A stretch of DNA of 64,000 nt from an uncultured Acidobacteriota bacterium (GTDB lineage Bacteria > Acidobacteriota > Vicinamibacteria > Fen-336): the NCBI GenBank assembly GCA_964574335.1, contig CAZNNH010000001.1:2928-66927 (forward strand), written 5' to 3'. The translations under genes and the position numbers were made by a program. The notes beneath the pieces are model-generated. The model searched no databases, had not been told where the DNA came from, and saw only the letters and a list, made by a program, of their open reading frames with translations. Positions within the stretch are counted from its first letter, which is position 1; every line of letters starts with the position of its first letter. Shown piece after piece: positions 1-64,000 of this stretch.

Positions 1-2
1 AT

Positions 3-914
3 CCCCTGCCCCGCGGCCGGCTGGACGCGCGTCGCTATGCCCCGATCCACGCGGTTCAGGCGACGCGCGGCTGTCCCCACCGCTGCGAGTTCTGCTCGGT
101 CAGCGCCGCCTCGGGAGGGACGCAGATCCGGCGTCCGGTCGACGAGGTAGTGGACGAGATCGCCGGGCTGCCGGGACGCCGTTTCATCTTCGTCGACGAC
201 AACCTGGTGGCCGACCGGGAGTACGCCGGCGAGCTGTTCGACCGGCTGGCCCCCCTGAACCGGCGCTGGGTGACCCAATGCACGCTCGGGGCGGCCGCGG
301 ATCCCGACCTCCTTGCCCGTATGGCGCGAGCCGGCTGCGTGGGCGTCTTCGTCGGGCTCGAGACCTTCTCCGAGTCCAACCTGGTCGGTGTCGGCAAGGA
401 CACCCACCGGGTCCGCCAGTATCGCGACCGGGTCGGGCGCTTCCACGCCGCCGGGATCGGGGTCGAGGCAGGCATCGTCTTCGGCTTCGACAAGGACACC
501 CCCCGGGTGTTCGCCGACACCCTGAGCCACCTCGAGGAGCTGGCCATCGACGCCGTCCAGGTGTCGATCCTGACGCCGCTCCCCGGAACGCCCCTCCACC
601 AGAAGATGGCCGGCCGCATCATCGACCGCGACTGGTCGCACTACGACTTCCACCACGTGGTCTTCGAGCCGCAGGGCATGAACCCGGCCCAGCTCCAGGC
701 GGGCCACGACTGGGTGACCCGGGAGCTCTACCGGCCCGACCGCATCGCCCGTCGCGCCCTGCGCTACCTGGGTCGCCCGCGTGGGCTCGAGACCCTCGCC
801 TTCTTCCTGGCCATCAACCTCGCCTACTACGGCCGCGTGGTGCGCTGGGGGATCCGGGGCTGGGATCCGGCTGGGTCGGAGGGCTGCGCACCCGGGCTCC
901 GCTCCGCCGCCTGA
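3..914 (+). CDS. B12-binding-type radical SAM protein, 5'-partial
   Basis: The frame of ORF 150..914 is open back to the window edge. It reads ...VQATRGCPHRCEFCSV (CxxxCxxC), then FIFVDDN, VFVGLET, GIVFGFDKD and SILTPLPGT, typical of class B radical SAM proteins. Confidence 0.85.
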   Translation, partial: PLPRGRLDARRYAPIHAVQATRGCPHRCEFCSVSAASGGTQIRRPVDEVVDEIAGLPGRRFIFVDDNLVADREYAGELFDRLAPLNRRWVTQCTLGAAADPDLLARMARAGCVGVFVGLETFSESNLVGVGKDTHRVRQYRDRVGRFHAAGIGVEAGIVFGFDKDTPRVFADTLSHLEELAIDAVQVSILTPLPGTPLHQKMAGRIIDRDWSHYDFHHVVFEPQGMNPAQLQAGHDWVTRELYRPDRIARRALRYLGRPRGLETLAFFLAINLAYYGRVVRWGIRGWDPAGSEGCAPGLRSAA

Positions 915-977
915 GGATCAGGCGACCCGCCGCCGCGTCGGCTGCGCCGGTGTCTCCGATGATCTAGACTCCTGGGA

Positions 978-1202
978 ATGAGCGCCGAACCGGGGGCGGC
1001 CGGCGAGATCCCTGCCGAGTGGCTCGAGGAGCTCGAGGCGGCAGCGCGCAGGCCCCTCCCGGTCCGCTTTCGCTATGCGTTCGTCCACACCTGCAAGCCG
1101 GTCCTGGACGACGCGCCCTACCGGTCCTTCGACACCATGGAAGACTGCCGCCGCTGGTGCGAGAAGAAGCTGCCGGACTGGCTGGGCTTCGGACGTGGCT
1201 AG
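978..1202 (+). CDS. Small hypothetical protein (74 aa), probable partner of the downstream nucleotidyltransferase
   Basis: Compact ORF (EWLEELEAAARRP...KPVLDDAPYRSF...WLGFGR) whose stop overlaps the GTG start of the NTase-like ORF. Confidence 0.7.
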   Translation: MSAEPGAAGEIPAEWLEELEAAARRPLPVRFRYAFVHTCKPVLDDAPYRSFDTMEDCRRWCEKKLPDWLGFGRG

Positions 1203-1404
1203 GGCCTTCGAGTACCGGCAGGCCGAGGAGATTCGCGACGCGCTGGCGCGCCACGGGGTCCTCTACCTCTTCATCGGCAAGTCCGGGGCGATCCTGCTCG
1301 GCTTCCCCGACACCACCCAGGATGCCGACCTCTTCGTCGGCTCCGCTCCTTCCGGGAGTACTGGCTGGCCCGCCGACGGTGGGCGCAGACCGACCCGGAT
1401 CTGA
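1195..1404 (+). pseudogene. Truncated nucleotidyltransferase (N-terminal part only)
   Basis: GTG at 1195 reads VARAFEYRQAEEIRDALARHGVLYLFIGKSGAILLGFPDTTQDADLFV (G..A...G....T.D.D NTase motif), then loses similarity and stops after about 69 codons. Confidence 0.65.
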
Positions 1405-1413
1405 TCGGGGCTG

Positions 1414-2586
1414 TCAGAGGAGCTGAGACAGGAACGTCCGCGCCGGCACCACGATGGGGGCGTGGCCCTGGCCGAAGCAGTCGGCGTCGACGTACGGCAT
1501 GTCGAGCACGACCTGGAGCGCGTGGGAGGCGCCCGTCTGACCCTGGAAGTGGGCGAGGGAGGGCGAGAGGGTTCGGTCGCTCGCCTTCACCTCGACCAGG
1601 AACCAGGGCTTGCGGTCACGGACGACCAGGAAGTCGACCTCTCGTTTCTGCTTGTCGCGAAGATAGCGCAGCTCGAAGGCCCCAAGACCCAGGTCGTGCC
1701 AGCCTTCGGTCGCCTTGAGGAGGTGGCAAGCCACGAAGGTCTCGGCGCGGGCTCCGAGGTCCGGGCAAGTGGACCAGTCGCGAAGGTACCACTTCGGCTC
1801 CTTGCGGAGGGCCTTCGCCACGTTCCTCCAGAAGGGGCGCACCAGGAACCCCCAATGCAATGAGCACAGGGCACCGACCCAGCGTCGTGCGGTGTCCACC
1901 GACACCTGGACCTCCCCGGCCAGGTTGCTCAACACCAGGGCCTGTCCCGACCGCTCCGCCAGCAGCCGACCCAGGTGCTCGACCTGTCCCAGCTGCTGGA
2001 TGAGCGTGAGGTCGCGCACGTCCTCGCGGAGCATCTGCGCGGCCCGCAGGTCGCGCCAGCGGTTCGAGAAGCGGCGGCTGCGCTTGAGGAACGGCTCCGG
2101 GTAGCCCCCGTGCTCCAGCAACGCCTGGAACTTCTGCTCCGCTATCCTCTTCGGCTTCCGGGTCGGCTGTCGGGGGACCTCCTGTCGCGCGAGCTCAGCG
2201 ACGCTCAATGGGTGCATTCGGTAGTGGAGGTAGCGACCCATCAGGCTCTCGCCGCCCCTGCGAAAGACGTCCAGGTGAGAGCTGCCCGTGACGATCGGGC
2301 GGACCCGCTCGCCGTAGGTATCGAAGAAGCCCTTGAGCAGGGTCCGCCAGCGGCGGTACTTGTGCAGCTCGTCGAACGTGCAGGTCAACGGCTCGGCGTG
2401 CAGCTCCGTGAGGCCGATCCGCGCGGCCACGGCTCCCGGACCTGCCAGCAGTACCCGGCGGTCGTCTTGGTTGTCCCAGTTGAGATAGGCCGAGGTGAGT
2501 GCCCGGCAGGTGGTCGTCTTCCCGACCTGCCGGGGACCGGTCACGAACGCCATCTGGCGGTGACGGGTCTGGTGCTCCTTCAACAC
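1414..2586 (-). CDS. AAA_14 ATPase with DUF4143-type C-terminal domain
   Basis: Walker A GPRQVGKTT, Walker B FDELHK, TGSS, GGYPE and the C-terminal YLRDKQKREVDFL. The frame is open a little upstream (LIRRFYDAVL), so the true start may be near 2610. Confidence 0.9.
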   Translation of the reverse strand: MLKEHQTRHRQMAFVTGPRQVGKTTTCRALTSAYLNWDNQDDRRVLLAGPGAVAARIGLTELHAEPLTCTFDELHKYRRWRTLLKGFFDTYGERVRPIVTGSSHLDVFRRGGESLMGRYLHYRMHPLSVAELARQEVPRQPTRKPKRIAEQKFQALLEHGGYPEPFLKRSRRFSNRWRDLRAAQMLREDVRDLTLIQQLGQVEHLGRLLAERSGQALVLSNLAGEVQVSVDTARRWVGALCSLHWGFLVRPFWRNVAKALRKEPKWYLRDWSTCPDLGARAETFVACHLLKATEGWHDLGLGAFELRYLRDKQKREVDFLVVRDRKPWFLVEVKASDRTLSPSLAHFQGQTGASHALQVVLDMPYVDADCFGQGHAPIVVPARTFLSQLL

Positions 2587-2633
2587 GGCATCGTAGAAGC
2601 GGCGTATCAGGGGCAGGACTCTTCTCCTGGGGA

Positions 2634-2661
2634 TCGTAAGATGGTCCGGACCATCTTACGA
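2634..2661. repeat. Perfect 28-bp palindrome upstream of the AAA/DUF4143 gene (possible operator)
   Basis: tcgtaagatggtccggaccatcttacga is identical to its own reverse complement. Confidence 0.8.
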
Positions 2662-2747
2662 CACTAGCAATTCTGGTCCAAGGCGGATGGCCTTGCCGGG
2701 CTCGGGCCTCGGCCCTACGGGCACCGCTCGGCCTGGGATCGCCGCCG

Positions 2748-3422
2748 CTACGAACCCGACGCCGGGCGCCAGGTCAAGAGTCTAGACCTGCCCCCCCACC
2801 AGCCGGCAGCGACCAGCAGGACGGTGGCTCCACCGTGCCAGACGAGCACGTGGCCGAGGTCGGCGCGGGGGCAGATCAGGTGCCAAGTCCCGTCAGCGAC
2901 CAGTCCGGCGCCGGTGCCCAGCAGCGCTCCGGTCCAACCCGGGCGAAGCGGCAGCGCCCGGGCCACCAGCCAAAACCCGATGACGAGGGCCGGCAGGCCG
3001 AGCGCGATCTGGGCCGCCAGGCAGGTCAGCCCAGCGTGGTGGGCGGCGGCCGCCGCGGCCAGCGCCGGGGCATTCTTCCAGGTGAGCAGGCCGACCAGGG
3101 CCTGAGCGGCCACGCCGGCGCCGATGGCGGCCATCGAGCGTGCGGGGCCGATACCTTGGCCGGGCACGGCCTCGCGCAGGGCGAGGCCGATCAGGATCGA
3201 GCCCAGCAGCGCCTCGAAGAGGGCGGCCGCCCACACCAGCCAGAAGCCCAGCGAGGGCGTGTCCTGCCGGAGCGGCATCAGGGAGGGGACGATCACCAGC
3301 AGCGCGACGGCCCACAGCGCCAACCTCGCCGCTCGGACGCCGGGGGCCGGCAGGGGGCGCACCGGGCTGAGGTCCGCCAGCACCTCCCGTCGCAGCCGCT
3401 CGGGCAGCTCCGGACAGGTCAT
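2748..3422 (-). CDS. NrsF/DUF1109-family anti-sigma membrane protein
   Basis: MTCPELPERLRREVLADLSPVRPLP start, multi-TM profile, HAGLTC and WHLICP...HVLVWH motifs. ATGA overlap with the sigma gene. Confidence 0.8.
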   Translation of the reverse strand: MTCPELPERLRREVLADLSPVRPLPAPGVRAARLALWAVALLVIVPSLMPLRQDTPSLGFWLVWAAALFEALLGSILIGLALREAVPGQGIGPARSMAAIGAGVAAQALVGLLTWKNAPALAAAAAAHHAGLTCLAAQIALGLPALVIGFWLVARALPLRPGWTGALLGTGAGLVADGTWHLICPRADLGHVLVWHGGATVLLVAAGWWGGRSRLLTWRPASGS

Positions 3423-3985
3423 GCCCCGCCCCCGGACGGTCGCAGCGTCTCGCGCAACTGCTGGACGCCCCGGTGGGCCCGCAGCTTGGCGGCGGGCTCG
3501 CTGACTCCCAGGACGGCCCCGGCCTCGCGGAACGACAGCCCCCACACGTGGTGCAGCAGCAGCGCCTCGCGGCGATCCGCGGGCAAGCCCGCCAGCGCCT
3601 TCTGGACCCGCTCCCGGTCCGCCAGGCCCTCGACCTCGGGAGGCACCGGGACCTCGGGCAGCTCCTTCTCGGCCAGCGTCTCGTGGCGACCCCGGCGGCC
3701 GGCCGCCCGGCGGCTCATCAGGAAGACGTTGCGGGCGATGGCGTAGATCCAGGGCCGGACCGGGCGCAGGGGGAGATAGGTGTGCCGGGAGCGGTGGACC
3801 TGCAGGAACGTCTCCTGGAGCAGGTCCTCCGCGCGCGCCGCGTCGCGGCAGAGGGCGCGCAGGTAGCCGCCCAACTGCGGCGCCAGCGCGCCGTAGAGCT
3901 CCTCGAAGGCCGACCTTTCGCCGGCCTGGTACGCAGCCATCAGCTCACCCAGCCTGTCCCCCGCCCCCGTGACGGGAGCCGTCAT
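3419..3985 (-). CDS. ECF sigma-70 factor (probably ECF16/SigF-like)
   Basis: AEDLLQETFLQVHRSR, WIYAIARN, region 4 LSFREAGAVLGVSEPAAKLRAHRG. Alternative start at 4012. Confidence 0.9.
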   Translation of the reverse strand: MTAPVTGAGDRLGELMAAYQAGERSAFEELYGALAPQLGGYLRALCRDAARAEDLLQETFLQVHRSRHTYLPLRPVRPWIYAIARNVFLMSRRAAGRRGRHETLAEKELPEVPVPPEVEGLADRERVQKALAGLPADRREALLLHHVWGLSFREAGAVLGVSEPAAKLRAHRGVQQLRETLRPSGGGA

Positions 3986-4039
3986 CCGCTCCTGTGCCGT
4001 GACCCCCCTCAACGTTACTTCCCCCGCGCCCGCCCGGCG

Positions 4040-4206
4040 GCTCTGGTACCGGCCGGCTCACCTGGAGTCTACCCTCGGCGGGAGCCACGCTCTACGAGTG
4101 GGACCAGGACATCCCGGACTTCGACACGCTGGTGGCCGAGGCCCGCAAGGCCGAGGTCTACCAGGAGGCGGCCGAGACGACGCCGGTGGTGGCCCGTGCC
4201 AGCTAG
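4040..4206 (+). pseudogene. 3' remnant of a DUF692 (multinuclear non-heme iron oxidase) gene
   Basis: Frame ending at TAG 4204-4206 reads GATLYEWDQDIPDFDTLVAEARKA, matching the DUF692 C-terminal TLxEWDxxIP motif. It has no N-terminal part and overlaps the DUF2063 start. Confidence 0.7.
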
Positions 4207-5040
4207 CAGCATCGGCCTCGCCCTGCCGCGGCTGCAGCGCTGGATGCAGTCGGTGGTGGTCCACCCCGGCACGGTGGAAGCCGCCCTGGCCTCGGACGAG
4301 GTCCGGGCCGAGCTTCCGCCGGAGCAGGTGTCCGAGGTGATCCGGCCCACCGCCGAGCTGACCTCGGCGGAAAGGCTGGAGATCTACCACGGCATGTACC
4401 TGCTCCGGATGTCGGAGGCGCTGGAGGCGGACTACCCGGCGCTCTTCGCGTTCCTGGGTCCGGACGGGTTCCGGCGGCTGGTGACGGCCTACGTCCAGGC
4501 CCACCCCTCGCGCAGCTACACGCTCAACCGCCTCGGCGACCACCTGCCCGAGTTCATCCGGGACGGCGCCTCGGTCACGCGACGCGGCTTCTGCCTCGAG
4601 CTGGCGCGCCTCGAGCTGGCGATCACGGAGGTCTTCGACGCGCCGGAGGCCGGCTCCCTGACCGAAGACCATATAGCGGCGATCCCGGCCGAGTCCTGGG
4701 ACCGCTCCCGGCTGCGGCCGGTCGCGGCGCTCCGCCTGCTGGCGCTCCGCTACCCGGTCAACGACTACCTGCAGGCGGTCAAGGACGGCGAGCCGGGCCA
4801 TGCGACGACGCGCCTCCAGGACTCCTGGGTGGTGGTGTCGCGGCGGAGCTACGCGGTCTACCGCCAGGAGCCCGCCCACGCGTTGCTGACGGACCTGGTG
4901 AGCGGCGTGCCGGTGGGTCTCGCCGTGGGCCGGGCGATCGCGGCGCGGGGGTCGCTCCGTCTCCCCGAGTCGGAGCTGTTCCGCTGGTTCCGGGGTTGGA
5001 CCTCCGCGGGCCTGCTCGCCGAGGTGGACCTGGACAGGCC
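4196..5040 (+). CDS. DUF2063-family MNIO partner / putative DNA-binding protein; lacks its own stop (end approximate)
   Basis: LQRWMQSVVVHP...RLEIYHGMYLLRMSEALEADYPAL...YVQAHPSRSYTLNRLGDHLP...DLARLE-like segment. The frame runs on to 5749, antisense to the EamA gene. Confidence 0.75.
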
Positions 5041-5080
5041 AGAACCGGCGAAGCCGTTGTGGTCCTGGCGGCGGCCCGCC

Positions 5081-5965
5081 TCAGCGGGCCGCCGTGCCCG
5101 GGCCGGCGGCAACGGCCAAGACCACCCCGCCGACCACCAGCGCCGATCCGGCGAGCTTGGCGAAGGTCAGCGGCTCGAGCGGGACGTATCCCTGGTCGAT
5201 CCGGTTGGTGACGGCGAGGATGGCCAGGGTGAACACCGGGGCCGTGGTGGTGATGACGGCGGCCGTGGTGGCCGGGATGTGCCGGAGCGCCTCGCCGAAG
5301 GACCAGTAGGAGACGAGGGTCACCAGGCACAGGAAGGCCGCCGCTGTCAGCGGGGCCGGTCCCGGCTCGCGGGCCGGCGCGAACGGCACCAAGGGCGCCA
5401 CCACGAGGGCGGCCAGAAGGAACGTCCAGAGGGTGGTGCCGCCGGAGGCGTGGTCGCGGCCCAGCCGCCGATGGGCGGCGGCGTAGACGGCCCAGGCGGC
5501 GGCCGAGGCCAGCACCAGGAAGACGCCGGCCAGCCCCTCGGGCGCGACGGCCGTCTCCTGCCACGAGACCACGCCCACGCCCAGCAGCGCCAGCGCCGCC
5601 CCGAGGTACTCGCGGCGCGTCGGCCGCTCGCCCAGCACCAGGACGCCGATCGCGATCAGGAAGAGCAGGGCGGTCTGGATCAGGACCTGGGCGGTTCCCG
5701 CACCGGCGCGTTCGAGACCCCACATGTACAGGACGTGGTTGGTCCCTAGCCCGAGGCCGGCCACCAGCACCAGCCGGGGAGGGCGCTTCGGCCGCAAGCG
5801 GAGCAGGAGCGCCAGCACCGCCGCCGCCGACCCCAGCCTGAGGACGGTCAGCCCCGGCGCCGAGAGGCCGAGGAGGGCCACCTTGCCGGCGATCGGGACG
5901 CACCCCCAGAGGAAGGCGGTGGCCCCCACCAGTGCGGTTCCCCGGATCCGGCTGACCTCGTGCAC
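5081..5965 (-). CDS. DMT/EamA-family transporter
   Basis: About 10 TM segments in two EamA repeats (FLWG, LGERP, ALRHIPATTA). Confidence 0.9.
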   Translation of the reverse strand: MHEVSRIRGTALVGATAFLWGCVPIAGKVALLGLSAPGLTVLRLGSAAAVLALLLRLRPKRPPRLVLVAGLGLGTNHVLYMWGLERAGAGTAQVLIQTALLFLIAIGVLVLGERPTRREYLGAALALLGVGVVSWQETAVAPEGLAGVFLVLASAAAWAVYAAAHRRLGRDHASGGTTLWTFLLAALVVAPLVPFAPAREPGPAPLTAAAFLCLVTLVSYWSFGEALRHIPATTAAVITTTAPVFTLAILAVTNRIDQGYVPLEPLTFAKLAGSALVVGGVVLAVAAGPGTAAR

Positions 5966-6010
5966 CTGACGATTCCCTCGGACGGCGCGGACGTGGGCGT
6001 TCTGACCGCG

Positions 6011-6343
6011 CTAGAAGAAGGCCCGCCAGGCGACGCTGGCGAGTGCGATCACGTAGAGGGTGCCGCAGATCGCGGGCACGCGATCGGCAAACCACGGCGG
6101 CAGGAAGATATCCACCACCTTCCCGTCGGCGGCCCCTTCTCGTTCCGCCAGGAGCGTCAGCGGGCAGCGCCAGCCGTTAGCCGAGAACACCAGGCTCTCG
6201 GCCATCAGCAGGCCGATGGCGATCCACGTCCAGACGGTGACCCGGTCCGCCAGGCCGCAGAACAGGGCGTAGACGACGCAGGCGCTGAGCACCCAAAAGA
6301 TGACCGAGTGCACCAGCTTGATCTGGAAGATGGAGAGCCTCAC
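6011..6343 (-). CDS. Small membrane protein (DUF2784-like)
   Basis: IKLVHSVIF...NGWRCPLTLLAER...DIFLP motif with 3 TM segments. Confidence 0.65.
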   Translation of the reverse strand: MRLSIFQIKLVHSVIFWVLSACVVYALFCGLADRVTVWTWIAIGLLMAESLVFSANGWRCPLTLLAEREGAADGKVVDIFLPPWFADRVPAICGTLYVIALASVAWRAFF

Positions 6344-6396
6344 GGGTCCGCCCCCATGGAGTCACGTCGCCGGGCGCACGTCGATCCCGCTGTGGG

Positions 6397-7128
6397 CTAC
6401 TTCCCGCCCGCCTTGCACTCCTTCTCGCTGGCGGGGAAGCGGCTCTCGGCCTTCCCCGAGGCCCCCTTGGTCTTCCATTGGTACACGGTGCAGCCGCCGG
6501 CGCTGATGTCCAGGGTGGCCTCGGAGTCCGCCGCGGCCCCCTCCTTCCTGTTGTACTCGATGACGATGTCGTTCTGTCCCTCCTGGACGGTCACCCCCTG
6601 GCCGCCGGCGGTCCCGCCCCGGATCCCGGTGTTCTGGCCGTTGATCAGCACCTTCAGGCGGTGATCCGGCGCCATGAAGTTGAGGGTCGCGGTGAAGCCG
6701 CCGGTCATCTCCGGCGGCGGTGTGGAGAGATTCATGTCGCTCCACTTCCACGCCCCCTCTTCCTGCACCATCTCGACGTAGGCCTTCATCGGGGGCTGCC
6801 CGGCCTGGAAGTGGTTGTCGGTCTCCAGGAACACCTTGTCGCCGACCTTCTTCTCGCGCACGATCTCGATCTGTGGGGCGACCATCAGGTCCTGGAGGTA
6901 GCTCTGGGCCATGCCGCCGGACAGCATCTGGTGGGCGAAGCCCGTGGTGAGCTGGCGAAGCGTCTCGACGTCCTTGGCGGCCGCGGCCTGGCAGTATCGC
7001 GCGTAGGCCTTGGCGGGCGCCGACTGAGCGCCCTTGACCTGGACCGTGCCCGCTGAGCTTGGGCCTGGTGCGGCGACGGCCGCCACGCAGAAGACGGAGA
7101 GGAGTCTCCAATCTGGCTTCATCGTCAC
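6397..7128 (-). CDS. Secreted hypothetical protein
   Basis: Signal-peptide-like N-terminus, GC3-biased coding, RBS GGAGG upstream. Confidence 0.7.
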   Translation of the reverse strand: MTMKPDWRLLSVFCVAAVAAPGPSSAGTVQVKGAQSAPAKAYARYCQAAAAKDVETLRQLTTGFAHQMLSGGMAQSYLQDLMVAPQIEIVREKKVGDKVFLETDNHFQAGQPPMKAYVEMVQEEGAWKWSDMNLSTPPPEMTGGFTATLNFMAPDHRLKVLINGQNTGIRGGTAGGQGVTVQEGQNDIVIEYNRKEGAAADSEATLDISAGGCTVYQWKTKGASGKAESRFPASEKECKAGGK

Positions 7129-7215
7129 CTCCGCATGAGCTGAGTTGGGCGAAGCCTATCACTCTCCGGCCGCAGGGGCGCGGGCGCGGCGGTGGTATCC
7201 TGCCAGTGAGGTGCG

Positions 7216-7665
7216 ATGATGTCCGACAAGCCGGACGGCAAGCGGGTGGCTCTGGTCTGCTCGAGCTTCACCATGCAGAGCGCTTTCGGGCTGCTGATCC
7301 TGGCGCTCAACTCGGCCCGGCTCGGCTACGAGACGCTGATCTACTTCACCTTCGAAGGGCTCCACATGATCCGGCCCGGCAAGCTCCGGGACCTGCGCTA
7401 CTACCCGACCGGCGTGAATCTCTCGGAGAGCCGGCTGGAGGCCTACTCGGAGGAGCTTCGCGAGCGAATGGAGCGCAAGGACATCCCGTACTGCGAGGAC
7501 ATGCTCGAGATGGCCCAGCTCGAGGGGGTTCGCCTGCTGGCCTGCAAGACCAGCGTCGACCTGTTCGACCTCCAGCAGAGCGATTTCATGGAGGGCGTCG
7601 AGATCATGCTCGCCGCCGACTTCATGCGCCAGGCGGTGGGGTCCGACCTGCACATGGTGTTCTGA
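7216..7665 (+). CDS. DsrE/DsrF/DrsH-like sulfurtransferase family protein
   Basis: LIYFTFEGL and LLACKTSVDLF motifs; ends with SDLHMVF. Confidence 0.8.
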   Translation: MMSDKPDGKRVALVCSSFTMQSAFGLLILALNSARLGYETLIYFTFEGLHMIRPGKLRDLRYYPTGVNLSESRLEAYSEELRERMERKDIPYCEDMLEMAQLEGVRLLACKTSVDLFDLQQSDFMEGVEIMLAADFMRQAVGSDLHMVF

Positions 7666-7716
7666 GCCCGAGCCACCGGCGCGACCGCCGGCGAGTGGGG
7701 GACACAAACGGTGCCC

Positions 7717-7821
7717 CGTCATCCTGAGTGCTCCTTCGAAGCTCTACCCCGGAAGGATCCGCGCTCCGGCCGAGCCCCAGATCCTTCGGGCGACGGCCGG
7801 ACGGGCGCCCTCAGGATGACG
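7717..7821. repeat. REPIN/MITE-like inverted-repeat element (GTCATCCTGAG...GAAGGATC...GATCCTTC...CTCAGGATGAC)
   Basis: Terminal inverted repeat cgtcatcctgag / ctcaggatgacg plus an inner inverted repeat gaaggatc / gatccttc, lying between convergent genes. Confidence 0.75.
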
Positions 7822-7924
7822 CCGTGGTCTGTCTCTCGGGAGCCCGGGGCGTCCCCGAGTCGTACCGCGGAGCGGAGACGAGGGCCTGATAGAACAGGCT
7901 GAGCGCGCGGGTCCGCACCCGTCT

Positions 7925-7984
7925 CCAAGTGTCCGATCTCGTCACCTGTGGTCCTCTACGGTGACCCAAGTGTCCGATTTCGTC
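7925..7984. repeat. 19-bp direct repeat pair, 41 bp apart
   Basis: ccaagtgtccgatctcgtc (7925-7943) and ccaagtgtccgatttcgtc (7966-7984), one mismatch. Confidence 0.7.
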
Positions 7985-8028
7985 TCCTGCTGTCCGTCGG
8001 TACGAGGAGAGTCGGGCGGGTGGAGCGG

Positions 8029-8925
8029 CTACAGACCGTACACCTGCCGCGGGGCGAGCAGGTGCGGGAACCGGTCGAGCAGGGCACGCCGGACCAGGAA
8101 GCAGTAGTGGCACTCGTCGACGAAGTCGCCCTCCTGCTCCACACCGTGAGCACGGGCGAGCGCCCTGGGACCTCCCTGGCTCAGCGGGCCACAAATGGGG
8201 TGCGATGCTGCGTCGTACTCGGCGACCAATTTGGAGAGCGGGGTCTGCCACAGGTTGCCGATGCTGACCCCCTGGCAGACCTGGACGTGGCCGAAGCAGT
8301 CGACGTGGACCCGTCGCGGGTTCACCAGCTCCTCGTGGCGGCACTCGACGAAGGTCTCCGGACTCCTCCTGGGCAGGCCTTCGGTCAGCTTCTCGACGGC
8401 GCGTCCCTTGAACAGGGCACCGCCCCGGATCACCGGCTCTCCCTTGTCGTCCGCGGCAGCTGCGGCCTCGGGCCTCTCGATGCAGATCGAGGCGGCCGGA
8501 ATACCCAGCTTCGAAGCGGCCTGGACGGCCCGCTGGGCGGGCGCTATCGCCTCCTCGACGTCACCGTGATGGAACGGGTCGTCGGAGAGGCTCAGGTCGT
8601 CGATCCCGGCGTTGCGGACCGGCTCCAGCCACACCTGGGCGTCCTCGACCGCCGTGGCCCAGTAACAGTTGCTGACGACGCCGGTCTCGAAGCCGGACGA
8701 GCGGGCGAGCCTCAGGCCCTCGACCAGGATCGGGTGGTACAGGAACGGCTCGCCGCCCTCGAAATAGATGGACCGTACCGTCCCCAGCCTCTTCGCCTCG
8801 CCGAGGACCTCTCGGATCTGCGCCAGCGTGAAGGTGCCCTCGGCCCGTGGGCTGCAGTAGAGGAAGCAGTGGTCACACTCGGAGGTGCACGTGTAGGTGA
8901 GCAGGAAGTGAACGCCGGTCAGCAT
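8029..8925 (-). CDS. Radical SAM protein
   Basis: YTCTSECDHC motif, FEGGEPFL, and Cys-rich C-terminus (ECRH...HVDC...VCQG...ECHYC). Confidence 0.9.
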   Translation of the reverse strand: MLTGVHFLLTYTCTSECDHCFLYCSPRAEGTFTLAQIREVLGEAKRLGTVRSIYFEGGEPFLYHPILVEGLRLARSSGFETGVVSNCYWATAVEDAQVWLEPVRNAGIDDLSLSDDPFHHGDVEEAIAPAQRAVQAASKLGIPAASICIERPEAAAAADDKGEPVIRGGALFKGRAVEKLTEGLPRRSPETFVECRHEELVNPRRVHVDCFGHVQVCQGVSIGNLWQTPLSKLVAEYDAASHPICGPLSQGGPRALARAHGVEQEGDFVDECHYCFLVRRALLDRFPHLLAPRQVYGL

Positions 8926-8950
8926 CGCGGCCTCATCGATCCGGTCGCCG

Positions 8951-9565
8951 TCAGTCCGTCAGTCGCCGCCCTCCCCCACTGTCCAGCAGCTCGCCGACCG
9001 GTACGAACCGCAGGCCCTTTCGCTCGCCGGCCGCTAGTATGCCATCCAGCGCCGCCAGCGTCCGCGAAGGGTCGGCAATGCCGTCGTGGAGGATGATGAT
9101 GGTCCCTGGAGACAGGTTCTTGGCCACCAGCCACCGAATGTACTTGGTGGGAGTACGGTTCCCGTCGAAGGGATAGGCCGAGCCCAGCACGCAGCGGTAT
9201 CCGTGCTTCCTGAGCAGCTCTCGCTGCGAACGCCGCATGAGGCCTCCAGGTGGGCGATACAGCTTGTAGGGTCCGGCAAGGCCCAAGATAGCGTCCGTGC
9301 GGAGAAGCCCCCTCTCGAAATCAGCGTCCGTCATACGGAGGTTGGATCGGAGCCCGTAGTGATGGTTCCCGATCTCATGCCCGCTCGCCCGAATCCGTTC
9401 CACCAGCTCCGGGAACCGCGCCGCCCGATCGCCGATCAGGAAGAAGGTCGCCCGCGCCTCGTGGCGCTCGAGGACCTCGAGGAAGGCCGGCGTGTGGTCG
9501 GGCGCGGGCCCGTCATCGAAGGTCAGCGCCACCATGGCGGTGGGTCTGTCGACCCGCCAGAACAA
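8951..9565 (-). CDS. Polysaccharide deacetylase (NodB/CE4), possibly 5'-truncated
   Basis: LTFDDGP, ATFF, HEIGNH, YRPPGG, IIILHDG motifs. An in-frame stop lies just upstream of a TTG start. Confidence 0.85.
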   Translation of the reverse strand: MFWRVDRPTAMVALTFDDGPAPDHTPAFLEVLERHEARATFFLIGDRAARFPELVERIRASGHEIGNHHYGLRSNLRMTDADFERGLLRTDAILGLAGPYKLYRPPGGLMRRSQRELLRKHGYRCVLGSAYPFDGNRTPTKYIRWLVAKNLSPGTIIILHDGIADPSRTLAALDGILAAGERKGLRFVPVGELLDSGGGRRLTD

Positions 9566-9591
9566 TGAAGATCATGATGCTTCTCGCAGGC

Positions 9592-10143
9592 TCACTCCCC
9601 TGGCAGCGCCTCTTCGAGCCGGCTTCGGAGAGCCGCGAGCTCGTGTAGGCACTTCTCCTTCTCGACCCGCAGCGAAGGCTCCCGCAGACCGCTCACGGCA
9701 TTCATCCGACGATCGACAAGGCCCAGGATCACGGCCCGCGGCCGCTGGTCCTCTACCTGCCCGGAGCCGTACATCCCACAAGCTACCTTGACTCCGAAGG
9801 CGCCAGCGCGCACCAGGCCAAGCACCCCGTCCGGGTTTCGCGGCAGCGCGTCCTGGAGGGCGGTGGAAAGGACTTCGGAAGCCGCACCGTCAGACGCCGG
9901 GCGCAGCTCGCCCGCTACCGTCAGCCACTCCACGTCTCCTGAAGCAATGCCGTCCGCCAGTGCCGACTCGGCCTCGACGTCACTGAACAGAGCCTGTAGG
10001 GCCCCTCGGCGGCCCTCGACCTCGATCAGACGGCGCACGCCCCCGGCCGTGGCCGGCGGCTCAGCCGCCAGCCCCCCAACGCAAAGGAGCCACGGGAAGA
10101 GCGTCCATCGCGATCGCTTCCACCTTCTGGTTGCCGCCTTCAC
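9592..10143 (-). CDS. Secreted hypothetical protein, paralogue of integron cassette ORF 57465..58052
   Basis: Shares LFSD.EAE.ALA.GIA.G..EWL..A.EL.P.SD, ALPRNP.GVLGLVR and VILGLVDRR plus two Cys with the cassette protein (roughly half identical by eye). Confidence 0.75.
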   Translation of the reverse strand: MKAATRRWKRSRWTLFPWLLCVGGLAAEPPATAGGVRRLIEVEGRRGALQALFSDVEAESALADGIASGDVEWLTVAGELRPASDGAASEVLSTALQDALPRNPDGVLGLVRAGAFGVKVACGMYGSGQVEDQRPRAVILGLVDRRMNAVSGLREPSLRVEKEKCLHELAALRSRLEEALPGE

Positions 10144-10152
10144 GGATGCCCC

Positions 10153-10452
10153 TCAGGGAGTGGCGGGCTCGTCTGGTTGGGGCGCCGGCGCCGCCAAGGG
10201 TGGCGGCTTGCCAACTCCGGCCTGCCGAAGAGCGGCACGCCAAGCCGCTTCGTCGAGTCCCTCGTGGGCCCGACCGCTCCCGGTGTCGAGAAGGGAGTAG
10301 CCCACCGGCCAGGAGGCCGTGTCGGGAACGCCCCTCGCGTGCATCCTGGCGAGCAGGTAGCCAACCGGCAGGGGCACCTCGTAATCCCCCGTGCGCATCG
10401 GGACACAGGCCAGAGGCAGCGCCATGGCACCGAGTGCCAGTACTCCCAGCAT
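10153..10452 (-). CDS. Small hypothetical lipoprotein
   Basis: Hydrophobic leader ending LPLAC. Confidence 0.5.
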   Translation of the reverse strand: MLGVLALGAMALPLACVPMRTGDYEVPLPVGYLLARMHARGVPDTASWPVGYSLLDTGSGRAHEGLDEAAWRAALRQAGVGKPPPLAAPAPQPDEPATP

Positions 10453-10463
10453 TGTCCCAGCTG

Positions 10464-10545
10464 GCCCAACGGACGCTGTTGCTCACGTGAGGGCGCGGCT
10501 CGTTCCCGTGCGGAGACTGTCTGCGGCGTGGCCTGTGTGGACGGC
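10464..10545 (-). other. Degenerate attC-like site
   Basis: Minus strand ...GTGAGCAACAGCGTCC-GTTGGGC lies just before the ATG of 10153..10452. The left arm is only weakly recognisable. Confidence 0.3.
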
Positions 10546-10575
10546 ACCCGGCCACCTACTCCTGCGGACATCACG

Positions 10576-11067
10576 TCAGCTCACCGCGACCGTGAAGACC
10601 GCAATCACTGTGTCCCCTCGGATGAGCGCGTAGCCCTCGCTCCCGGCGAGGTTTCTCCAGAAGCGCTGCCCACTACGATAGTGGACCATCACCTCTCCCT
10701 CACGGACCTGCTCCCGGAAGCTCAGCCACTCCCCATGGGCGAATCCGAAGGGCACTTTCGGGAAGCCCTCGCACCCCTCGACGGCAGCGAGGCCGCGTGC
10801 TTCGATTCCGGAAAGGCTCTCTTGGGCTTCCACGACAGCGTCCGGCCCGTCCATTCCGTGGACACTGCCTGAGAGGATAGAGAGAAGCTGACGCTCGTCT
10901 CCTGAGGACGTGAGTCTTGGCTCACTTCGACGATCCACGTCGTCCCCGTGCCCGCACGCAAGTAGCCCGACCAGGGCCAGGACGTTGAGGCTGCGCTGCT
11001 TGCCTCCGCCCGCCGCCCTCATGCCTGGTCCCGACCCGCCAGTAGTGGGGCGAGGCTCCTGGCCCAC
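10576..11067 (-). CDS. Hypothetical protein (possible lipoprotein; start uncertain)
   Basis: LVGLLAC lipobox-like segment; C-terminus F.SG...W.NLAG.EGYALIRGD.VIA.F resembles short cassette-type proteins. Confidence 0.55.
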   Translation of the reverse strand: MGQEPRPTTGGSGPGMRAAGGGKQRSLNVLALVGLLACGHGDDVDRRSEPRLTSSGDERQLLSILSGSVHGMDGPDAVVEAQESLSGIEARGLAAVEGCEGFPKVPFGFAHGEWLSFREQVREGEVMVHYRSGQRFWRNLAGSEGYALIRGDTVIAVFTVAVS

Positions 11068-11540
11068 CCTCGAATCTCACGCCAATTTCGACGGTCGATG
11101 GGCGGCACCGCCCACGCCAGGATCTTCGGAATGAGCAACGCCGCGCCCCGCCTGTCGAACCGCCCCGCGAAGAAGCCTTTCGCCACAGGTCGGACGAAGC
11201 CACGAACATCGTCCAAGTAGGCGTCGCGGGCCGGTGGCGGTGGACTCGAGATGTGGACGCAGAATAGAGCCACGGGAACACGGCCCAGGAGCTCCTGGCT
11301 GCTCTGGACGAAAGCCACAACCTCCGGCAGCAGGTGGCCCCGGTGAATCGCACTCCCCACGACGACAGCCCGGTAGGCTTCTATCCCCCGTACATCGCCC
11401 ACGGGGAGGACATCGACGGTCGCCCCAGCCTCACGCAGGGTGGCTCCGATCACGTCGGCTATCTCCGCGGTGGAGCCAAACCGCGTCCCGTAGGCCATGA
11501 GGATAGGGGACCTTCCAGCAATCCGTTTCGCCGGCCGCAT
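11019..11540 (-). CDS. Flavodoxin-domain protein (Flavodoxin_5/HemG-like)
   Basis: AYGTRFGSTAEIADVI, AVVVGSAIHRG, VALFCV and DRRNWREIRGWA motifs. Confidence 0.85.
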   Translation of the reverse strand: MRPAKRIAGRSPILMAYGTRFGSTAEIADVIGATLREAGATVDVLPVGDVRGIEAYRAVVVGSAIHRGHLLPEVVAFVQSSQELLGRVPVALFCVHISSPPPPARDAYLDDVRGFVRPVAKGFFAGRFDRRGAALLIPKILAWAVPPIDRRNWREIRGWARSLAPLLAGRDQA

Positions 11541-11571
11541 CGTGCCTTTCGACAACCCCCTCTGGCCTGCC

Positions 11572-11790
11572 TCAGGAAGCGTCCAGGAGCGAGGCCTGCT
11601 CTGACTCGGGGATTGCGATAGGGACGTGCCAATCGGCGGGATATGGGCAGTCCTCACCGCTCTCGTCGAGAATGCGAACATCACCCTCCGCTTCGGCACC
11701 GAGATCAGGGAGCAGAGCGTAGATCTTGTGGCGCCCCAGGGACGCCTCGTAGCCTTCGGTCTGAACGCAGTCGGCACACCCTTTCGTCAT
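11572..11790 (-). CDS. Small conserved-type hypothetical protein
   Basis: C(V)QTEGYEASL...KIY..LPD..AE..G.VRILDESGED..YP..W..PI motif; some positions look eroded. Confidence 0.65.
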   Translation of the reverse strand: MTKGCADCVQTEGYEASLGRHKIYALLPDLGAEAEGDVRILDESGEDCPYPADWHVPIAIPESEQASLLDAS

Positions 11791-11844
11791 GCTTTCCGCC
11801 TCAGGCATGGCCACCTGCGAGGCGCTCCAGAACGAGACCAGCCC

Positions 11845-12184
11845 TCACTGGGTCTCCTCCCCGCGCACTTCATCTGGTGCAGCCTCTTGTGCGATGGCCC
11901 TGCTGGCCCAATACCGATCTGCATTGCAGGCGTGGCACGACGCTCCGAATCCCGCGGTGTGCCAATCGAGCACGAAGTGAGCTTCCTTCCTGTCAACGCA
12001 GGATCAGGTACTCGAATGCGGGCTCTTCTCCCTCGGCACCCTGGAACAGCCGGCTGGAATGGGGCCTGGCCGCATGCCATCTGTTCTGCTCGTTGTAGAA
12101 ACCCTCGACGATGCCGCGTGACTCCAGGAACCGGAGGACCTCGGCCGTGACGTCGCGACGTTGGCCAAGCTGAGCGTCATGCAA
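11845..12184 (-). pseudogene. Frameshifted hypothetical ORF
   Basis: ORF 11993..12184 (...AFEYLIL) continues in another frame as CVDRKEAHFVLDWHTAGFG...EETQ* to 11845. Confidence 0.3.
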
Positions 12185-12476
12185 AGAACCCTCGGCGCCG
12201 TCCCCGAGCCCCCGGACGGCGCCCCCGAAGGTAAGCCGCCGAGCGACCCCCGGTCAACAGGCCCGGCTTGCCGACGAGACGGCACGTTTTTCGTTGACTT
12301 CCCGAACCCACGTGTGGATAGTCGGCCGACCGGTTCATCCCGAGTCGGCCGCACCACGGCGCCAACCCACCCCAGGTCTCTCGTCGGAGGCCCCGACTCA
12401 TCGGGCGGGGTGACGTGGTGCGCACTTAGACTTTTCGCCGGGCCTCGGAAGGAGCCCCGGAGGAAGGAGTGAGGTC

Positions 12477-13910
12477 ATGAAAGCAAGTCGAGCGCCCCGC
12501 TTCCAGGGGGCCGGCATCGTTCGCCTGCCGTTGATGATCGCGGCTCTGCTGTTGGCCCTGCCGGCCAGCCAAACGGCGGCCGCCCAGTTGACCGTGGACT
12601 GCAGCGGCCAACTACCGGGGGCCTTCACGTCGATCACCAGCGCCATCGACACGCTCACCGGCCCGCCCCCCAGCGCCGAGCAATAGGACTACATCCTGCT
12701 GATGGGGGACTGTACGGAGAACGTCAGGATCACCGGAGGACTCCGGCTGTGGATCGCCCCCACGTGGGACCCGTGGCCGTGGGCCGGGTCCACCACGAAC
12801 GGCCCGCTGGCTCGCATCACGGCCGCCGACGCCGGCCAGAACGTCGTGACGGTCGAGGGCTCGGCGGACGTCAGCCTGGTCCACCTCTCGTTGGCCAGCG
12901 GCTCGAACGGCCTGAGCATCCAGGGCGCCGCCTCGGTGACCACCTACGGCGTGGTGGCCGAGCACAACTCCTCCGCGGGCTTCAAGGCGGACAACGGCGC
13001 CGGGCTCACGATCTACGAGGGAGGAGCGTACCGCAACGGCTACTACGGCATCACCATCGGCCTGGGCGCCAGCGTCTCGGCCGCGGGCTCCCAAGCCCGG
13101 TATCAGGAGAAGCCTCTGGTGATCCGCGCCAACCAGGCCGGGGGCATCCGTGTGGACCGAGGCCACCTCTATGCGATGAGCGGCTTTTCCATCCTCAACA
13201 ACGGGGGTCCGGGCTTGACGGCGTATGCGGGCGTCGCCGCCTTTGGCGAGTGGCAGGACGGCCTCACCAGTCGGATCAAGGGGAACCAGGGTGGGGCGTT
13301 CGTCAGCGAGGGCTCGCGGGTCACGCTCTGGGGCCGCGTCGTCGTCACTGACAACGGCGCCTACGGCCTCTACTTGGAGGACGGGGGGAACGCCAGCTTC
13401 ATCGCGTTCACCAGCAGCTCGGAGGAAGTGACGGCAGTGGTCGTGAAGAACCACACCAGCGTCGGCGTGGACGTCGCCGTCAACAGCCAGGCGGCCTTCC
13501 ACGGCTCGCATCGCGTCTCCGTGAACGGATCGGCTTCCGACCCGACCAGCGCGGGGATCCGAGTCGACGGGAGCTCGCACGTCGTCCTCGACGCCGGCAA
13601 CGGCAACTATGCCGGTGGCCCGCCGCGGATCACCGACAACATCGGCCCCGGCATCTCCGCGGACCTCGGCTCCAGCATCGACGCCCGGGCGGCGATCTTT
13701 CGACACAACGCCCAGGAAGGTGTTCGGGTCCTGCACAACTCGGTGGCGTACCTGGGATCGGACAGCCGAGTGGCGCCCAACGCAGGTGGGCCGGTGACCT
13801 GCGACACGACCTCGCTGGTGGTCACCAACCTCGTCAGCGCGAACCCGGCCTGCCCCCAGGTGGAGGCGCCTTCCGGGCCCCGGCCCGAACGCCCGGAGAT
13901 GCCGCAGTAG
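12477..13910 (+). pseudogene. Secreted right-handed beta-helix protein interrupted by an in-frame TAG
   Basis: ORFs 12477..12686 (signal peptide, LTVDCSG) and 12702..13910 (Gly/Asn-rich beta-helix repeats) are in the same frame, separated by one TAG at 12684-12686. GGAG-type RBS before 12477. Confidence 0.75.
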
Positions 13911-13973
13911 GGCCGTCACCCGCCCCCGGTTCCGGGGGCACCCATCCGTCGGCAGGGTCGATCCCAGCCAGGA

Positions 13974-14735
13974 TCAGGAGCCGCCGTTGTCGGCCCTGCC
14001 GGCGGCCGTTGGGACCTCGGTGGTCCGCGGACGCCTCTTCGTCACCACCCCGTCGAGCCGAACCAAATCTCGGATGATCTCGCCCGGCTCCTGCGGCCGG
14101 AGCACGTAGGCGATGTCCGAAAACTCGCCGCGGGGCCGCTCCTCGGTCCGCACCAGGCGGAAGAGGTCCTCGCCGAACCGGATGCTGGCTCGCTCGTTCC
14201 AGGCGAGCTTCTCGCGGGAGCAGAGGACCACCAGCCCGCCGTTCGGCGCCTCGAGGATCCGATCCGGCCGCTCCGGGCCGAGCTGCCGGAGCCTCTGGCT
14301 CTCCCGGGACCTCCTCCGGGAGGTGCGCACCAGCCAGGCGATCGCCGACACCAGCGGATCGCCCACCGGCCGGCCGGAGCCCACCAGGACCACGATCCGG
14401 AAGATCCCGGTGGCGATCAGGTACTCCAGGAGGAAGCCCTCCAGGCTGGCCATGTAGCTGATGAAGTACAGGGGGCTCCCCACGAAGGCGCCGGTCGCGT
14501 TCTTCCCGGCATCCTTCAGCGGGCCGCTCAGCACGATGGCGACGCCCCTGGCGGCGTAGGCCTGGGCGTAGGCCAGGCCCCGGAGGAACCAGACCGGTCC
14601 CAGGGCCACCTGGACCGCGGCCAGCCACCAGCTCGCCTTGACCACGGGCGGCGAGGAGTCGAGGCGCTGCAGGAGCTGCTCCCTCTCGGGGGTCGGGAGC
14701 AGCGCCGCCCAGAGCGCGGCGAGCAGCCGTCTCAA
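13974..14735 (-). CDS. Hypothetical membrane protein
   Basis: 2-3 TM segments followed by a soluble domain; coding-like GC3. Confidence 0.65.
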   Translation of the reverse strand: MRRLLAALWAALLPTPEREQLLQRLDSSPPVVKASWWLAAVQVALGPVWFLRGLAYAQAYAARGVAIVLSGPLKDAGKNATGAFVGSPLYFISYMASLEGFLLEYLIATGIFRIVVLVGSGRPVGDPLVSAIAWLVRTSRRRSRESQRLRQLGPERPDRILEAPNGGLVVLCSREKLAWNERASIRFGEDLFRLVRTEERPRGEFSDIAYVLRPQEPGEIIRDLVRLDGVVTKRRPRTTEVPTAAGRADNGGS

Positions 14736-14979
14736 CAGTCCCTCTCGAGAAGCGACCTCGGCATCACCATGGCTCCCAGGTCAGTCAGATGGGACGGCAG
14801 TCTACCGCCGTCCCGCAGGGGCCGCCAGTGGCCACCGTGTCCCCGGCGGTGAGGGGACTGTCCCTGGCCGGGGACATCCAGCGCTGGCGGAAGCTGGTCT
14901 TGCGGGTCATCGTGGCTGGCACGCAGGCTGCAAGGCACTTCCCCGCCGCTGGTGGGTGTGGGAGGACGAGGAGGTGAGG

Positions 14980-15705
14980 ATGGACGCACGGAAGAGGACG
15001 GCACGCCTGGCCGGTCTGTACTACCTGATCGTCGTCGTGACGGGGATCTTCGCCTTGGTGTACGTTCCGTCGCAGACGATCGTGTATGGAGACGCGGCCG
15101 CCACAGTGGAGAGGATCGCGAGCTCCGAAGGCCTGTTCCGGCTGGGCATCCTCAGCAACCTGGTGTGCGAGACGGCCTTCATCTTCCTGGCTCTCACCCT
15201 GAGGCGCCTGCTGAAGCCGGTCGGCGAGGTCGCCGCGTCGCTGATGCTGACCCTGGTCGTGGTCGCCGTCCCCATCGCCTTTCTCAACGAGACGAACCGG
15301 GTGGCGACCCTGCTGCTGTCGAGCCGGGCCGACTACCTGGCGGTGCTGCTGCCCGACCAGCGGAGCGCCCTGGCGATGCTGTTCGTCCACCTCTACGACT
15401 ACGGCGGCTTCATCGCCGGCATCCTCTGGGGTCTCTGGCTCCTCCCCTTCGGCTATCTGGCCTTCCGCTCCGGCTTCATCCCCAGGGTCATCGGCGTTCT
15501 GGTGATGCTGGCCGGCGCCGCCATCCTGCTGGAGAGCGCGACCTTCCTCGTCGCTCCGGCGTGGCACCCGACAGTGAGCGACGTGACGGCCCTCCCTTCG
15601 GCGGCGGGGGAGTTCGCGGCCATGTTCTGGCTCCTGCTCAAGGGCACACGCAACGTCCCGGCGTCGACTGTCGTGCCCGGCGAGTCGGAGTCTCAGCAGC
15701 CCTAG
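14980..15705 (+). CDS. DUF4386-domain membrane protein
   Basis: ARLAGLYYLI...F.GLWLLPFGYL.FRSGFIPR.IG...GE motif; RBS GAGGTGAGG. Confidence 0.85.
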   Translation: MDARKRTARLAGLYYLIVVVTGIFALVYVPSQTIVYGDAAATVERIASSEGLFRLGILSNLVCETAFIFLALTLRRLLKPVGEVAASLMLTLVVVAVPIAFLNETNRVATLLLSSRADYLAVLLPDQRSALAMLFVHLYDYGGFIAGILWGLWLLPFGYLAFRSGFIPRVIGVLVMLAGAAILLESATFLVAPAWHPTVSDVTALPSAAGEFAAMFWLLLKGTRNVPASTVVPGESESQQP

Positions 15706-17705
15706 TCGAGGGCCCGGAAGCGGATCGCCTCGCCCCCGCCGGGGGCCAGCCGCAGCGTGATCTCGGAGCCTCGCTCGGCCGGGCGCTGGCTGATGGCGAG
15801 GGCGGTCGGGTTGGTCCGCCAGTCGCCGTCCGGGCCGTCGGCGTAGACCTCGGCCGTGTACCTCACCCCCTCGTCGAGGAAGGAGCAGTCGGTCAGAAGC
15901 TCGCGCGGCGACTGGTTGGTGATGCTGCCCAGGTACCAGTCACGGCTGTGCCGGTCCTTGCGCACCACCGTCAGGTACTCGCCGATCTCCCCGTTCAGGA
16001 CACGGGTCTCCTCCCAGTCCACCGGGACCTGGAGCAGGAAGGGCAGGGCCGGATGCCCCTGGTAGTTCTCGGGCAAGTCGGCCAGCATCTGCGTGGGCGA
16101 GAAGAAGGTCACGTACAAGGCGAGCTGCTTGGCCACCGTGGTGTGGACCCGGCGGCCGTCACGCTCCTTGATCATCACGTCCATGATCCCGGGGGTGAAG
16201 TCCATCGGGCTGCAGAGCATGCGCGTGAACGGCAGGATCACGGTGTGCGACGGCGGGTTGCCTTCGCTCCAGGCGTTGTACTCCTGGCCCCGGGCCCCCT
16301 CTCGCGTCATCATGTTCGGGTAGGTGCGACGCTCCCCGGTGTCCTTGATCGGCTCGTGGAAGTTCACCGCCAGGCCGTACTCGGCTGCCTTCTTCAGGAC
16401 GCTCCGGTAGTGACGCACCCCGAACTGGCCGTGGTGCCACTCCGTCATGTTCAGGCGTGAGCCGACCTGGCCGATCTTGATGTTGTGGATCCCCAGCCTC
16501 TGGTAGAGGGCCATGCCGTCGTCGATCTGGGCCAGGTAGTTGACCAGGTTGGAGCCGGTCTCGTGATAGCCGATCAGCTCCACGCCCTTGGAGCGGCCGT
16601 AGGCCACCACCTGCTCCAGGTCGAAGTCGGGCGTCGACTGGGTGAAGCTGAACTGGTGCATCCGGTCCAGGTACCACTCGGGCGTCCAGCCGGTGTTCCA
16701 GCCCTCGATCAGGAGCAGGGGAATGCCGTGCTCGGACGCGAAGTCGATGTACGTCTTCGCGTTCTCGGTGGTGGCGCCGTGCTGCGGTCCCTCGAAGAAC
16801 GTGTACTTGCCGATGTGCATCCCCCACCAGATGCCCAGGTACCGGTCGGGATGGATCCAGGAGGTGTCCCCGAGCACGCTGGGGTCGTTCAGGTTCAGGA
16901 TCAGATAGGACGTGATGAGGTCACCCGGCCGCTCCGCGATCTGGATCGTCCGCCACGGCGTCGTCAGCGGTGTGGCCGCCCGGACCCGGATCCCGTCCGC
17001 CCAGGGCACCAGGTCGCACTTCAGAGAGTGGTCCGGCTGGCTGGCCAGGGTCATGCTCGCGTAGTCGGTCAGGGCCGCCTCGTGGATGGCCAGGTAGAGG
17101 TCGGAGGCGGCACGGATGGTGAGGGGCGTGTGGACCTTGTCCATCTCGCTGAGCCGGGTCTTCTGGTAGAGGTACTCGTAGCGGTTGTCCTGGTAGGCCG
17201 GGATCCACCAGGCGATGTGATCGCCGGTCAGGACGAACTCGGTCAGCTCGTCCGTGAGCAGCAGGTCCTCCATCCCCGCCTGCCTCGGGATCACGTATCG
17301 AAAGCCGATGCCGTCGTCGAAGACCCGGAAGACCACGTCGAAGCGGCGCCCGGGAGAGCCCTGCTCCTGCAGGGTGACCCGCAGCTCGTTGTGGTGGTTG
17401 CGGACCAGGCGCGTCTCGCCCCACGGCTGCTCCCAGGTCTCGTCGTGGCTGTTTCGGGTCGACTCGGCGATCATCAGGCCGTCGGCCAGCGGCGGCAACG
17501 ACTGGAACCGGAAGCCCAGCCTCGACGGCAACACGACGGGTTCCTCCCCGAAGCTGACGCCGTAGGTCGGCGCGCCGTCGGCCAGGGCGAAGGTGACCAC
17601 CACCCTCCCGTCCGGCGAGCCGACGACGAGCGGCTCCGCGCCGGCTCGGGTGGCTCCAGACGCTGCCAGCGACAGGGCGACCGCGAAGACAAAGCTCCTG
17701 CTCAC
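15702..17705 (-). CDS. Glycoside hydrolase family 97 (SusB-like alpha-glucosidase)
   Basis: NELRV, FRVFDDGIGFRY, TPWRTIQI, YLGIWWGMH, LLIEGWN, YHET, NFHEP, EGARGQE, MDFTPG motifs; GTG start with a signal peptide. Confidence 0.95.
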   Translation of the reverse strand: MSRSFVFAVALSLAASGATRAGAEPLVVGSPDGRVVVTFALADGAPTYGVSFGEEPVVLPSRLGFRFQSLPPLADGLMIAESTRNSHDETWEQPWGETRLVRNHHNELRVTLQEQGSPGRRFDVVFRVFDDGIGFRYVIPRQAGMEDLLLTDELTEFVLTGDHIAWWIPAYQDNRYEYLYQKTRLSEMDKVHTPLTIRAASDLYLAIHEAALTDYASMTLASQPDHSLKCDLVPWADGIRVRAATPLTTPWRTIQIAERPGDLITSYLILNLNDPSVLGDTSWIHPDRYLGIWWGMHIGKYTFFEGPQHGATTENAKTYIDFASEHGIPLLLIEGWNTGWTPEWYLDRMHQFSFTQSTPDFDLEQVVAYGRSKGVELIGYHETGSNLVNYLAQIDDGMALYQRLGIHNIKIGQVGSRLNMTEWHHGQFGVRHYRSVLKKAAEYGLAVNFHEPIKDTGERRTYPNMMTREGARGQEYNAWSEGNPPSHTVILPFTRMLCSPMDFTPGIMDVMIKERDGRRVHTTVAKQLALYVTFFSPTQMLADLPENYQGHPALPFLLQVPVDWEETRVLNGEIGEYLTVVRKDRHSRDWYLGSITNQSPRELLTDCSFLDEGVRYTAEVYADGPDGDWRTNPTALAISQRPAERGSEITLRLAPGGGEAIRFRALD

Positions 17706-17794
17706 GTTCCCGCCTCCTTGTGGTGCCGCACCGACTCCCCCATCGACGATCGGCAGGAGTATACCTGCGTGGGCGGACGAAGGCCGGACGCGCC

Positions 17795-18670
17795 TCAGCC
17801 GACCGCGCCGGAAGCCAGGCCGTAGACGGTCCCGGCGGCACCCGTCGCGAGAGCGGGACCCCGAACCATCCGAAGGCTGAACGGGGTCTCCTGGAATCCC
17901 CTCCGCCTCAGGAGCTCGGCGGCACCGAGGTTCGGTCCCGGCAGCGCCACGACCACGGACGCGCCGGCGGCGGCGTACAGCCCCGCAGCCAGAAGCGACC
18001 TCGCGCCATCCGGCTCGAGGCTCACCCATGGCCCGAGCCGCACGCCTCTTGCGGACCGCTGCACCACGAGGAAGCCGCGCAGCGGTCCCACCTCCGGCCA
18101 CCGATAGGCGGCCAGGGCCGCGTCGAGGATCAATCGCACCAGGCGCGGCCGCCGATCCCCGAAGGCCGACGCGTCCAGCGCCGTCAGGCTGTCCAGGTCG
18201 CGCGCGGTCACGGGCGCGCAGCTCGCCGGAGAATCCCTGGCGGCGGCCCTCTCGAGCCTGAACCTCGGAGAGGCGAACTCCTCGACGAAGCCGAGCCGCC
18301 GGTAGATCCCCTCGCCGAGCGGATCGGCCTCCAGCCGAAGCGTGGACAACCCGGCGGCCTCGAGCCGCTCGATTCCCCGGAGCATCAGCCGCTCGCCCAA
18401 CCCCTGGCGGCGGGAGTCCGGCGTCACGATCAGGTTCCCCACCCAGCCGGTCGTCTGGTATCGGGTGGTGGTGACCATCCCGGCCGGTCGGCCCTTCCTC
18501 TCGGCGATGAAGACGCCGTCGGGGTCGTGCTCCAGCAGGGCCAGGAACGACTCCCGGGTGTTGTCCCACCCCTCGCGCGAGGTCTGCTCGAGGGCGAAGC
18601 CGACGTCGGCTCGCGTGAAGCGACGGATGCCGCCGCCGCCCGCCGGTCCGGGAGTCGAGGGGCTGGCCAC
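17795..18670 (-). CDS. GNAT N-acetyltransferase (YitH-like two-domain)
   Basis: GWVGNLIVTPDSRRQGLGERLM, and a second domain AFGDRRPRL...LGPWVS. Confidence 0.9.
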   Translation of the reverse strand: MASPSTPGPAGGGGIRRFTRADVGFALEQTSREGWDNTRESFLALLEHDPDGVFIAERKGRPAGMVTTTRYQTTGWVGNLIVTPDSRRQGLGERLMLRGIERLEAAGLSTLRLEADPLGEGIYRRLGFVEEFASPRFRLERAAARDSPASCAPVTARDLDSLTALDASAFGDRRPRLVRLILDAALAAYRWPEVGPLRGFLVVQRSARGVRLGPWVSLEPDGARSLLAAGLYAAAGASVVVALPGPNLGAAELLRRRGFQETPFSLRMVRGPALATGAAGTVYGLASGAVG

Positions 18671-18683
18671 CTTGGCGAGATGG

Positions 18684-20108
18684 TCAGGGGATCGAGAGCC
18701 CGGGACAGCCGGTGACGTTGCCGCTGGTGTTGCCGAAGACCGAGGCGGCCGAGAACGTCCCCGAGACCTGAGCCGACGAGGGCACGCCGTCGCACTGGAG
18801 ACCGTAGGCTCCGTTCGCCGTGATCTCGAAGGCGCTGGCCGAGACCACGCTGGTGTCGGTCAGACGGACCCCGCTGCCGTTGTTGCCCGTCACGCTGGCC
18901 GGGGTGCTCCCACCGACCAGGCGCAGGACGGAGGCGTGCTGGACCACGATCCCGTCGTGGGCGTTGGCCTCCACGGTAATCCCGTCCAGCTCGGCCTCGG
19001 AGCCCAGGACGATGCGGACGCCCGCCCCGCCGTTGGTCGACACCGCGCCGCCGATCGTCAGCACCGTCGAGCCCAGCTCGGCGGTCACTCCGTCGCCGCC
19101 GTTGTCGGTGATGGCGGTCGACTCGAGCTCGGCGCGACCCCCACGGTACACCCAGAGCCCGGCGCCGCCGTTGGTTCCGAGCGTGCCCTGCTGGATGTCG
19201 ACCTGGCCCTCGACCCGGACGCCGGCGCCGCCGCTGTCGAGCACGTCGGTCTGCTGGAGGCTCAGCTCGCCCTCCACCTCGATGCCGTTCAACGTGCTCT
19301 GCTCGACGGAGGAGCTCGACACCCGTCCGCTGGCGCCCTGATCGATGATCAGCCCGAAGCGGTTCTCGGCGATCAACAGGCCGTACCCCACGACGCTCGA
19401 GCCGGTAAGCGCCATCAGGCCGGTGTACGCCGTGCCGTTCCCGTTCAGCGTCAGGTTCTGCAGCATGATGCGGCTGCCGTCGAGGGAGAGAAGGGCGCCC
19501 GTGCTGCCGGCGGGGGCTTCGATCCCGGCGCCCGCCGAGGCCGCGTACAGGGTCAGGTCGTCTCGCGAGACGAGAACGTTCTCCGCACACATGCCGGTCA
19601 GGGCGATGGTCACGGGACCCGGGTGGACCATCGCATCGGCGAGGGCATCCGCCAACAGGCCCCCGGAGCCACAATCGACGGCGAGAAACAGCGGCGTCAG
19701 CAGGGCGGGTCCGGCGGGTCCCGCCGGCCCAGCCGGTCCAGCGGGCCCAGCAGGTCCGGGCGGCCCGGGAGGTCCGGCCGGGCCTTCGGGTCCGACGGCG
19801 CCGAGAGTCAGGTCGAAGAAGGCACCCCCAGCCTGGTGCTGCCTCGAGACCTGCAGGAGGTAGCTTCCCGGCGCGATGCCGGAGGGGAGCGAGGCCGCGA
19901 TCTCCGTTCGCGTGGCGGCGTCAACCACCAGGTCCACCCCGGCGAGCCGGACTCGCGGGTTCTTCTTGGGGAAGCCGCTGCCTTCGATGGTCAGGGTCCC
20001 CGCATCCAGATCGGCCGTCACCTGTGTGATCACGGGAGCCGCGTGGGAGACGGCGGGAAGGAGCGCCAACCCGAGGGCCAGCGCCGCCGACATGACGTGA
20101 GCGGACAT
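18684..20108 (-). CDS. Secreted protein with IPT/TIG-like domain, collagen-like repeat and beta-helix domain
   Basis: Signal peptide, APVIT...LTIEGSGF...PGSYLLQV, (GPX)10, then VDC...GMCAENV and beta-helix repeats. Confidence 0.8.
   Translation of the reverse strand: MSAHVMSAALALGLALLPAVSHAAPVITQVTADLDAGTLTIEGSGFPKKNPRVRLAGVDLVVDAATRTEIAASLPSGIAPGSYLLQVSRQHQAGGAFFDLTLGAVGPEGPAGPPGPPGPAGPAGPAGPAGPAGPALLTPLFLAVDCGSGGLLADALADAMVHPGPVTIALTGMCAENVLVSRDDLTLYAASAGAGIEAPAGSTGALLSLDGSRIMLQNLTLNGNGTAYTGLMALTGSSVVGYGLLIAENRFGLIIDQGASGRVSSSSVEQSTLNGIEVEGELSLQQTDVLDSGGAGVRVEGQVDIQQGTLGTNGGAGLWVYRGGRAELESTAITDNGGDGVTAELGSTVLTIGGAVSTNGGAGVRIVLGSEAELDGITVEANAHDGIVVQHASVLRLVGGSTPASVTGNNGSGVRLTDTSVVSASAFEITANGAYGLQCDGVPSSAQVSGTFSAASVFGNTSGNVTGCPGLSIP
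19704..19793 (-). repeat. Collagen-like (Gly-Pro-X)10 coding repeat
   Basis: GPE GPA GPP GPP GPA GPA GPA GPA GPA GPA. Confidence 0.9.
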
Positions 20109-20254
20109 GATCGCCTCCGAGTACGTTGGAGGCCTCGGCGACCTCCAGCAATGTTGACGACGTTGTGGGGCGCAGCCTAGTTCAGTGCATCGGGCGACGA
20201 CATGAGCTGGATCACATGAGCGGCACGTCACCCGACCGGGACCGATCCGTCCCT

Positions 20255-20902
20255 TCAGGTGATGGCATCCCCAAGCGCTTCGGCGCGAACGACGTAGCGC
20301 TGCGGTGAGCGGGGCGAGGGAATGAAGGGGTAGCAGGTGATCAGCGTCACCACGTCGTCCTCGGTGGGCGCCAGCAGGGCCGCATCGTCGGGGTCGACGA
20401 TCCGGATCTCGGCCACGCGGAAGGCACGACGCCGACCCGTGCCGGTGGCGCCGTCCCGCCATTCCAGCCACACCAGGTCGCCCTGGCCAACGTCCTGGAG
20501 GGGCCGGAACCAGCTGGTGCGGTGGCCGGCCAGGATCAGGTTCCCCGGCTCTCCCGGCCGCACGCCGCTCATCAGGCGCGCCGGCCCGAAGGCCAGGTTT
20601 CGGGGGCAGGCCCCCTCCAGGATGATCTCGTCGTAGCCGAGCCTCGGGATCATCAGCCGGCCGATCGGGTGGGTGTCGGCCCACGACCAAGGGGGCTGGG
20701 GCGTCCCGGTCTCCAGGGTCCGGCTCCACGCCTGGCGGATCAGGTGAGCGGCCAGCAGGCCCTTGGCACCGAGATACACCGAGCGGCCGCAGAGGCAGGC
20801 GCCGACGGCGAGCAGGCCGAGCGCCAGCCACGACGAAGGCCGGCCGGGCGCCGCCGCCCGCGTGGAGCCAGGGGCGACGCCCGGCCCGCCAAGGGCGCTC
20901 AC
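20255..20902 (-). CDS. Class GN (marine-proteobacterial-type) sortase
   Basis: AKGLLAAHLIRQAW, PWSWADTHP, LAFGP, LAGHRTS (His), TLITCYPF (Cys), RYVV (Arg). GTGA overlap with the target gene. Confidence 0.9.
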   Translation of the reverse strand: MSALGGPGVAPGSTRAAAPGRPSSWLALGLLAVGACLCGRSVYLGAKGLLAAHLIRQAWSRTLETGTPQPPWSWADTHPIGRLMIPRLGYDEIILEGACPRNLAFGPARLMSGVRPGEPGNLILAGHRTSWFRPLQDVGQGDLVWLEWRDGATGTGRRRAFRVAEIRIVDPDDAALLAPTEDDVVTLITCYPFIPSPRSPQRYVVRAEALGDAIT

Positions 20903-23016
20903 CGCCACGCCTCCCGCATCCGACGCGCGCCGATCAGGACGAGGCCCACGGCCAGGAGCACGAGACCCAGCGCCGCCAGGAAGTCGTCGGCGGTGCCGGT
21001 GGCCGGGTTGCGCCCGAAGACCTTCTCCAGCTTCCACCCGGCGGGCAGCTCGGTGGGAACCCGTGTGGTCCGAAGCGAGCCCTCGGTGTTGACCACCACC
21101 TCCTCGACGGCGACCAGCGAGGTGAAGCGGCTGACCAGGTTGTAGCGGATGGCGTCCTGGACGACGGCGGCGCGGCGCGTGGCGCGCTGCTCGTCACCCG
21201 AAGACCGTCGCCACAGCTCGATCTCCTCCTTGATCCGCTCCCGCGCCCAGAGGGTGGTGATGCCCGGGTGGAACTCCGCTTCCGCCACGTCGAACGGGAT
21301 CTCCTGCTGGTGGCGAACCCCGCCCTCGCTGCCGGCCAGGTGGAGCACCCCGCTTCGGCCTCCGAGCAGCCGCCCCTTCAGGACCAGGGGCCGGCTCAGG
21401 AAGAGGTCGCCCGGGCGCGAGGGATACAGGTCGGCCACCTCGGCACCATCGAAGCTGACGGAGATGTCGGTGAGCACGGGGCTCTCGATGGTGTCCAGCA
21501 GCGCCGCCATCTGGGTCTCGATCTCGCTGGCGTCGGCGATGTGGGAGAAGGCGCCCCGTCCGTACTCGGCCATCCGGGTGGCCAGGTAGTGGTTGGGGGC
21601 GGAGCCGATGGCCACCGTGAACAGCCGCGCGTCCCCGAGGTGGCGCTCGAGGGAGCCGAAGATCTGCTGCTCGTTGCCCAGGCAGCCGTCGGTGAGCAGC
21701 ACGATCTCCCGGACGAAGCCCGTCGCTCGCGGCATGGCCATGGCGTGCTCTAGGGCGGGCAGCATCTCGGTCCCCCCGCCCGCGCCGAGACCACCGACGA
21801 AGCCGCGCCCCTCGGCGAGATGCTCGGGGGTGGCGCTCACGGTCTCGGGGAGGAAGGGACGGAAGCCGTTGCTGAAGGCCACGATGCCGAAGCGGTCGCC
21901 GCAGCGAAGCCGGTCCAGGCCCTGGAGCAGGGCGGCGCGGGCCTGCTGGATGGAGGTCCCGGCCATCGAGCCCGAGACGTCGATGACGAACAGCAGGTCG
22001 AGGGGCGCCCTCTCGTCCCCGGCGCGTCGGGTCGGCGGGTAGGTCACCAGCATGAAGTGGGTCTCGTCCCCCTCCGGTTGCGGTGAGAGGAACAGCGCCG
22101 CCCGTGCCTCCGGCGCCTCGGCCCTCTGGTACTCGAGGACGAAGTCGCGGTTGGGCAACGTGGCCTCGGAGGCCAGGCGCACCTCGTAGCGACCGGGCTC
22201 CGGCTCGTCGACGACGACCGGATGGGTGGGGCTGCGGATCTCACCCAGCGCCACGCCGGGCTCGAGCCTCACGCGTAGCCCGATGTCGTGACCGGAGCGG
22301 CTCGACGGATGGCGCACCGGCGGCGTGATTCGAGAGGCGTCGGGGACGGCGTCGGTGTCGTCCGCCCAGCCGGTTCCCGACCTCCCCGTGGCCCGTCCCG
22401 GGATGTAGCGCGGGCCGACCACCATGGGGAAGACCAGACGCACCTTGCCGTCGCTCCAGGTCAGCGGCTCGACGTAGCGGACGCGGACGTCGATGACGTC
22501 GCCGGGCATGATGTTGGCGACCGACGCGGTGAAGACGTTGGGCCGCTCCTGCTCGAGCAGGGCCGCCCGCTTGCCGGCGGCCTTGGCCTTACGGTAGGTC
22601 CGCTGAGCCTCGGCGCGCTCCTGGATCACCGACCGGATCACGCGATCCCGGATCCGGATCTCCATGTCGTACACGGCCGCCTGGTGGGGAAGGGGGAAGA
22701 CGTAGACCGCCTCGAGGGCCTGCTCGGTGTCGTTCCGGTAGCGCTGGGCCACGGTGGCGACGGCCACCAGCCCGCGGACGTCGATGGACACGTCGGTGTG
22801 CTCCAGGGCCACGATCTCGTAGCGGCCGGAGATGGGATCGTGGTAGACGAGCGAGGCCTCGCTCACCTCGGATGGTGGCGCGGGCGGGGCCACCGCGGCC
22901 CGGGCACGGTCGGGCCGCCTCGTCGTCTGCGGAGAGTGGGTGGACGCGCTCGCCGCCAGACCGGCGAGACAGCCGACGACCACGAGCGCGCTCGGGATCC
23001 GTCGTTGGTTCGGCAT
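20899..23016 (-). CDS. Sortase target protein with VIT and vWA domains
   Basis: VIT (EAVYVFPLP), vWA MIDAS (VIDVSGSM, LLTDG), C-terminal NPATG + TM + basic tail. Confidence 0.9.
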   Translation of the reverse strand: MPNQRRIPSALVVVGCLAGLAASASTHSPQTTRRPDRARAAVAPPAPPSEVSEASLVYHDPISGRYEIVALEHTDVSIDVRGLVAVATVAQRYRNDTEQALEAVYVFPLPHQAAVYDMEIRIRDRVIRSVIQERAEAQRTYRKAKAAGKRAALLEQERPNVFTASVANIMPGDVIDVRVRYVEPLTWSDGKVRLVFPMVVGPRYIPGRATGRSGTGWADDTDAVPDASRITPPVRHPSSRSGHDIGLRVRLEPGVALGEIRSPTHPVVVDEPEPGRYEVRLASEATLPNRDFVLEYQRAEAPEARAALFLSPQPEGDETHFMLVTYPPTRRAGDERAPLDLLFVIDVSGSMAGTSIQQARAALLQGLDRLRCGDRFGIVAFSNGFRPFLPETVSATPEHLAEGRGFVGGLGAGGGTEMLPALEHAMAMPRATGFVREIVLLTDGCLGNEQQIFGSLERHLGDARLFTVAIGSAPNHYLATRMAEYGRGAFSHIADASEIETQMAALLDTIESPVLTDISVSFDGAEVADLYPSRPGDLFLSRPLVLKGRLLGGRSGVLHLAGSEGGVRHQQEIPFDVAEAEFHPGITTLWARERIKEEIELWRRSSGDEQRATRRAAVVQDAIRYNLVSRFTSLVAVEEVVVNTEGSLRTTRVPTELPAGWKLEKVFGRNPATGTADDFLAALGLVLLAVGLVLIGARRMREAWR

Positions 23017-23244
23017 CGCACCTCCTCGGGCTGCCGCCCTCTCCCCGGGCCCGAGGGCAAGTCGCAGGCCAGCCCCCCGGAAGCTCCGAGGAGAAGGCGC
23101 AACTCATGGTCGGGGGCGCACTTGGACCGCAGGCGGGCTGCGAGGCGAGCGGCGCGAGGCGAGCGACACTGGGAGAAATCGTGTCTCCCGGGCCACGCTC
23201 CGTGGATGGGGGGTGCGGTGTGGCTCTGCTACCCCTCGACGGGC

Positions 23245-24378
23245 TCAGCTGCCGAGCTTCAGCCCACGCTTCCAGACGGCGATGATCCGCCGGGTCTTCC
23301 GAATGTCGGCGGTGGGGTCGCCGTCCACCAGCACCAGATCGGCACGGAGCCCGACCGACACCCGGCCCCGATCGGTCAGATGGAAGGCGCTGGCGGGGGC
23401 CGAGGTGGCGGCGGCGAGCGCTTGGAGCGGCGTCAGGCCCGCCTCCACCAGCAGCTCCAGCTCGCGGTGGAGGCCCGAGCCATGCTCGCAGGGCGGGTTC
23501 GGCGCATCGGTGCCGGCGAGGATCGTGACCCCCGCGGCGAGAAGGCTCCGGACCGCGCGCCCCGCCTGCCCAGGCGTCTTCTCGTGCGCCGAGACCACGG
23601 CCAGCGTCGGCTGGACGAAGACGGGGCGGGACGCGGCGAGGTGCGCCAGCTCGGGCCCCGACTCGCCGGTGGGGACGTGGGCGATGCCGTCCGCGCCGCA
23701 CTCGACCGCGTCTCGGAAGTCCCGCTGCGTCGCGATGTGGACGATGGTGGGCTTGCCGCGAGCATGGGCCGCGGCCACCACCGCGCAGAGCGTGGCGCGG
23801 CTGAGGGTCGGCCGCGAGAAGCCGAAGGCGCTGCCATCGTCGGAGACGGCCTTGATGTAGTCCGAGCCCTCGGCGATGCGAGCGTCCACGAACGCCTGGG
23901 CCTCGTCCGGCGTGGCGAGGGTCGGGATGGGAAATCCGTACTCCGTTCCATGCCCGCCGGGGGCCGTCACCAGGATGCCCGCCGAGCGCAGGTCGGCCTG
24001 GTCCCGGCCCCCACCCCCGGCCTGCTCCGCCTTGACGGCGGCCACCAGGGCCGGGGACGTGAACATGTCGAGCTCCGTCGTCACCCCGAACGTCAGGGCC
24101 GTCCTGAGGTCATCGGGCTTCAGAACGTGGACGTGCGCGTCGATCAGCCCCGGGAGCAGCGTTCGCCCGGAGCCCTCCACCACCTCGACGTCCTCCGGAG
24201 CGTCGAGGTGAGGAGAGACGGCGGCGATCAGGCCGTCCCGGACCAGCACGTCCTGGCCCCGGAGCAGTCGCTGGCCGTCGAAGACCGCGGCGTCACGCAC
24301 CACGAAGGGAGACGCAGCAGGGACGACGGCGGCCGCGCCAGCCAAGGCGGCGGCGTAGAGCAAGACGGTGGCGATCAT
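23245..24378 (-). CDS. Amidohydrolase family protein
   Basis: PGLIDAHVH, GSDYIK, ILAGTDA, GRVSVGLRADLVLVDGDP. Confidence 0.9.
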   Translation of the reverse strand: MIATVLLYAAALAGAAAVVPAASPFVVRDAAVFDGQRLLRGQDVLVRDGLIAAVSPHLDAPEDVEVVEGSGRTLLPGLIDAHVHVLKPDDLRTALTFGVTTELDMFTSPALVAAVKAEQAGGGGRDQADLRSAGILVTAPGGHGTEYGFPIPTLATPDEAQAFVDARIAEGSDYIKAVSDDGSAFGFSRPTLSRATLCAVVAAAHARGKPTIVHIATQRDFRDAVECGADGIAHVPTGESGPELAHLAASRPVFVQPTLAVVSAHEKTPGQAGRAVRSLLAAGVTILAGTDAPNPPCEHGSGLHRELELLVEAGLTPLQALAAATSAPASAFHLTDRGRVSVGLRADLVLVDGDPTADIRKTRRIIAVWKRGLKLGS

Positions 24379-24397
24379 GGCGTCACACGGTGTCCGG

Positions 24398-24847
24398 CTA
24401 CTGTCGGTCGTAGGTCTCTCGTCCCGCAGGGTTGCCCTTGACGGTCAGGTCTCGCGTGAGCTGTTTCCCGTCCGCCGAGAGCCGGTACTCGATGACCATG
24501 AAGTCCTCTCCGCCGATGACGTAGCGCGTCACCAGCGCCTGGTCCTGCCACTCGGCGACGACCTTCATGTTGCCTTCCATCGTCGGCTTGCCGTCGGTGG
24601 TGAGCGAGTGGGTCTCCGAGAACGCGGCGTAGTTGGACTGACGACCCTTGGCCTGGAAGTCGAACTGCGGGTCCTGGTGCTGGATGGTCAGCACCACCTC
24701 GCGCGGCCCCTGGCTGTCGGCCGGCCGCTTCGCCTCGTCCATCTTCCAGGTACCCGAGAAGTCCGGGTGGTCGGCGGCCAGGACCGTCGCCGCCGCTCCC
24801 CCCGCCACCCACGCGATCAGTACGAGAAGGGTCCTCCGCGAAACCAT
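24398..24847 (-). CDS. Secreted hypothetical beta-barrel-like protein
   Basis: Signal peptide then PDFSGTWKMD...S, typical of small lipocalin-like folds. Confidence 0.65.
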   Translation of the reverse strand: MVSRRTLLVLIAWVAGGAAATVLAADHPDFSGTWKMDEAKRPADSQGPREVVLTIQHQDPQFDFQAKGRQSNYAAFSETHSLTTDGKPTMEGNMKVVAEWQDQALVTRYVIGGEDFMVIEYRLSADGKQLTRDLTVKGNPAGRETYDRQ

Positions 24848-24958
24848 GTCGTTCCTCCTTCCGGGCACACTCGTCCCTGGCTGTCGGAGCGCGGCCGAGG
24901 CTCCCGACGCCCCGATAGACCTTAGTACCCGCTGGGAGCGGTTTGGTTCCGCCTAGAC

Positions 24959-26608
24959 CTAGAGCGAACCCCACACGGGGAGATCGACGCGGGAAAGGAG
25001 ATCGGGACCGAAGCGAAGGCGCGGTCGGGCGAGGACGGGCGCCAGGGTGGCGTCGTTCAGGTCGCCACCGTGGTTGGGATTGACCTCGAAGCGTGGGGCA
25101 TTGGTGCCCGAGACGTCGATGCGGATGCGGTGGCCGGCGTTGAAGACGATCGCCGTCGACCAGAGGTCGACGGCCAGCGACGTCGGCTCGCCGGGGGTGA
25201 GCAGACATTCGGTGTCGTCACCGCAGCGGGAGCGGGCCCGGCGGATGCCGTCCAGCACCAGCATCGAGCGGCCGTCCGGATGGACGTCAGTGAGGCGGAC
25301 CGCCAGGTCGAGGTCGAGCGTGTCCGCCTCGACCCAGAGCGTGCAGGTGACCCGTCCCATCACGGCGATCGGTTGGGCCAGCGCGTCGGTCGTGAAGGTG
25401 AGCACGTCAGGGCGCGCCTCGATCGGGCGCTGGTCGTGCGGGCCGGCGCCCATCCTTCGCCCAGCCACCAGGATCTCCGGGAAGAGGTTCGCCCCGCCCA
25501 GCGTCGGCACCGGCCGGGTCGGATCGATCTCCAGCTCGAGGGCGCCGGCAAGCGGGGATTGCGCGGTCAGGCTGCCGTCGGCGGCGAGGTGGAGGGCCAG
25601 CGTGTCGGCGGCAGGCGGCCAGTCGGGGAGGTCCAGCCACCGGTTGCCCGGGGCGCCCGGCTCCCCCACCGCCCCCATCAAGAAGACGCGCGCCGCGGGC
25701 CAGGCGTCGACACCTGTATCGGCGTCCTGGAGCCAGCGGGACAGCCACGCCAGGGAGAGGCCGTCGCGGTCGATCGCCGCCTCCGGAGGGTAGGTGAGCT
25801 CGCCGGCCTGGCGTCCTCCGAGATCGTGCGTCCACGGCCCCATCAGCAGGTGCTGGCGGCCGCGCGCGCCGTCACCGCCCTGTCCCTGGAAGCGCGTGAA
25901 GGCGTCGAGCGTCCCCTGGGCGAAGACGTCGTACCAGCCACCGATGTGCAGTCCGGCGGCCGTGACCCGCGCGTCGTCGACCTCGGCCACGTCCCACCAG
26001 GCGTCCCGGAGTCGGTGATGACGAAACTCGTCGTACATTTGGAGCGACCCCTGCTCGGCGAGCCAGTTGAAGACCAGGGCCTCGCGAACGACGCCACCCT
26101 GAATGAAGGCGTGGTGGTAGAGGTCCGGCGTGGCGACGGCGGACGTCAAGGCCACCAGATCGGGACCGGCGTCGGGGGCCAGCAGGTACTGGGTGATGCC
26201 GGTCGCCGACCCGCCGAAGGTGGCGATGCGGCCGTTGCACCAGGGCTGGGCCGCCACCCAGCGGAGCGTGGCCCGGCCGTCCGAGGCGTCGTCTCGAAAG
26301 ACGGTGTCGGTTCCCCCGGAGCCGAAGCGGCCCCGGGTGTCCTGAACGACGTACGCGAGGCCCACGGCCTTGATCGTCTCCGCCGCCTCCCGCTCACCGT
26401 CACGCCCGTACGGGGTGCGGGACAGCACCGCCGGCCACGAGGTGCCGACATCGGGCAGGTAGACATCGGTGGCCAGCGGGGTTCCATCGTCGGCCGGGAC
26501 GGTCGTCGTGATGTCCTGGGCCGCAGCCGAGACCGAGAAGATCAGCCCGGCCAGCGTCCCGAAAGCGAATCGCAGCGTCCGACAAGTCGACACCTGGCAC
26601 CCCCGCAT
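24959..26608 (-). CDS. CocE/NonD family hydrolase
   Basis: LSRTPYG, QDTRGRFGSGG, GGSATG nucleophile motif, GGWYDVF, GPWTH, GHRIRIDVS. Start uncertain. Confidence 0.9.
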   Translation of the reverse strand: MRGCQVSTCRTLRFAFGTLAGLIFSVSAAAQDITTTVPADDGTPLATDVYLPDVGTSWPAVLSRTPYGRDGEREAAETIKAVGLAYVVQDTRGRFGSGGTDTVFRDDASDGRATLRWVAAQPWCNGRIATFGGSATGITQYLLAPDAGPDLVALTSAVATPDLYHHAFIQGGVVREALVFNWLAEQGSLQMYDEFRHHRLRDAWWDVAEVDDARVTAAGLHIGGWYDVFAQGTLDAFTRFQGQGGDGARGRQHLLMGPWTHDLGGRQAGELTYPPEAAIDRDGLSLAWLSRWLQDADTGVDAWPAARVFLMGAVGEPGAPGNRWLDLPDWPPAADTLALHLAADGSLTAQSPLAGALELEIDPTRPVPTLGGANLFPEILVAGRRMGAGPHDQRPIEARPDVLTFTTDALAQPIAVMGRVTCTLWVEADTLDLDLAVRLTDVHPDGRSMLVLDGIRRARSRCGDDTECLLTPGEPTSLAVDLWSTAIVFNAGHRIRIDVSGTNAPRFEVNPNHGGDLNDATLAPVLARPRLRFGPDLLSRVDLPVWGSL

Positions 26609-26764
26609 GGCGAAACCCCCAACTGCTCGCCAACGCGGTGCAAGGCACGTGCCGACTGTGGGTAAGCGCAGAAGCTGCCCCTCGGCTCGAAACAACACGC
26701 GCGCCTGCCCACCATCGAGGACGACCCGCCCGCTCCGCCGGACGGGCCTGGAACGACGCCAGGC

Positions 26765-27743
<979 letters not shown>

Positions 27744-27852
27744 TGGTTCCTCCTGTTCGCAGGGTTTCAGTATAGTCCGTGGCGGCGCGGTGGGGCGAAC
27801 AGCCTCGTTCCACGACTCGCCGCCGCGGGCGGAACGGTGTAGCCTCAGGCAC

Positions 27853-28269
27853 ATGACGACATTCTCCGAGCTGGCCGGGACGAGGTGGGCGGGCGCTGGC
27901 GAGCTGTGGCTGGACCCGCTCGGCGACCAGGCCGAGCGCAGCCAGTGCACGATGGCCGTGGAAGACCGCGTCCTGCGCTACACCTGGAGCCACGAAGGCA
28001 AGGCCCACCAGGGGAGCATCACGCTGCGGGAGGACGGCGCCGACTTCGTGGACACCTGGCACCAGCCCCAGCCGATGGCGTGCCGCCGCCTGCCGGAGGC
28101 CTGGGGGCTCTTCCAGGTGCAGGGCGAGTACGGGCCCGACTCCGACTGGGGCTGGCGCATCGGGCTGAGCCTCCGCGCCCCCACCGGGGAGCTGGTGCTC
28201 CAGATGACCAACGTCGCCCCGTGGGGAGAAGAGGTTCGCGCCGTGCGTCTCATCTGCGGCCGACAGTAG
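27853..28269 (+). CDS. Hypothetical protein (DUF1579-like beta-barrel)
   Basis: Trp-rich beta-strand pattern (RYTWSHEG, FVDTWH, WGWRIGL, LQMTNVAPWGEE). Confidence 0.6.
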   Translation: MTTFSELAGTRWAGAGELWLDPLGDQAERSQCTMAVEDRVLRYTWSHEGKAHQGSITLREDGADFVDTWHQPQPMACRRLPEAWGLFQVQGEYGPDSDWGWRIGLSLRAPTGELVLQMTNVAPWGEEVRAVRLICGRQ

Positions 28270-28272
28270 GCC

Positions 28273-29601
28273 GTGCGGGGCAAGCGCCGCCTCTCCGAGG
28301 AAGACCCGGTGGCCCAGGCGAGGCGGATCGCCTCCCGCTTCGCCCTCGAGCCGCCGATCGAGGCCCACGACTTCGCCGAGAAGGGAAACATCCACCTCCG
28401 CAGCTTCGTGATCGTCTCGGGGCGGGTCCGGCCCCGCCAGCACATCCTGCAGCAGATCAACACCGAGGTATTCACCCGGCCGCGGGCCGTGATGCAGGCC
28501 ATGATCGCCTGCATCGAGGCCCAGCGGAGGAGCGTGGCCGCAGGGGCGCTCCGCCCCGGCGAGTCGTGGGAGGCAGTCGATCTCGTCCCCACCCGTGAGG
28601 GCGCCCCGTACCTCGAGGTCGAAGGCCGGCGCGGGGACGGCTGCTGGCGCCTGATGGCGCGCATCGGCGACACCCGGACCTACAAGAGCCTGGGCGAGAT
28701 CCGGAAGAAGTCGGAGCGGCTGGAGATCGCCGAGCAGGCTGGCTCCGGGCTGGCCCTGTTCTCTGCCCTCACCGCCGGCATGGACACCACCGGCCTGGCC
28801 AGCCCGCTGCCCGGCTACCGCGACACCCGGCTCTACCTCGACCAGCTCCTCTCCGTGCTGGCGGGACACCGGACGGCGGAGGCGGCCCGGGAGCACCTGC
28901 CCGCCGATCCCGAGGTCCGCCAGGCCACCCGGTACCACTTCCTGGTCCACCTGCCCGACGACGAGTACCGGCGCCGGCGCGACCATCCGGAGGTCCGACC
29001 CTTCCTCGAGCTGCTCCTCGGGAGCCAGGAGCGGGCGCTCGGCCTGCTGCGGCACCTGGAGTCGGGCCGGATCCGCCGCCTGGCCATCCACGGCGACACC
29101 AAGCTCGAGAACTTCCTCTTCGACGCAAGAACCGGGCAGGTGAAGGCCCTGGTCGACCTCGACACCATCACGCCCCACACCTGGCTGGCCGACTGGGGCG
29201 ACATGGTGCGCTCGCTTGCCAACGTGGCCGGGGAGAAGGAGCTCCGCCCCGAGCGGATCCGCGTCGACGCCGACGTCTACCGGGCGGCGGCCCGCGGCTT
29301 CCTGCGCTCGGCCCGGGGTGTCACCGCCGACGAGCTCGAGCTGATGGCGGAGGCGGTGGAGGTGATCGCCCTCGAGCTGGGGATGCGCTTCCTCACCGAC
29401 CACCTGCGGGGCGACAGCTACTTCAAGCTGGGCCCGGCCGACCCGCCCGACCTCAACCGAGTGCGGGGGATCGCCCAGCTCACCCTCTACCAGCGGCTAC
29501 GGGAGCACCGCCAGGACGCCCAGGTCACCATCGACAGCCTGCGTGAGGAGCTCGGCGTACGCGGTGTCGAAGGAGGCTCGGCGCCCAGGCCTCCGAGCTG
29601 A
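28273..29601 (+). CDS. Aminoglycoside-phosphotransferase-fold kinase (N-acetylhexosamine kinase-like)
   Basis: KGNIH, ILQQINTEVF, IHGDTKLENFLF, VDLDT, GMRFLTDHL.GD.YFK. Confidence 0.85.
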   Translation: MRGKRRLSEEDPVAQARRIASRFALEPPIEAHDFAEKGNIHLRSFVIVSGRVRPRQHILQQINTEVFTRPRAVMQAMIACIEAQRRSVAAGALRPGESWEAVDLVPTREGAPYLEVEGRRGDGCWRLMARIGDTRTYKSLGEIRKKSERLEIAEQAGSGLALFSALTAGMDTTGLASPLPGYRDTRLYLDQLLSVLAGHRTAEAAREHLPADPEVRQATRYHFLVHLPDDEYRRRRDHPEVRPFLELLLGSQERALGLLRHLESGRIRRLAIHGDTKLENFLFDARTGQVKALVDLDTITPHTWLADWGDMVRSLANVAGEKELRPERIRVDADVYRAAARGFLRSARGVTADELELMAEAVEVIALELGMRFLTDHLRGDSYFKLGPADPPDLNRVRGIAQLTLYQRLREHRQDAQVTIDSLREELGVRGVEGGSAPRPPS

Positions 29602-29788
29602 TCGACCCCTGTTACCAGGGCGAGGCCGCCTGAGACCAACGGCGCAGGGCGCTCGCGGCGGACCAACCGCTTCGTCGTGAAGCCCTTCGCATCCGCCGGT
29701 GGGCATTCCGTGGGTCGTGATCCTCAGCTTCGTCCGCCTGAGCACGACCCGCGGTGTGCTCGCAGAGCCCGCCAACCAGCCCCCGGAC

Positions 29789-30343
29789 CTACCACCAGAC
29801 CTTCAGGCTGAGCCCCGCACCTCCCGGCACCGCCGTCGGCAGCACCGACACCCGAGAGAACCGGCGGGTGAAGACCAGGTTCCCGGCGATCCCGATCGCC
29901 GCACCGGCAATCACGTCGCTCGTGAAGTGGTGCTTCGACTCCACACGGCTCCAGGCCACGAATGTGGCCGCGGCATAGGCGGGAGCCCCATACCCCCAGC
30001 CGTACCGCCGCTGCTGGAACGCTGCGCCGGCGAAGGCGCTGGCCGAGTGGCCGCTCGGGAACGACATGCTGCCGCCGTCGGGCCGCGCTCGATCGATGGT
30101 GGGCTTCAGGATGTAGACGACGGCCATCGCGGCGCCGTAGGCTTTGGTGAGCTCGAACACCCCCTTGCCGTCGTGGTGGGCGGCCGCGACCACGAGGCCT
30201 GAGGCCGGCAACAGGATCGAGCCGATGTCCCCGAGCCGCGACACGGTGTCGGCGGGAGCGACCGTCGCGCCGACGAGACTCGCCAGGATGACGACCATCG
30301 GGGCCAGCGCGCGACGCTTCAGCCGCGTTCCCCTGCCGTTCAT
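29789..30343 (-). CDS. PAP2-family phosphatase (LpxE-like)
   Basis: K....RARP, SFPSGHS, SRV...HHF.SD motifs; TGATG coupling to the kinase gene. Confidence 0.9.
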   Translation of the reverse strand: MNGRGTRLKRRALAPMVVILASLVGATVAPADTVSRLGDIGSILLPASGLVVAAAHHDGKGVFELTKAYGAAMAVVYILKPTIDRARPDGGSMSFPSGHSASAFAGAAFQQRRYGWGYGAPAYAAATFVAWSRVESKHHFTSDVIAGAAIGIAGNLVFTRRFSRVSVLPTAVPGGAGLSLKVWW

Positions 30344-31719
30344 CACGCCGATCGCTCGAGGGGAAGGCGCACCACGAACCTGCAGCCGGTGGGACCGGTG
30401 TCCACGAGAGCGAGGGTTCCCCCGTGTGCCTCGGCGAAACAGCGAGCGATCGGCAGGCCGAGGCCGGCGCCGCCCGGCCGGCTGCGTGCGGCATCGACCC
30501 TGACGAAACGCTCGAAGATCCGCTGGCGGTCCTCGGGCGCCACCCCGGGGCCCTGGTCCTTCACCGCGATCTCGACCACCCGCTCCAGGATCGCCAGGCG
30601 GGCCTCGACGAGCCCACCCGTGGGGGTGTGCCGGACCGCGTTGTCGAGCAGGTTCATCAGCAGCTGCCGCAGGAGACGTTCGTCTCCACGGAAGGGGGTC
30701 TCGGTGGCGCCCGCGTACCGGACCTCCACGCCGCGCTGGCGGGCCAGCACGCCCGCGTCGCGCGCGCACTCGGCCAGCAGCTCGTCGAGGTAGAAGTCGG
30801 CGCTCTCGACCAGGAGGCCGTCGGCGTCGGCCCGGGCCAGCGTCATCATGTCGTCGACCATCCGGCCCAGGCGCCGCGCGTGCTCACCAATCACGCTGAG
30901 GGCATCGCGGTACTCCGGCTCGTCACGTCTCTCCCGGCCCAGCGTCACCTCCGCCGCGGTTCGCACGATCGACACCGGGGTGCGCAGCTCGTGCGAGGCG
31001 TCGGCCATGAAGCGTCTCTGGGCACGGAGCGCTCCGTCGAGCCGCTCGAGCAGGTCGTTGAAGGCCCGCGCCAGCACCGCGACCTCGTCTTCGGAGCGGG
31101 GCACCTGGAGGCGGGAGCCGGAGGTGCGCTGGGTGATCTGACGAGCCTGGCCAACCATCAGGCTCACGGGCTTCAAGGCCCGGCGGGCGATCCACCATCC
31201 GCCCGCCGCCGCCAGCCCCGCCGCCAGCGGGATGCCGACCAGGAGAGTCCGGCTCAACACCGCCTTCTCGGCGGAGAGCCGTCCCAGGGGCTCCGCCATC
31301 GCGATCTGGTAGTCGACGGCACCCCGGCTGTGGCGGAGGACAACGAGCCGCCATTCCTCGTCGCCGCTCGTCACCGTGGTCGTGCTCGACTCGCGGCCCC
31401 CGGCGGGCCCGGTCGCGACCCCGGCCAGGAGCGTCCCGGCGAGCCGGGCGCCGGTAGCGTCGTGGATCGAGAGGATCCGGCCCGGGGTCGCGAGCTCCTG
31501 GTACGTCTCCGGTGCCGCTTCGGCCAGGCTGGCCCCCTCCTCTATCTCGGTGTCGACACCCATCGCCACCATCGCCGCCGCGCGGCGCAGGTCCTGGTCG
31601 AGCTGGTCGAGCCGCAGTCGCGACTCCACGACGTACACCCAGGCCCCGAACAGCGCCAGGGCGACCACCAGCACCGTCGCGTAGAAGAGGGTGAGGCGAG
31701 CGCGGATGGTCAGCGCCAC
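30343..31719 (-). CDS. Sensor histidine kinase (HAMP-HisKA-HATPase; CusS-like)
   Basis: Two TM segments, FMADASHELRTP H-box, NLLDNA, D.GPG, GAGLGL. Confidence 0.95.
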   Translation of the reverse strand: MALTIRARLTLFYATVLVVALALFGAWVYVVESRLRLDQLDQDLRRAAAMVAMGVDTEIEEGASLAEAAPETYQELATPGRILSIHDATGARLAGTLLAGVATGPAGGRESSTTTVTSGDEEWRLVVLRHSRGAVDYQIAMAEPLGRLSAEKAVLSRTLLVGIPLAAGLAAAGGWWIARRALKPVSLMVGQARQITQRTSGSRLQVPRSEDEVAVLARAFNDLLERLDGALRAQRRFMADASHELRTPVSIVRTAAEVTLGRERRDEPEYRDALSVIGEHARRLGRMVDDMMTLARADADGLLVESADFYLDELLAECARDAGVLARQRGVEVRYAGATETPFRGDERLLRQLLMNLLDNAVRHTPTGGLVEARLAILERVVEIAVKDQGPGVAPEDRQRIFERFVRVDAARSRPGGAGLGLPIARCFAEAHGGTLALVDTGPTGCRFVVRLPLERSA

Positions 31720-32406
31720 CTACTCCTCCGTCTCGGCGGCGACCAACTGGTAGCCTTCGCCGCGGCGGGTGCGGATGACCGAAGCCCGCCCCGGCACGTC
31801 GAGCTTGCGACGCAGGCGTTGCACATACACGTCGATGACGTTGGAGAGGGGATCGTAGCTCTCGTCCCAGACGTGCTCCGAGATCTCGGCGCGCCCTACC
31901 ACCGCCCCCGCGCGACGCGCCAGGCACTCGAGCAGCGCGTACTCGCGCGCGGTCAGCGTCACCTCCTGGCCGGCCCGCAACACCCGCCGGCCCCGGGTAT
32001 CGACCTCCAGGTCCCCCACCGCCAGACGCTCCGGCAGGGGTGGCCGGGCGCCTCTGCGTAGGAGGGCGCGGAGGCGCGCCAGCAGCTCGCGAAAGTCGAA
32101 GGGCTTGTTGAGGTAGTCGTCGGCGCCGCTGTCGAGGCCCGTGACTCGGTCCTCGACGTCGTCGCGCGCAGTCAGCATCAGGATGGGCACCTCGAGCCCC
32201 TCTTCCCGGAGCTGCCGGCACACCTCGAAGCCGTCCCTTCCCGGCAGCATCACGTCGAGGATGACGGCGTCGTAGTCAGCCAACGTGGCCTGGTCGCAGG
32301 CGGCCGGGCCGTCGGCGGCGACGTCGACCGCGTAGGCGTGCTCGCGCAGGCCGCGGGCCAGCATTCGGGCGGCGTCCGGCTCATCCTCGACGAGCAGCAG
32401 CCTCAC
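31720..32406 (-). CDS. OmpR-family response regulator
   Basis: LLVEDE, ILDVMLP, GADDYLNKPF, winged helix with IRTRRGEGY. Confidence 0.95.
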   Translation of the reverse strand: MRLLLVEDEPDAARMLARGLREHAYAVDVAADGPAACDQATLADYDAVILDVMLPGRDGFEVCRQLREEGLEVPILMLTARDDVEDRVTGLDSGADDYLNKPFDFRELLARLRALLRRGARPPLPERLAVGDLEVDTRGRRVLRAGQEVTLTAREYALLECLARRAGAVVGRAEISEHVWDESYDPLSNVIDVYVQRLRRKLDVPGRASVIRTRRGEGYQLVAAETEE

Positions 32407-32966
32407 TTCTCGTCCGGCGACTCCTTGACCTCGAGCTTCGGCCCCTTGATCACCTTGCCATCGGCGGTGACCTCGATCTCGCCGCCCTTGGCGAGCTCCG
32501 CCTCGTACACGTGCTGGGCCGGCGTCACCGGCACCAGGCGCCCCTTGCCGTCCGTCTTCTCGATCCTGGCCCGGACCTCCGACCTCTCCACCTCGCGGAC
32601 GTCCTTGGTCCCGGCCGCCTGGCGGATCATCGCGGCGGCGGCCTCCGGCACGTCCGTGAGGGGGACGATCGTGGCGACTTCGAGCACCGTGCCATCCTCC
32701 GCCACCTCGATCTCACCCCCCGCCTTGAGCTCGATGTCGTAGAGCTTGACGCCAGCCTCGTCCTCGACGTCGATCTTGTCGATCTCGGCCCCCGGGCAGT
32801 TGGCGTCGAGGGCCGTCAGCACCGCGGCCGGAAGCCGGCTGCGGTGGGGGTCGGCCCTGGCCTGCGCCGACACCCATGCCGGAGCGAAGGCCACCAGCAG
32901 CGCCAGGGCGGCCAGCACCGTCCCAGGGTTCTCGTCTCTCGTCATCATCATGTCATCTCCCTTCAT
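32403..32966 (-). CDS. Periplasmic PepSY-like/BLIP-like protein
   Basis: Signal peptide and duplicated LPAAV...YDIEL...GEIEV..DG.V repeats. Confidence 0.7.
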   Translation of the reverse strand: MKGDDMMMTRDENPGTVLAALALLVAFAPAWVSAQARADPHRSRLPAAVLTALDANCPGAEIDKIDVEDEAGVKLYDIELKAGGEIEVAEDGTVLEVATIVPLTDVPEAAAAMIRQAAGTKDVREVERSEVRARIEKTDGKGRLVPVTPAQHVYEAELAKGGEIEVTADGKVIKGPKLEVKESPDEK

Positions 32967-33170
32967 CTTCCCGCGAACGGCGGGGGCTTGTCCTGCCGCC
33001 GTCGATCGCCCTCACCCTAGCAGGAGTTGGATGAACGGAAGATGACAGCCCGGCGTCCGCGCCCCCCTCTCCCGATTTTCTTCGCGTCAGCCAACCCTCC
33101 GCGAGCTTTTCGGTCTAACCTCTCTAGGAGAGACGTCGGCACGTCGTCCCCGTCCCGAAAGGAAGAACCC

Positions 33171-34217
33171 ATGCACACGCCTCGCCTGGTCGCGGCCATC
33201 GCCGTTCTCGCTTCGGGGTTGTCCCTCCCGGCCGGTGCCGCCGACGGCCCCTACCGTCTGCTGAAGGAGATCTCCATAGGCGGCGAAGGGGGCTGGGACT
33301 ATCTGTCCGTCGACGTTGCCGCCCGCCGCCTCTACGTGTCGCACGCCACCAAGGTCGTGGTCATCGACATCGATCGGGACGTGGTGGTCGGGGAGATCGC
33401 CCCGGCGCCGGGCGTGCACGGCATCGCGCTGGCCCCCGACCTCGGCCGCGCCTTCGTCAGCAACGGCCGGGAGTCGACGGCCAGCATCGTCGAGCTGAAG
33501 ACGCTGCAGATCGTGGGCACGGTGAAGACGGGGGAGAACCCGGACGCCATCCTCTACGAGCCGGTGCACCAGGAGGTCTACGCCTTCAACGGCCGCGGCA
33601 AGTCCGCCACCGTCTTCGACGCCAAGACCGGCGACGTGCGCGCCACCATCCCGCTCCCCGGCAAGCCCGAGTTCGCCGTCTTCGACGAGAAGGCGGGGCG
33701 CATCTACAACAACATCGAGGACGCAAGCCTCCTCGTGGCGATCGACCCCGAGAGCCACTCGGTGGTGGCGACCTGGCCGATCGCGCCGGGCGAGGAGGCG
33801 TCGGGCCTGGCCTTCGACCCGGAGGGCCGGCGGCTCTTCGTCGGCTGTGGCAACCGCCAGATGCTGATGGTCGACGCCACGGACGGCAAGGTCCTGGCCA
33901 GCGTGCCGATCGGACCCGGGGTCGACGCCAACGCCTTCGACCCCGGAACCGGCCTGGCCTTCGCGTCGAGCAGCGACGGCACCCTGACCGTGGCTCGGCC
34001 GGAGGGACGGGACAAGCTCACCGTGGTGCAGACGCTGGCGACCCCGAAGCGGTCGCGCACGATGACCCTCGACCCGAAGACGCACCGGCTCTACGTCTCC
34101 GCCGCCGAGTTCGCGCCGCCGGCCCAAGGACCCGACGGCAAGCCGCGGTGGCCGCAGGTGCTTCCCGGGTCGTTCAGGGTCGTGATCTACGAGATGACGG
34201 GGCCAGCCAACCCGTGA
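33171..34217 (+). CDS. YncE/YVTN-family beta-propeller protein
   Basis: GGEGGWDYL, VHGIALA, GENPDAILYEP, PGKPEFAV, RSRTMTLD. Confidence 0.9.
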   Translation: MHTPRLVAAIAVLASGLSLPAGAADGPYRLLKEISIGGEGGWDYLSVDVAARRLYVSHATKVVVIDIDRDVVVGEIAPAPGVHGIALAPDLGRAFVSNGRESTASIVELKTLQIVGTVKTGENPDAILYEPVHQEVYAFNGRGKSATVFDAKTGDVRATIPLPGKPEFAVFDEKAGRIYNNIEDASLLVAIDPESHSVVATWPIAPGEEASGLAFDPEGRRLFVGCGNRQMLMVDATDGKVLASVPIGPGVDANAFDPGTGLAFASSSDGTLTVARPEGRDKLTVVQTLATPKRSRTMTLDPKTHRLYVSAAEFAPPAQGPDGKPRWPQVLPGSFRVVIYEMTGPANP

Positions 34218-34263
34218 GCCTGCTCCATCTGGTGCCATAATCTGGAAGCGACCCCAACGCACC

Positions 34264-35694
34264 ATGAGGAACTCGGCTCCAAGGGTAGGTAGGATCGTCC
34301 TGGTCGGGGCGTTGGCGCTCTTCGCCGCCTGCGTTCGCTTCCACCCCGAGCCGCTCTCGCCGGACCGGTCCGCCGACCAGTTCGAGGCCCGCACCCTGGA
34401 CGCTGCCGGCCTCCGCTCGTACCTCGAGGCCACCACAGGGCACCCGCTGGAGGCCTGGCCGCTGCCCGCCTGGGACCTCTCCAGCCTGACCCTGGCTGCC
34501 TTCTACTACCAGCCCGACCTGGACGTGGCCCGGGCGCAGCTCGCGGTGGCACAGTCCGGAACACGGACCGCCGGCGAGCGGCCCAACCCGTCGATCGGAC
34601 TGACCCCCGGCTACAACGTGACCACCCGGACGCCGTCTCCCTGGATCCCGGTGGGGGTGCTCGACATCCCGATCGAGACCGCGGGCAAGCGCGGCCATCG
34701 GATGGCTCAGGCCCGGCATCTCTCCGAAGCCGCCCGGCTCACCCTGGCGTCGGTGGCCTGGCAGGTGCGCGGCCGGGTCCGCGCCAGCCTGGTGGCCTTG
34801 CAGTCCGCCCGTGGCACGGCCGCGCTGCTCCAGGAGCAGCAGGCGCTGCGGGACGAGATGGTCCGGCTGATGGAGCTGCAGTACCAGGCCGGCGCCATCT
34901 CGGGCTTCGATCTTCGGCTGGCCCGCATCGCCGCCGACCAGGCGCGGCTCTCCCGGCATGATGCCGAGCGCCGGCTTCTCGAGGCCCGGGTGGCGCTGGC
35001 CGACGTGCTGGGGGTGCCGGTGAGCGCCCTCGGTGATGTGGAGATCTCGTCGGCCGGGATGGGCTCGGCGCCTCTTCCGGAGCAGCTCCAGGACGCCCGG
35101 CGCCGGGCGCTCGTCTCTCGTGCCGACCTGCTTTCGGCGCTGGCCGAGTACGCCGCCAGCCAGTCGGCGCTGCAGCTCGAGATCGCCAAGCAGTACCCCG
35201 ACATCCAGATCGGTCCCGGCTACGAGTACGACCAGGGGGACGACAAGTGGTCGCTGGGCTTCACCCTCAGCCTGCCGCTCTTCAGCCGAAACCGGGGCCC
35301 GATCGCCGAGGCCCAGGCGCGGCGGCGCGAGGCGGCGGCCCGCTTCGAGGCGCTGCAGGCGCGGGTGCTGGCCGACGTCGACCGGGCGCTCGGCGGATAC
35401 ACCGCGGCCCGGCGCCAGCAGGCCGACGCGGAGGCGCTGCAGACGGAGCTTTTGCGCCAGCAAGAGGTGGCGGTGGCGAAGCTCGAGGCCGGCGAGATCG
35501 GCAAGAGCGAGCTGCTCGGCCAGCAACTGGAGCTGAGCCTCTCGAAGCTCTCGCGACTGGAGGCGCTCACCCGCTCGCTGCAGGCCCTGGCGGCGCTCGA
35601 AGACGCGCTGCAGAGCCCGCTCGGGGTGCCCGCCTCGTCTTGGGAAGCGCCGCCTCGCCTCGCCTCGACGACCCCGGGGGGTTCGACGCCATGA
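34264..35694 (+). CDS. TolC-family outer membrane factor
   Basis: Lipobox FAAC, two OEP repeats (PDL..ARA; EIAKQYPDI.IGPGY). Confidence 0.9.
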   Translation: MRNSAPRVGRIVLVGALALFAACVRFHPEPLSPDRSADQFEARTLDAAGLRSYLEATTGHPLEAWPLPAWDLSSLTLAAFYYQPDLDVARAQLAVAQSGTRTAGERPNPSIGLTPGYNVTTRTPSPWIPVGVLDIPIETAGKRGHRMAQARHLSEAARLTLASVAWQVRGRVRASLVALQSARGTAALLQEQQALRDEMVRLMELQYQAGAISGFDLRLARIAADQARLSRHDAERRLLEARVALADVLGVPVSALGDVEISSAGMGSAPLPEQLQDARRRALVSRADLLSALAEYAASQSALQLEIAKQYPDIQIGPGYEYDQGDDKWSLGFTLSLPLFSRNRGPIAEAQARRREAAARFEALQARVLADVDRALGGYTAARRQQADAEALQTELLRQQEVAVAKLEAGEIGKSELLGQQLELSLSKLSRLEALTRSLQALAALEDALQSPLGVPASSWEAPPRLASTTPGGSTP

Positions 35695-36761
35695 AGAGAG
35701 TCCCGCTGATCACGGCCGCCCTGGCCGTGGTGGTGCTGTCCAGCCTGGCCTGGGTGCTGCTGCGCCGGGCCGCTTCGGATCAGGAGGAGGCCGGTGTGGA
35801 CACCGTGGTTGCGGTGCGCCTCGGCCAGATCCAGCGCACCACGCTGCGGGCCTACGTGACGGCCTACGGGGTGGTCGAGCCCGAGCCGGCCGGGGCCCGC
35901 CCCGCCGCCGGCGCGCGGGTCACCGCCGCGGTGCCGGGCGTGGTCACCGAGGTCCGGTGCGTGGAGGGGCGCGCCGTCTCGAAGGGCGCCGTGCTGTTCC
36001 AGCTCGACAGCCGGGTGGCGGACGTGGCCGTCTCGAAGGCGCAGCAGGCGGTGGAGCTGGCCGAGACGACGCTTGCGCGGGAGCAGAAGCTGATCCAGGC
36101 AGAGGGCACGTCCCAGAAGCGGCTGGTCGAGGCCGAGTCGGCGCTTTCGGCGGCGCGCAGCGACCTGGCGGCGGCAGAGGCCCAGCGGTCGCTGCTCCGG
36201 GTCGAGTCCCCGCTGGCCGGCACCGTCACCCGGGTGAGCGTCGGGCCGGGCCAGGGCGTCGACCCGACCACGGTCCTGGCCGAGGTGGTCGCCCTCGACC
36301 GGCTGGTCGTCAACGTCGGGGTGCCGAGCGCCGAACGGGCCTCGGTCCATTCGGGAGCGACCGCCGAGGTCGTGGTGACCAACTTTCCGCCGCTCCAGGG
36401 CTCGGTCAGCGCCATCAGCCCCCGCGTCGACCCGGCCACCGGCACGGCGCCGGTGCGGGTCTCGCTGCCGGCCGGCTCCGGTCTGCTGCCCGGGCAGACG
36501 GCTCGGCTGCGCATCGTCAGCGAGGAGCACCGCGACTGCCTGGCGGCGCCGGCAGGGAGCGTGGTGAAGGACGAGAGCGGAGCCACCGTGGTGGCCCTGG
36601 TCCAGGACAACATCGCACGGCAGACGCCGGTGAAGACCGGCCTCCACGACGGTGACTGGATCGAGGTCGAGGGTGCGGGTCTGGCGGCCGGGATGGCGGT
36701 CGTCACCGAGGGCGCCTTCGGCCTGCCCGCCGAGACCAAGGTTCGCGTGTTGGCCCCGTGA
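35691..36761 (+). CDS. RND efflux periplasmic adaptor subunit
   Basis: AVPGVV....G..V.KG..LFQLD, SPLAGTV, PRVDPATGT. Confidence 0.9.
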   Translation: MKRVPLITAALAVVVLSSLAWVLLRRAASDQEEAGVDTVVAVRLGQIQRTTLRAYVTAYGVVEPEPAGARPAAGARVTAAVPGVVTEVRCVEGRAVSKGAVLFQLDSRVADVAVSKAQQAVELAETTLAREQKLIQAEGTSQKRLVEAESALSAARSDLAAAEAQRSLLRVESPLAGTVTRVSVGPGQGVDPTTVLAEVVALDRLVVNVGVPSAERASVHSGATAEVVVTNFPPLQGSVSAISPRVDPATGTAPVRVSLPAGSGLLPGQTARLRIVSEEHRDCLAAPAGSVVKDESGATVVALVQDNIARQTPVKTGLHDGDWIEVEGAGLAAGMAVVTEGAFGLPAETKVRVLAP

Positions 36762-39700
36762 CGAGCGCCCTGGGTCGGCTCAGCCTGCGCCACCGGCCGG
36801 CGATCGCCTTCATCACGGTGGCGCTGTGCCTGGCCGGCGTCTACTCGGCGCTGCGGACGCCCTCGTCGGTCTTCCCACAGACCGACTTCCCCCGTGTCGT
36901 GATCCTGGTCGACAACGGGGTGATGCCCGCGGGCGAGATGATGGCGAGGATCACCCGACCGATCGAGGAGTCCTTCAAGGACCTGCCCGGCTCGCGCGAG
37001 GTCCGCTCCACCACCGGGCGCGGATCGGCCGAGATCAGCGTCTTCTTCGACTGGCAGGTGGACATGGTCGAGTCGGAGCTCTACGTCCAGAGTCGCCTGG
37101 CCCAGATCCGCTCGGAGCTCCCGCCGACCGTGAGCACCAGCGTCTGGCGGCTGACCTTCTCGGCCTTCCCGATCATCGGGGTCAGCCTGACCGGTCCGGG
37201 GCGCAGCCAGACCGAGCTGTGGGAGACCGCCCGCTACGAGCTCAAGCCCCGCCTGCTGCGCATCCCCGGGGTGGCCCGGGTGGACCTGGTGGGGGGGCGC
37301 AGCCCCGAGTACCACGTGCTGGTCGACCCGCAGCGGCTGCTGGCGGCCGGCCTGAGCCTGCAGCAGGTGACCGAGGCCCTGGATCGCAACAACCTGGTGG
37401 CGCCCACCGGGATGCACGAGGAGAGCTACACGCTCTTTCTGACCGTGGTGGACGGACGCCTCCACGATGCTCAGGAGATCGAGGACCTGACCGTGGCCGT
37501 GTCGGGCGGCCACCCGGTCCGGATTCGCGACTTCGCGCGCGTCGAGCGCGGTCCCGAGCCGGTCTTCAACGTGGTGACCGCCGAAGGGGTACAGGCAGTG
37601 CTGCTCAACGTGCGTAGCCAGCCCGACGGCAGCACCCTCGAGATCGCGCGTGGCGTGGCGCAGGTGCTGCAGGAGGCCAAGCAGGACCTGCCCAAGGACC
37701 TGCACCTCGCCTACTACTACGACCAGTCGACCTTCGTGCGCGACTCCGTCGGCAGCGTTCGCGACGCGATCCTGTTCGGCCTGGTCCTGTCGGTGGTGAT
37801 CATCTACTTCTTCCTGAAGGACTGGGGGATCACCCTGACCGCCATCGTGGTGATCCCGGTGACGGTCCTGATCACGCTCTTGGCGATGAAGCTGGCCGGG
37901 CTGAGCTTCAACCTGATGACCCTGGGCGGTATCGCGGCGGCCATCGGCCTGGTGATCGACGACGCCATCGTGGTGGTGGAGGCGGTCTACGCCAAGGCCG
38001 CCGCCGGCCTGCCGCGCCTCGAGGCGATCCAGGCCGGGATGGGCGAGATCGTGGGGCCGCTGGTCGGCTCCACCCTCACCCCGGTGGTGGTCTTCATCCC
38101 GCTGGCGTTCCTGGAGGGGATCACCGGCGTCTTCTTCCGCGCGCTGGCGCTCACCATGGTGGTGGCCCTGCTGACCTCGCTCCTGCTGGCGGTGCTGGTG
38201 ACGCCAATGCTGGCCGCTTTGCTGCTGCGCGATCGGCCCCCGCTAGCCGGGGAAGAGGCGGCGCGCCGCGCGGAGGGCGGCTTCCTGCTGCAACGCCTGC
38301 TGCGCCTGTACGAGGTGGCGGTGCTCTGGGCGCTCCGCCACCGCTTCTTGACGGTGGGGGCGTGCGGGCTGGTGCTGCTGCTCGGGGTGGGCGTCTACCG
38401 TAACCTGGAGAGCGAGTTCCTGCCGCCCCTCGACGAGGGCGGCTTCGTGATCGACTACGTCGCCCCCTTCGGCACCAGCCTGGCCGAGACCGACCGCCAG
38501 CTCCTGCAGGCCGAGGAGATCCTGCGCAAGACCCCCGAGGTGGAGAGTTACTCGCGCCGCACCGGCGCCCGGCTGGCGCTCTCGATCGCCGAGCCCAACA
38601 CCGGCGACTTCCTGGTCAAGCTCAAGCCCGACCGCGAGCGGGAGACGGGCGCCGTCATCTCCGAGCTGCGCCGCCGCTTCCAGGCGGCCCTGCCCGGCAT
38701 CGAGTGGGAGTTCCCGGGCATCCTCTCCGACCTGATCGGTGACCTGATGTGGGCGCCCCAGCCGATCGAGATCAAGCTCTTCTCCACCGACGTACGCTTC
38801 CTGGAAGAAGAGGCGCCCAAGATCGCCGAGCAGGTCAAGCAAGTGCGGGGCGTGGTGGACACGCTGGACGGGCTGGTCTACGCCGGTCCCAGCCTGAGCC
38901 TGCGGGTGCGTCACGCCGAGGCCGAGCGCTTCGGCCTGACCGCGGACGACGTGGGCGCGGCGCTTCGGACGGCGATGCTGGGGCAGACCGCCTCGTCGGT
39001 GCTGGAGGGGGATCGGGTCATCGACGTCCGGGTGCTGGCCGAGCGCTCCGAAGTCGATCGCATCGCTCGGCTGCGCGAGCTGCCGCTGCGCACCCCCGGC
39101 GGGGGCGTCATCAAGCTCTCCCAGGTGGCCGAGATCGAGGAGACGCCGGGCCAGTTGGAGATGCACCGGGAGGGGCTGCGGCAGAATGTGGCCATCACGG
39201 CCCGCCTCGAGGGCCGCGACCTGGGCAGCGCGATGGCGGAGATCCGGGATCGGCTGAGCCGCGACACCTCGCTGCCGCCCGGAGCGATCGAGTACGGAGG
39301 GCTGTATCAGCAGCAGCAGGAGGCCTTTCGCAACCTGCTGATCGTGCTGGCGATGGCGGTCTTCCTGGTCTTCACCGTGCTGCTGGTCGAGTTCGGGTCG
39401 TTCTACGAGCCGCTGGCCATCGTCGCCGGCGCCGTGCTGGCCCTGTTCGGGACCGAGCTGGCGCTGTGGATCACCGGCACATCGCTCAACGTCGTCTCGC
39501 TGTTGGGGGCGATCATCGGGGTCGGCATCGTGGCCAAGAACGGGATCCTGATGCTGGACCTGGTCGAGCACCTGCTGGCCAGCGGCCAGAGCCTGGAGCA
39601 GGCGCTGGTCCACTCCGGCCATCGCCGCCTGCGCCCGGTGCTGATGACCTCGATGGCGGCGGCCTTCGGGATGCTGCCCCTGGCCTACGGCATCGGCAGC

Positions 39701-39895
39701 GGCGCCGACATGCTGCGGCCGTTGGCCATCGCCGTCATCGGCGCGCTCTCTTTCTCGGTGCTGCTGTCGCTGCTGGCGACGCCGACCGTCTACTACCTGC
39801 TGGTGCGCGCTACGGGAGGCGCCCGCCGTCTGACGGCCTCGGGGGACACGATCCCGAATCCCCGGCCACCGCAGGATTCGGGTCATGTCCCCTAG
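36758..39895 (+). CDS. RND efflux permease (AcrB/CusA family)
   Basis: 1045 aa, GLVIDDAIVVVE, FLP.LDEG, RRLRPVLMT, two TM blocks. The stop codon lies inside a REP-like palindrome. Confidence 0.95.
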   Translation: MTSALGRLSLRHRPAIAFITVALCLAGVYSALRTPSSVFPQTDFPRVVILVDNGVMPAGEMMARITRPIEESFKDLPGSREVRSTTGRGSAEISVFFDWQVDMVESELYVQSRLAQIRSELPPTVSTSVWRLTFSAFPIIGVSLTGPGRSQTELWETARYELKPRLLRIPGVARVDLVGGRSPEYHVLVDPQRLLAAGLSLQQVTEALDRNNLVAPTGMHEESYTLFLTVVDGRLHDAQEIEDLTVAVSGGHPVRIRDFARVERGPEPVFNVVTAEGVQAVLLNVRSQPDGSTLEIARGVAQVLQEAKQDLPKDLHLAYYYDQSTFVRDSVGSVRDAILFGLVLSVVIIYFFLKDWGITLTAIVVIPVTVLITLLAMKLAGLSFNLMTLGGIAAAIGLVIDDAIVVVEAVYAKAAAGLPRLEAIQAGMGEIVGPLVGSTLTPVVVFIPLAFLEGITGVFFRALALTMVVALLTSLLLAVLVTPMLAALLLRDRPPLAGEEAARRAEGGFLLQRLLRLYEVAVLWALRHRFLTVGACGLVLLLGVGVYRNLESEFLPPLDEGGFVIDYVAPFGTSLAETDRQLLQAEEILRKTPEVESYSRRTGARLALSIAEPNTGDFLVKLKPDRERETGAVISELRRRFQAALPGIEWEFPGILSDLIGDLMWAPQPIEIKLFSTDVRFLEEEAPKIAEQVKQVRGVVDTLDGLVYAGPSLSLRVRHAEAERFGLTADDVGAALRTAMLGQTASSVLEGDRVIDVRVLAERSEVDRIARLRELPLRTPGGGVIKLSQVAEIEETPGQLEMHREGLRQNVAITARLEGRDLGSAMAEIRDRLSRDTSLPPGAIEYGGLYQQQQEAFRNLLIVLAMAVFLVFTVLLVEFGSFYEPLAIVAGAVLALFGTELALWITGTSLNVVSLLGAIIGVGIVAKNGILMLDLVEHLLASGQSLEQALVHSGHRRLRPVLMTSMAAAFGMLPLAYGIGSGADMLRPLAIAVIGALSFSVLLSLLATPTVYYLLVRATGGARRLTASGDTIPNPRPPQDSGHVP

Positions 39896-39995
39896 CCGGC
39901 CCATCCTTGGGCTGCCGGCGGATTCGGGTCACACGGCCAGGGGGACACGATCCCGAATCCGCTGGCCACCGGCGGATTCGGGTCATGTCCCCTAG
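39842..39995. repeat. REP-like palindromic doublet between convergent genes
   Basis: Two copies (39842-39895, 39941-39995) of GGGGACACGATCCCGAATCC-N12-GGATTCGGGTCATGTCCCC-TAG, with a half copy (ggcggattcgggtca) between them. Confidence 0.85.
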
Positions 39996-39998
39996 CCG

Positions 39999-42137
39999 TC
40001 ACTCCGGGACGGGGAAGCCCCGGTCGCGCATCAGCGCCTCCATCCCGGCGTCGCGGCCCCGGAAGGCGCGGTAAGCCTCGGCCGGGTCCACCGCGTTGCG
40101 CGGCGCGAACAGGTGCTCGACCAGCCTCTTGGCCAGCGCCTTGTCGTAGAAGCCGCCCGGGGCCTCGGCGAATGCCTCGGCCGCGTCCGCGGTCAGGACG
40201 TCGGCCCACATGTAGCCGTAGTAGCCGGCGGCGTAGCCCTCGCCGGAGAAGACGTGGGTGAACTGCGGGCTCCGGTGCCGCATCACCACCTGGTGCGGCA
40301 TCCCCAGCTCGGCCAGGGCCTTCTTCTCGTAGGCGTCGACGTCGAGACCGGCCGGGTCCATGGTGTGGTACCGCATGTCCAAAAGGGCCGAGGCCAGGTA
40401 CTCGGTGGTCAGGAAGCCCTGGTTGAAGGTCCGCGCCTTCTTGATCTTGGCCACCAGCTCCGCCGGCATCGGCTTGCCGGTCTCATGGTGGACCAGGAAG
40501 CGCTCGATCACCGGGTCGGTGAGCAGCCAGCGCTCCAATAGCTGGGACTGCAGCTCGGTGTAGTCGCGGACGCCGCCGTTGAGGGTCGGGTACTCGACGT
40601 TCGACAGCAGGGCGTGCAGGGCGTGGCCGAACTCGTGGAAGAGGGTGGTGGCGTCGTCCCACGAGACGAGCACCGGCTCCCCGGGTGCCGCCTTGATGAA
40701 GTTGGCGTTGTTCGAGCCCAGCACGGTCACTTCGCCGTCGAAGGTCTCGTGGCCGCGGTAGGTGGCCGCCCAGGCCCCCGAGCGCTTCCCGGTCCGGGCG
40801 AAGGGATCGAGGTACCAGAAGCCGACGTGACGACCGGAGTCGCGGTCCTTGACCTCGAAGACCGTGACGTCGTCGTGGTAGACGGGGACCGATCCGGGCG
40901 CCACCGGCTCGAAGGTCAGACCGAAGACCTCGCCGGCCACGAAAAACAGCGCCTGGCGGAGCTTGTCGAGCTGCAGGTACTGCTTGACCTCACCCGAGTC
41001 CAGGTCGTACTTGGCCTTGCGGACCTTCTCGGCGTAGTAGCGGTAGTCCCAGGGCTCGATGGTGACGCCCTTCCCCTCGGCGTCGGCGATCGCCTGCATG
41101 TCGGCGACCTCCTCCTTCACCCGGAGAAGGGCCGCCGGCCACACCGCCTCCATCAGGGCGAAGGCCCGCTCCGGGGTCTTGGCCATCCGGTTCTCCAGCC
41201 GCCAGGCGGCGTAGCTCGGGTAGCCGAGCAGCCCGACCCGTTCGTGCCGGAGCTGCAGGATCTCGGCGACCAGGGCGTTGTTGTCGTGCTCGTCACCGTT
41301 GTCGCCCCGCGAGTAGTAGGTCCGCCACACCTTCTCGCGCAGCGCCCGCTGGTCGGAGAAAATGAGGAACGGGTCCATCGAGGAGCGGGTGTTGGTCACG
41401 GCGTACTCGCCCGGGTGTCCCCGCTCGGCGGCGGCGGCCGCCGCCGACTTGACGAAGGACTCCGGCAGCCCGCCGAGCTGCTCCTCGGTCAGGTAGGTGA
41501 CGTAGCCCTCCTCGTCCGCCAGCACGTTGTTGCCGAAGGCGGTGTGCAGCTCGGCCAGGCGCTGGTTGATCTCCGCGTAGCGGAGCTTCTTCTCCCCCTC
41601 GAGCGTGGCGCCGTTGCGGGCGAAGCCGTCGTAGGTCAGGAGCGCCAGGCGCTGCTGGTCCGGGCGCAGGGCCTTCGTCTCCTCGGACTCGTAGGCCGCC
41701 TTGACCCGTGCGAACAGCTCCGGGTTCTGGGTGATCTTCGAGTTGAACTCCGCCAACCTGGGGGCCATCTCCCTCTGGATGGCCCGGAACTCCGGCGTGG
41801 AACGATTGCCGCTCCAGATGCGCCAGTAGGTGAAGACCCGGTCCAGGTCGCGGCCGGACCGCTCCAGGGCCAGGACGGTGTTCTCGAAGCTGGGCGGATC
41901 GGCCTCGGCGGCGATGATCTCGATCTCCTTGAGCTGCCGGGCCATGGCGATCTCGAGGGCCGGCTTCAGCGCCTCGAGGTCCATCTCGTCGAAGGCCGGG
42001 ACGCCGTCGTAGGGGCCGGTCCACGGCGCGAGCAGGACGTTCCCTTGCTTCACCGGCTCCTCCGCCTGCGCCGGCGCCGAGAATGCGACGGCCATCAAGA
42101 TGACGACGACGACGATCGGTCTCAGGGTTCCGGGCAT
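39999..42137 (-). CDS. M3 family metallopeptidase (dipeptidyl carboxypeptidase-like)
   Basis: FHEFGHALH zincin motif, E..SQLLE, F.HVF.G.GYAAGYY.Y.WA; signal peptide. Confidence 0.95.
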   Translation of the reverse strand: MPGTLRPIVVVVILMAVAFSAPAQAEEPVKQGNVLLAPWTGPYDGVPAFDEMDLEALKPALEIAMARQLKEIEIIAAEADPPSFENTVLALERSGRDLDRVFTYWRIWSGNRSTPEFRAIQREMAPRLAEFNSKITQNPELFARVKAAYESEETKALRPDQQRLALLTYDGFARNGATLEGEKKLRYAEINQRLAELHTAFGNNVLADEEGYVTYLTEEQLGGLPESFVKSAAAAAAERGHPGEYAVTNTRSSMDPFLIFSDQRALREKVWRTYYSRGDNGDEHDNNALVAEILQLRHERVGLLGYPSYAAWRLENRMAKTPERAFALMEAVWPAALLRVKEEVADMQAIADAEGKGVTIEPWDYRYYAEKVRKAKYDLDSGEVKQYLQLDKLRQALFFVAGEVFGLTFEPVAPGSVPVYHDDVTVFEVKDRDSGRHVGFWYLDPFARTGKRSGAWAATYRGHETFDGEVTVLGSNNANFIKAAPGEPVLVSWDDATTLFHEFGHALHALLSNVEYPTLNGGVRDYTELQSQLLERWLLTDPVIERFLVHHETGKPMPAELVAKIKKARTFNQGFLTTEYLASALLDMRYHTMDPAGLDVDAYEKKALAELGMPHQVVMRHRSPQFTHVFSGEGYAAGYYGYMWADVLTADAAEAFAEAPGGFYDKALAKRLVEHLFAPRNAVDPAEAYRAFRGRDAGMEALMRDRGFPVPE

Positions 42138-42303
42138 GTTTCGATCTCCCTCTCGAGATGGCCGAGGCGGGGCCGGACGGTGCGACCGCCGGACAAGCCT
42201 GGCGCGGCCCAGCCAGATCGCCTCCCGCCGAGGCGCAGTGGCGATTGTGCCCGATCTGAAGGCTCCGGGTCGAGGGCGGCGGAGCGCCCCGGACGGGGCG
42301 CGC

Positions 42304-44832
42304 CTACGGCTGGAACGCGCGGGGGTTGTAGCGCTCGGCGCGGCCGCGGGCGAGCTGGAGCTTTCGCTCCAGCCGCTGCAGCGCGGCGGCGTCCTTCTGC
42401 GGATCGAGCGGGCCCAGCCGCTTCTCGTACAGCCTGACCAGGGCCTCGGCCACCCGGGCGTCGAACGGCATGTGGTGGAGCCACACCTCCCACTCGTCGG
42501 TCAGGTCCTCCAGGCTCTCGCCGTAGTCGTCGCTCTTCAGCAGGGCGTGGTTGGCGACGGCCACCCCCGGGTATCCGTAGGGATCCAGGCCCAGGGTGGT
42601 CTTCGAGTCGCTGAAGAAGCCGTCCCCGCCGTACATCGGGTACTCGAGGCCGACCGGCCTCTGGTTGCAGCCTCAGGTGAAGCCCGAAAGGGCCTGCACG
42701 AGCTGCCGGACCGCGGCGGCCTCGTCGCCCAGCTTGCGACGGCCGAGCCCGCTGTAGAGGGCCGGGATCGACTCGTCCGCGCGGTCCAGGCGGTCGAGGC
42801 CCTTGCGGATCTCGCCGCGACCGAGCTCCACCACCCCAACCTCCGCCAGCGTCTTGTCGCTGAGCTGGCCCTCGGCGTCGATCTTGCCGGCGAGCTCGGA
42901 GAGCAGCTCGAAGCGGCGCTCGCCGATGAGGTACTCGATGCTGGACTGAAGCGCCCAGTCCTGCTGGGCCCAGCGCTCGTCGTGGTACTGCCCCCAGAGA
43001 TGGATCCCCTCGTCGAAGTCCTCGCCGAAGTATCGACGGATGGAGCCGGCGACGGCGTCGGGATCGAACCGCGCTGCGACCTCGTCCCGGAGCCCGGGGA
43101 GCTCGGAGACCAGGATCGTCACCGGGAAGAAGAACTCACCCGTGTCGCCCGCCGCCCGCAGCAGGTGGGGGGCCGAGACGGTCCCCTCCGGCGCGTCGAA
43201 GTAGTGGAGCTGGAAGTGGAGGTATCCCTCGCTCAGCCGGGACACTCGGCGGCGGATGTCCTCGGGCAGCCGGTCTTCCTTGTCCGGTGGATAGGCGAGG
43301 GCGAGGGTGGTGGCCTGCTTCTTCCACGCCTTGATGAAGTCCTTCTGCAGGTACTCCACCCAGATGTCCTGGGTGGCCACGTCGTAGGTCACGAAGGTGT
43401 CCAGCGCGTCGTCGTAGCCCACGATCACGAAGACGTGGGCGGGCACGTAGACCAGCACCGGGAAGCCGGCGTCGATCAGGGCCTTGATGTCGTCGATCCC
43501 GGCCATCGGAAGGTAGTCGTGGCGGAAGCCCTCCTGGTCGGCCAGCCAGCTCTGGTTCACGGCGAAGGTCCCGCTGGTGAGACCGGTGATCCTCTCTCCG
43601 ATCACCCGGGCGCTCACGTTGGCACCCCAGTACCGCATGGCCAGGGCCAGCGAGTTGGGCGCGCAGTAGGCGGCCTTGTACTCGGTGCGGGTCTCGATGC
43701 CGGGCAGCACCACCCGCCGGCCTCCTCCGTTGCGGGCCAGGTTGTCCAGGAACCGGCTGGCCTTCTTGACCCGCTCGGCGTTGGCCGTGTACTTGGCCAC
43801 CACCCGCCGGAAGCCCCGCTCCGCCTTGGCCGCGTCGCCCAGCTTGTGGGAGAGCAGGGCCGCCCGGTACTGGAGGTACGAGGCCACCTGCTCGCTCGGC
43901 TGCTTCTCGAGGCCGATCTCGTACGCGTAGACCGCCGGCCCGGTGTGGGCGGCTCGCTCCAGGCTCCGGCCCAGGGCCAGGAACAGCTCGCCGGTGTGGC
44001 CGGAGGTCACCGCCAGGACGAGGCCGGCCGCCAGGTTCATGCCGAGGGCCAGCCCGGCCCGCTTCAGCTTCGCCGCCACCCCCTGCGGAGCGATGATGAA
44101 GAAGAGCAGGAACACAGGCCACCAGGTGCCGACCAGGAAGTGGCCCAGCATCAGCGGCGCCATCACCGCCTCCCAGCCGGCCCCGGTGGCGGCCCCCGCC
44201 TGGAACCCGGGGATCGCGATCAGGGCCTCCACGGCGGCCACCCACCCCAGATGCGCCCAGACCAGGGTCAGGCCGAGGAGCACCACCTGCCCTCCCGTGG
44301 CCCGCGGCCAGAAGCGGCCCAGCAAGCCCCCCGCCGCACCCCCCGACAGCGCCAGGAAGAACCCGGCGGTCGTCACCCGCATGGCGGCGTAGCTGTCGTC
44401 GAAGAGCACCGGCCACGCCGTCGAGGCGAGCCGGTCCATCAGCAGCAGGTAGACGACCATGCTCGCGGTCCCCAGCGTCCCGCCGATCAGCGTGCCCCCG
44501 GCGATGCCGGCCAGGGTGTGCCGGTAGGTCCCCGTCTCGCGAGGCGGGGTCGGGTGCGTCTCGCGGTAGCGCGCATGGGGGCCACGCAGCGCGAGGAACA
44601 GGGCGGTCCCCGCCACCAGGTGCACGCCGGTCAGGAGCAGGGCGGACCAGTACCACTCCACGCGCCAGAAGACCGCGAAGGCGATGAGGGCCGTGCCCAG
44701 GACGAACGACGCCAAGCCGACGGCCCAGCCCGCTCGTCGATGGCCGAAGCGGCCGAGCGACGCCCCGGCGGCGGGCCCCGAGCAGCACAGGCCCCCCACC
44801 ATCGTCATCGGGACCAGCCAACCCGGGTGCAT
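42304..44832 (-). CDS. Membrane/TPR/peptidase C39-like protein with in-frame TGA (candidate selenoprotein, 842 aa)
   Basis: ORFs 42673..44832 and 42304..42636 are in frame across a TGA at 42673-42675. YCAPNSLALAMRYWG (Cys) and PAHVFVIVGYDD (His) form a C39-like catalytic pair; a SECIS-like hairpin follows the TGA. Confidence 0.75.
42646..42661 (-). promoter_or_regulatory. Candidate bacterial SECIS element
   Basis: mRNA UGA-GGCUGCAACCA(11 nt)-GAGGCC-GGUC-GGCCUC. Spacing and GGUC loop match the E. coli fdhF SECIS layout. Confidence 0.65.
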
Positions 44833-47523
44833 CTACTCGCTCCCCAGGCCCGCGAGCTGGCGCTGGGCCTCCTCCCGCACCGAGCCGCCGGCGTCGATGC
44901 GGGCCGCCCACGCCAGCGCCCGACGGGCCTCACGGACCCGGCCCTGCTGCGCCAGCAGGCGGCCGTAGCGCAGATGGTAGACCGGCCGGTAGGAGCGCAT
45001 ACCGACCGCCCGGCCGTACTCCCGAAGCGCCGCGGTCACGTGACCCTCGGCCTCGGCGACCGCTCCGAGGCAGAACGGGTAGTCGGCGTCCGTCTCCACC
45101 TGCTCGGCGTCGACCTCTCGGAGGATCCGCCCCGCCTCTTCCGGCTGCCCCAGCAGCACGTGGCCGTACGCCAGGCGGAGCTTGGCCTGGAAGTCCTCGG
45201 GCGATGCGGAGACGGCGCCCGCCAGCGCCTCGACCCTCCCGGCGACGTCGCCTCGCTGCTCATTGGCGTCGGACAGGGCCTTCCAGTGGTCGTGCCGGGC
45301 CGGATCCGCCGACACCTGCGCCCGCATCAGCCGGGCGATGCGCTCCAGGTCCTGCGGGTCGCTGCGATCGAGCGTCGACAGGTAGGCCTCGTCGACGTAC
45401 CAGGCGAGGCGATCCTCTTCCAGGTCCTTCTCGAATCGCTGCCGGGCCCGCTCCAGGAACCGGCGGGTGTCGGGGCGGTCGAGGATCTCGCCGACCCGGG
45501 CCAGCTCGGGAAACTGCCTGTCCAGCGGGATGCGGCTTCGGATCCGGGAGAGGCGGGACTCCCAGAGCCTTCCGGCCAGGTGGCCCACCTCCAGCGCCAG
45601 CGGCTCGTCGCGGGCGGCGGCGATCCGGGCCCACTCCAGGCCCGCCACCGGATCGGCCTGCTGGACGAAGGCCAGGCCGATCAGCGCGGCGAGCCGAGCC
45701 CGACTCGCCAGCCTGAGCTCCTCGAGGTCGACACCCAACGCGCTCGCGGCCGAGGCGGCCTGGGTCTCCGGACATACCACCGCCATCAGCGGGCCACGGT
45801 AGGCTAGGCTGTCGCCCTCCCAGAAGGCGACGGCGTACTCCCGGTAGGCCTCGTTCGCGATCCTTTCCAGCCGCTCCCGGCCCTCCTCGTCCTCGCGCAG
45901 GGTCAGGATCTGTTCCGCCTCGCGGCGCGACTCGACCTTCAACCGGCCCGAGAGGTCCTCGAAGCAGTAGGCGCGGAAGACGGATCGTCCCGTGTCGTGG
46001 CTGAAGACGACGGCAAAGGAGCCGTAGTCCTGGTGGATCACCGGGAACCCGGCCGCGAGCAGCGCGGTGAGGGAGTCCTTCTGCGCCGGCAGGAGCAGCA
46101 CCTCGTAGCCGAGGCTCCGCGCCGCATCGTCGAGGTCGGCCAGGCTGGGCAGCGGGCTCAGCAGGATCTCGTCGTCGCTGCGGGACAACGCCTTCAGCCG
46201 GATCTTCACCTCCGACTCGGTGGTGCCCTTCCCCTCCCAGTAGCGGGCCACGGACAGCAGCGCCATCCAGTTCTGGGTGAGGTACGCCTCGTAGTCCACC
46301 ATGGGGATGTCGAGGTCGGGGCCCGAGGAAGGGCTCCCGAAGCCCGGGCTGGCCAGGGCGCCATGGGCGCGCAATGAGACCCAGTGCCACTGGTTGGCGG
46401 CCCCGAACCGCCGCTCCAGCTCCTGGTAGAGGCGCCGGGCGGCCTCGGCGTCGCCGTGCTGGTAGCGGTACCGGGCCAGGTCCTCCGCGATCGCCGGCCA
46501 CTGGGCATGGTCGGGGTAACGCTCGAGCAGGGTGTGCAAGAGGAGCTGGGCGCGCTCGCGGGTGTTGGCGTTGCCGGAGTGGGCATCGTAGAGGAGCTGG
46601 GGCTGCAGGGCGGTCCACATCCCCGTCGACGCGAACCATCCCGGGGACGAGCAGAGAAACGCCAGCGGCACCAGCAGGGTCCGCAGGGCGAAGTCGCGGA
46701 TCCGCGCGGGCGCCCCGAACAGCAGCGCCACGGTGATGTAGCTGAGGACGGTGAGGTCACCGTGTCGCCAAAGCAGGCCCCGGAAGCCGGCGGTCCACGG
46801 CGGGATCAGGGCCGCCTGGGTGGCGGCCATCATCTCCATCGGGCTCGCACCCCGGTGGAGGAGGAACAGCAGCAGCAGGCCGAGCAGGCTGAAGCCGGTG
46901 AAGGTGACGGCCAGCGCGCAGACGAACGTCAGGACGTGGCTGGCGCGGAACCGTCGGCCCGCCCCCGCCCACCAGAGGCCCACCGCCAGGCCCGCGACCA
47001 CGCCCACCGGCAGATAGGAGAAGCAGTCCCAGAGCACCGACTGGCGGTCCAGGGCGTCGAGCGAGCCCTGCATGGGGACCCGTCCCGCCATCGCCTTCGG
47101 GATCGAGAACATGATCCCGGCAGAGGCGCCCAGGATCGCCCCGACGCCGAGACGCCCGATCCAGGACCGCCACTCCCGGAGGTCATACCGGCGCTCGGCC
47201 GGACCCAGGTACCTCCTCTGGACCAGCCAGGCGCTCGCCGCCCACAGCAGGTTGACGGCCAGGGCCAGCGAGCTCACCCACCACCAGGGCAGCGTGGCCC
47301 GCATCGACGCCCAGCCGACCAGGACGGAGAGGGCCAGGTTGGCGGCCACCGCGGCCACGGCCGGCCGCCGGAGGCCCCGCCGGTAGAGGGCCCAGGACAC
47401 CATCAGCCATGGGAAGAGCCCCGACACCGCCAGCCCGACGAGAAGAAGCGCGTACCCGGGCCACGGACCGGGCGGCTCCTGCGGCGCCTTTGGCACGGCT
47501 GGCGAGTCTGGCGGGTCCGACAT
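44833..47523 (-). CDS. Membrane/TPR protein with a degenerate C39-like domain
   Basis: About 7 TM segments, TPR-like helices, and a C39-like core (ALLSVARYWEG...LLAAGFPVI...FAVVFSHD) lacking the Cys/His pair. TAG-ATG abutment with the downstream gene. Confidence 0.75.
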   Translation of the reverse strand: MSDPPDSPAVPKAPQEPPGPWPGYALLLVGLAVSGLFPWLMVSWALYRRGLRRPAVAAVAANLALSVLVGWASMRATLPWWWVSSLALAVNLLWAASAWLVQRRYLGPAERRYDLREWRSWIGRLGVGAILGASAGIMFSIPKAMAGRVPMQGSLDALDRQSVLWDCFSYLPVGVVAGLAVGLWWAGAGRRFRASHVLTFVCALAVTFTGFSLLGLLLLFLLHRGASPMEMMAATQAALIPPWTAGFRGLLWRHGDLTVLSYITVALLFGAPARIRDFALRTLLVPLAFLCSSPGWFASTGMWTALQPQLLYDAHSGNANTRERAQLLLHTLLERYPDHAQWPAIAEDLARYRYQHGDAEAARRLYQELERRFGAANQWHWVSLRAHGALASPGFGSPSSGPDLDIPMVDYEAYLTQNWMALLSVARYWEGKGTTESEVKIRLKALSRSDDEILLSPLPSLADLDDAARSLGYEVLLLPAQKDSLTALLAAGFPVIHQDYGSFAVVFSHDTGRSVFRAYCFEDLSGRLKVESRREAEQILTLREDEEGRERLERIANEAYREYAVAFWEGDSLAYRGPLMAVVCPETQAASAASALGVDLEELRLASRARLAALIGLAFVQQADPVAGLEWARIAAARDEPLALEVGHLAGRLWESRLSRIRSRIPLDRQFPELARVGEILDRPDTRRFLERARQRFEKDLEEDRLAWYVDEAYLSTLDRSDPQDLERIARLMRAQVSADPARHDHWKALSDANEQRGDVAGRVEALAGAVSASPEDFQAKLRLAYGHVLLGQPEEAGRILREVDAEQVETDADYPFCLGAVAEAEGHVTAALREYGRAVGMRSYRPVYHLRYGRLLAQQGRVREARRALAWAARIDAGGSVREEAQRQLAGLGSE

Positions 47524-47684
47524 CGCCAGACAATAGAAGACGGGCGAGCCGGCGTCAACGTGGTCTTCCATCGTCCACCGCCCCCCGAAGAGGTCTGCTG
47601 CTTGGACACTGATGGGACGCCAGTGGATCCTGGTGGCGCGGCGTCTCCTGCCGCCGGCTGCGGGGATAGGGTAAAGTGTGAGCC

Positions 47685-47972
47685 ATGGACTTCATCCACC
47701 GGGCCTTTGGTGGCGGCGCCCACACCGCGCCACACGAGACGCTGGCGGCTCTGGAGCAGAAGTACCGCCCCGTCCTGGAGCGGGCCGCTCGACTGGAGCT
47801 CAAGATCGTTACCCTTCGCCTCGAGGGCGAGAGGGTCGTCCTGGAGGCGACCGCACCCAGCCCCGAGGCGAAGGAAGCCCTCCTGCAGGAGCTGGAGCTG
47901 CTCGACCCGAACGGGGAAGAGTTCCAGGCCCACATCGCCGTGGCCGCGGCGCCCACTACCGGCACGCGGTAG
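47685..47972 (+). CDS. Small hypothetical protein (resembles the N-terminal domain of LysM proteins, without LysM)
   Basis: L.ALEQKY..VL......L.LEG..V.LEATAPS.EAKE pattern, from memory only. Confidence 0.5.
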   Translation: MDFIHRAFGGGAHTAPHETLAALEQKYRPVLERAARLELKIVTLRLEGERVVLEATAPSPEAKEALLQELELLDPNGEEFQAHIAVAAAPTTGTR

Positions 47973-48040
47973 CTTGGTACGTCACCCGCCCGCCGTCCGG
48001 TGAGAGTCGTCGAGTCTCTGTTGGGGCTCGCGACGGAGCG

Positions 48041-50512
48041 CTAGGCGGCGCTCCGGCGCGCGAGGGTCGGTCGCTCCGGGTCCAGGATCCGATAGGCCGC
48101 CAGCTTCACACGGTCGTTGATCGGGAACCAGGCCAGGGCGTAGACCCACACCGCCAGGGCCCAGCCCCAGCCGATCGGGGGCATGAACCATCCGAAGACG
48201 GCGAAGCAGGTGGCCACGATCTGCGTCCCGATCACCGCCCACAGCAGCACCGGCGAAGGCCGCGTGGACCAGAACGGCCCCCGGGTGCGGGTGACGAAGA
48301 CGGTGAGGTGCCCGGCCACCGAGAGCTTCAGGTAGATGAGCGTCTGCAGCACGTCCCGGCTCAGGTGGAACACCCGCTCCCCGAGGTAGAACAGGCCGAA
48401 GGAGGCGAAGACGCCGGCCACGCCCAGGACGGTGGCGATCCCGAGAACGTTGCGCATGTTCCAGGCCTCGGGCTCTTCCGAGTACTTCACGCGGTCGTAG
48501 GCGATCGACAGGATGGCGCCGTCGTTGAGCAAGGCCAGCAGGACGATCATGACCGCCGTGACCGGGTAGAAGTTGAAGACCAGGATGGAGAGGGTCATGA
48601 ACAGCAGCACCCGGATCGTCTCCGCGATCCGGTAGATCGCGTAGCTGTTCATCCTCTGGAAAATCTTGCGGCTCTCCTTGATGGCGTCGATGATCACCGA
48701 GAGGCCGGGGGTCAGCAGCACCATGGCGGCGGCGGCGCGGGCGGCGTCGGTGGCCCCCGACACGGCGATGCCGCAGTCGGCCTTCTTCAGGGCCGGCGCG
48801 TCGTTCACCCCGTCTCCGGTCATCCCCACGATGTGGTGTCGCTTCTGCAGCACCTCGACGATGTGGAACTTGTGCTCCGGAAAGACCTGGGCGAACCCGT
48901 CGGAGGCCTCGATGGCCTCGTCGAGCTGGGCGCCCTGATGGTGGGTGGTCTCGCCGAACAGGGTGGCGTCCAGGATATTGCGTCCGAGCCCGACCTGCCC
49001 CGCGATCTCCTTGCCGATGGCGACCTGGTCTCCGGTCACCATCTTGACCCGCACGCCCATGCGCCGGGCCTGCTCGATGGTGGTCTTCGAGTCCTCGCGC
49101 GGCGGGTCGGAGAGGGCCAGCACGCCCAGGAAGCGCCAGTCGCCTCCCCCGTCGGCGCGGGCCACGCCCAGGGCCCGGAACCCGCGGCGGGCGAACTGAT
49201 CGACCGCCTCCTCGACCTCCGCCCGTAGACCTGCGGAGACGCCGGCCAACGCCAGGATCACCTGGGGCGCGCCCTTGCTGGCGCGCAGCTCGGCCCCGTC
49301 CGGGGCCCTGACCGCGGCCTCGGTGCGCTTTCCGACCGGATCGAACGGGCGGAAGCGCGTCACCTCGTGGCCCCTCAGGGCCTGGGCGTCGTGGACGCCG
49401 GTGAGCACGGCCTGATCGATGGCGTCACCGGCCTCGGAGCGCGACGCCAGCGCCGCCGCCAGGATCACCTGGTCGGGCGTGGATCCGCCAGCGCAGAAGG
49501 TGTCGGTCAGGGTCAGCTTGTTCTGAGTGAGGGTCCCCGTCTTGTCGGAGCACAGGACGTCCATCCCGGCCAGCTCCTCGATGGCCACCAGCCGGCTGAC
49601 GATGGCCTGCTTGCGGGCCAGAAGCCGCGCCCCGACCGCCATCGTCACCGAGAGGACGGTGGGCATGGCGACCGGGATCGCGGCCACCGTCAGCACCAGG
49701 GCGAACTGCACCGTGGTGATCAGCCGGTCCCCCCGGAACAACGCCACCACGATGATCAGGGCGACCAGCACCGCAGCCAGGGCGATCAGGTAGTCGCCGA
49801 TCTTCAGGACCGCCTTCTGGAAGTGACTCACGGTGTCGGCCGACTCCACGAGCTGGGCGGTCTTGCCGAAGTAGGTCTTGGCGCCGGTGGCGGAGACCAG
49901 CGCGTCGATCTCGCCCCGCTTGAGGATGGAGCCTGCGTATAGGGTCTCGCCCGGCTTCCGGGTGACAGGCAGCGACTCCCCGGTGAGGGCGGCCTGGTCC
50001 ACCTCCACCGACTCGCCGTCGAGGAGGACCACATCGGCGGGGATGACGTCTCCCAGCCTCAGCCGGACCCGGTCGCCCGGGACCAGCTCCCGCGCCGGCA
50101 GGTCCCGCCAGGCGCCGTCACGGCGCACGCGGGCCTGGAGCGCCAGGTTGGCCTTGAGCGCGGCGATCGCGTTCCCGGCCTGGTACTCCTCCCAGAAGCC
50201 GACCACGGCGTTGGCCAGCAGCAGCACCAGGATGATGATGAAGTCGGCCCAGTGCCGCACCACCGCCGACAGGATGGCGGCGGCCTCGATCATCCACGGG
50301 ATCGGCCCCCAGAAGTGGCCGAGAAACTCCAAGAGAGGGTTGCGCTTCTTCTCCGGAAGCTCGTTGGCGCCGTACTCTTCGAGGCGGCGGGCGGCCTCCT
50401 GCTGGGACAGCCCCTCGAGCGAGGTCTTCAGCTTGGACAGCACGTCCTGCAGGTTCGGCGCGGCTTGGGGCGCTTTCGCTTCCCCTCCGTCATGTAACAG
50501 GTCTTCGGCCAT
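48041..50512 (-). CDS. Plasma-membrane proton-efflux P-type ATPase (type IIIA)
   Basis: DQAALTGES, AIPVAMP, CSDKTGTLT, SKGAPQVI, MVTGD, MTGDGVNDAPALKKAD, YRIAET. Confidence 0.95.
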   Translation of the reverse strand: MAEDLLHDGGEAKAPQAAPNLQDVLSKLKTSLEGLSQQEAARRLEEYGANELPEKKRNPLLEFLGHFWGPIPWMIEAAAILSAVVRHWADFIIILVLLLANAVVGFWEEYQAGNAIAALKANLALQARVRRDGAWRDLPARELVPGDRVRLRLGDVIPADVVLLDGESVEVDQAALTGESLPVTRKPGETLYAGSILKRGEIDALVSATGAKTYFGKTAQLVESADTVSHFQKAVLKIGDYLIALAAVLVALIIVVALFRGDRLITTVQFALVLTVAAIPVAMPTVLSVTMAVGARLLARKQAIVSRLVAIEELAGMDVLCSDKTGTLTQNKLTLTDTFCAGGSTPDQVILAAALASRSEAGDAIDQAVLTGVHDAQALRGHEVTRFRPFDPVGKRTEAAVRAPDGAELRASKGAPQVILALAGVSAGLRAEVEEAVDQFARRGFRALGVARADGGGDWRFLGVLALSDPPREDSKTTIEQARRMGVRVKMVTGDQVAIGKEIAGQVGLGRNILDATLFGETTHHQGAQLDEAIEASDGFAQVFPEHKFHIVEVLQKRHHIVGMTGDGVNDAPALKKADCGIAVSGATDAARAAAAMVLLTPGLSVIIDAIKESRKIFQRMNSYAIYRIAETIRVLLFMTLSILVFNFYPVTAVMIVLLALLNDGAILSIAYDRVKYSEEPEAWNMRNVLGIATVLGVAGVFASFGLFYLGERVFHLSRDVLQTLIYLKLSVAGHLTVFVTRTRGPFWSTRPSPVLLWAVIGTQIVATCFAVFGWFMPPIGWGWALAVWVYALAWFPINDRVKLAAYRILDPERPTLARRSAA

Positions 50513-50682
50513 CGGTGCTCCTTTCTGCTGCGGCAGCCGGAGCCGTGGGTGTGGTAATGAGACAGGCGTGACTTCATCATCGCCCGCCTGGAGAGACGGT
50601 GTCAAAAGCCGCCGGGCGGCGGGCGTCCTGTGGCCGTCCGATCGGCGATCAGCGAGACGACGTCTTCACAGAGACGACACCC

Positions 50683-53358
50683 TCACTGAGGCAGCGTCTG
50701 CGAGCCGGTCACCTCGAAGCTTGCGGTCACCGCGCCGGGGAACTCGTCCGGCTGGGCGCCGCCGACCGCCACGGTGTACGAGCCGGGCACGATCACCCGC
50801 TCGCCCTTCTCGTTCACCTGACCCAGGGTGCGGGGATCGATCTGGATCCGGACGTGCGCCGTCGCACCGGCCTCGACGTGGACGCGCTGGAACCCGGCCA
50901 GGGTCCGCAGCGGCGTCAGCGCGGCCTTCGGCTGGGTCAGGTAGACCTCGACCACCTCGTCGCCGGCGCGGCTGCCAGCGTTTCTGACATCGACCTCGAG
51001 GCTCACCGGCTCACCCGCCGCCAGCGACGGGCTCGACAGCTTCAGCTTGGCGTACTGGAACTCCGAGTAGCTCAAGCCGAAACCGAAGCCGTAGAGGGGC
51101 TTGCCCTTGAAGTAGCGGTAGGTGCGGTCGGCCATCGAGTACTCCTCGAACGGCGGAAGCTGGTCGACCGACGCGTAGAAGGTGAGGGGGAGCCGTCCGG
51201 CGGGGTTGTTGTCGCCGGCCAGGGTCTCGGCGATGGCGGTGCCGCCCTCCTCGCCGGGGTACCAGGCCTCGAGGACGGCACCGGCGTAGCCGTGCTCCTC
51301 GGGGACGGCCAGGGCGCTGCCGCTGCTCAAGACGACGACCAGCGGCCGGCCGGCGGCGTGGAGGGCCTTCAGCAGCTCGCGCTGGACCCGGGGCAGGCGG
51401 ATGTCGGTGCGGTCTCCGCCCTCGAACCCCGGCAGCTCCACGCGCATCTCCTCGCCTTCGAGCTGCGGCGAGAGGCCCACGAACGCCACCACTACGTCGG
51501 CCTTCTTGGCCACCGCCACCGCCTCGTCGACCAGGGCGGTGACCGGAGGCTGCCAGGTGAGGTCGATGCCGGCCGCCGCGGTGCTGTGCATGTACTCGAG
51601 ACGGATGGCGTGCGGCTCGGTGCCGTCGAAATGCAGGGCTGCCTCGGTCTTCCCCTCCTCGCTGCTGTCGGCGATCTGCTTGTCGTCGAGGTAGAGGCGG
51701 AACTGCTCGTGGCTCTCGCAGGCGTAGCAGAAGGCCACCCGCGCCCCCAGCTTGTAGTCGCCCGCGGCGGAAGGCACCAGGGTGCCGGTCCAGCGCACCG
51801 AGAAGTCGTTGCGCTGCAGCCCGGCCACCGGGACCGCCTTGTCCCAGTTGAAGTTGACGCTGCGATCCACGCGGACCGCCACCGGCTTGCCGCTGAAGTC
51901 GGGGGTGCTGAAGTACTCGCCGGTCAGCCCCGGCTGGCCGTCGGCGCTGCGCAGCGCCGTGTGCGCGATGGGAACCGCGAAGCCCTCCGCCAGGCTGGAC
52001 CCCTGGGCGTAGAGGACGGTCCGGTCCTTGAACCGGCGCTCGATGCCGGCGATCGGCGAGACCGGGTCGGGGGGGGTGCCGTTGTAGTTGCCCTGCAGCG
52101 ACTGGACCAGCTCGGCGGTGGGTCCGACCACGGCGATGGTGCGGGCCTCGGGCGACAGCGGCAGCAGCCCGCCCTCGTTCTTCAGCAGCACGATCGCCTT
52201 GCGGGCCGCCTCGAGCGCCATCGCCCGGTGCTGGGCCGAGTCGACCTCCGAGAACGGGATGCGGCCATAGGCGTAGGACTCGGCCGGGTCGAACATCCCC
52301 AGGCGGAAGCGGGCCGTGAACAGCCGCGTCAGGGCCCGGTCCAGGTCGGCCTCGGTGACCAGGCCCTGCTTCAGCGACTCCGCCAGCGTGTCGTAGGCCT
52401 TGGCCTGGCCGTACTGGCACTCCAGGTCGGTGCCGGCCTTGAGGGCGGCGGCGGCGGCGTGGGGGTAGTCGGGGGCGAACTTGTGCCCGGTGGCCACGTC
52501 CCCGACGGCGGCGCAGTCGGAGACGACGTAGCCGTCGAACCCCCAGGCGGCGCGCAGGTGGTCCTCGAGCAGCATGGTGCTGGTGCAGGCCGGGAAGCCG
52601 TCGACGGCGTTGTAGGCGCACATCACCGACTGGGCGTGCGCCTGGGTGATCGCGGCCCGGAAGGCCGGCAGGTAGGTGTCTTCGAGGTCGTGGGCAGAGA
52701 CGTCCACGTTGAAGCCGTGGCGCAGCGGCTCCGGCCCGCTGTGGACGGCGAAGTGCTTGGGTGTGGACACGACCTTGAGGTGCTTGGGGTCGTCGCCCTG
52801 CATGCCGGAGACGAAGGCCACGGCCATCCGGCCGGTGAGGAACGGGTCCTCGCCGTAGGTCTCCTGCCCCCGTCCCCAGCGCGGATCGCGGAAGATGTTC
52901 ACGTTGGGCGCCCAGAAGGTGAGCCCGAAGAACATCTCGTGGTGGTCCTCGCGTTTCGCTTGGTGGTACTTGGCCCGCGCCTCGGTGGAGATGGTCTCGG
53001 CCATCCGGTGGACCAGGTCGGTGTCCCAGGTGGCGGCCATCCCGATCACCTGCGGGAAGTTGGTGGCGTAGCCGCCGAAGGCGACGCCGTGCAGGCTCTC
53101 GTTCCACCAGTCGTAGCGGGGCACGCCCAGCCGCGGGATGGCGGCGGCGTGGTCACGCATCTGGGAGACCTTCTCCTCGAGCGTCATGCGCGAGACCAGG
53201 TCCTCGACGCGCCTCTCGATGGGCGCCGACACGTCGAGATAGGCCGCGTCAGCGGGCGCGGCCGGGGTCTGGGCCGCGGCGGGCGAACCCGCCGCCCAGG
53301 CCAGGAGCAGGGCCAAAGGCAGTCCGAAATGGGCAGAAATCGAAGCATGACGCAGCAA
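50683..53358 (-). CDS. GH3 beta-glucosidase/xylosidase with PA14 and Fn3-like domains
   Basis: WNESLHGV, RDPRWGRGQETYGEDP, KHFAVH, YVVSDC nucleophile, LEGEE, AWYPGEEGG, PLYGFGFGLSYS; TTG start with RBS. Confidence 0.95.
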   Translation of the reverse strand: MLRHASISAHFGLPLALLLAWAAGSPAAAQTPAAPADAAYLDVSAPIERRVEDLVSRMTLEEKVSQMRDHAAAIPRLGVPRYDWWNESLHGVAFGGYATNFPQVIGMAATWDTDLVHRMAETISTEARAKYHQAKREDHHEMFFGLTFWAPNVNIFRDPRWGRGQETYGEDPFLTGRMAVAFVSGMQGDDPKHLKVVSTPKHFAVHSGPEPLRHGFNVDVSAHDLEDTYLPAFRAAITQAHAQSVMCAYNAVDGFPACTSTMLLEDHLRAAWGFDGYVVSDCAAVGDVATGHKFAPDYPHAAAAALKAGTDLECQYGQAKAYDTLAESLKQGLVTEADLDRALTRLFTARFRLGMFDPAESYAYGRIPFSEVDSAQHRAMALEAARKAIVLLKNEGGLLPLSPEARTIAVVGPTAELVQSLQGNYNGTPPDPVSPIAGIERRFKDRTVLYAQGSSLAEGFAVPIAHTALRSADGQPGLTGEYFSTPDFSGKPVAVRVDRSVNFNWDKAVPVAGLQRNDFSVRWTGTLVPSAAGDYKLGARVAFCYACESHEQFRLYLDDKQIADSSEEGKTEAALHFDGTEPHAIRLEYMHSTAAAGIDLTWQPPVTALVDEAVAVAKKADVVVAFVGLSPQLEGEEMRVELPGFEGGDRTDIRLPRVQRELLKALHAAGRPLVVVLSSGSALAVPEEHGYAGAVLEAWYPGEEGGTAIAETLAGDNNPAGRLPLTFYASVDQLPPFEEYSMADRTYRYFKGKPLYGFGFGLSYSEFQYAKLKLSSPSLAAGEPVSLEVDVRNAGSRAGDEVVEVYLTQPKAALTPLRTLAGFQRVHVEAGATAHVRIQIDPRTLGQVNEKGERVIVPGSYTVAVGGAQPDEFPGAVTASFEVTGSQTLPQ

Positions 53359-53530
53359 GGGATCCCTCCGTGGCAGGTAGACGGGGACAGGATACTCGAA
53401 GGGGGTGAGGATCTCTAGGCTTCCGGGGGCCGCCGGATTCCGATCCAGGCGACGGTCCACCAGAGGGACAGCGCCGCCGTCCCCGTGAAGACCCATCGAA
53501 AGGCCGGGCGGCCCCCCGAGGGAGCGGAGG

Positions 53531-54064
53531 TCACGGACGCTCCCCGTCCAGCCAGGGAAAGACCTCGGACTCCAGGATCTCCTTCCACCGAGCGCACACG
53601 GCCTCGACCTCCTCCTGGGTCCGGAAGGCGAGCTCCCCGTCGCGCATATCCAGGCGGTGCCAGTCGAAACGTTCCACGTCGGCCTCGCTGCTGAACCGCG
53701 CCACGTCCATGCCGAACCGACCGCCGAACCTGCTGCGCCCCATGTATAGCGAATGGGTGACGCGGCCGCGTTTCCTCTCGAGGACGACCCCCTCCTTCCA
53801 CGGCCCTCCAGGCACGCTCGCGAAGCCGGCGTCGAGAATCGTCGGCAGGAGCACCTTCCGGATGGTGGGCGACAGGCGGACCTTCCGCGGGTCCGTCGAG
53901 CCCACGAAGGCGGCGCGAACCGAGTAGGTCGCGTTGAGGCTGGCGGCCTCGCGCATCAGCTCCCTGGCGCGCTCGAGGTCGCCGGCGGCGGCCGCCTGGT
54001 CCGAGTAGACGCTCAGCTCGTACGATCGGCTCTTCTTCTCGTCGATCTCGTGCAGCCCTATCAC
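53531..54064 (-). CDS. Cassette-like hypothetical protein (distal)
   Basis: 177 aa, RBS GAGGAGG, co-oriented with the array. Confidence 0.65.
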   Translation of the reverse strand: MIGLHEIDEKKSRSYELSVYSDQAAAAGDLERARELMREAASLNATYSVRAAFVGSTDPRKVRLSPTIRKVLLPTILDAGFASVPGGPWKEGVVLERKRGRVTHSLYMGRSRFGGRFGMDVARFSSEADVERFDWHRLDMRDGELAFRTQEEVEAVCARWKEILESEVFPWLDGERP

Positions 54065-54100
54065 GGCTCCTCCTCGAGACGGCCGGCGCTTTGCAGCATC

Positions 54101-54550
54101 CTACATGACCCACATTCCGATCCTGCCCTGGTAGACCTTCGACACGACACCGTTCTCCATGTCGACGAACAGATACCGCTGGCTGTATCGGTCGGGCGCG
54201 CTCGGCTCGCTTCGTATCGGGTAGAGCGAGGTTCCCTGGGCGGGATCGTGCTGCTGAGCCTGGTCCCAGAACACGTGGTACACATCGGGTTCGGACTGAT
54301 CGGCATCTGACGAACGCGTCACCGACGCGCCGAACACGGGAGGCTCGCCCACGGTCCCTCTGACCTCTTGGAGGGTCATGCCAGCGTGCAGGGCATCGGC
54401 AACCGCTGCTTCGATCGGATTCTCACGCGGGTACCACCGGAGCTTGAAGGACGCCGGCAGAGAGGGCGTTCGCGCCGCACATCCGCACGAACACCACAGC
54501 AGCCCGAGCAGGAGCATCTCCGAGACGGCTCGCCCGACGGCCTGCCTCAT
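54101..54550 (-). CDS. Cassette-like hypothetical lipoprotein
   Basis: Lipobox-like LWCSCGC and SmpA/OmlA-like GMT..EV...VGEP. Confidence 0.6.
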   Translation of the reverse strand: MRQAVGRAVSEMLLLGLLWCSCGCAARTPSLPASFKLRWYPRENPIEAAVADALHAGMTLQEVRGTVGEPPVFGASVTRSSDADQSEPDVYHVFWDQAQQHDPAQGTSLYPIRSEPSAPDRYSQRYLFVDMENGVVSKVYQGRIGMWVM

Positions 54551-54601
54551 GCGCCCTCCCACGCCGACGTCGGCAGGACACCCAGGACCAGGTGTATCCG
54601 A

Positions 54602-55387
54602 TCAGCGCCCCTGGAGCTCCGCCACCGCCTCGGCCAGCCGTCCGATCAGCGCCGCCTCCTCCGGGACGTCCATGGGCGCGAAGCAGTCGAGGTACTCGTC
54701 TATCCGGGACAGCAGCGGACCCACTGTGTCGAGCAGGTGCCGCACCTCGCTCGGGTCCGCCGCCTCCAGCAGCGCCCCGCGCTCCACGTCGTCCCCGACC
54801 GCCCACCTCGCGACCAGCGGCGCCAGTGGTCTCAGATCGGGGGGCAGCCGTTCGACGTTGAGACGGAGACCGTCAACGATCCGGCCGTCCTGCGCCGTGG
54901 CGGGCCCGGTCGCCAGGCGGGCGGCGACCTCCGCCAGGCTCGACAACGTCTCCACGGTTGCCCGTGCCGGCCGAACCACCGCCACCAGGTCGCCGTGGCT
55001 CACGAAGAGGGGCTCTCGCCGCGAGCAGCCGAGGCCCGCCAGGGCAGCGGCATTCTCCCCGTCCGCAAGCCAGTCGTCCGTGGTCGACCCGGAAAGGGTG
55101 GCGTGCACGAAGAGCGGCACGGAGGCCAGTAGCGGAGGGGACTCACGTCGTTCGGTCACCAGCGACCTGAGGTTCGGGGCGCCGAGGGCAAAGAAGGCCG
55201 TTCCCTCGAAGCCCCTCATCCAGACGGACACCGCCCGGCCCGCGCCGATCCGGGTCTTGTAGCCGCGGTATTCGAAGCACGCCTCGCGCCTCTCGAATCC
55301 GCACCAGCCGGAGACCCAGCACCTCTCCGCTTCGGCGCCGACCAGCGACGCCAACCTCGAGACGGCGTGTCGGGTTCGGAATCCCAT
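54602..55387 (-). CDS. Cassette-like hypothetical protein
   Basis: 261 aa; C-terminal LP..LRPLAPLV.RWAVGDDVER motif. Confidence 0.65.
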   Translation of the reverse strand: MGFRTRHAVSRLASLVGAEAERCWVSGWCGFERREACFEYRGYKTRIGAGRAVSVWMRGFEGTAFFALGAPNLRSLVTERRESPPLLASVPLFVHATLSGSTTDDWLADGENAAALAGLGCSRREPLFVSHGDLVAVVRPARATVETLSSLAEVAARLATGPATAQDGRIVDGLRLNVERLPPDLRPLAPLVARWAVGDDVERGALLEAADPSEVRHLLDTVGPLLSRIDEYLDCFAPMDVPEEAALIGRLAEAVAELQGR

Positions 55388-55506
55388 GCCGACAGCATCC
55401 CGTGTCTGAGCCAGCGGGACGCCTCCGCCGGCCGCTCAAGACGCTTCCTACCTGGCAACCCTGGCCAGCTTCACACGATGGTCCGCCGCCAGCCCGCTGG
55501 CTCGGA
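55388..55506 (-). other. Degenerate attC site (5th)
   Basis: Arms resemble the other attCs (ggtccgccgccagcccgctggctcgga; gccgac...ctgagcc) but the cores are mutated. Confidence 0.4.
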
Positions 55507-55986
55507 CCCGCCCCCCCACCTCAGCACGAGCGCAACCACTGCGCCGAGGCAGAGGGTCACCGCACCCGCAGCATACCCGACTGCGACGAACCGTTCTCCC
55601 GCGATCCTGCTCCCGAGAACCGCGGAGTTCGCAACTGGCCACAGGGCACCGCCGAGGAGGATCGACAGCGTCATCCTGGAGACGGCTCCCCGCAAGGCCG
55701 CCACGACTGGCAGGAGGAGGCTCACCATGACGGCGAGCCCGAGGTAGCCCCTGAGGAACCACCCCAGCGGGAATCGATAGACGGCGGGCGTGGGACGGCC
55801 ATCGACTCCCTGCGCCTCCTCCGGGTGCGGCTCCGGATCCAGCACAGCATTCCCCAGCGAGGCGTACTGCGTGCAGTGCAGGTTGACCTCGAAGAGGGCG
55901 GCAAAAGCGATGGCGCCGCCAAGGGCCAGTGCTGCTGCCACCCAACGGGAAAGCCAAGGGCTACGTGGCCATCGCCGGGGCCTCAT
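55471..55986 (-). CDS. Cassette membrane protein
   Basis: 4 hydrophobic segments; follows the GTTCGGT core. Confidence 0.6.
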   Translation of the reverse strand: MRPRRWPRSPWLSRWVAAALALGGAIAFAALFEVNLHCTQYASLGNAVLDPEPHPEEAQGVDGRPTPAVYRFPLGWFLRGYLGLAVMVSLLLPVVAALRGAVSRMTLSILLGGALWPVANSAVLGSRIAGERFVAVGYAAGAVTLCLGAVVALVLRWGGGSEPAGWRRTIV

Positions 55987-56051
55987 GGATTCGCTCCGAC
56001 GATGCCGCGTCCGGATTCCTTTAGCCAGCGCATCCGATCCTCCGACTGTCG

Positions 56052-56159
56052 ACCGAACGCTGGCGATAGCCTGCAAGGCGCGGGTGGATGACGATGGCCC
56101 GCGAAGCGGGTCCGGCTGGACCTACACCACGCTTGGTCTGCTTCACCGCCTTCTTGGGC
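56052..56159 (-). other. attC site (4th)
   Basis: R'' GCCCAAG, 5 nt, L'' GGTGAAGC ... L' GGCTATC, 6 nt, R' GTTCGGT. Confidence 0.7.
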
Positions 56160-56180
56160 CACCCACGCTTCCGGGAATCC

Positions 56181-56663
56181 CTAGCCTGCCCAGGAAAACA
56201 GCACCTTCTCATACTGGGCGCCCTGATAGTAGTAGTCGTGCCTGACGGTCACGCTTCCCACCTTCCACGTGCTCGGTACAATCTGGACCAGTTCCTCGCC
56301 AATGGTGTGGGGCAGCCCCAGCGTTCCGGGACCCAGCCACCCAACCAGAAGGTCCTGCCAGTTGTCGAACGCTTGTCGCCTCCGCCGCTTCGGACTCCTC
56401 AGGAACTCCACCTGGAAGAGTCGACCCGCCTTGCGAGGCCTGAAGCGTAGCTCCAACTCGGTCTCGAAGCCCCCGAGAAGCTGACAGCGGGCGCGGAGTC
56501 GCCCGGGGCCCACGCCTCGAACGCGCGCGCTTCTGAGTAGCTGAAGGGCGTCGGCTTCCGGAGTGCCCCAGGGGAGACAGACCTGCGGCCTTTCGAGAGG
56601 GAAGCTGCCACTGAAGTCGTGCCCGCTTGGCGCATCTGTCACGCGCTCACCCTTCGCCCTCAT
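56181..56663 (-). CDS. Cassette hypothetical protein
   Basis: 160-aa ORF exactly between two attC sites. Confidence 0.6.
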   Translation of the reverse strand: MRAKGERVTDAPSGHDFSGSFPLERPQVCLPWGTPEADALQLLRSARVRGVGPGRLRARCQLLGGFETELELRFRPRKAGRLFQVEFLRSPKRRRRQAFDNWQDLLVGWLGPGTLGLPHTIGEELVQIVPSTWKVGSVTVRHDYYYQGAQYEKVLFSWAG

Positions 56664-56673
56664 TTCAATGTCG

Positions 56674-56781
56674 GCCCAGGGCTGCCGATAGCCTGCAGGG
56701 TGCGAATCGATGAAGACGGCCCGCGGAGCGGGCCACCCTTCTGCTCTCTTGCGTATTGTCAGCTTTGTGCGGTCGTTCTGC
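56674..56781 (-). other. attC site (3rd, eroded)
   Basis: R'' GCAGAAC intact; R' mutated to CCTGGGC. The central part is nearly identical to attC 1 and 4 (tgcgaatcgatgaagac-ggcccgc-gcgggcc). Confidence 0.65.
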
Positions 56782-56792
56782 GACTCCCGCTC

Positions 56793-57400
56793 TCAATAGA
56801 CAAGTAGTGCGCCACGGGGCCATTCGCCCGTCCAGCCACAAGGGAAGCAGCCATTCTCGAACACCAACAGCAGCTCCAGGAAGAAACAGGCGCGATGCCC
56901 GGTGAACATGTAGCTGTTCGCCATGAGAGCGCCAAGCACGTCCCACCGGATCGAGTAGAGAACCGCGTCCTGAACGCCAAGGCGGCGCACCACGGGCTCC
57001 AGTGTCTCCGACAGGAGCGGCTCGAGCACCTGCGTCTTGTGCGCGGCAACGATCTCGTTCCACCGCCGATAGTCGTCACGCGCGGGGAGCGTGAGCCAGA
57101 GGGTGAGCTGGTTCTGAGCCTCGAGCTGAACGTTCTCTCAGTGAGCGCACCGGAGGACTGGACGGCGTCCCGCCAGGAGGCGAGTCGCTGGACGGGGACC
57201 GAGAGATCCCAGCTCGCGTCTTTGCCGCATTGGGAGAGCCAGGGGGCTCTTCGGATTCGGCCAACGACGTCGCTCTCCTCCAGATCCAGCTTGGACACGT
57301 ACCCCGGCGGGGGCGACGCCATCGCACGCAGCATCCCCGAGTTCAGATCGACATAGTGAACCTCGGGATCAGGCGTCTTCTTCTTCCGCCACCAGATCAT
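56793..57400 (-). pseudogene. Frameshifted cassette gene (possible polymorphic-toxin immunity-type protein)
   Basis: The N-part (...SWRDAVQSSGALT) shifts frame near 57140 into ENVQLEAQNQLT...RWDVLGALM...GCFPCGWTGEWPRGALLVY*. Confidence 0.65.
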
Positions 57401-57415
57401 GCGGTATCTCCGTAC

Positions 57416-57515
57416 GCAGAACGCTGACGATCACTTTCGAGGTGCGCCTCGATGACGCGGGGCGTCACTGGGGACCGTCCACGCGATCTTCGTCTAGTGC
57501 ATCGTCCTGGTCGTC
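57416..57515 (-). other. attC site (2nd)
   Basis: R'' GACGACC (mutated), AGGAC, L'' GATGCACT ... L' AGTGATC, GTCAGC, R' GTTCTGC. L boxes pair perfectly with one extrahelical G. Confidence 0.8.
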
Positions 57516-58052
57516 GGCTCGACTCCTCGTCGGAAGCGTTGCTTCAAGCCGAGCTCGCAAACGTGCTAGTTCTTGGAGGCACGCCTTCTTCTGGTCCTCC
57601 AGCGGGGGGTCCGCAACACCGGCAAGGGCCTCGAGGCGGCGGTCTACGAGGCCAAGGATGACATCGGTTGGACGATCATCCTCGATCTGCCCGAAGCCGT
57701 AACCCCCACAGGTGTGCTTCACGTCAAGAATGCCGCGCCGCACTAGCCCAAGAACGCCGGTTGGATTTCGGGGGAGAGCCTCCTGAACCGAGATGGCGAG
57801 GCCTTCCGCGGGGCCTGCGTCGGAAACCGGATAGAGCTCAGCAGCGATCTCAAGCCACTCCGGCCGACCAGTGGCTATGCCGTTGGCCAGCGCCTCCTCG
57901 GCCTCCGTATCGCTGAAGAGCTGCCGCAACGCCTCGCGGGCTCCCCGCTCCCTGATCAGCTTCCGCACCTGTGCCGCGTCGGCGCCTGTTCTTGACGGTG
58001 CCTGCCCGACGAGAAGAACGCCTGCCGCGACGAGGGCCCCTGCTACCGTCAT
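57465..58052 (-). CDS. Cassette secreted hypothetical protein (paralogue of 9592..10143)
   Basis: Signal peptide; ALPRNP.GVLGLV motif; reads into the attC. Confidence 0.75.
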   Translation of the reverse strand: MTVAGALVAAGVLLVGQAPSRTGADAAQVRKLIRERGAREALRQLFSDTEAEEALANGIATGRPEWLEIAAELYPVSDAGPAEGLAISVQEALPRNPTGVLGLVRRGILDVKHTCGGYGFGQIEDDRPTDVILGLVDRRLEALAGVADPPLEDQKKACLQELARLRARLEATLPTRSRADDQDDALDEDRVDGPQ

Positions 58053-58093
58053 GACCTAGAGCCTCTCAAGATGGCTCGCACTCTGCTTTGTCC

Positions 58094-58202
58094 GGCGAAC
58101 GCCGGCGATCAGCTGCCAGCTGCGAATAGATGAAGACTGCCGCCGAAGGGGTGCCTACCTTTGAATTCCCTGCAGATTGTCTGCTGCATCGCCTTGTTCG
58201 CC
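58094..58202 (-). other. attC site (1st, canonical)
   Basis: R'' GGCGAAC, AAGGC, L'' GATGCAGC ... L' GCTGATC, GCCGGC, R' GTTCGCC: a perfect 7-5-8 / 7-6-7 layout. Confidence 0.9.
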
Positions 58203-58673
58203 TGCCCCTTGCCCTACGCCATCCCGTCTCATCCTGTTCCCCGCCCACCAACCCACGGCTACCGCCACGACTCCGATGCCGAAGTCGAGCCACACAACCC
58301 AGGTCCGTAGGATGAGGGTCCAGAACCACGAACTCCCCCAGGTGTAGGCATTGAAGAACGGCCCGCACTTCACCGCCGCTGGAAAGGCAGTCAGTGCGAC
58401 CGCTCCCGCTGCTGTCGCGAGCATCGAGCAGCCGGTCCTCCCGCAGACCAGCCCCGCTGCTAGCCACGCCATCCAGGAGATCACGACCATCGCGCTGTAG
58501 TTCCACCGGGCATCGTGCCCACTCTCTACGACGCCGAGCACTCCGGCAACGACGACCAACGCGACGGCCATCCACGCTGCGGCGAAGAACACCACGACTA
58601 CACGAGTGGCCTGGGTCGGCACCAAGTGCTCGATCCTCTTCCACCCCCTACGCGCTACGCCGTTTGACGTCAC
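58155..58673 (-). CDS. First cassette: membrane hypothetical protein
   Basis: 4 TM segments; starts 16 nt after the GTTCGCC core. Confidence 0.65.
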   Translation of the reverse strand: MTSNGVARRGWKRIEHLVPTQATRVVVVFFAAAWMAVALVVVAGVLGVVESGHDARWNYSAMVVISWMAWLAAGLVCGRTGCSMLATAAGAVALTAFPAAVKCGPFFNAYTWGSSWFWTLILRTWVVWLDFGIGVVAVAVGWWAGNRMRRDGVGQGAGEQGDAADNLQGIQR

Positions 58674-58688
58674 TAGGCCTCGTTGTCA

Positions 58689-58750
58689 GGCGAACAATTG
58701 GTAGGTCGCACCCAGAACCTCCGGTTCGGGGCGATATCGCCGCGAGGATA
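58689..58750 (-). other. Putative attI site
   Basis: ...GCGACCTACCAATT-GTTCGCC downstream of the intI stop. The core is complementary to the first cassette's R'' (GGCGAAC) and there is no attC-type inverted arm upstream. Confidence 0.55.
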
Positions 58751-58815
58751 GCGAATATCTGCGTTCCGATAAAGGCGTTGTGGCCGCGGACGGGCGGGCG
58801 CGCTGCCGGTCGACA

Positions 58816-59811
58816 TCAGCCGAGGCTGTCCAGGGGGCTCCGGATCCGTCGCTTGATCGGGTTCATGATGTGGATGTAGATCATGGTGGTCCTGACATCC
58901 TTGTGACCGAGAAGCTCTTGGACGGTGCGGATGTCGTGGCCGTCTTCGAGCAGGTGGGTCGCGAGGCTGTGCCTCAGGCTATGGACCCTGCCCGGCTTGG
59001 GGATGCCCGAGGCGCGCATGGCGATCGCGAACTCGCGCTGCAGGAAGGACTTGTGTACGTGGTAGCGCTGACGTTGCCGGGTCTCAGGATCGAAGTGGAT
59101 CCGCGCGGCTGGGAATACCCACTGCCAGGGCCATTCACGGTGCGCCGACGGGTACTTCCGGCCCAGCGCATCCGGGAGGTACACGCTGCCGGCGGCCCGG
59201 CGCAAGTCGAGGTCGTGCCGGCGCTTGATCTCGGCGAGGTGCTTCCTGAGCGGTTCGAGCAGCGAGCGCGCGAAGAGGGTGCCGCGGTCCTTCTGACCCT
59301 TCCCGTTCCGCACCACGACTTCCGGCGTGGTGAAGTCCAGGTCCTGCACACGGAGGGCGCAGCACTCGATCAGGCGAAGGCCTGAGCCGTAGAGCAACGC
59401 CGACATCAATGCTGGCACTCCGTGGAGGTATGCCAGCACGGCCGACACCTCCTCACGGCTGAGGACCAAGGGAAGACGCTTCGGTCGCTTGGCCCGCGGC
59501 GTCGTCTCGAGCCCCTCGAGCTTCATCTCGAGGACCTCGCGGTAGAGGAACAGCAGCGCCGAGAAGGCCTGGCTCTGGGTCGAGGCGCTGACCTTCTTCC
59601 GAATGGCAAGGTGGGTCCGGAAGCCCCGGACCTGCGGGCCTCCCATCTCCTTGGGGTGCTTGACGCCATGGAAGAACATGTAGCGCTTGATCCAGCCGAC
59701 GTAGGCCTTTTCGGTGCTGGGGCTCTAGTGGCGGGTGGGGAGGGCCTGGCGGACGCGGTCCAGCAGGCGTGGGGCCGAAGGGCGATGTTGTGGCGTGTCG
59801 GCAGAGCACAT
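58816..59811 (-). pseudogene. intI: Integron integrase with a premature TAG
   Basis: ATG 59811 (RBS GAGGTG): [29 protein letters not shown], with TAG at 59725-59727 replacing the conserved Tyr of RHYS. R-K-H-R-H-Y catalytic residues and the IntI patch ([21 protein letters not shown]) are present. Confidence 0.92.
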
Positions 59812-60099
59812 GCTCACCTCCAGGGCTCGGCAACGGCCTTGACACCGCCGGGGAGAGAGTAGGCGGGGGCGTCTTCAGAGGACGGTACTCGAGGGGGGTG
59901 CCTGGGCGGGTCCGGTGGTTCACGGTTTCCAGACCGGGCTCGTGGGATGCCCGGAGCGGGGCCACGACGGCCTCGGCACTTGGCGGGGCTGGAGATCCGG
60001 TCGCCCGAGGTGGCGTGGGAAACCCGGCCTGTAAACGCCACACCCGTTGGGACGGCTACGCACTCGAGAGGCCGAAGCGGCCTCCAGGAGGAGCCAGAC

Positions 60100-60597
60100 A
60101 TGAGAAACGTCGCCCTGATGCTGGGAGCCACCCTCGGCCTCAGCCTTCTTGTCACCCCGGCCCCCGCCGCTGAGGTGCCCGCGGCCGTCGCCGAGAACCT
60201 GAACCGCGCGACCGAGCTACTGCTCGGCGAGCACCCGACGGAGTCGCAGCTTCAGCAGGGGTTCCTGCACCTGCTCGACGCCGTGCCCCTCGTCGTCCCC
60301 CAGGGGACGACAGCCCCCGAATGGCTGTCGAAGCTGGGCGAGGCTCAGGCTCTTGTTGAGAAGGGCTCGCCGGTCGAGCCACGAGCGGTGGCGCTGCTGA
60401 ACGACTGCTACCGCGAGACCCATGGCGGCGAGGGGTTCCGGATGCCGCCGTCGGTTGACTCGATCGTCGATGCGCGAGAGCAGATCCGGCTCTGGCTCGG
60501 TTCGGTGCCCGGGCTGGTGACGGCCGGTGACGGCGACGAGGCGGCGCGGCGCCTGCTCGAGGCGGCCGCCGCGATCGTGACGCCGATGGAGCGGTGA
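60100..60597 (+). CDS. Secreted hypothetical protein
   Basis: RBS AGGAGGAG, signal peptide, helical. Confidence 0.7.
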   Translation: MRNVALMLGATLGLSLLVTPAPAAEVPAAVAENLNRATELLLGEHPTESQLQQGFLHLLDAVPLVVPQGTTAPEWLSKLGEAQALVEKGSPVEPRAVALLNDCYRETHGGEGFRMPPSVDSIVDAREQIRLWLGSVPGLVTAGDGDEAARRLLEAAAAIVTPMER

Positions 60598-60609
60598 CGT
60601 CGGGCGCCG

Positions 60610-61197
60610 ATGGTCGTAGCATGGCGGCACGAGGCAGCCGGGACGCTGCGGGTGGCCGACACGAGATCCTTCGATCGGGAGGCGGAGTTCGAGCGGCTCG
60701 TGCTGCCGCTCAAGGACCGGATGATGCGTACCGTGTGGCGTGTGACCCGTGACCCGGAGCTGGCGGAGGACGCCTTCCAGGAAGCGCTGCTGACCACCTG
60801 GCGGAAGCTCCCCCAGGTCGCCGCCCACCCGAATCCGCCAGCGCTGGTGCTGCGTCTGTGCCTGGACGCAGCCGTCGATCAGCTTCGCGCACGCCGCCGT
60901 CGGCGCCGCTTCTCGACGCCCCTCGAGAAGGAGGGCGTCGACGGCGGGGCGCTCTCGCCCGAGCGCGCTGCCGAGCGGGCCGAGCACACCGCCCTGGTCT
61001 TGGACGCGCTGGGGCGCCTTCAGGGGCGGCAGGCCAGCGCGCTGCTGCTCCGCGCCGTTCACGAGGAGCCCTACGCCACGATCGCCGAGGCCCTCGGCTG
61101 CAGCGAGCCGACGGCCCGCGTCCACGTGTTGCGTGCCCGCCAGAAGCTGCGACGCTGGCTCGCGCCGCTGGGCCTGCTGCGCGCCAAGGAGACGTGA
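60610..61197 (+). CDS. ECF sigma-70 factor
   Basis: AEDAFQEALL, region 4 YATIAEALGCSEPTARVHVLRAR. Confidence 0.9.
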   Translation: MVVAWRHEAAGTLRVADTRSFDREAEFERLVLPLKDRMMRTVWRVTRDPELAEDAFQEALLTTWRKLPQVAAHPNPPALVLRLCLDAAVDQLRARRRRRRFSTPLEKEGVDGGALSPERAAERAEHTALVLDALGRLQGRQASALLLRAVHEEPYATIAEALGCSEPTARVHVLRARQKLRRWLAPLGLLRAKET

Positions 61198-61198
61198 C

Positions 61199-61819
61199 AT
61201 GAGCCGACCCGAGCGTCCTCTGGACCCCGACAGCCGGGCCGACCGGTTGCTGCGCGAGAGCCTGCCCGATGACTTGCCCGCGGATCTCGAGGCCCGGCTG
61301 GCGGAGAGGCTGCAGGCCTTCGTGCTCTCGAAGCGCCAGACGCGGTCGCACGAGAGCCGGCTCCGGGTGCTGGTCCCGCGGCCCTACGCGCGCGGGGCGC
61401 TGGCCGTAGCGGCAACGCTGCTGCTGGCCTGGGGTCTGGGGCTGCAGGCCGCCGCCGCTCCCGGCGCGGCCGACCAGCCAGTCCGGCGCATCAACCTCAC
61501 GGTTTCGCTGTTCCGGGTGCTGCAGGGCGTCTCATCGCTCCCATGCGCGGGCATGCGCGACAGGGCGCTCGACTCGCCGGCCGCGCTGGCCGACGCCGTC
61601 TACCGACGATGGGTGCCCGAGGGCACCCGAACCGGGCCCCCGCGAACGCTGGTGGCCACCTATCGGTCGACCGATCCGGCCACCGTGTACGAGCTCGTCC
61701 TCGACGACGCCACGCTGCTGCCGCTCCAGGTGCGCAGGCGCGGGGGGTCGGCGCCGGCGGGCCAGGCCACATGCTCCTGGTCGGTGCTGGGAGCGACTGA
61801 CGGAGGTGAGCCACGATGA
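61199..61819 (+). CDS. Putative anti-sigma factor (single TM)
   Basis: Starts 1 nt after the sigma stop; LP.DL..RL segment, one TM, periplasmic domain. Confidence 0.6.
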   Translation: MSRPERPLDPDSRADRLLRESLPDDLPADLEARLAERLQAFVLSKRQTRSHESRLRVLVPRPYARGALAVAATLLLAWGLGLQAAAAPGAADQPVRRINLTVSLFRVLQGVSSLPCAGMRDRALDSPAALADAVYRRWVPEGTRTGPPRTLVATYRSTDPATVYELVLDDATLLPLQVRRRGGSAPAGQATCSWSVLGATDGGEPR

Positions 61820-62754
61820 CGGCGGAGACCCGCCTGTCCCCGATGGGGCCTGCCGCACGGGGCCGCGAGGCGCTGCTCCTCGTTCTCTGGACCGCCGCCG
61901 CAACCGGATCCCCGTTCGCGCCGGCCCTGGCGAGCGGCCTCCTGCTGGTCCTGCTCGGCGTCCTGCTGCTCGCGCTGCTGCCCTCCGCCGGTGCGGTGCG
62001 CGTCACCCTCGGCGCTCGGAGCGCGTGGGAGAACGTCTCCCGCCTCTCGTGGACCACGGGCGTGGTGGCCGCGTTCGTCCTCGTCGTGCGCGCGCTCGGG
62101 CTCTCCGGCGGCGGGATCGAGGCCATCGCCACCGGCATGGCGCTGGCTTTCGTCCCCGCGTTGGCGGGGCTCGCGCTGGCGGGACTCTCGATCGCGGTCG
62201 CCTTCCGGCTACCGTCGCCCTCCGACCCGCCGCCGCCCGGGGCAGCCCCGGCTGCCTGGCCCGCCTGGCTCGGTCGGCTGCTCTTCCTCTGGCTGGTCGC
62301 CTGTGCCGCGCTCCTCCCTCGCCTCGGCCACGACAAGGTGCCGTTCGAGCCGCGGGAGTGGCTGCTCCACGGGCCGGCCCTGCTCTCCCTGGCGGGAGCG
62401 ACCCTGGCCCTTCTGCTCCTGTTCGGGCGCGCCTGGAGGCGGCTCGCACCGGTCGCCCTGGCGCTGGCCGGGGCCCTGGCGGGGCTGGTCGGCCTGGTCC
62501 AGGCCCTCCTGGGCATGGCCCACGTGAGCATCGCCCAGGTGACGGCGGGGACCCAGTCGATCACCACGGCCTGCTTCGTCTCGCTCGTGGCACTGGCCCT
62601 GCTGTCGGTCTCGCCTTCGGAGACGGACGGCGCTCGGGGCAACGGGGCGCGGACGGCCGTCAACGTCGCCCACGCACTGTTTCCGCTGGTCTGCTTGCTC
62701 CTGCTGGCGGTCCAGGTCATCATCATCATCACGCCGATGACGGTCCCGCTCTAG
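61816..62754 (+). CDS. Multi-TM membrane protein with duplicated halves
   Basis: ATGA overlap; two similar units (…GIEAIATGMA… / …SIAQVTAGTQSI…), reminiscent of MotA/TolQ/GldL-type segments. Confidence 0.6.
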   Translation: MTAETRLSPMGPAARGREALLLVLWTAAATGSPFAPALASGLLLVLLGVLLLALLPSAGAVRVTLGARSAWENVSRLSWTTGVVAAFVLVVRALGLSGGGIEAIATGMALAFVPALAGLALAGLSIAVAFRLPSPSDPPPPGAAPAAWPAWLGRLLFLWLVACAALLPRLGHDKVPFEPREWLLHGPALLSLAGATLALLLLFGRAWRRLAPVALALAGALAGLVGLVQALLGMAHVSIAQVTAGTQSITTACFVSLVALALLSVSPSETDGARGNGARTAVNVAHALFPLVCLLLLAVQVIIIITPMTVPL

Positions 62755-62885
62755 CCTGCGGCGCCCGCGACGCCCTGGAAGGCCGGTGCCTGCTCATCCC
62801 ACAGCGCAGACGTCGTCTGCTTGATCGGACCCGCCCGCAGGAGACCCGCGCCTTGGCGGCCTGATGCTCTCTTTCGATCGCATCC

Positions 62886-63401
62886 TCAGGCCAGAGAAGG
62901 GCCCGAATCCGGGAAGGACTTCGCGTACCAGGCCAGGTAGTCGTGGGCCCAGGCCGTCCACTCGCGCACGTCTCGGTTCGGATCGAGATCCGCCGGCGAC
63001 AACGCATGAACGCGTCTGCGATAGTGAGGCACCCACCGCATGATGGCCAGGACAACCCGGAACATGAATCGAATGAGGCGGACTTCACGGGCCGAAATCG
63101 TAGGTGCCCCGGCGGCCAGTGCGCGTTCCACGTAGAGCTTCGCCGTGTGGGGATCTCCCGTAGTGACGCAGGCTCGCGCCATGGTTCGAAGTGCCAGGAA
63201 GTCATCAGGCGCGGCCGCGACAGCCTTCATTGCTGTCGCGAGAGCCTGACTCTGTTGACCCTGCCGCTCCTGGCACTGGGCCAGCATCGAGAGAGCGAAG
63301 GCTCGCGCCGGGTCGTGTGCCGCCACCTGCTGGTAGCAGTCGGCGGCGCCGGCGTAGTCGCCGCACCCGAACCGCCGCGCGGCCTCGGCGTTCAGGCGCA
63401 T
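62886..63401 (-). CDS. TPR-repeat protein (cassette-like)
   Basis: GDYAGAADCYQQVAAHDP...ALSMLAQC...KAVAAAPDD TPR pattern. Confidence 0.7.
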   Translation of the reverse strand: MRLNAEAARRFGCGDYAGAADCYQQVAAHDPARAFALSMLAQCQERQGQQSQALATAMKAVAAAPDDFLALRTMARACVTTGDPHTAKLYVERALAAGAPTISAREVRLIRFMFRVVLAIMRWVPHYRRRVHALSPADLDPNRDVREWTAWAHDYLAWYAKSFPDSGPSLA

Positions 63402-63533
63402 GAAGTGCAGCACCGGGTGCGCCCCCCTTGGCTCATCGAGGGCTCAGACTGAAGTGCGCCGAGCGCTCCGCTCCGAGGACGACTGCGCCCGCTCCTTCAC
63501 GACGCGCCCACTGCAGAGCCTGGAGCCAGTCGG

Positions 63534-63770
63534 TCACAGAGCGAGGTCCTCCAGCCGGGTCCCTCGACCCGCACGGATGGCCTCTCGCGCCTGGCGGATC
63601 TGGCGCAGGAACTCCGGATGGTTCTCGAGCCGGTACTCGAACCAGTCCTCCTCCGACCGGAACCCGATCAGGACTCCAGCGGGCCGGCCGTGTCGGGTGA
63701 TCACGATCTCCTCGCCGGCGGCCAGCTTCAGGTACCGCGAGAAATCATCCTTCATCTTCGCCAGCGCCAC
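63534..63770 (-). CDS. Phd/YefM-family antitoxin
   Basis: VALAKMKDDFSRYL..A.GEEIVITRHGRPAGVLIGF...EDW.EY.LE..P.FL. Confidence 0.9.
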   Translation of the reverse strand: MALAKMKDDFSRYLKLAAGEEIVITRHGRPAGVLIGFRSEEDWFEYRLENHPEFLRQIRQAREAIRAGRGTRLEDLAL

Positions 63771-64000
63771 CCGGCGTGGCTGGGATGCCCTCTTGCGCGA
63801 GCCAGGCGTTGGCCTGCTCTTTGGTGACGATGGCGAGGACTTCGACCGTCGTTTCTGTGACGTCATAGAACACCCTGATCTCATTGACCCGGAGCCGATA
63901 CTGGGGCCGGTCCAGACCGCGCAGGCGCTTGATGCGGCTCCGGCTCAGCTTGGACGGCTCGTGCCGCAGATACAGGTCGATGGCATCCCGGACGCCTCGC
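63745..64000 (-). CDS. RelE/ParE-family toxin, 5'-partial
   Basis: Frame reads RGVRDAIDLYLRHEPSKLSRSRIKRLRGLDRPQYRLRVNEIRVFYDV...VLAIVTK...*. Confidence 0.85.
   Translation of the reverse strand, partial: RGVRDAIDLYLRHEPSKLSRSRIKRLRGLDRPQYRLRVNEIRVFYDVTETTVEVLAIVTKEQANAWLAQEGIPATPGGAGEDEG

Follow-up and report, generated by a model that had tools for sequence, protein, structure and literature searches.

The minus strand at positions 42304-44832 appears to carry, with a probability of roughly 0.85, a single gene for an 842-aa selenoprotein in which UGA720 is recoded through a downstream hairpin; judged from related loci, the in-frame TGA itself is almost certainly read as selenocysteine (Sec). 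The gene lies within the window, that is, the whole 64,000-nucleotide stretch of DNA that was analysed (Table 1). From an ATG at 44832-44830, codons 1-719 run to ...ALSGFT and the TGA, and the frame then continues GGC TGC AAC CAG AGG CCG GTC GGC CTC GAG TAC CCG ATG... to give a readthrough product of 842 aa with U720 and C722. The original prediction had described a 719-codon ORF ending GFT-TGA, a frame that stays open for 122 more codons and a product with Sec720 adjoining Cys722 (T-U-G-C), and all of this held when the sequence was re-read. Also borne out were its remarks on the start of the extension: all 12 codons between the TGA and the downstream ATG end in G or C, and this ATG, 13 codons past the TGA, has no Shine-Dalgarno sequence upstream of it. 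The GC3 (0.97) and GC2 (0.42) of the 122-codon extension are the same as those of the window's real genes, and its dN/dS between the window and one relative (L058) is 0.51.

Table 1. Positions of the predicted features in the window
Feature	Position	Strand	Basis or remark
5' part of the predicted selenoprotein gene, codons 1-719	42676..44832	-	Called as a 719-aa 'C39 family peptidase' by gene callers
In-frame TGA, predicted Sec720, motif T-U-G-C	42673..42675	-	TGA at the homologous site in 33/52 loci
Post-UGA extension, 122 codons	42307..42672	-	GC3 0.97; in-frame fusion in 52/52 loci; terminator TAG at 42304-42306
Predicted bacterial SECIS, GAGGCC-GGUC-GGCCUC	42646..42661	-	11 nt past the UGA; 17 nt from UGA to loop
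N-terminal membrane domain, 8 predicted TM helices, aa 3-276	44005..44826	-	AF2 helices; hydropathy and positive-inside rule, 49 homologues
C39-like papain-fold domain, aa 373-514	43291..43716	-	PF13529; Foldseek; C390/H466
Cys390 codon	43663-43665	-	Predicted catalytic pair with His466
His466 codon	43435-43437	-	Predicted catalytic pair with Cys390
Flexible linker with Cys722, aa 721-746; also encodes the SECIS	42595..42672	-	pLDDT <50
C-terminal four-helix domain, aa 756-840	42313-42567	-	AF2 helices, pLDDT 85-93
Upstream partner gene, 912 aa, distant paralogue (TM + TPR + C39-like)	44833..47571	-	Without catalytic Cys and His

A hairpin at a fixed distance from the UGA

On the minus strand, the TGA is followed by a spacer of 11 nt (42672-42662), the arm GAGGCC (42661-42656), the loop GGTC (42655-42652) and the arm GGCCTC (42651-42646), so the claimed placement, exactly 11 nt past the UGA with the loop at 17 nt, is correct. 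The bSECIS model (PMC13188914, Fig. 2) specifies a loop of 3-9 nt with a G in its first two positions, an upper stem of at least 4 bp, a distance of 16-37 nt from the UGA and a dG of -7.5 kcal/mol or lower; the window hairpin, with its GGUC loop, 6 bp, 17 nt and dG of -11.9, falls within all of these limits. These limits are permissive at 70% GC: a generic bSECIS-type hairpin also lies downstream of 30% of the other codon positions in the gene, while none of 421 other positions tested reproduces the geometry exactly, with 17 nt to the loop, a tetraloop and at least 6 bp. The window hairpin is no more stable than shuffled sequence (z = -0.17 and -0.48 for folds of 81 and 48 nt), and single-sequence folding, not being significant, was dropped as support. 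Furthermore, in the minimum free energy fold of the 48-nt context the pairing around the UGA differs from that proposed, and no Rfam SECIS family matched, a permissive search around the site returning only noise. The hairpin is thus at chance level in the window taken alone, and its significance comes from comparison with relatives.

Family alignment A2, which is gapless and holds 28 distinct sequences, has the hairpin at a fixed position. Pairing is found in 82.7% of cells, compared with 28-55% after sliding of the partner column, and two-sided changes in 36 cells, compared with 2-14; none of 500 shuffles matched the observed pairing values. The second loop nucleotide (G25) is an invariant G, and the stems are specific to clades (GGGAGUC/GACUCCC, GAACGUC/GACGUUC, GGGCGUC/GACGCCC, GGACC/GGUCC and GGGCC/GGCCC). 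Of 31 distinct Sec loci, 22 satisfy all four published bSECIS constraints, among them the window, and in the remaining nine the same hairpin carries a single internal mismatch. Conservation of the hairpin among TGA-bearing homologues, with covariation, an invariant loop G and a fixed distance, is therefore the part of the original 'textbook SECIS' that stands; the label could not be claimed on the window alone. More generally, single-sequence SECIS prediction is uninformative in a genome of 70% GC, and comparative analysis is informative.

According to this model, SelB carrying Sec-tRNA(Sec) would bind the GGUC-loop hairpin, Sec would be inserted at UGA720, and the 122 further codons would then be translated; failed insertion would leave a 719-aa protein lacking the C-terminal domain.

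Cysteine, tryptophan and the question of selenium-independent readthrough

The geometry, the GGUC loop and the invariant loop G are as expected for a SelB-binding bSECIS, and they argue against a selenium-independent programmed readthrough, whereby the hairpin would stimulate near-cognate decoding of the UGA (for example by tRNA-Trp) and give a mixture of 719-aa and 842-aa products without Sec. Readthrough of this kind, which we consider very unlikely, would fit the observation that Trp takes the place of Sec more often than any other sense residue (L003, L052, L060 and L061; P0011, P0014 and P0018). It would also fit the gene content of the window, in which no selA, selB, selC or selD came to light when 12 neighbouring genes were run against Pfam and NCBIfam, and no tRNA-Sec either, a whole-window Rfam search at the gathering threshold returning nothing. 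Against it stands the distribution of cysteine. About 33 of 36 Sec forms have a Cys two residues before or after Sec (CxU or UxC), the side differing between clades, and Cys occupies the exact Sec site in three loci, of which L016 and L047 read GCI-C-HFRR and L021, from Desulfogranum japonicum, reads SCT-C-HYQR. Such Cys homologues at the UGA position had been anticipated; they exist and are few. This pattern fits the chemistry of Sec and not that of Trp, and thus counts against readthrough by Trp. The carriers, too, are mostly Desulfobacterota, a Sec-rich group (PMC13188914), and one carrier locus (L023) belongs to the Olavius Delta 1 symbiont, whose heavy use of Sec is documented (PMC1976440). 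The window itself probably comes from a member of the Acidobacteriota, to judge by its neighbouring Dcp gene.

That W-containing database proteins are code-4 translation artefacts was rejected, since the DNA has a real TGG at the site in L003, L052, L060 and L061. Trp homologues had originally been named as evidence against recoding, and they do occur; however, Trp forms are in the minority and nest among Sec forms, which argues that Sec is not indispensable rather than that the TGA is a plain stop. The Sec motif is also wholly missing from many full-length homologues, and together with the Trp replacements this implies that the core function can do without the residue, an uncommon situation for a catalytic Sec. 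Among the Cys forms L021 and L016 and the Trp forms L003, L052 and L061, the hairpin has decayed or is missing; it is still intact in L060, a recent TGG form.

A scan of the window for a second selenoprotein gene (TGA with coding-like flanking frames and a hairpin) yielded none that was convincing, the other TGA and hairpin candidates lying in antisense frames or in adjacent genes.

Conservation of the TGA among relatives

The lengths of homologues fall into two groups: about 35 proteins are full length (838-905 aa), and about 70 stop at one and the same alignment column, where they end ...G[C/F/Y][T/L]-stop. At the DNA level, both halves of the protein lie in one frame in 52 of 52 related loci. 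A single internal stop is present at the homologous site in 33 of these and is TGA in all 33, never TAA or TAG, even though these same genes use all three stop codons as their true terminators (TAA 14, TGA 9, TAG 8); the other 19 loci are seamless fusions of both halves. The homologues thus bear out both the predicted TGA with its in-frame downstream domain and the predicted conservation of the C-terminal extension, a domain that is fused in non-TGA homologues as well.

These observations weigh against the view that the locus comprises two genes, with the TGA as a true stop and the C-terminal domain made as a separate protein of about 80-110 aa through re-initiation or translational coupling. 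Small ORFs of this type do get called, as in the 80-aa ORF at 12287-12529 of L058, about 20 clusters of 76-128-aa proteins match the C-terminal domain only, and the window itself offers an ATG 13 codons past the TGA. However, the stretch from the TGA to the conserved domain lacks any in-frame ATG, GTG or TTG in 11 of 30 Sec loci, and Shine-Dalgarno-like sequences are almost never present there. The ATG of the window is a GCG in L028, and the first ATG of L058 falls within the conserved C-terminal domain. We therefore regard two separate genes as highly improbable. The dozens of database entries that end at 705-758 aa and the 'orphan' C-terminal ORFs (80-130 aa, about 20 clusters) would, if the UGA is recoded as proposed, represent a systematic mis-annotation that can now be corrected.

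An accidental nonsense mutation or sequencing error in a normally 842-aa gene, which the existence of stop-free full-length homologues might suggest, is effectively refuted because the same TGA is conserved in independent assemblies at 91% (L028), 73% (L058/L059), 61% (L049) and, in many others, 40-55% identity, and the coding signature downstream is kept. Reassignment of UGA to Trp or Gly was likewise rejected, as TGA is an ordinary terminator for many genes of the window and also in the relatives, including 9 of 31 Sec-type genes.

Protein architecture and possible function

In the predicted protein, an anchor of eight TM helices is followed by TPR-like repeats; then come the C39-like domain, a domain of helical repeats, a disordered linker opening with U720-G-C722 and a conserved four-helix domain at the C-terminus. 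The positive-inside rule predicts that its soluble part faces the periplasm. A papain-like C39 domain with Cys at about 390 and His at about 466 had been proposed, and three lines of evidence support it: Pfam PF13529 (Peptidase_C39_2) scores 30.7 bits against a cut-off of 24; Foldseek aligns the domain with ComA, PCAT1 and LahT-type peptidase domains (3k8u, 5xe9, 7n87 and 6mpz; TM 0.67-0.72, probability 1.0); and C390 and H466 are invariant across 49 homologues. Closer assignments did not hold. NCBIfam NF033920 (PA2778 family cysteine peptidase) reached 15.6 bits (E 0.008), far from its cut-off of 150, and the candidate has neither a PF03412 match nor an ABC domain. Instead of the arrangement of a C39 double-glycine leader peptidase, the N-terminal domain of an ABC exporter (PCAT/AMS), there are the eight TM helices and the TPR-like repeats. 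A PDB search with a sequence profile matched designed TPR proteins only. The linker varies in both length and sequence among non-Sec homologues. Because Sec falls in this disordered, low-confidence segment, the structural model is uninformative about contact with the active site.

The stop codon of the partner gene abuts the ATG of the candidate gene, and the partner is found directly upstream in every locus with enough flank. Across loci there are no conserved downstream neighbours and no conserved bacteriocin or ABC gene nearby. The candidate protein may well act in a complex with this catalytically dead paralogue. Its Sec/Cys pair, two residues apart, could form a reversible selenenylsulfide on a flexible arm, and the arm, as an accessory element for redox chemistry or ligand binding, might regulate or protect the peptidase. 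One hypothesis, put forward originally, is that of a redox-gated periplasmic protease or transpeptidase. A more elaborate proposal, which we offer tentatively and consider rather doubtful as a whole, is that this would be the first selenoprotein of the papain/C39 superfamily, forming an obligate pair with the pseudo-peptidase, in which a flexible periplasmic Sec-Cys arm exchanges redox equivalents or acyl groups with Cys390, or selenium supply gates assembly of the full-length protein (842 versus 719 aa). If the Sec-Cys arm does work in this way, the recurrent Sec-to-Trp swaps would mark the selenium arm as a removable regulatory module.

The claim that no selenoprotein family of such architecture had been described is upheld within two inventories: neither NCBIfam nor a 2026 compilation of 119 prokaryotic selenoprotein families includes this family, with an earlier listing among unvalidated candidates being possible. 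This points to a selenoprotein family new to the inventories covered. To our knowledge, nearly every prokaryotic selenoprotein is either a metal enzyme or a small protein of the thiol oxidoreductase-like type; a large polytopic membrane protein that combines a cysteine-peptidase domain with a Sec placed in a disordered linker would broaden the known contexts of selenium use. The Sec, Cys, Trp and deleted forms provide a clean natural series for asking what Sec contributes, and cultured carriers of a Sec form (Desulfopila sp. IMCC35008, NZ_CP050700.1) and a Cys form (Desulfogranum japonicum DSM 18378) are open to experiment.

Relationship to known systems

As had been claimed, the candidate site resembles that of E. 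coli fdhF, where the SECIS also begins 11 nt past the UGA and has a GGUC loop. The fdhF site reads TGA-CACGGCCCATC-GGTTGCA-GGTC-TGCACC (sequence verified in 5419 genomes) and that of the window TGA-GGCTGCAACCA-GAGGCC-GGTC-GGCCTC, so that both have an in-frame UGA, an 11-nt spacer, a short stem and a GGUC tetraloop, all within the coding region. The stem of fdhF has a bulged U, whereas that of the window is 6 bp without a bulge, which brings its loop 1 nt nearer to the UGA. The proteins are unrelated: Sec ligates Mo in the active site of the fdhF product, and in the candidate it is predicted to lie in a disordered linker.

Mammalian thioredoxin reductase, with its GCUG tail, SELENOK and SELENOS have Sec at the extreme C-terminus, beside or near Cys, on a flexible segment. 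The likeness, which is one of analogy only, is that of a flexible Sec segment able to swing towards an active site or a partner; there is no homology, and in the candidate, unlike in these proteins, a folded domain follows the Sec.

The C39 and C39-like domains of ComA, PCAT1, LahT, PF13529 and the PA2778 family share the papain-like fold and the positions of Cys and His with the candidate. By contrast, the candidate has no ABC transporter, its C39-like domain being set in a TPR-like solenoid behind an anchor of eight TM helices, and this domain is predicted to be periplasmic, not cytoplasmic. No selenoprotein of the C39 superfamily is described in the sources examined.

Predicted selenoproteins with CxU, UxC or UGC motifs include the thioredoxin-like Sec.1 and Sec.2, the UGC-containing TlpA family, DUF1573 and the SO_0444 Cu/Zn efflux transporter (PMC13188914, Table 1). 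As in the candidate, Sec and Cys are two residues apart and both orientations occur within one family, and some of these are exported or membrane proteins of anaerobes. However, their motif sits in thioredoxin-like folds or metal-binding sites, whereas that of the candidate is predicted to lie in an unstructured segment linking two helical domains within a peptidase-like protein.

Conservation and covariation of the hairpin

Re-reading of the minus strand bore out the statements of the original prediction on the sequence itself, namely a 719-codon ORF, an in-frame TGA, a 122-codon continuation and a hairpin 11 nt past the TGA. The extension has a GC3 of 0.97 and a GC2 of 0.42, the coding signature of confirmed genes in this 70% GC window.

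Features of the candidate selenoprotein gene, its predicted product and its surroundings
Feature	Position	Strand	Detail
Selenoprotein ORF	ATG at 44832	minus	719 codons, ending ...ALSGFT
In-frame TGA	42675-42673	minus	after ALSGFT
Extension	to TAG 42306-42304	minus	122 codons, GGC TGC AAC CAG AGG CCG GTC GGC CTC GAG TAC CCG ATG ...
Hairpin	42661-42646	minus	GAGGCC-GGTC-GGCCTC
Partner gene	44833-47571	minus	912 aa, directly upstream; stop abuts selenoprotein ATG
Neighbouring genes	33027-39892	plus
Neighbouring genes	39999-42137, 48041-50605, 50683-53496, 20899-23016, 24959-26698	minus
ARAGORN call, tRNA Gly-GCC	5066-5144	minus	79 nt
ARAGORN call, tRNA Phe-GAA	52677-52749	plus
Eight TM helices	residues 3-276		AlphaFold2 model
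TPR-like helices	residues 280-367		AlphaFold2 model
Alpha/beta domain, C39-like	residues 373-514		AlphaFold2 model
Helical repeats	residues 524-718		AlphaFold2 model
Disordered segment	residues 721-746		directly after Sec720; pLDDT <50
Four-helix C-terminal domain	residues 756-840		AlphaFold2 model

The SECIS is not proven by the window alone. Folds of the TGA region were no better than dinucleotide shuffles (z = -0.17 over 81 nt and -0.48 over 48 nt), the 48-nt MFE structure leaves the proposed stem unused, and an Rfam search around the site gave no match. The hairpin (loop GGUC, 6 bp, 17 nt, -11.9 kcal/mol) agrees with the bacterial SECIS constraints in PMC13188914, Fig. 2 (3-9 nt in the loop, 4 bp or more in the upper stem, a G among the first two loop nucleotides, a distance of 16-37 nt to the UGA, dG <= -7.5), but when every second codon of the gene was scanned (42673-44832, minus strand), a qualifying hairpin followed 30% of positions and one of equal or greater stability 17%. 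What is rare is the precise combination of a 17-nt distance to the loop, a tetraloop and 6 bp or more, shared by 0 of 421 other positions of the gene. The description ‘textbook SECIS’ therefore cannot be drawn from the window alone; at 70% GC, with generic hairpins this frequent, false positives would overwhelm any SECIS-first prediction in this genome.

A search with the 842-aa readthrough product returned 119 homologues of bimodal length: about 35 span 100% of the query (838-905 aa), and about 70 span 85%, all of the latter ending at a single alignment column, ...G[C/F/Y][T/L]. DNA was examined at 27 genome loci and 30 metagenome loci; 52 loci, including the window, have both the C-terminal domain and the part preceding the site, in one frame in 52/52. 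A single internal stop stands at the homologous position in 33 of these. TAA and TAG never occur there: the stop is TGA in 33/33, a state that the original prediction had named as support. At their true ends, the same TGA-type genes use TAA (14), TGA (9) and TAG (8).

A gapless alignment of 28 distinct sequences, from TGA-3 to TGA+45, places the stem in columns 17-23 and 28-34 and the loop in columns 24-27. Standard pairing occupies 82.7% of cells, as against 28-55% with the 3′ partner slid by 1-3 columns, and both sides have changed in 36 cells as against 2-14; neither the pairing nor the covariation score was reached in any of 500 column shuffles, and RNAalifold recovered the identical helix. 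Stems are clade-specific (GGGAGUC/GACUCCC, GAACGUC/GACGUUC, GGGCGUC/GACGCCC, UUUGGACC/GGUCUAAA, GGACC/GGUCC, GGGCC/GGCCC), and the encoded peptides vary too (ESVDSP, RPVGPQ, GPDGLN, EPGGSK), so it is the structure that is conserved, not the peptide. Outside the stop codon a single column is invariant, that of G25, the second nucleotide of loops that are most frequently GGUC and next AGUU. All four bSECIS constraints are satisfied by 22 of 31 distinct Sec loci; in the remaining nine, which are mostly of Desulfobulbaceae/Desulfocapsaceae type, one internal mismatch interrupts the same hairpin. The hairpin decays at loci with a sense codon instead of TGA: it is a remnant in L021 (TGC) and gone in L016 (TGT) and in L003, L052 and L061 (all TGG), while L060 (TGG) keeps the stem with a UGUC loop, as expected of a recent TGA-to-TGG change. 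In these alignments the hairpin has the hallmarks of a functional RNA element linked to the TGA, and its predicted conservation among TGA-bearing homologues is borne out.

In a divergent member from an uncultured Desulfovibrionaceae (L019, 5477-5524), the TGA lies two residues further along (…LRYG-U-GPEDED). There is no vicinal Cys, and the hairpin that follows is another and a weaker one (-7.8 kcal/mol, with a GGC loop 21 nt from UGA); the Sec site may have shifted here or arisen independently.

Residues at the Sec site and alternative readings

The Cys homologues looked for by the original prediction exist: Cys is aligned precisely with Sec in L016/L047 (GCI-C-HFRRAPLGP) and Desulfogranum japonicum (L021, SCT-C-HYQRDPVGPQ), beside Sec forms reading GCT-U-HYRRxPVGPQ. 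By a tally of junction peptides, about 33 of 36 Sec forms have a Cys two residues from Sec, either upstream (C-x-U, as GCT-U, GCL-U or RCI-U) or, where this is missing, downstream (U-x-C, as U-G-C in the window and U-I-C, U-A-C or U-T-C elsewhere). That the side changes from clade to clade points to selection for a vicinal Sec/Cys pair, a centre able to form a selenenylsulfide.

Most carriers are Desulfobacterota, and in a neighbour-joining tree Sec forms occupy most clades of that phylum, with Cys, Trp and motif-less forms nested among them; motif-less forms also make up a Fibrobacterota/Chitinispirillaceae outgroup. One MAG labelled Solirubrobacteraceae (L013) and a Syntrophobacteraceae locus (L006) have near-identical proteins and junction DNA identical over the 60 nt inspected, which, given their very different phylum labels, points to mis-binning of a contig or to transfer in the very recent past.

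Trp homologues, which the original prediction held to speak against Sec, are real: genuine TGG stands at L003, L052, L060 and L061, and Trp in proteins P0011, P0014, P0018 and P0062; they coexist, however, with the TGA majority and the Cys forms. Such replacement in several lineages is unusual for a selenoprotein family. TGA to TGG is the only transition giving back a sense codon here, and the pattern suggests that after Sec loss the attached C-terminal domain matters more than selenium chemistry. Trp would also fit selenium-independent readthrough of the UGA, a reading that is nevertheless improbable, being at odds with the SelB-type loop, the invariant G, the vicinal Cys and the Cys homologues.

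Slightly less probable still are two separate genes divided by a true stop, which the frame and stop-codon statistics contradict, as do the start codons. No in-frame ATG, GTG or TTG lies between the TGA and the conserved domain in 11 of 30 distinct Sec-type loci, Shine-Dalgarno-like sequences are almost absent there, and the window's post-TGA ATG is GCG in a 91% identical relative (L028). At L058 (73% identity) the first ATG falls within the domain, so the 80-aa ORF of a gene caller would be a truncated domain. A pseudogene or sequencing error can be dismissed, the TGA being conserved from 91% to about 40% identity. Reassignment of TGA was also considered and is excluded, since TGA normally ends genes both in the window and in the relatives' genomes.

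Canonical SelB/SECIS recoding of UGA720, yielding an 842-aa protein, is thus well supported on comparative sequence grounds.

Protein architecture and proposed function

An AlphaFold2 model built with 49 homologues (pLDDT 86.3, pTM 0.76) has an alpha/beta domain matching solved C39 peptidase domains (ComA 3k8u and 5xe9, PCAT1 7n87, 6mpz; TM 0.67-0.72, probability 1.0), and the rest matches TPR solenoids. Peptidase_C39_2 is the only Pfam family above cut-off; C390 and H466 do not vary, nor do several Asp residues. Among the 49 homologues, Lys+Arg number 2.2-5.8 in loops 1, 3, 5 and 7 and 0.3-1.2 in loops 2, 4 and 6; together with the eight helices, this would place the C-terminal 560 residues, with the peptidase domain and Sec, in the periplasm.

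The partner gene, in the same position at every locus with enough flank, encodes a distant collinear paralogue (TM domain; E 1e-4 over TPR plus C39-like) with Leu/Thr and Tyr/Gly in place of the catalytic Cys and His, and hence a putative pseudo-peptidase; its constant position suggests an obligate active/dead pair.

We propose that SelB and the SECIS recode UGA720 to give the full-length product, failed Sec insertion leaving a 719-aa form without the C-terminal domain. A reversible selenenylsulfide between U720 and C722 would lie on a flexible arm in the periplasm, and this arm may be an accessory redox or ligand-binding element of a membrane-anchored cysteine peptidase (or transpeptidase) acting in a predicted complex with its dead paralogue.

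Genomic neighbourhood

No conserved gene lies downstream across the loci compared. The window's other neighbours are unrelated to the gene: a Dcp-type M3 peptidase (best named relatives Acidobacteriota MAGs, 74-77% identity), an RND efflux system (outer-membrane factor and AcrB-type pump), a P-type ATPase, a GH3 glycosidase with a PA14 insert, a VIT-VWA protein and an S15 X-Pro dipeptidyl peptidase. The Dcp relatives make an acidobacterial host probable, in contrast to the mainly desulfobacterial carriers. Neither sel genes, tRNA-Sec nor a second selenoprotein gene was found within the 64 kb. Both ARAGORN tRNA calls overlap ORFs with strong coding signatures, the Phe-GAA one within the GH3 gene, and are probably false positives; an Rfam search at the gathering threshold found no tRNA in the window.

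Novelty and relation to known systems

The original prediction knew of no family with this architecture, and none appears in a 2026 inventory of 119 prokaryotic families (no peptidase, C39 or TPR membrane family; PMC13188914, Table 1), the BSepDB paper or the Olavius Delta 1 paper, which mentions 15 unclassified TGA-containing sequences (PMC1976440). Neither part is covered by a model in NCBIfam release 20, and a full-text literature search did not find the family, although it may already be listed among unvalidated candidates.

The family is small (75 clusters at E <= 1e-30 in a profile search of 1.84 billion representatives) and systematically misannotated. RefSeq cuts the Desulfopila protein at the TGA as a 749-aa ‘C39 family peptidase’, and about 20 clusters of 76-128-aa orphans in the same library match the C-terminal domain alone. 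These are post-UGA extensions mis-called as small ORFs and annotated as separate proteins (for example L058 12287-12529; P0304, P0309, P0313-P0315, P0317, P0319-P0321, P0324-P0326, P0329-P0331 and others).

The protein family is new, and so is the setting in which Sec is placed; canonical recoding is already known, and the window shares its layout with E. coli fdhF, in which TGA is followed after 11 nt by GGTTGCA-GGTC-TGCACC, an element 100% identical in fdhF of 5419 genomes.
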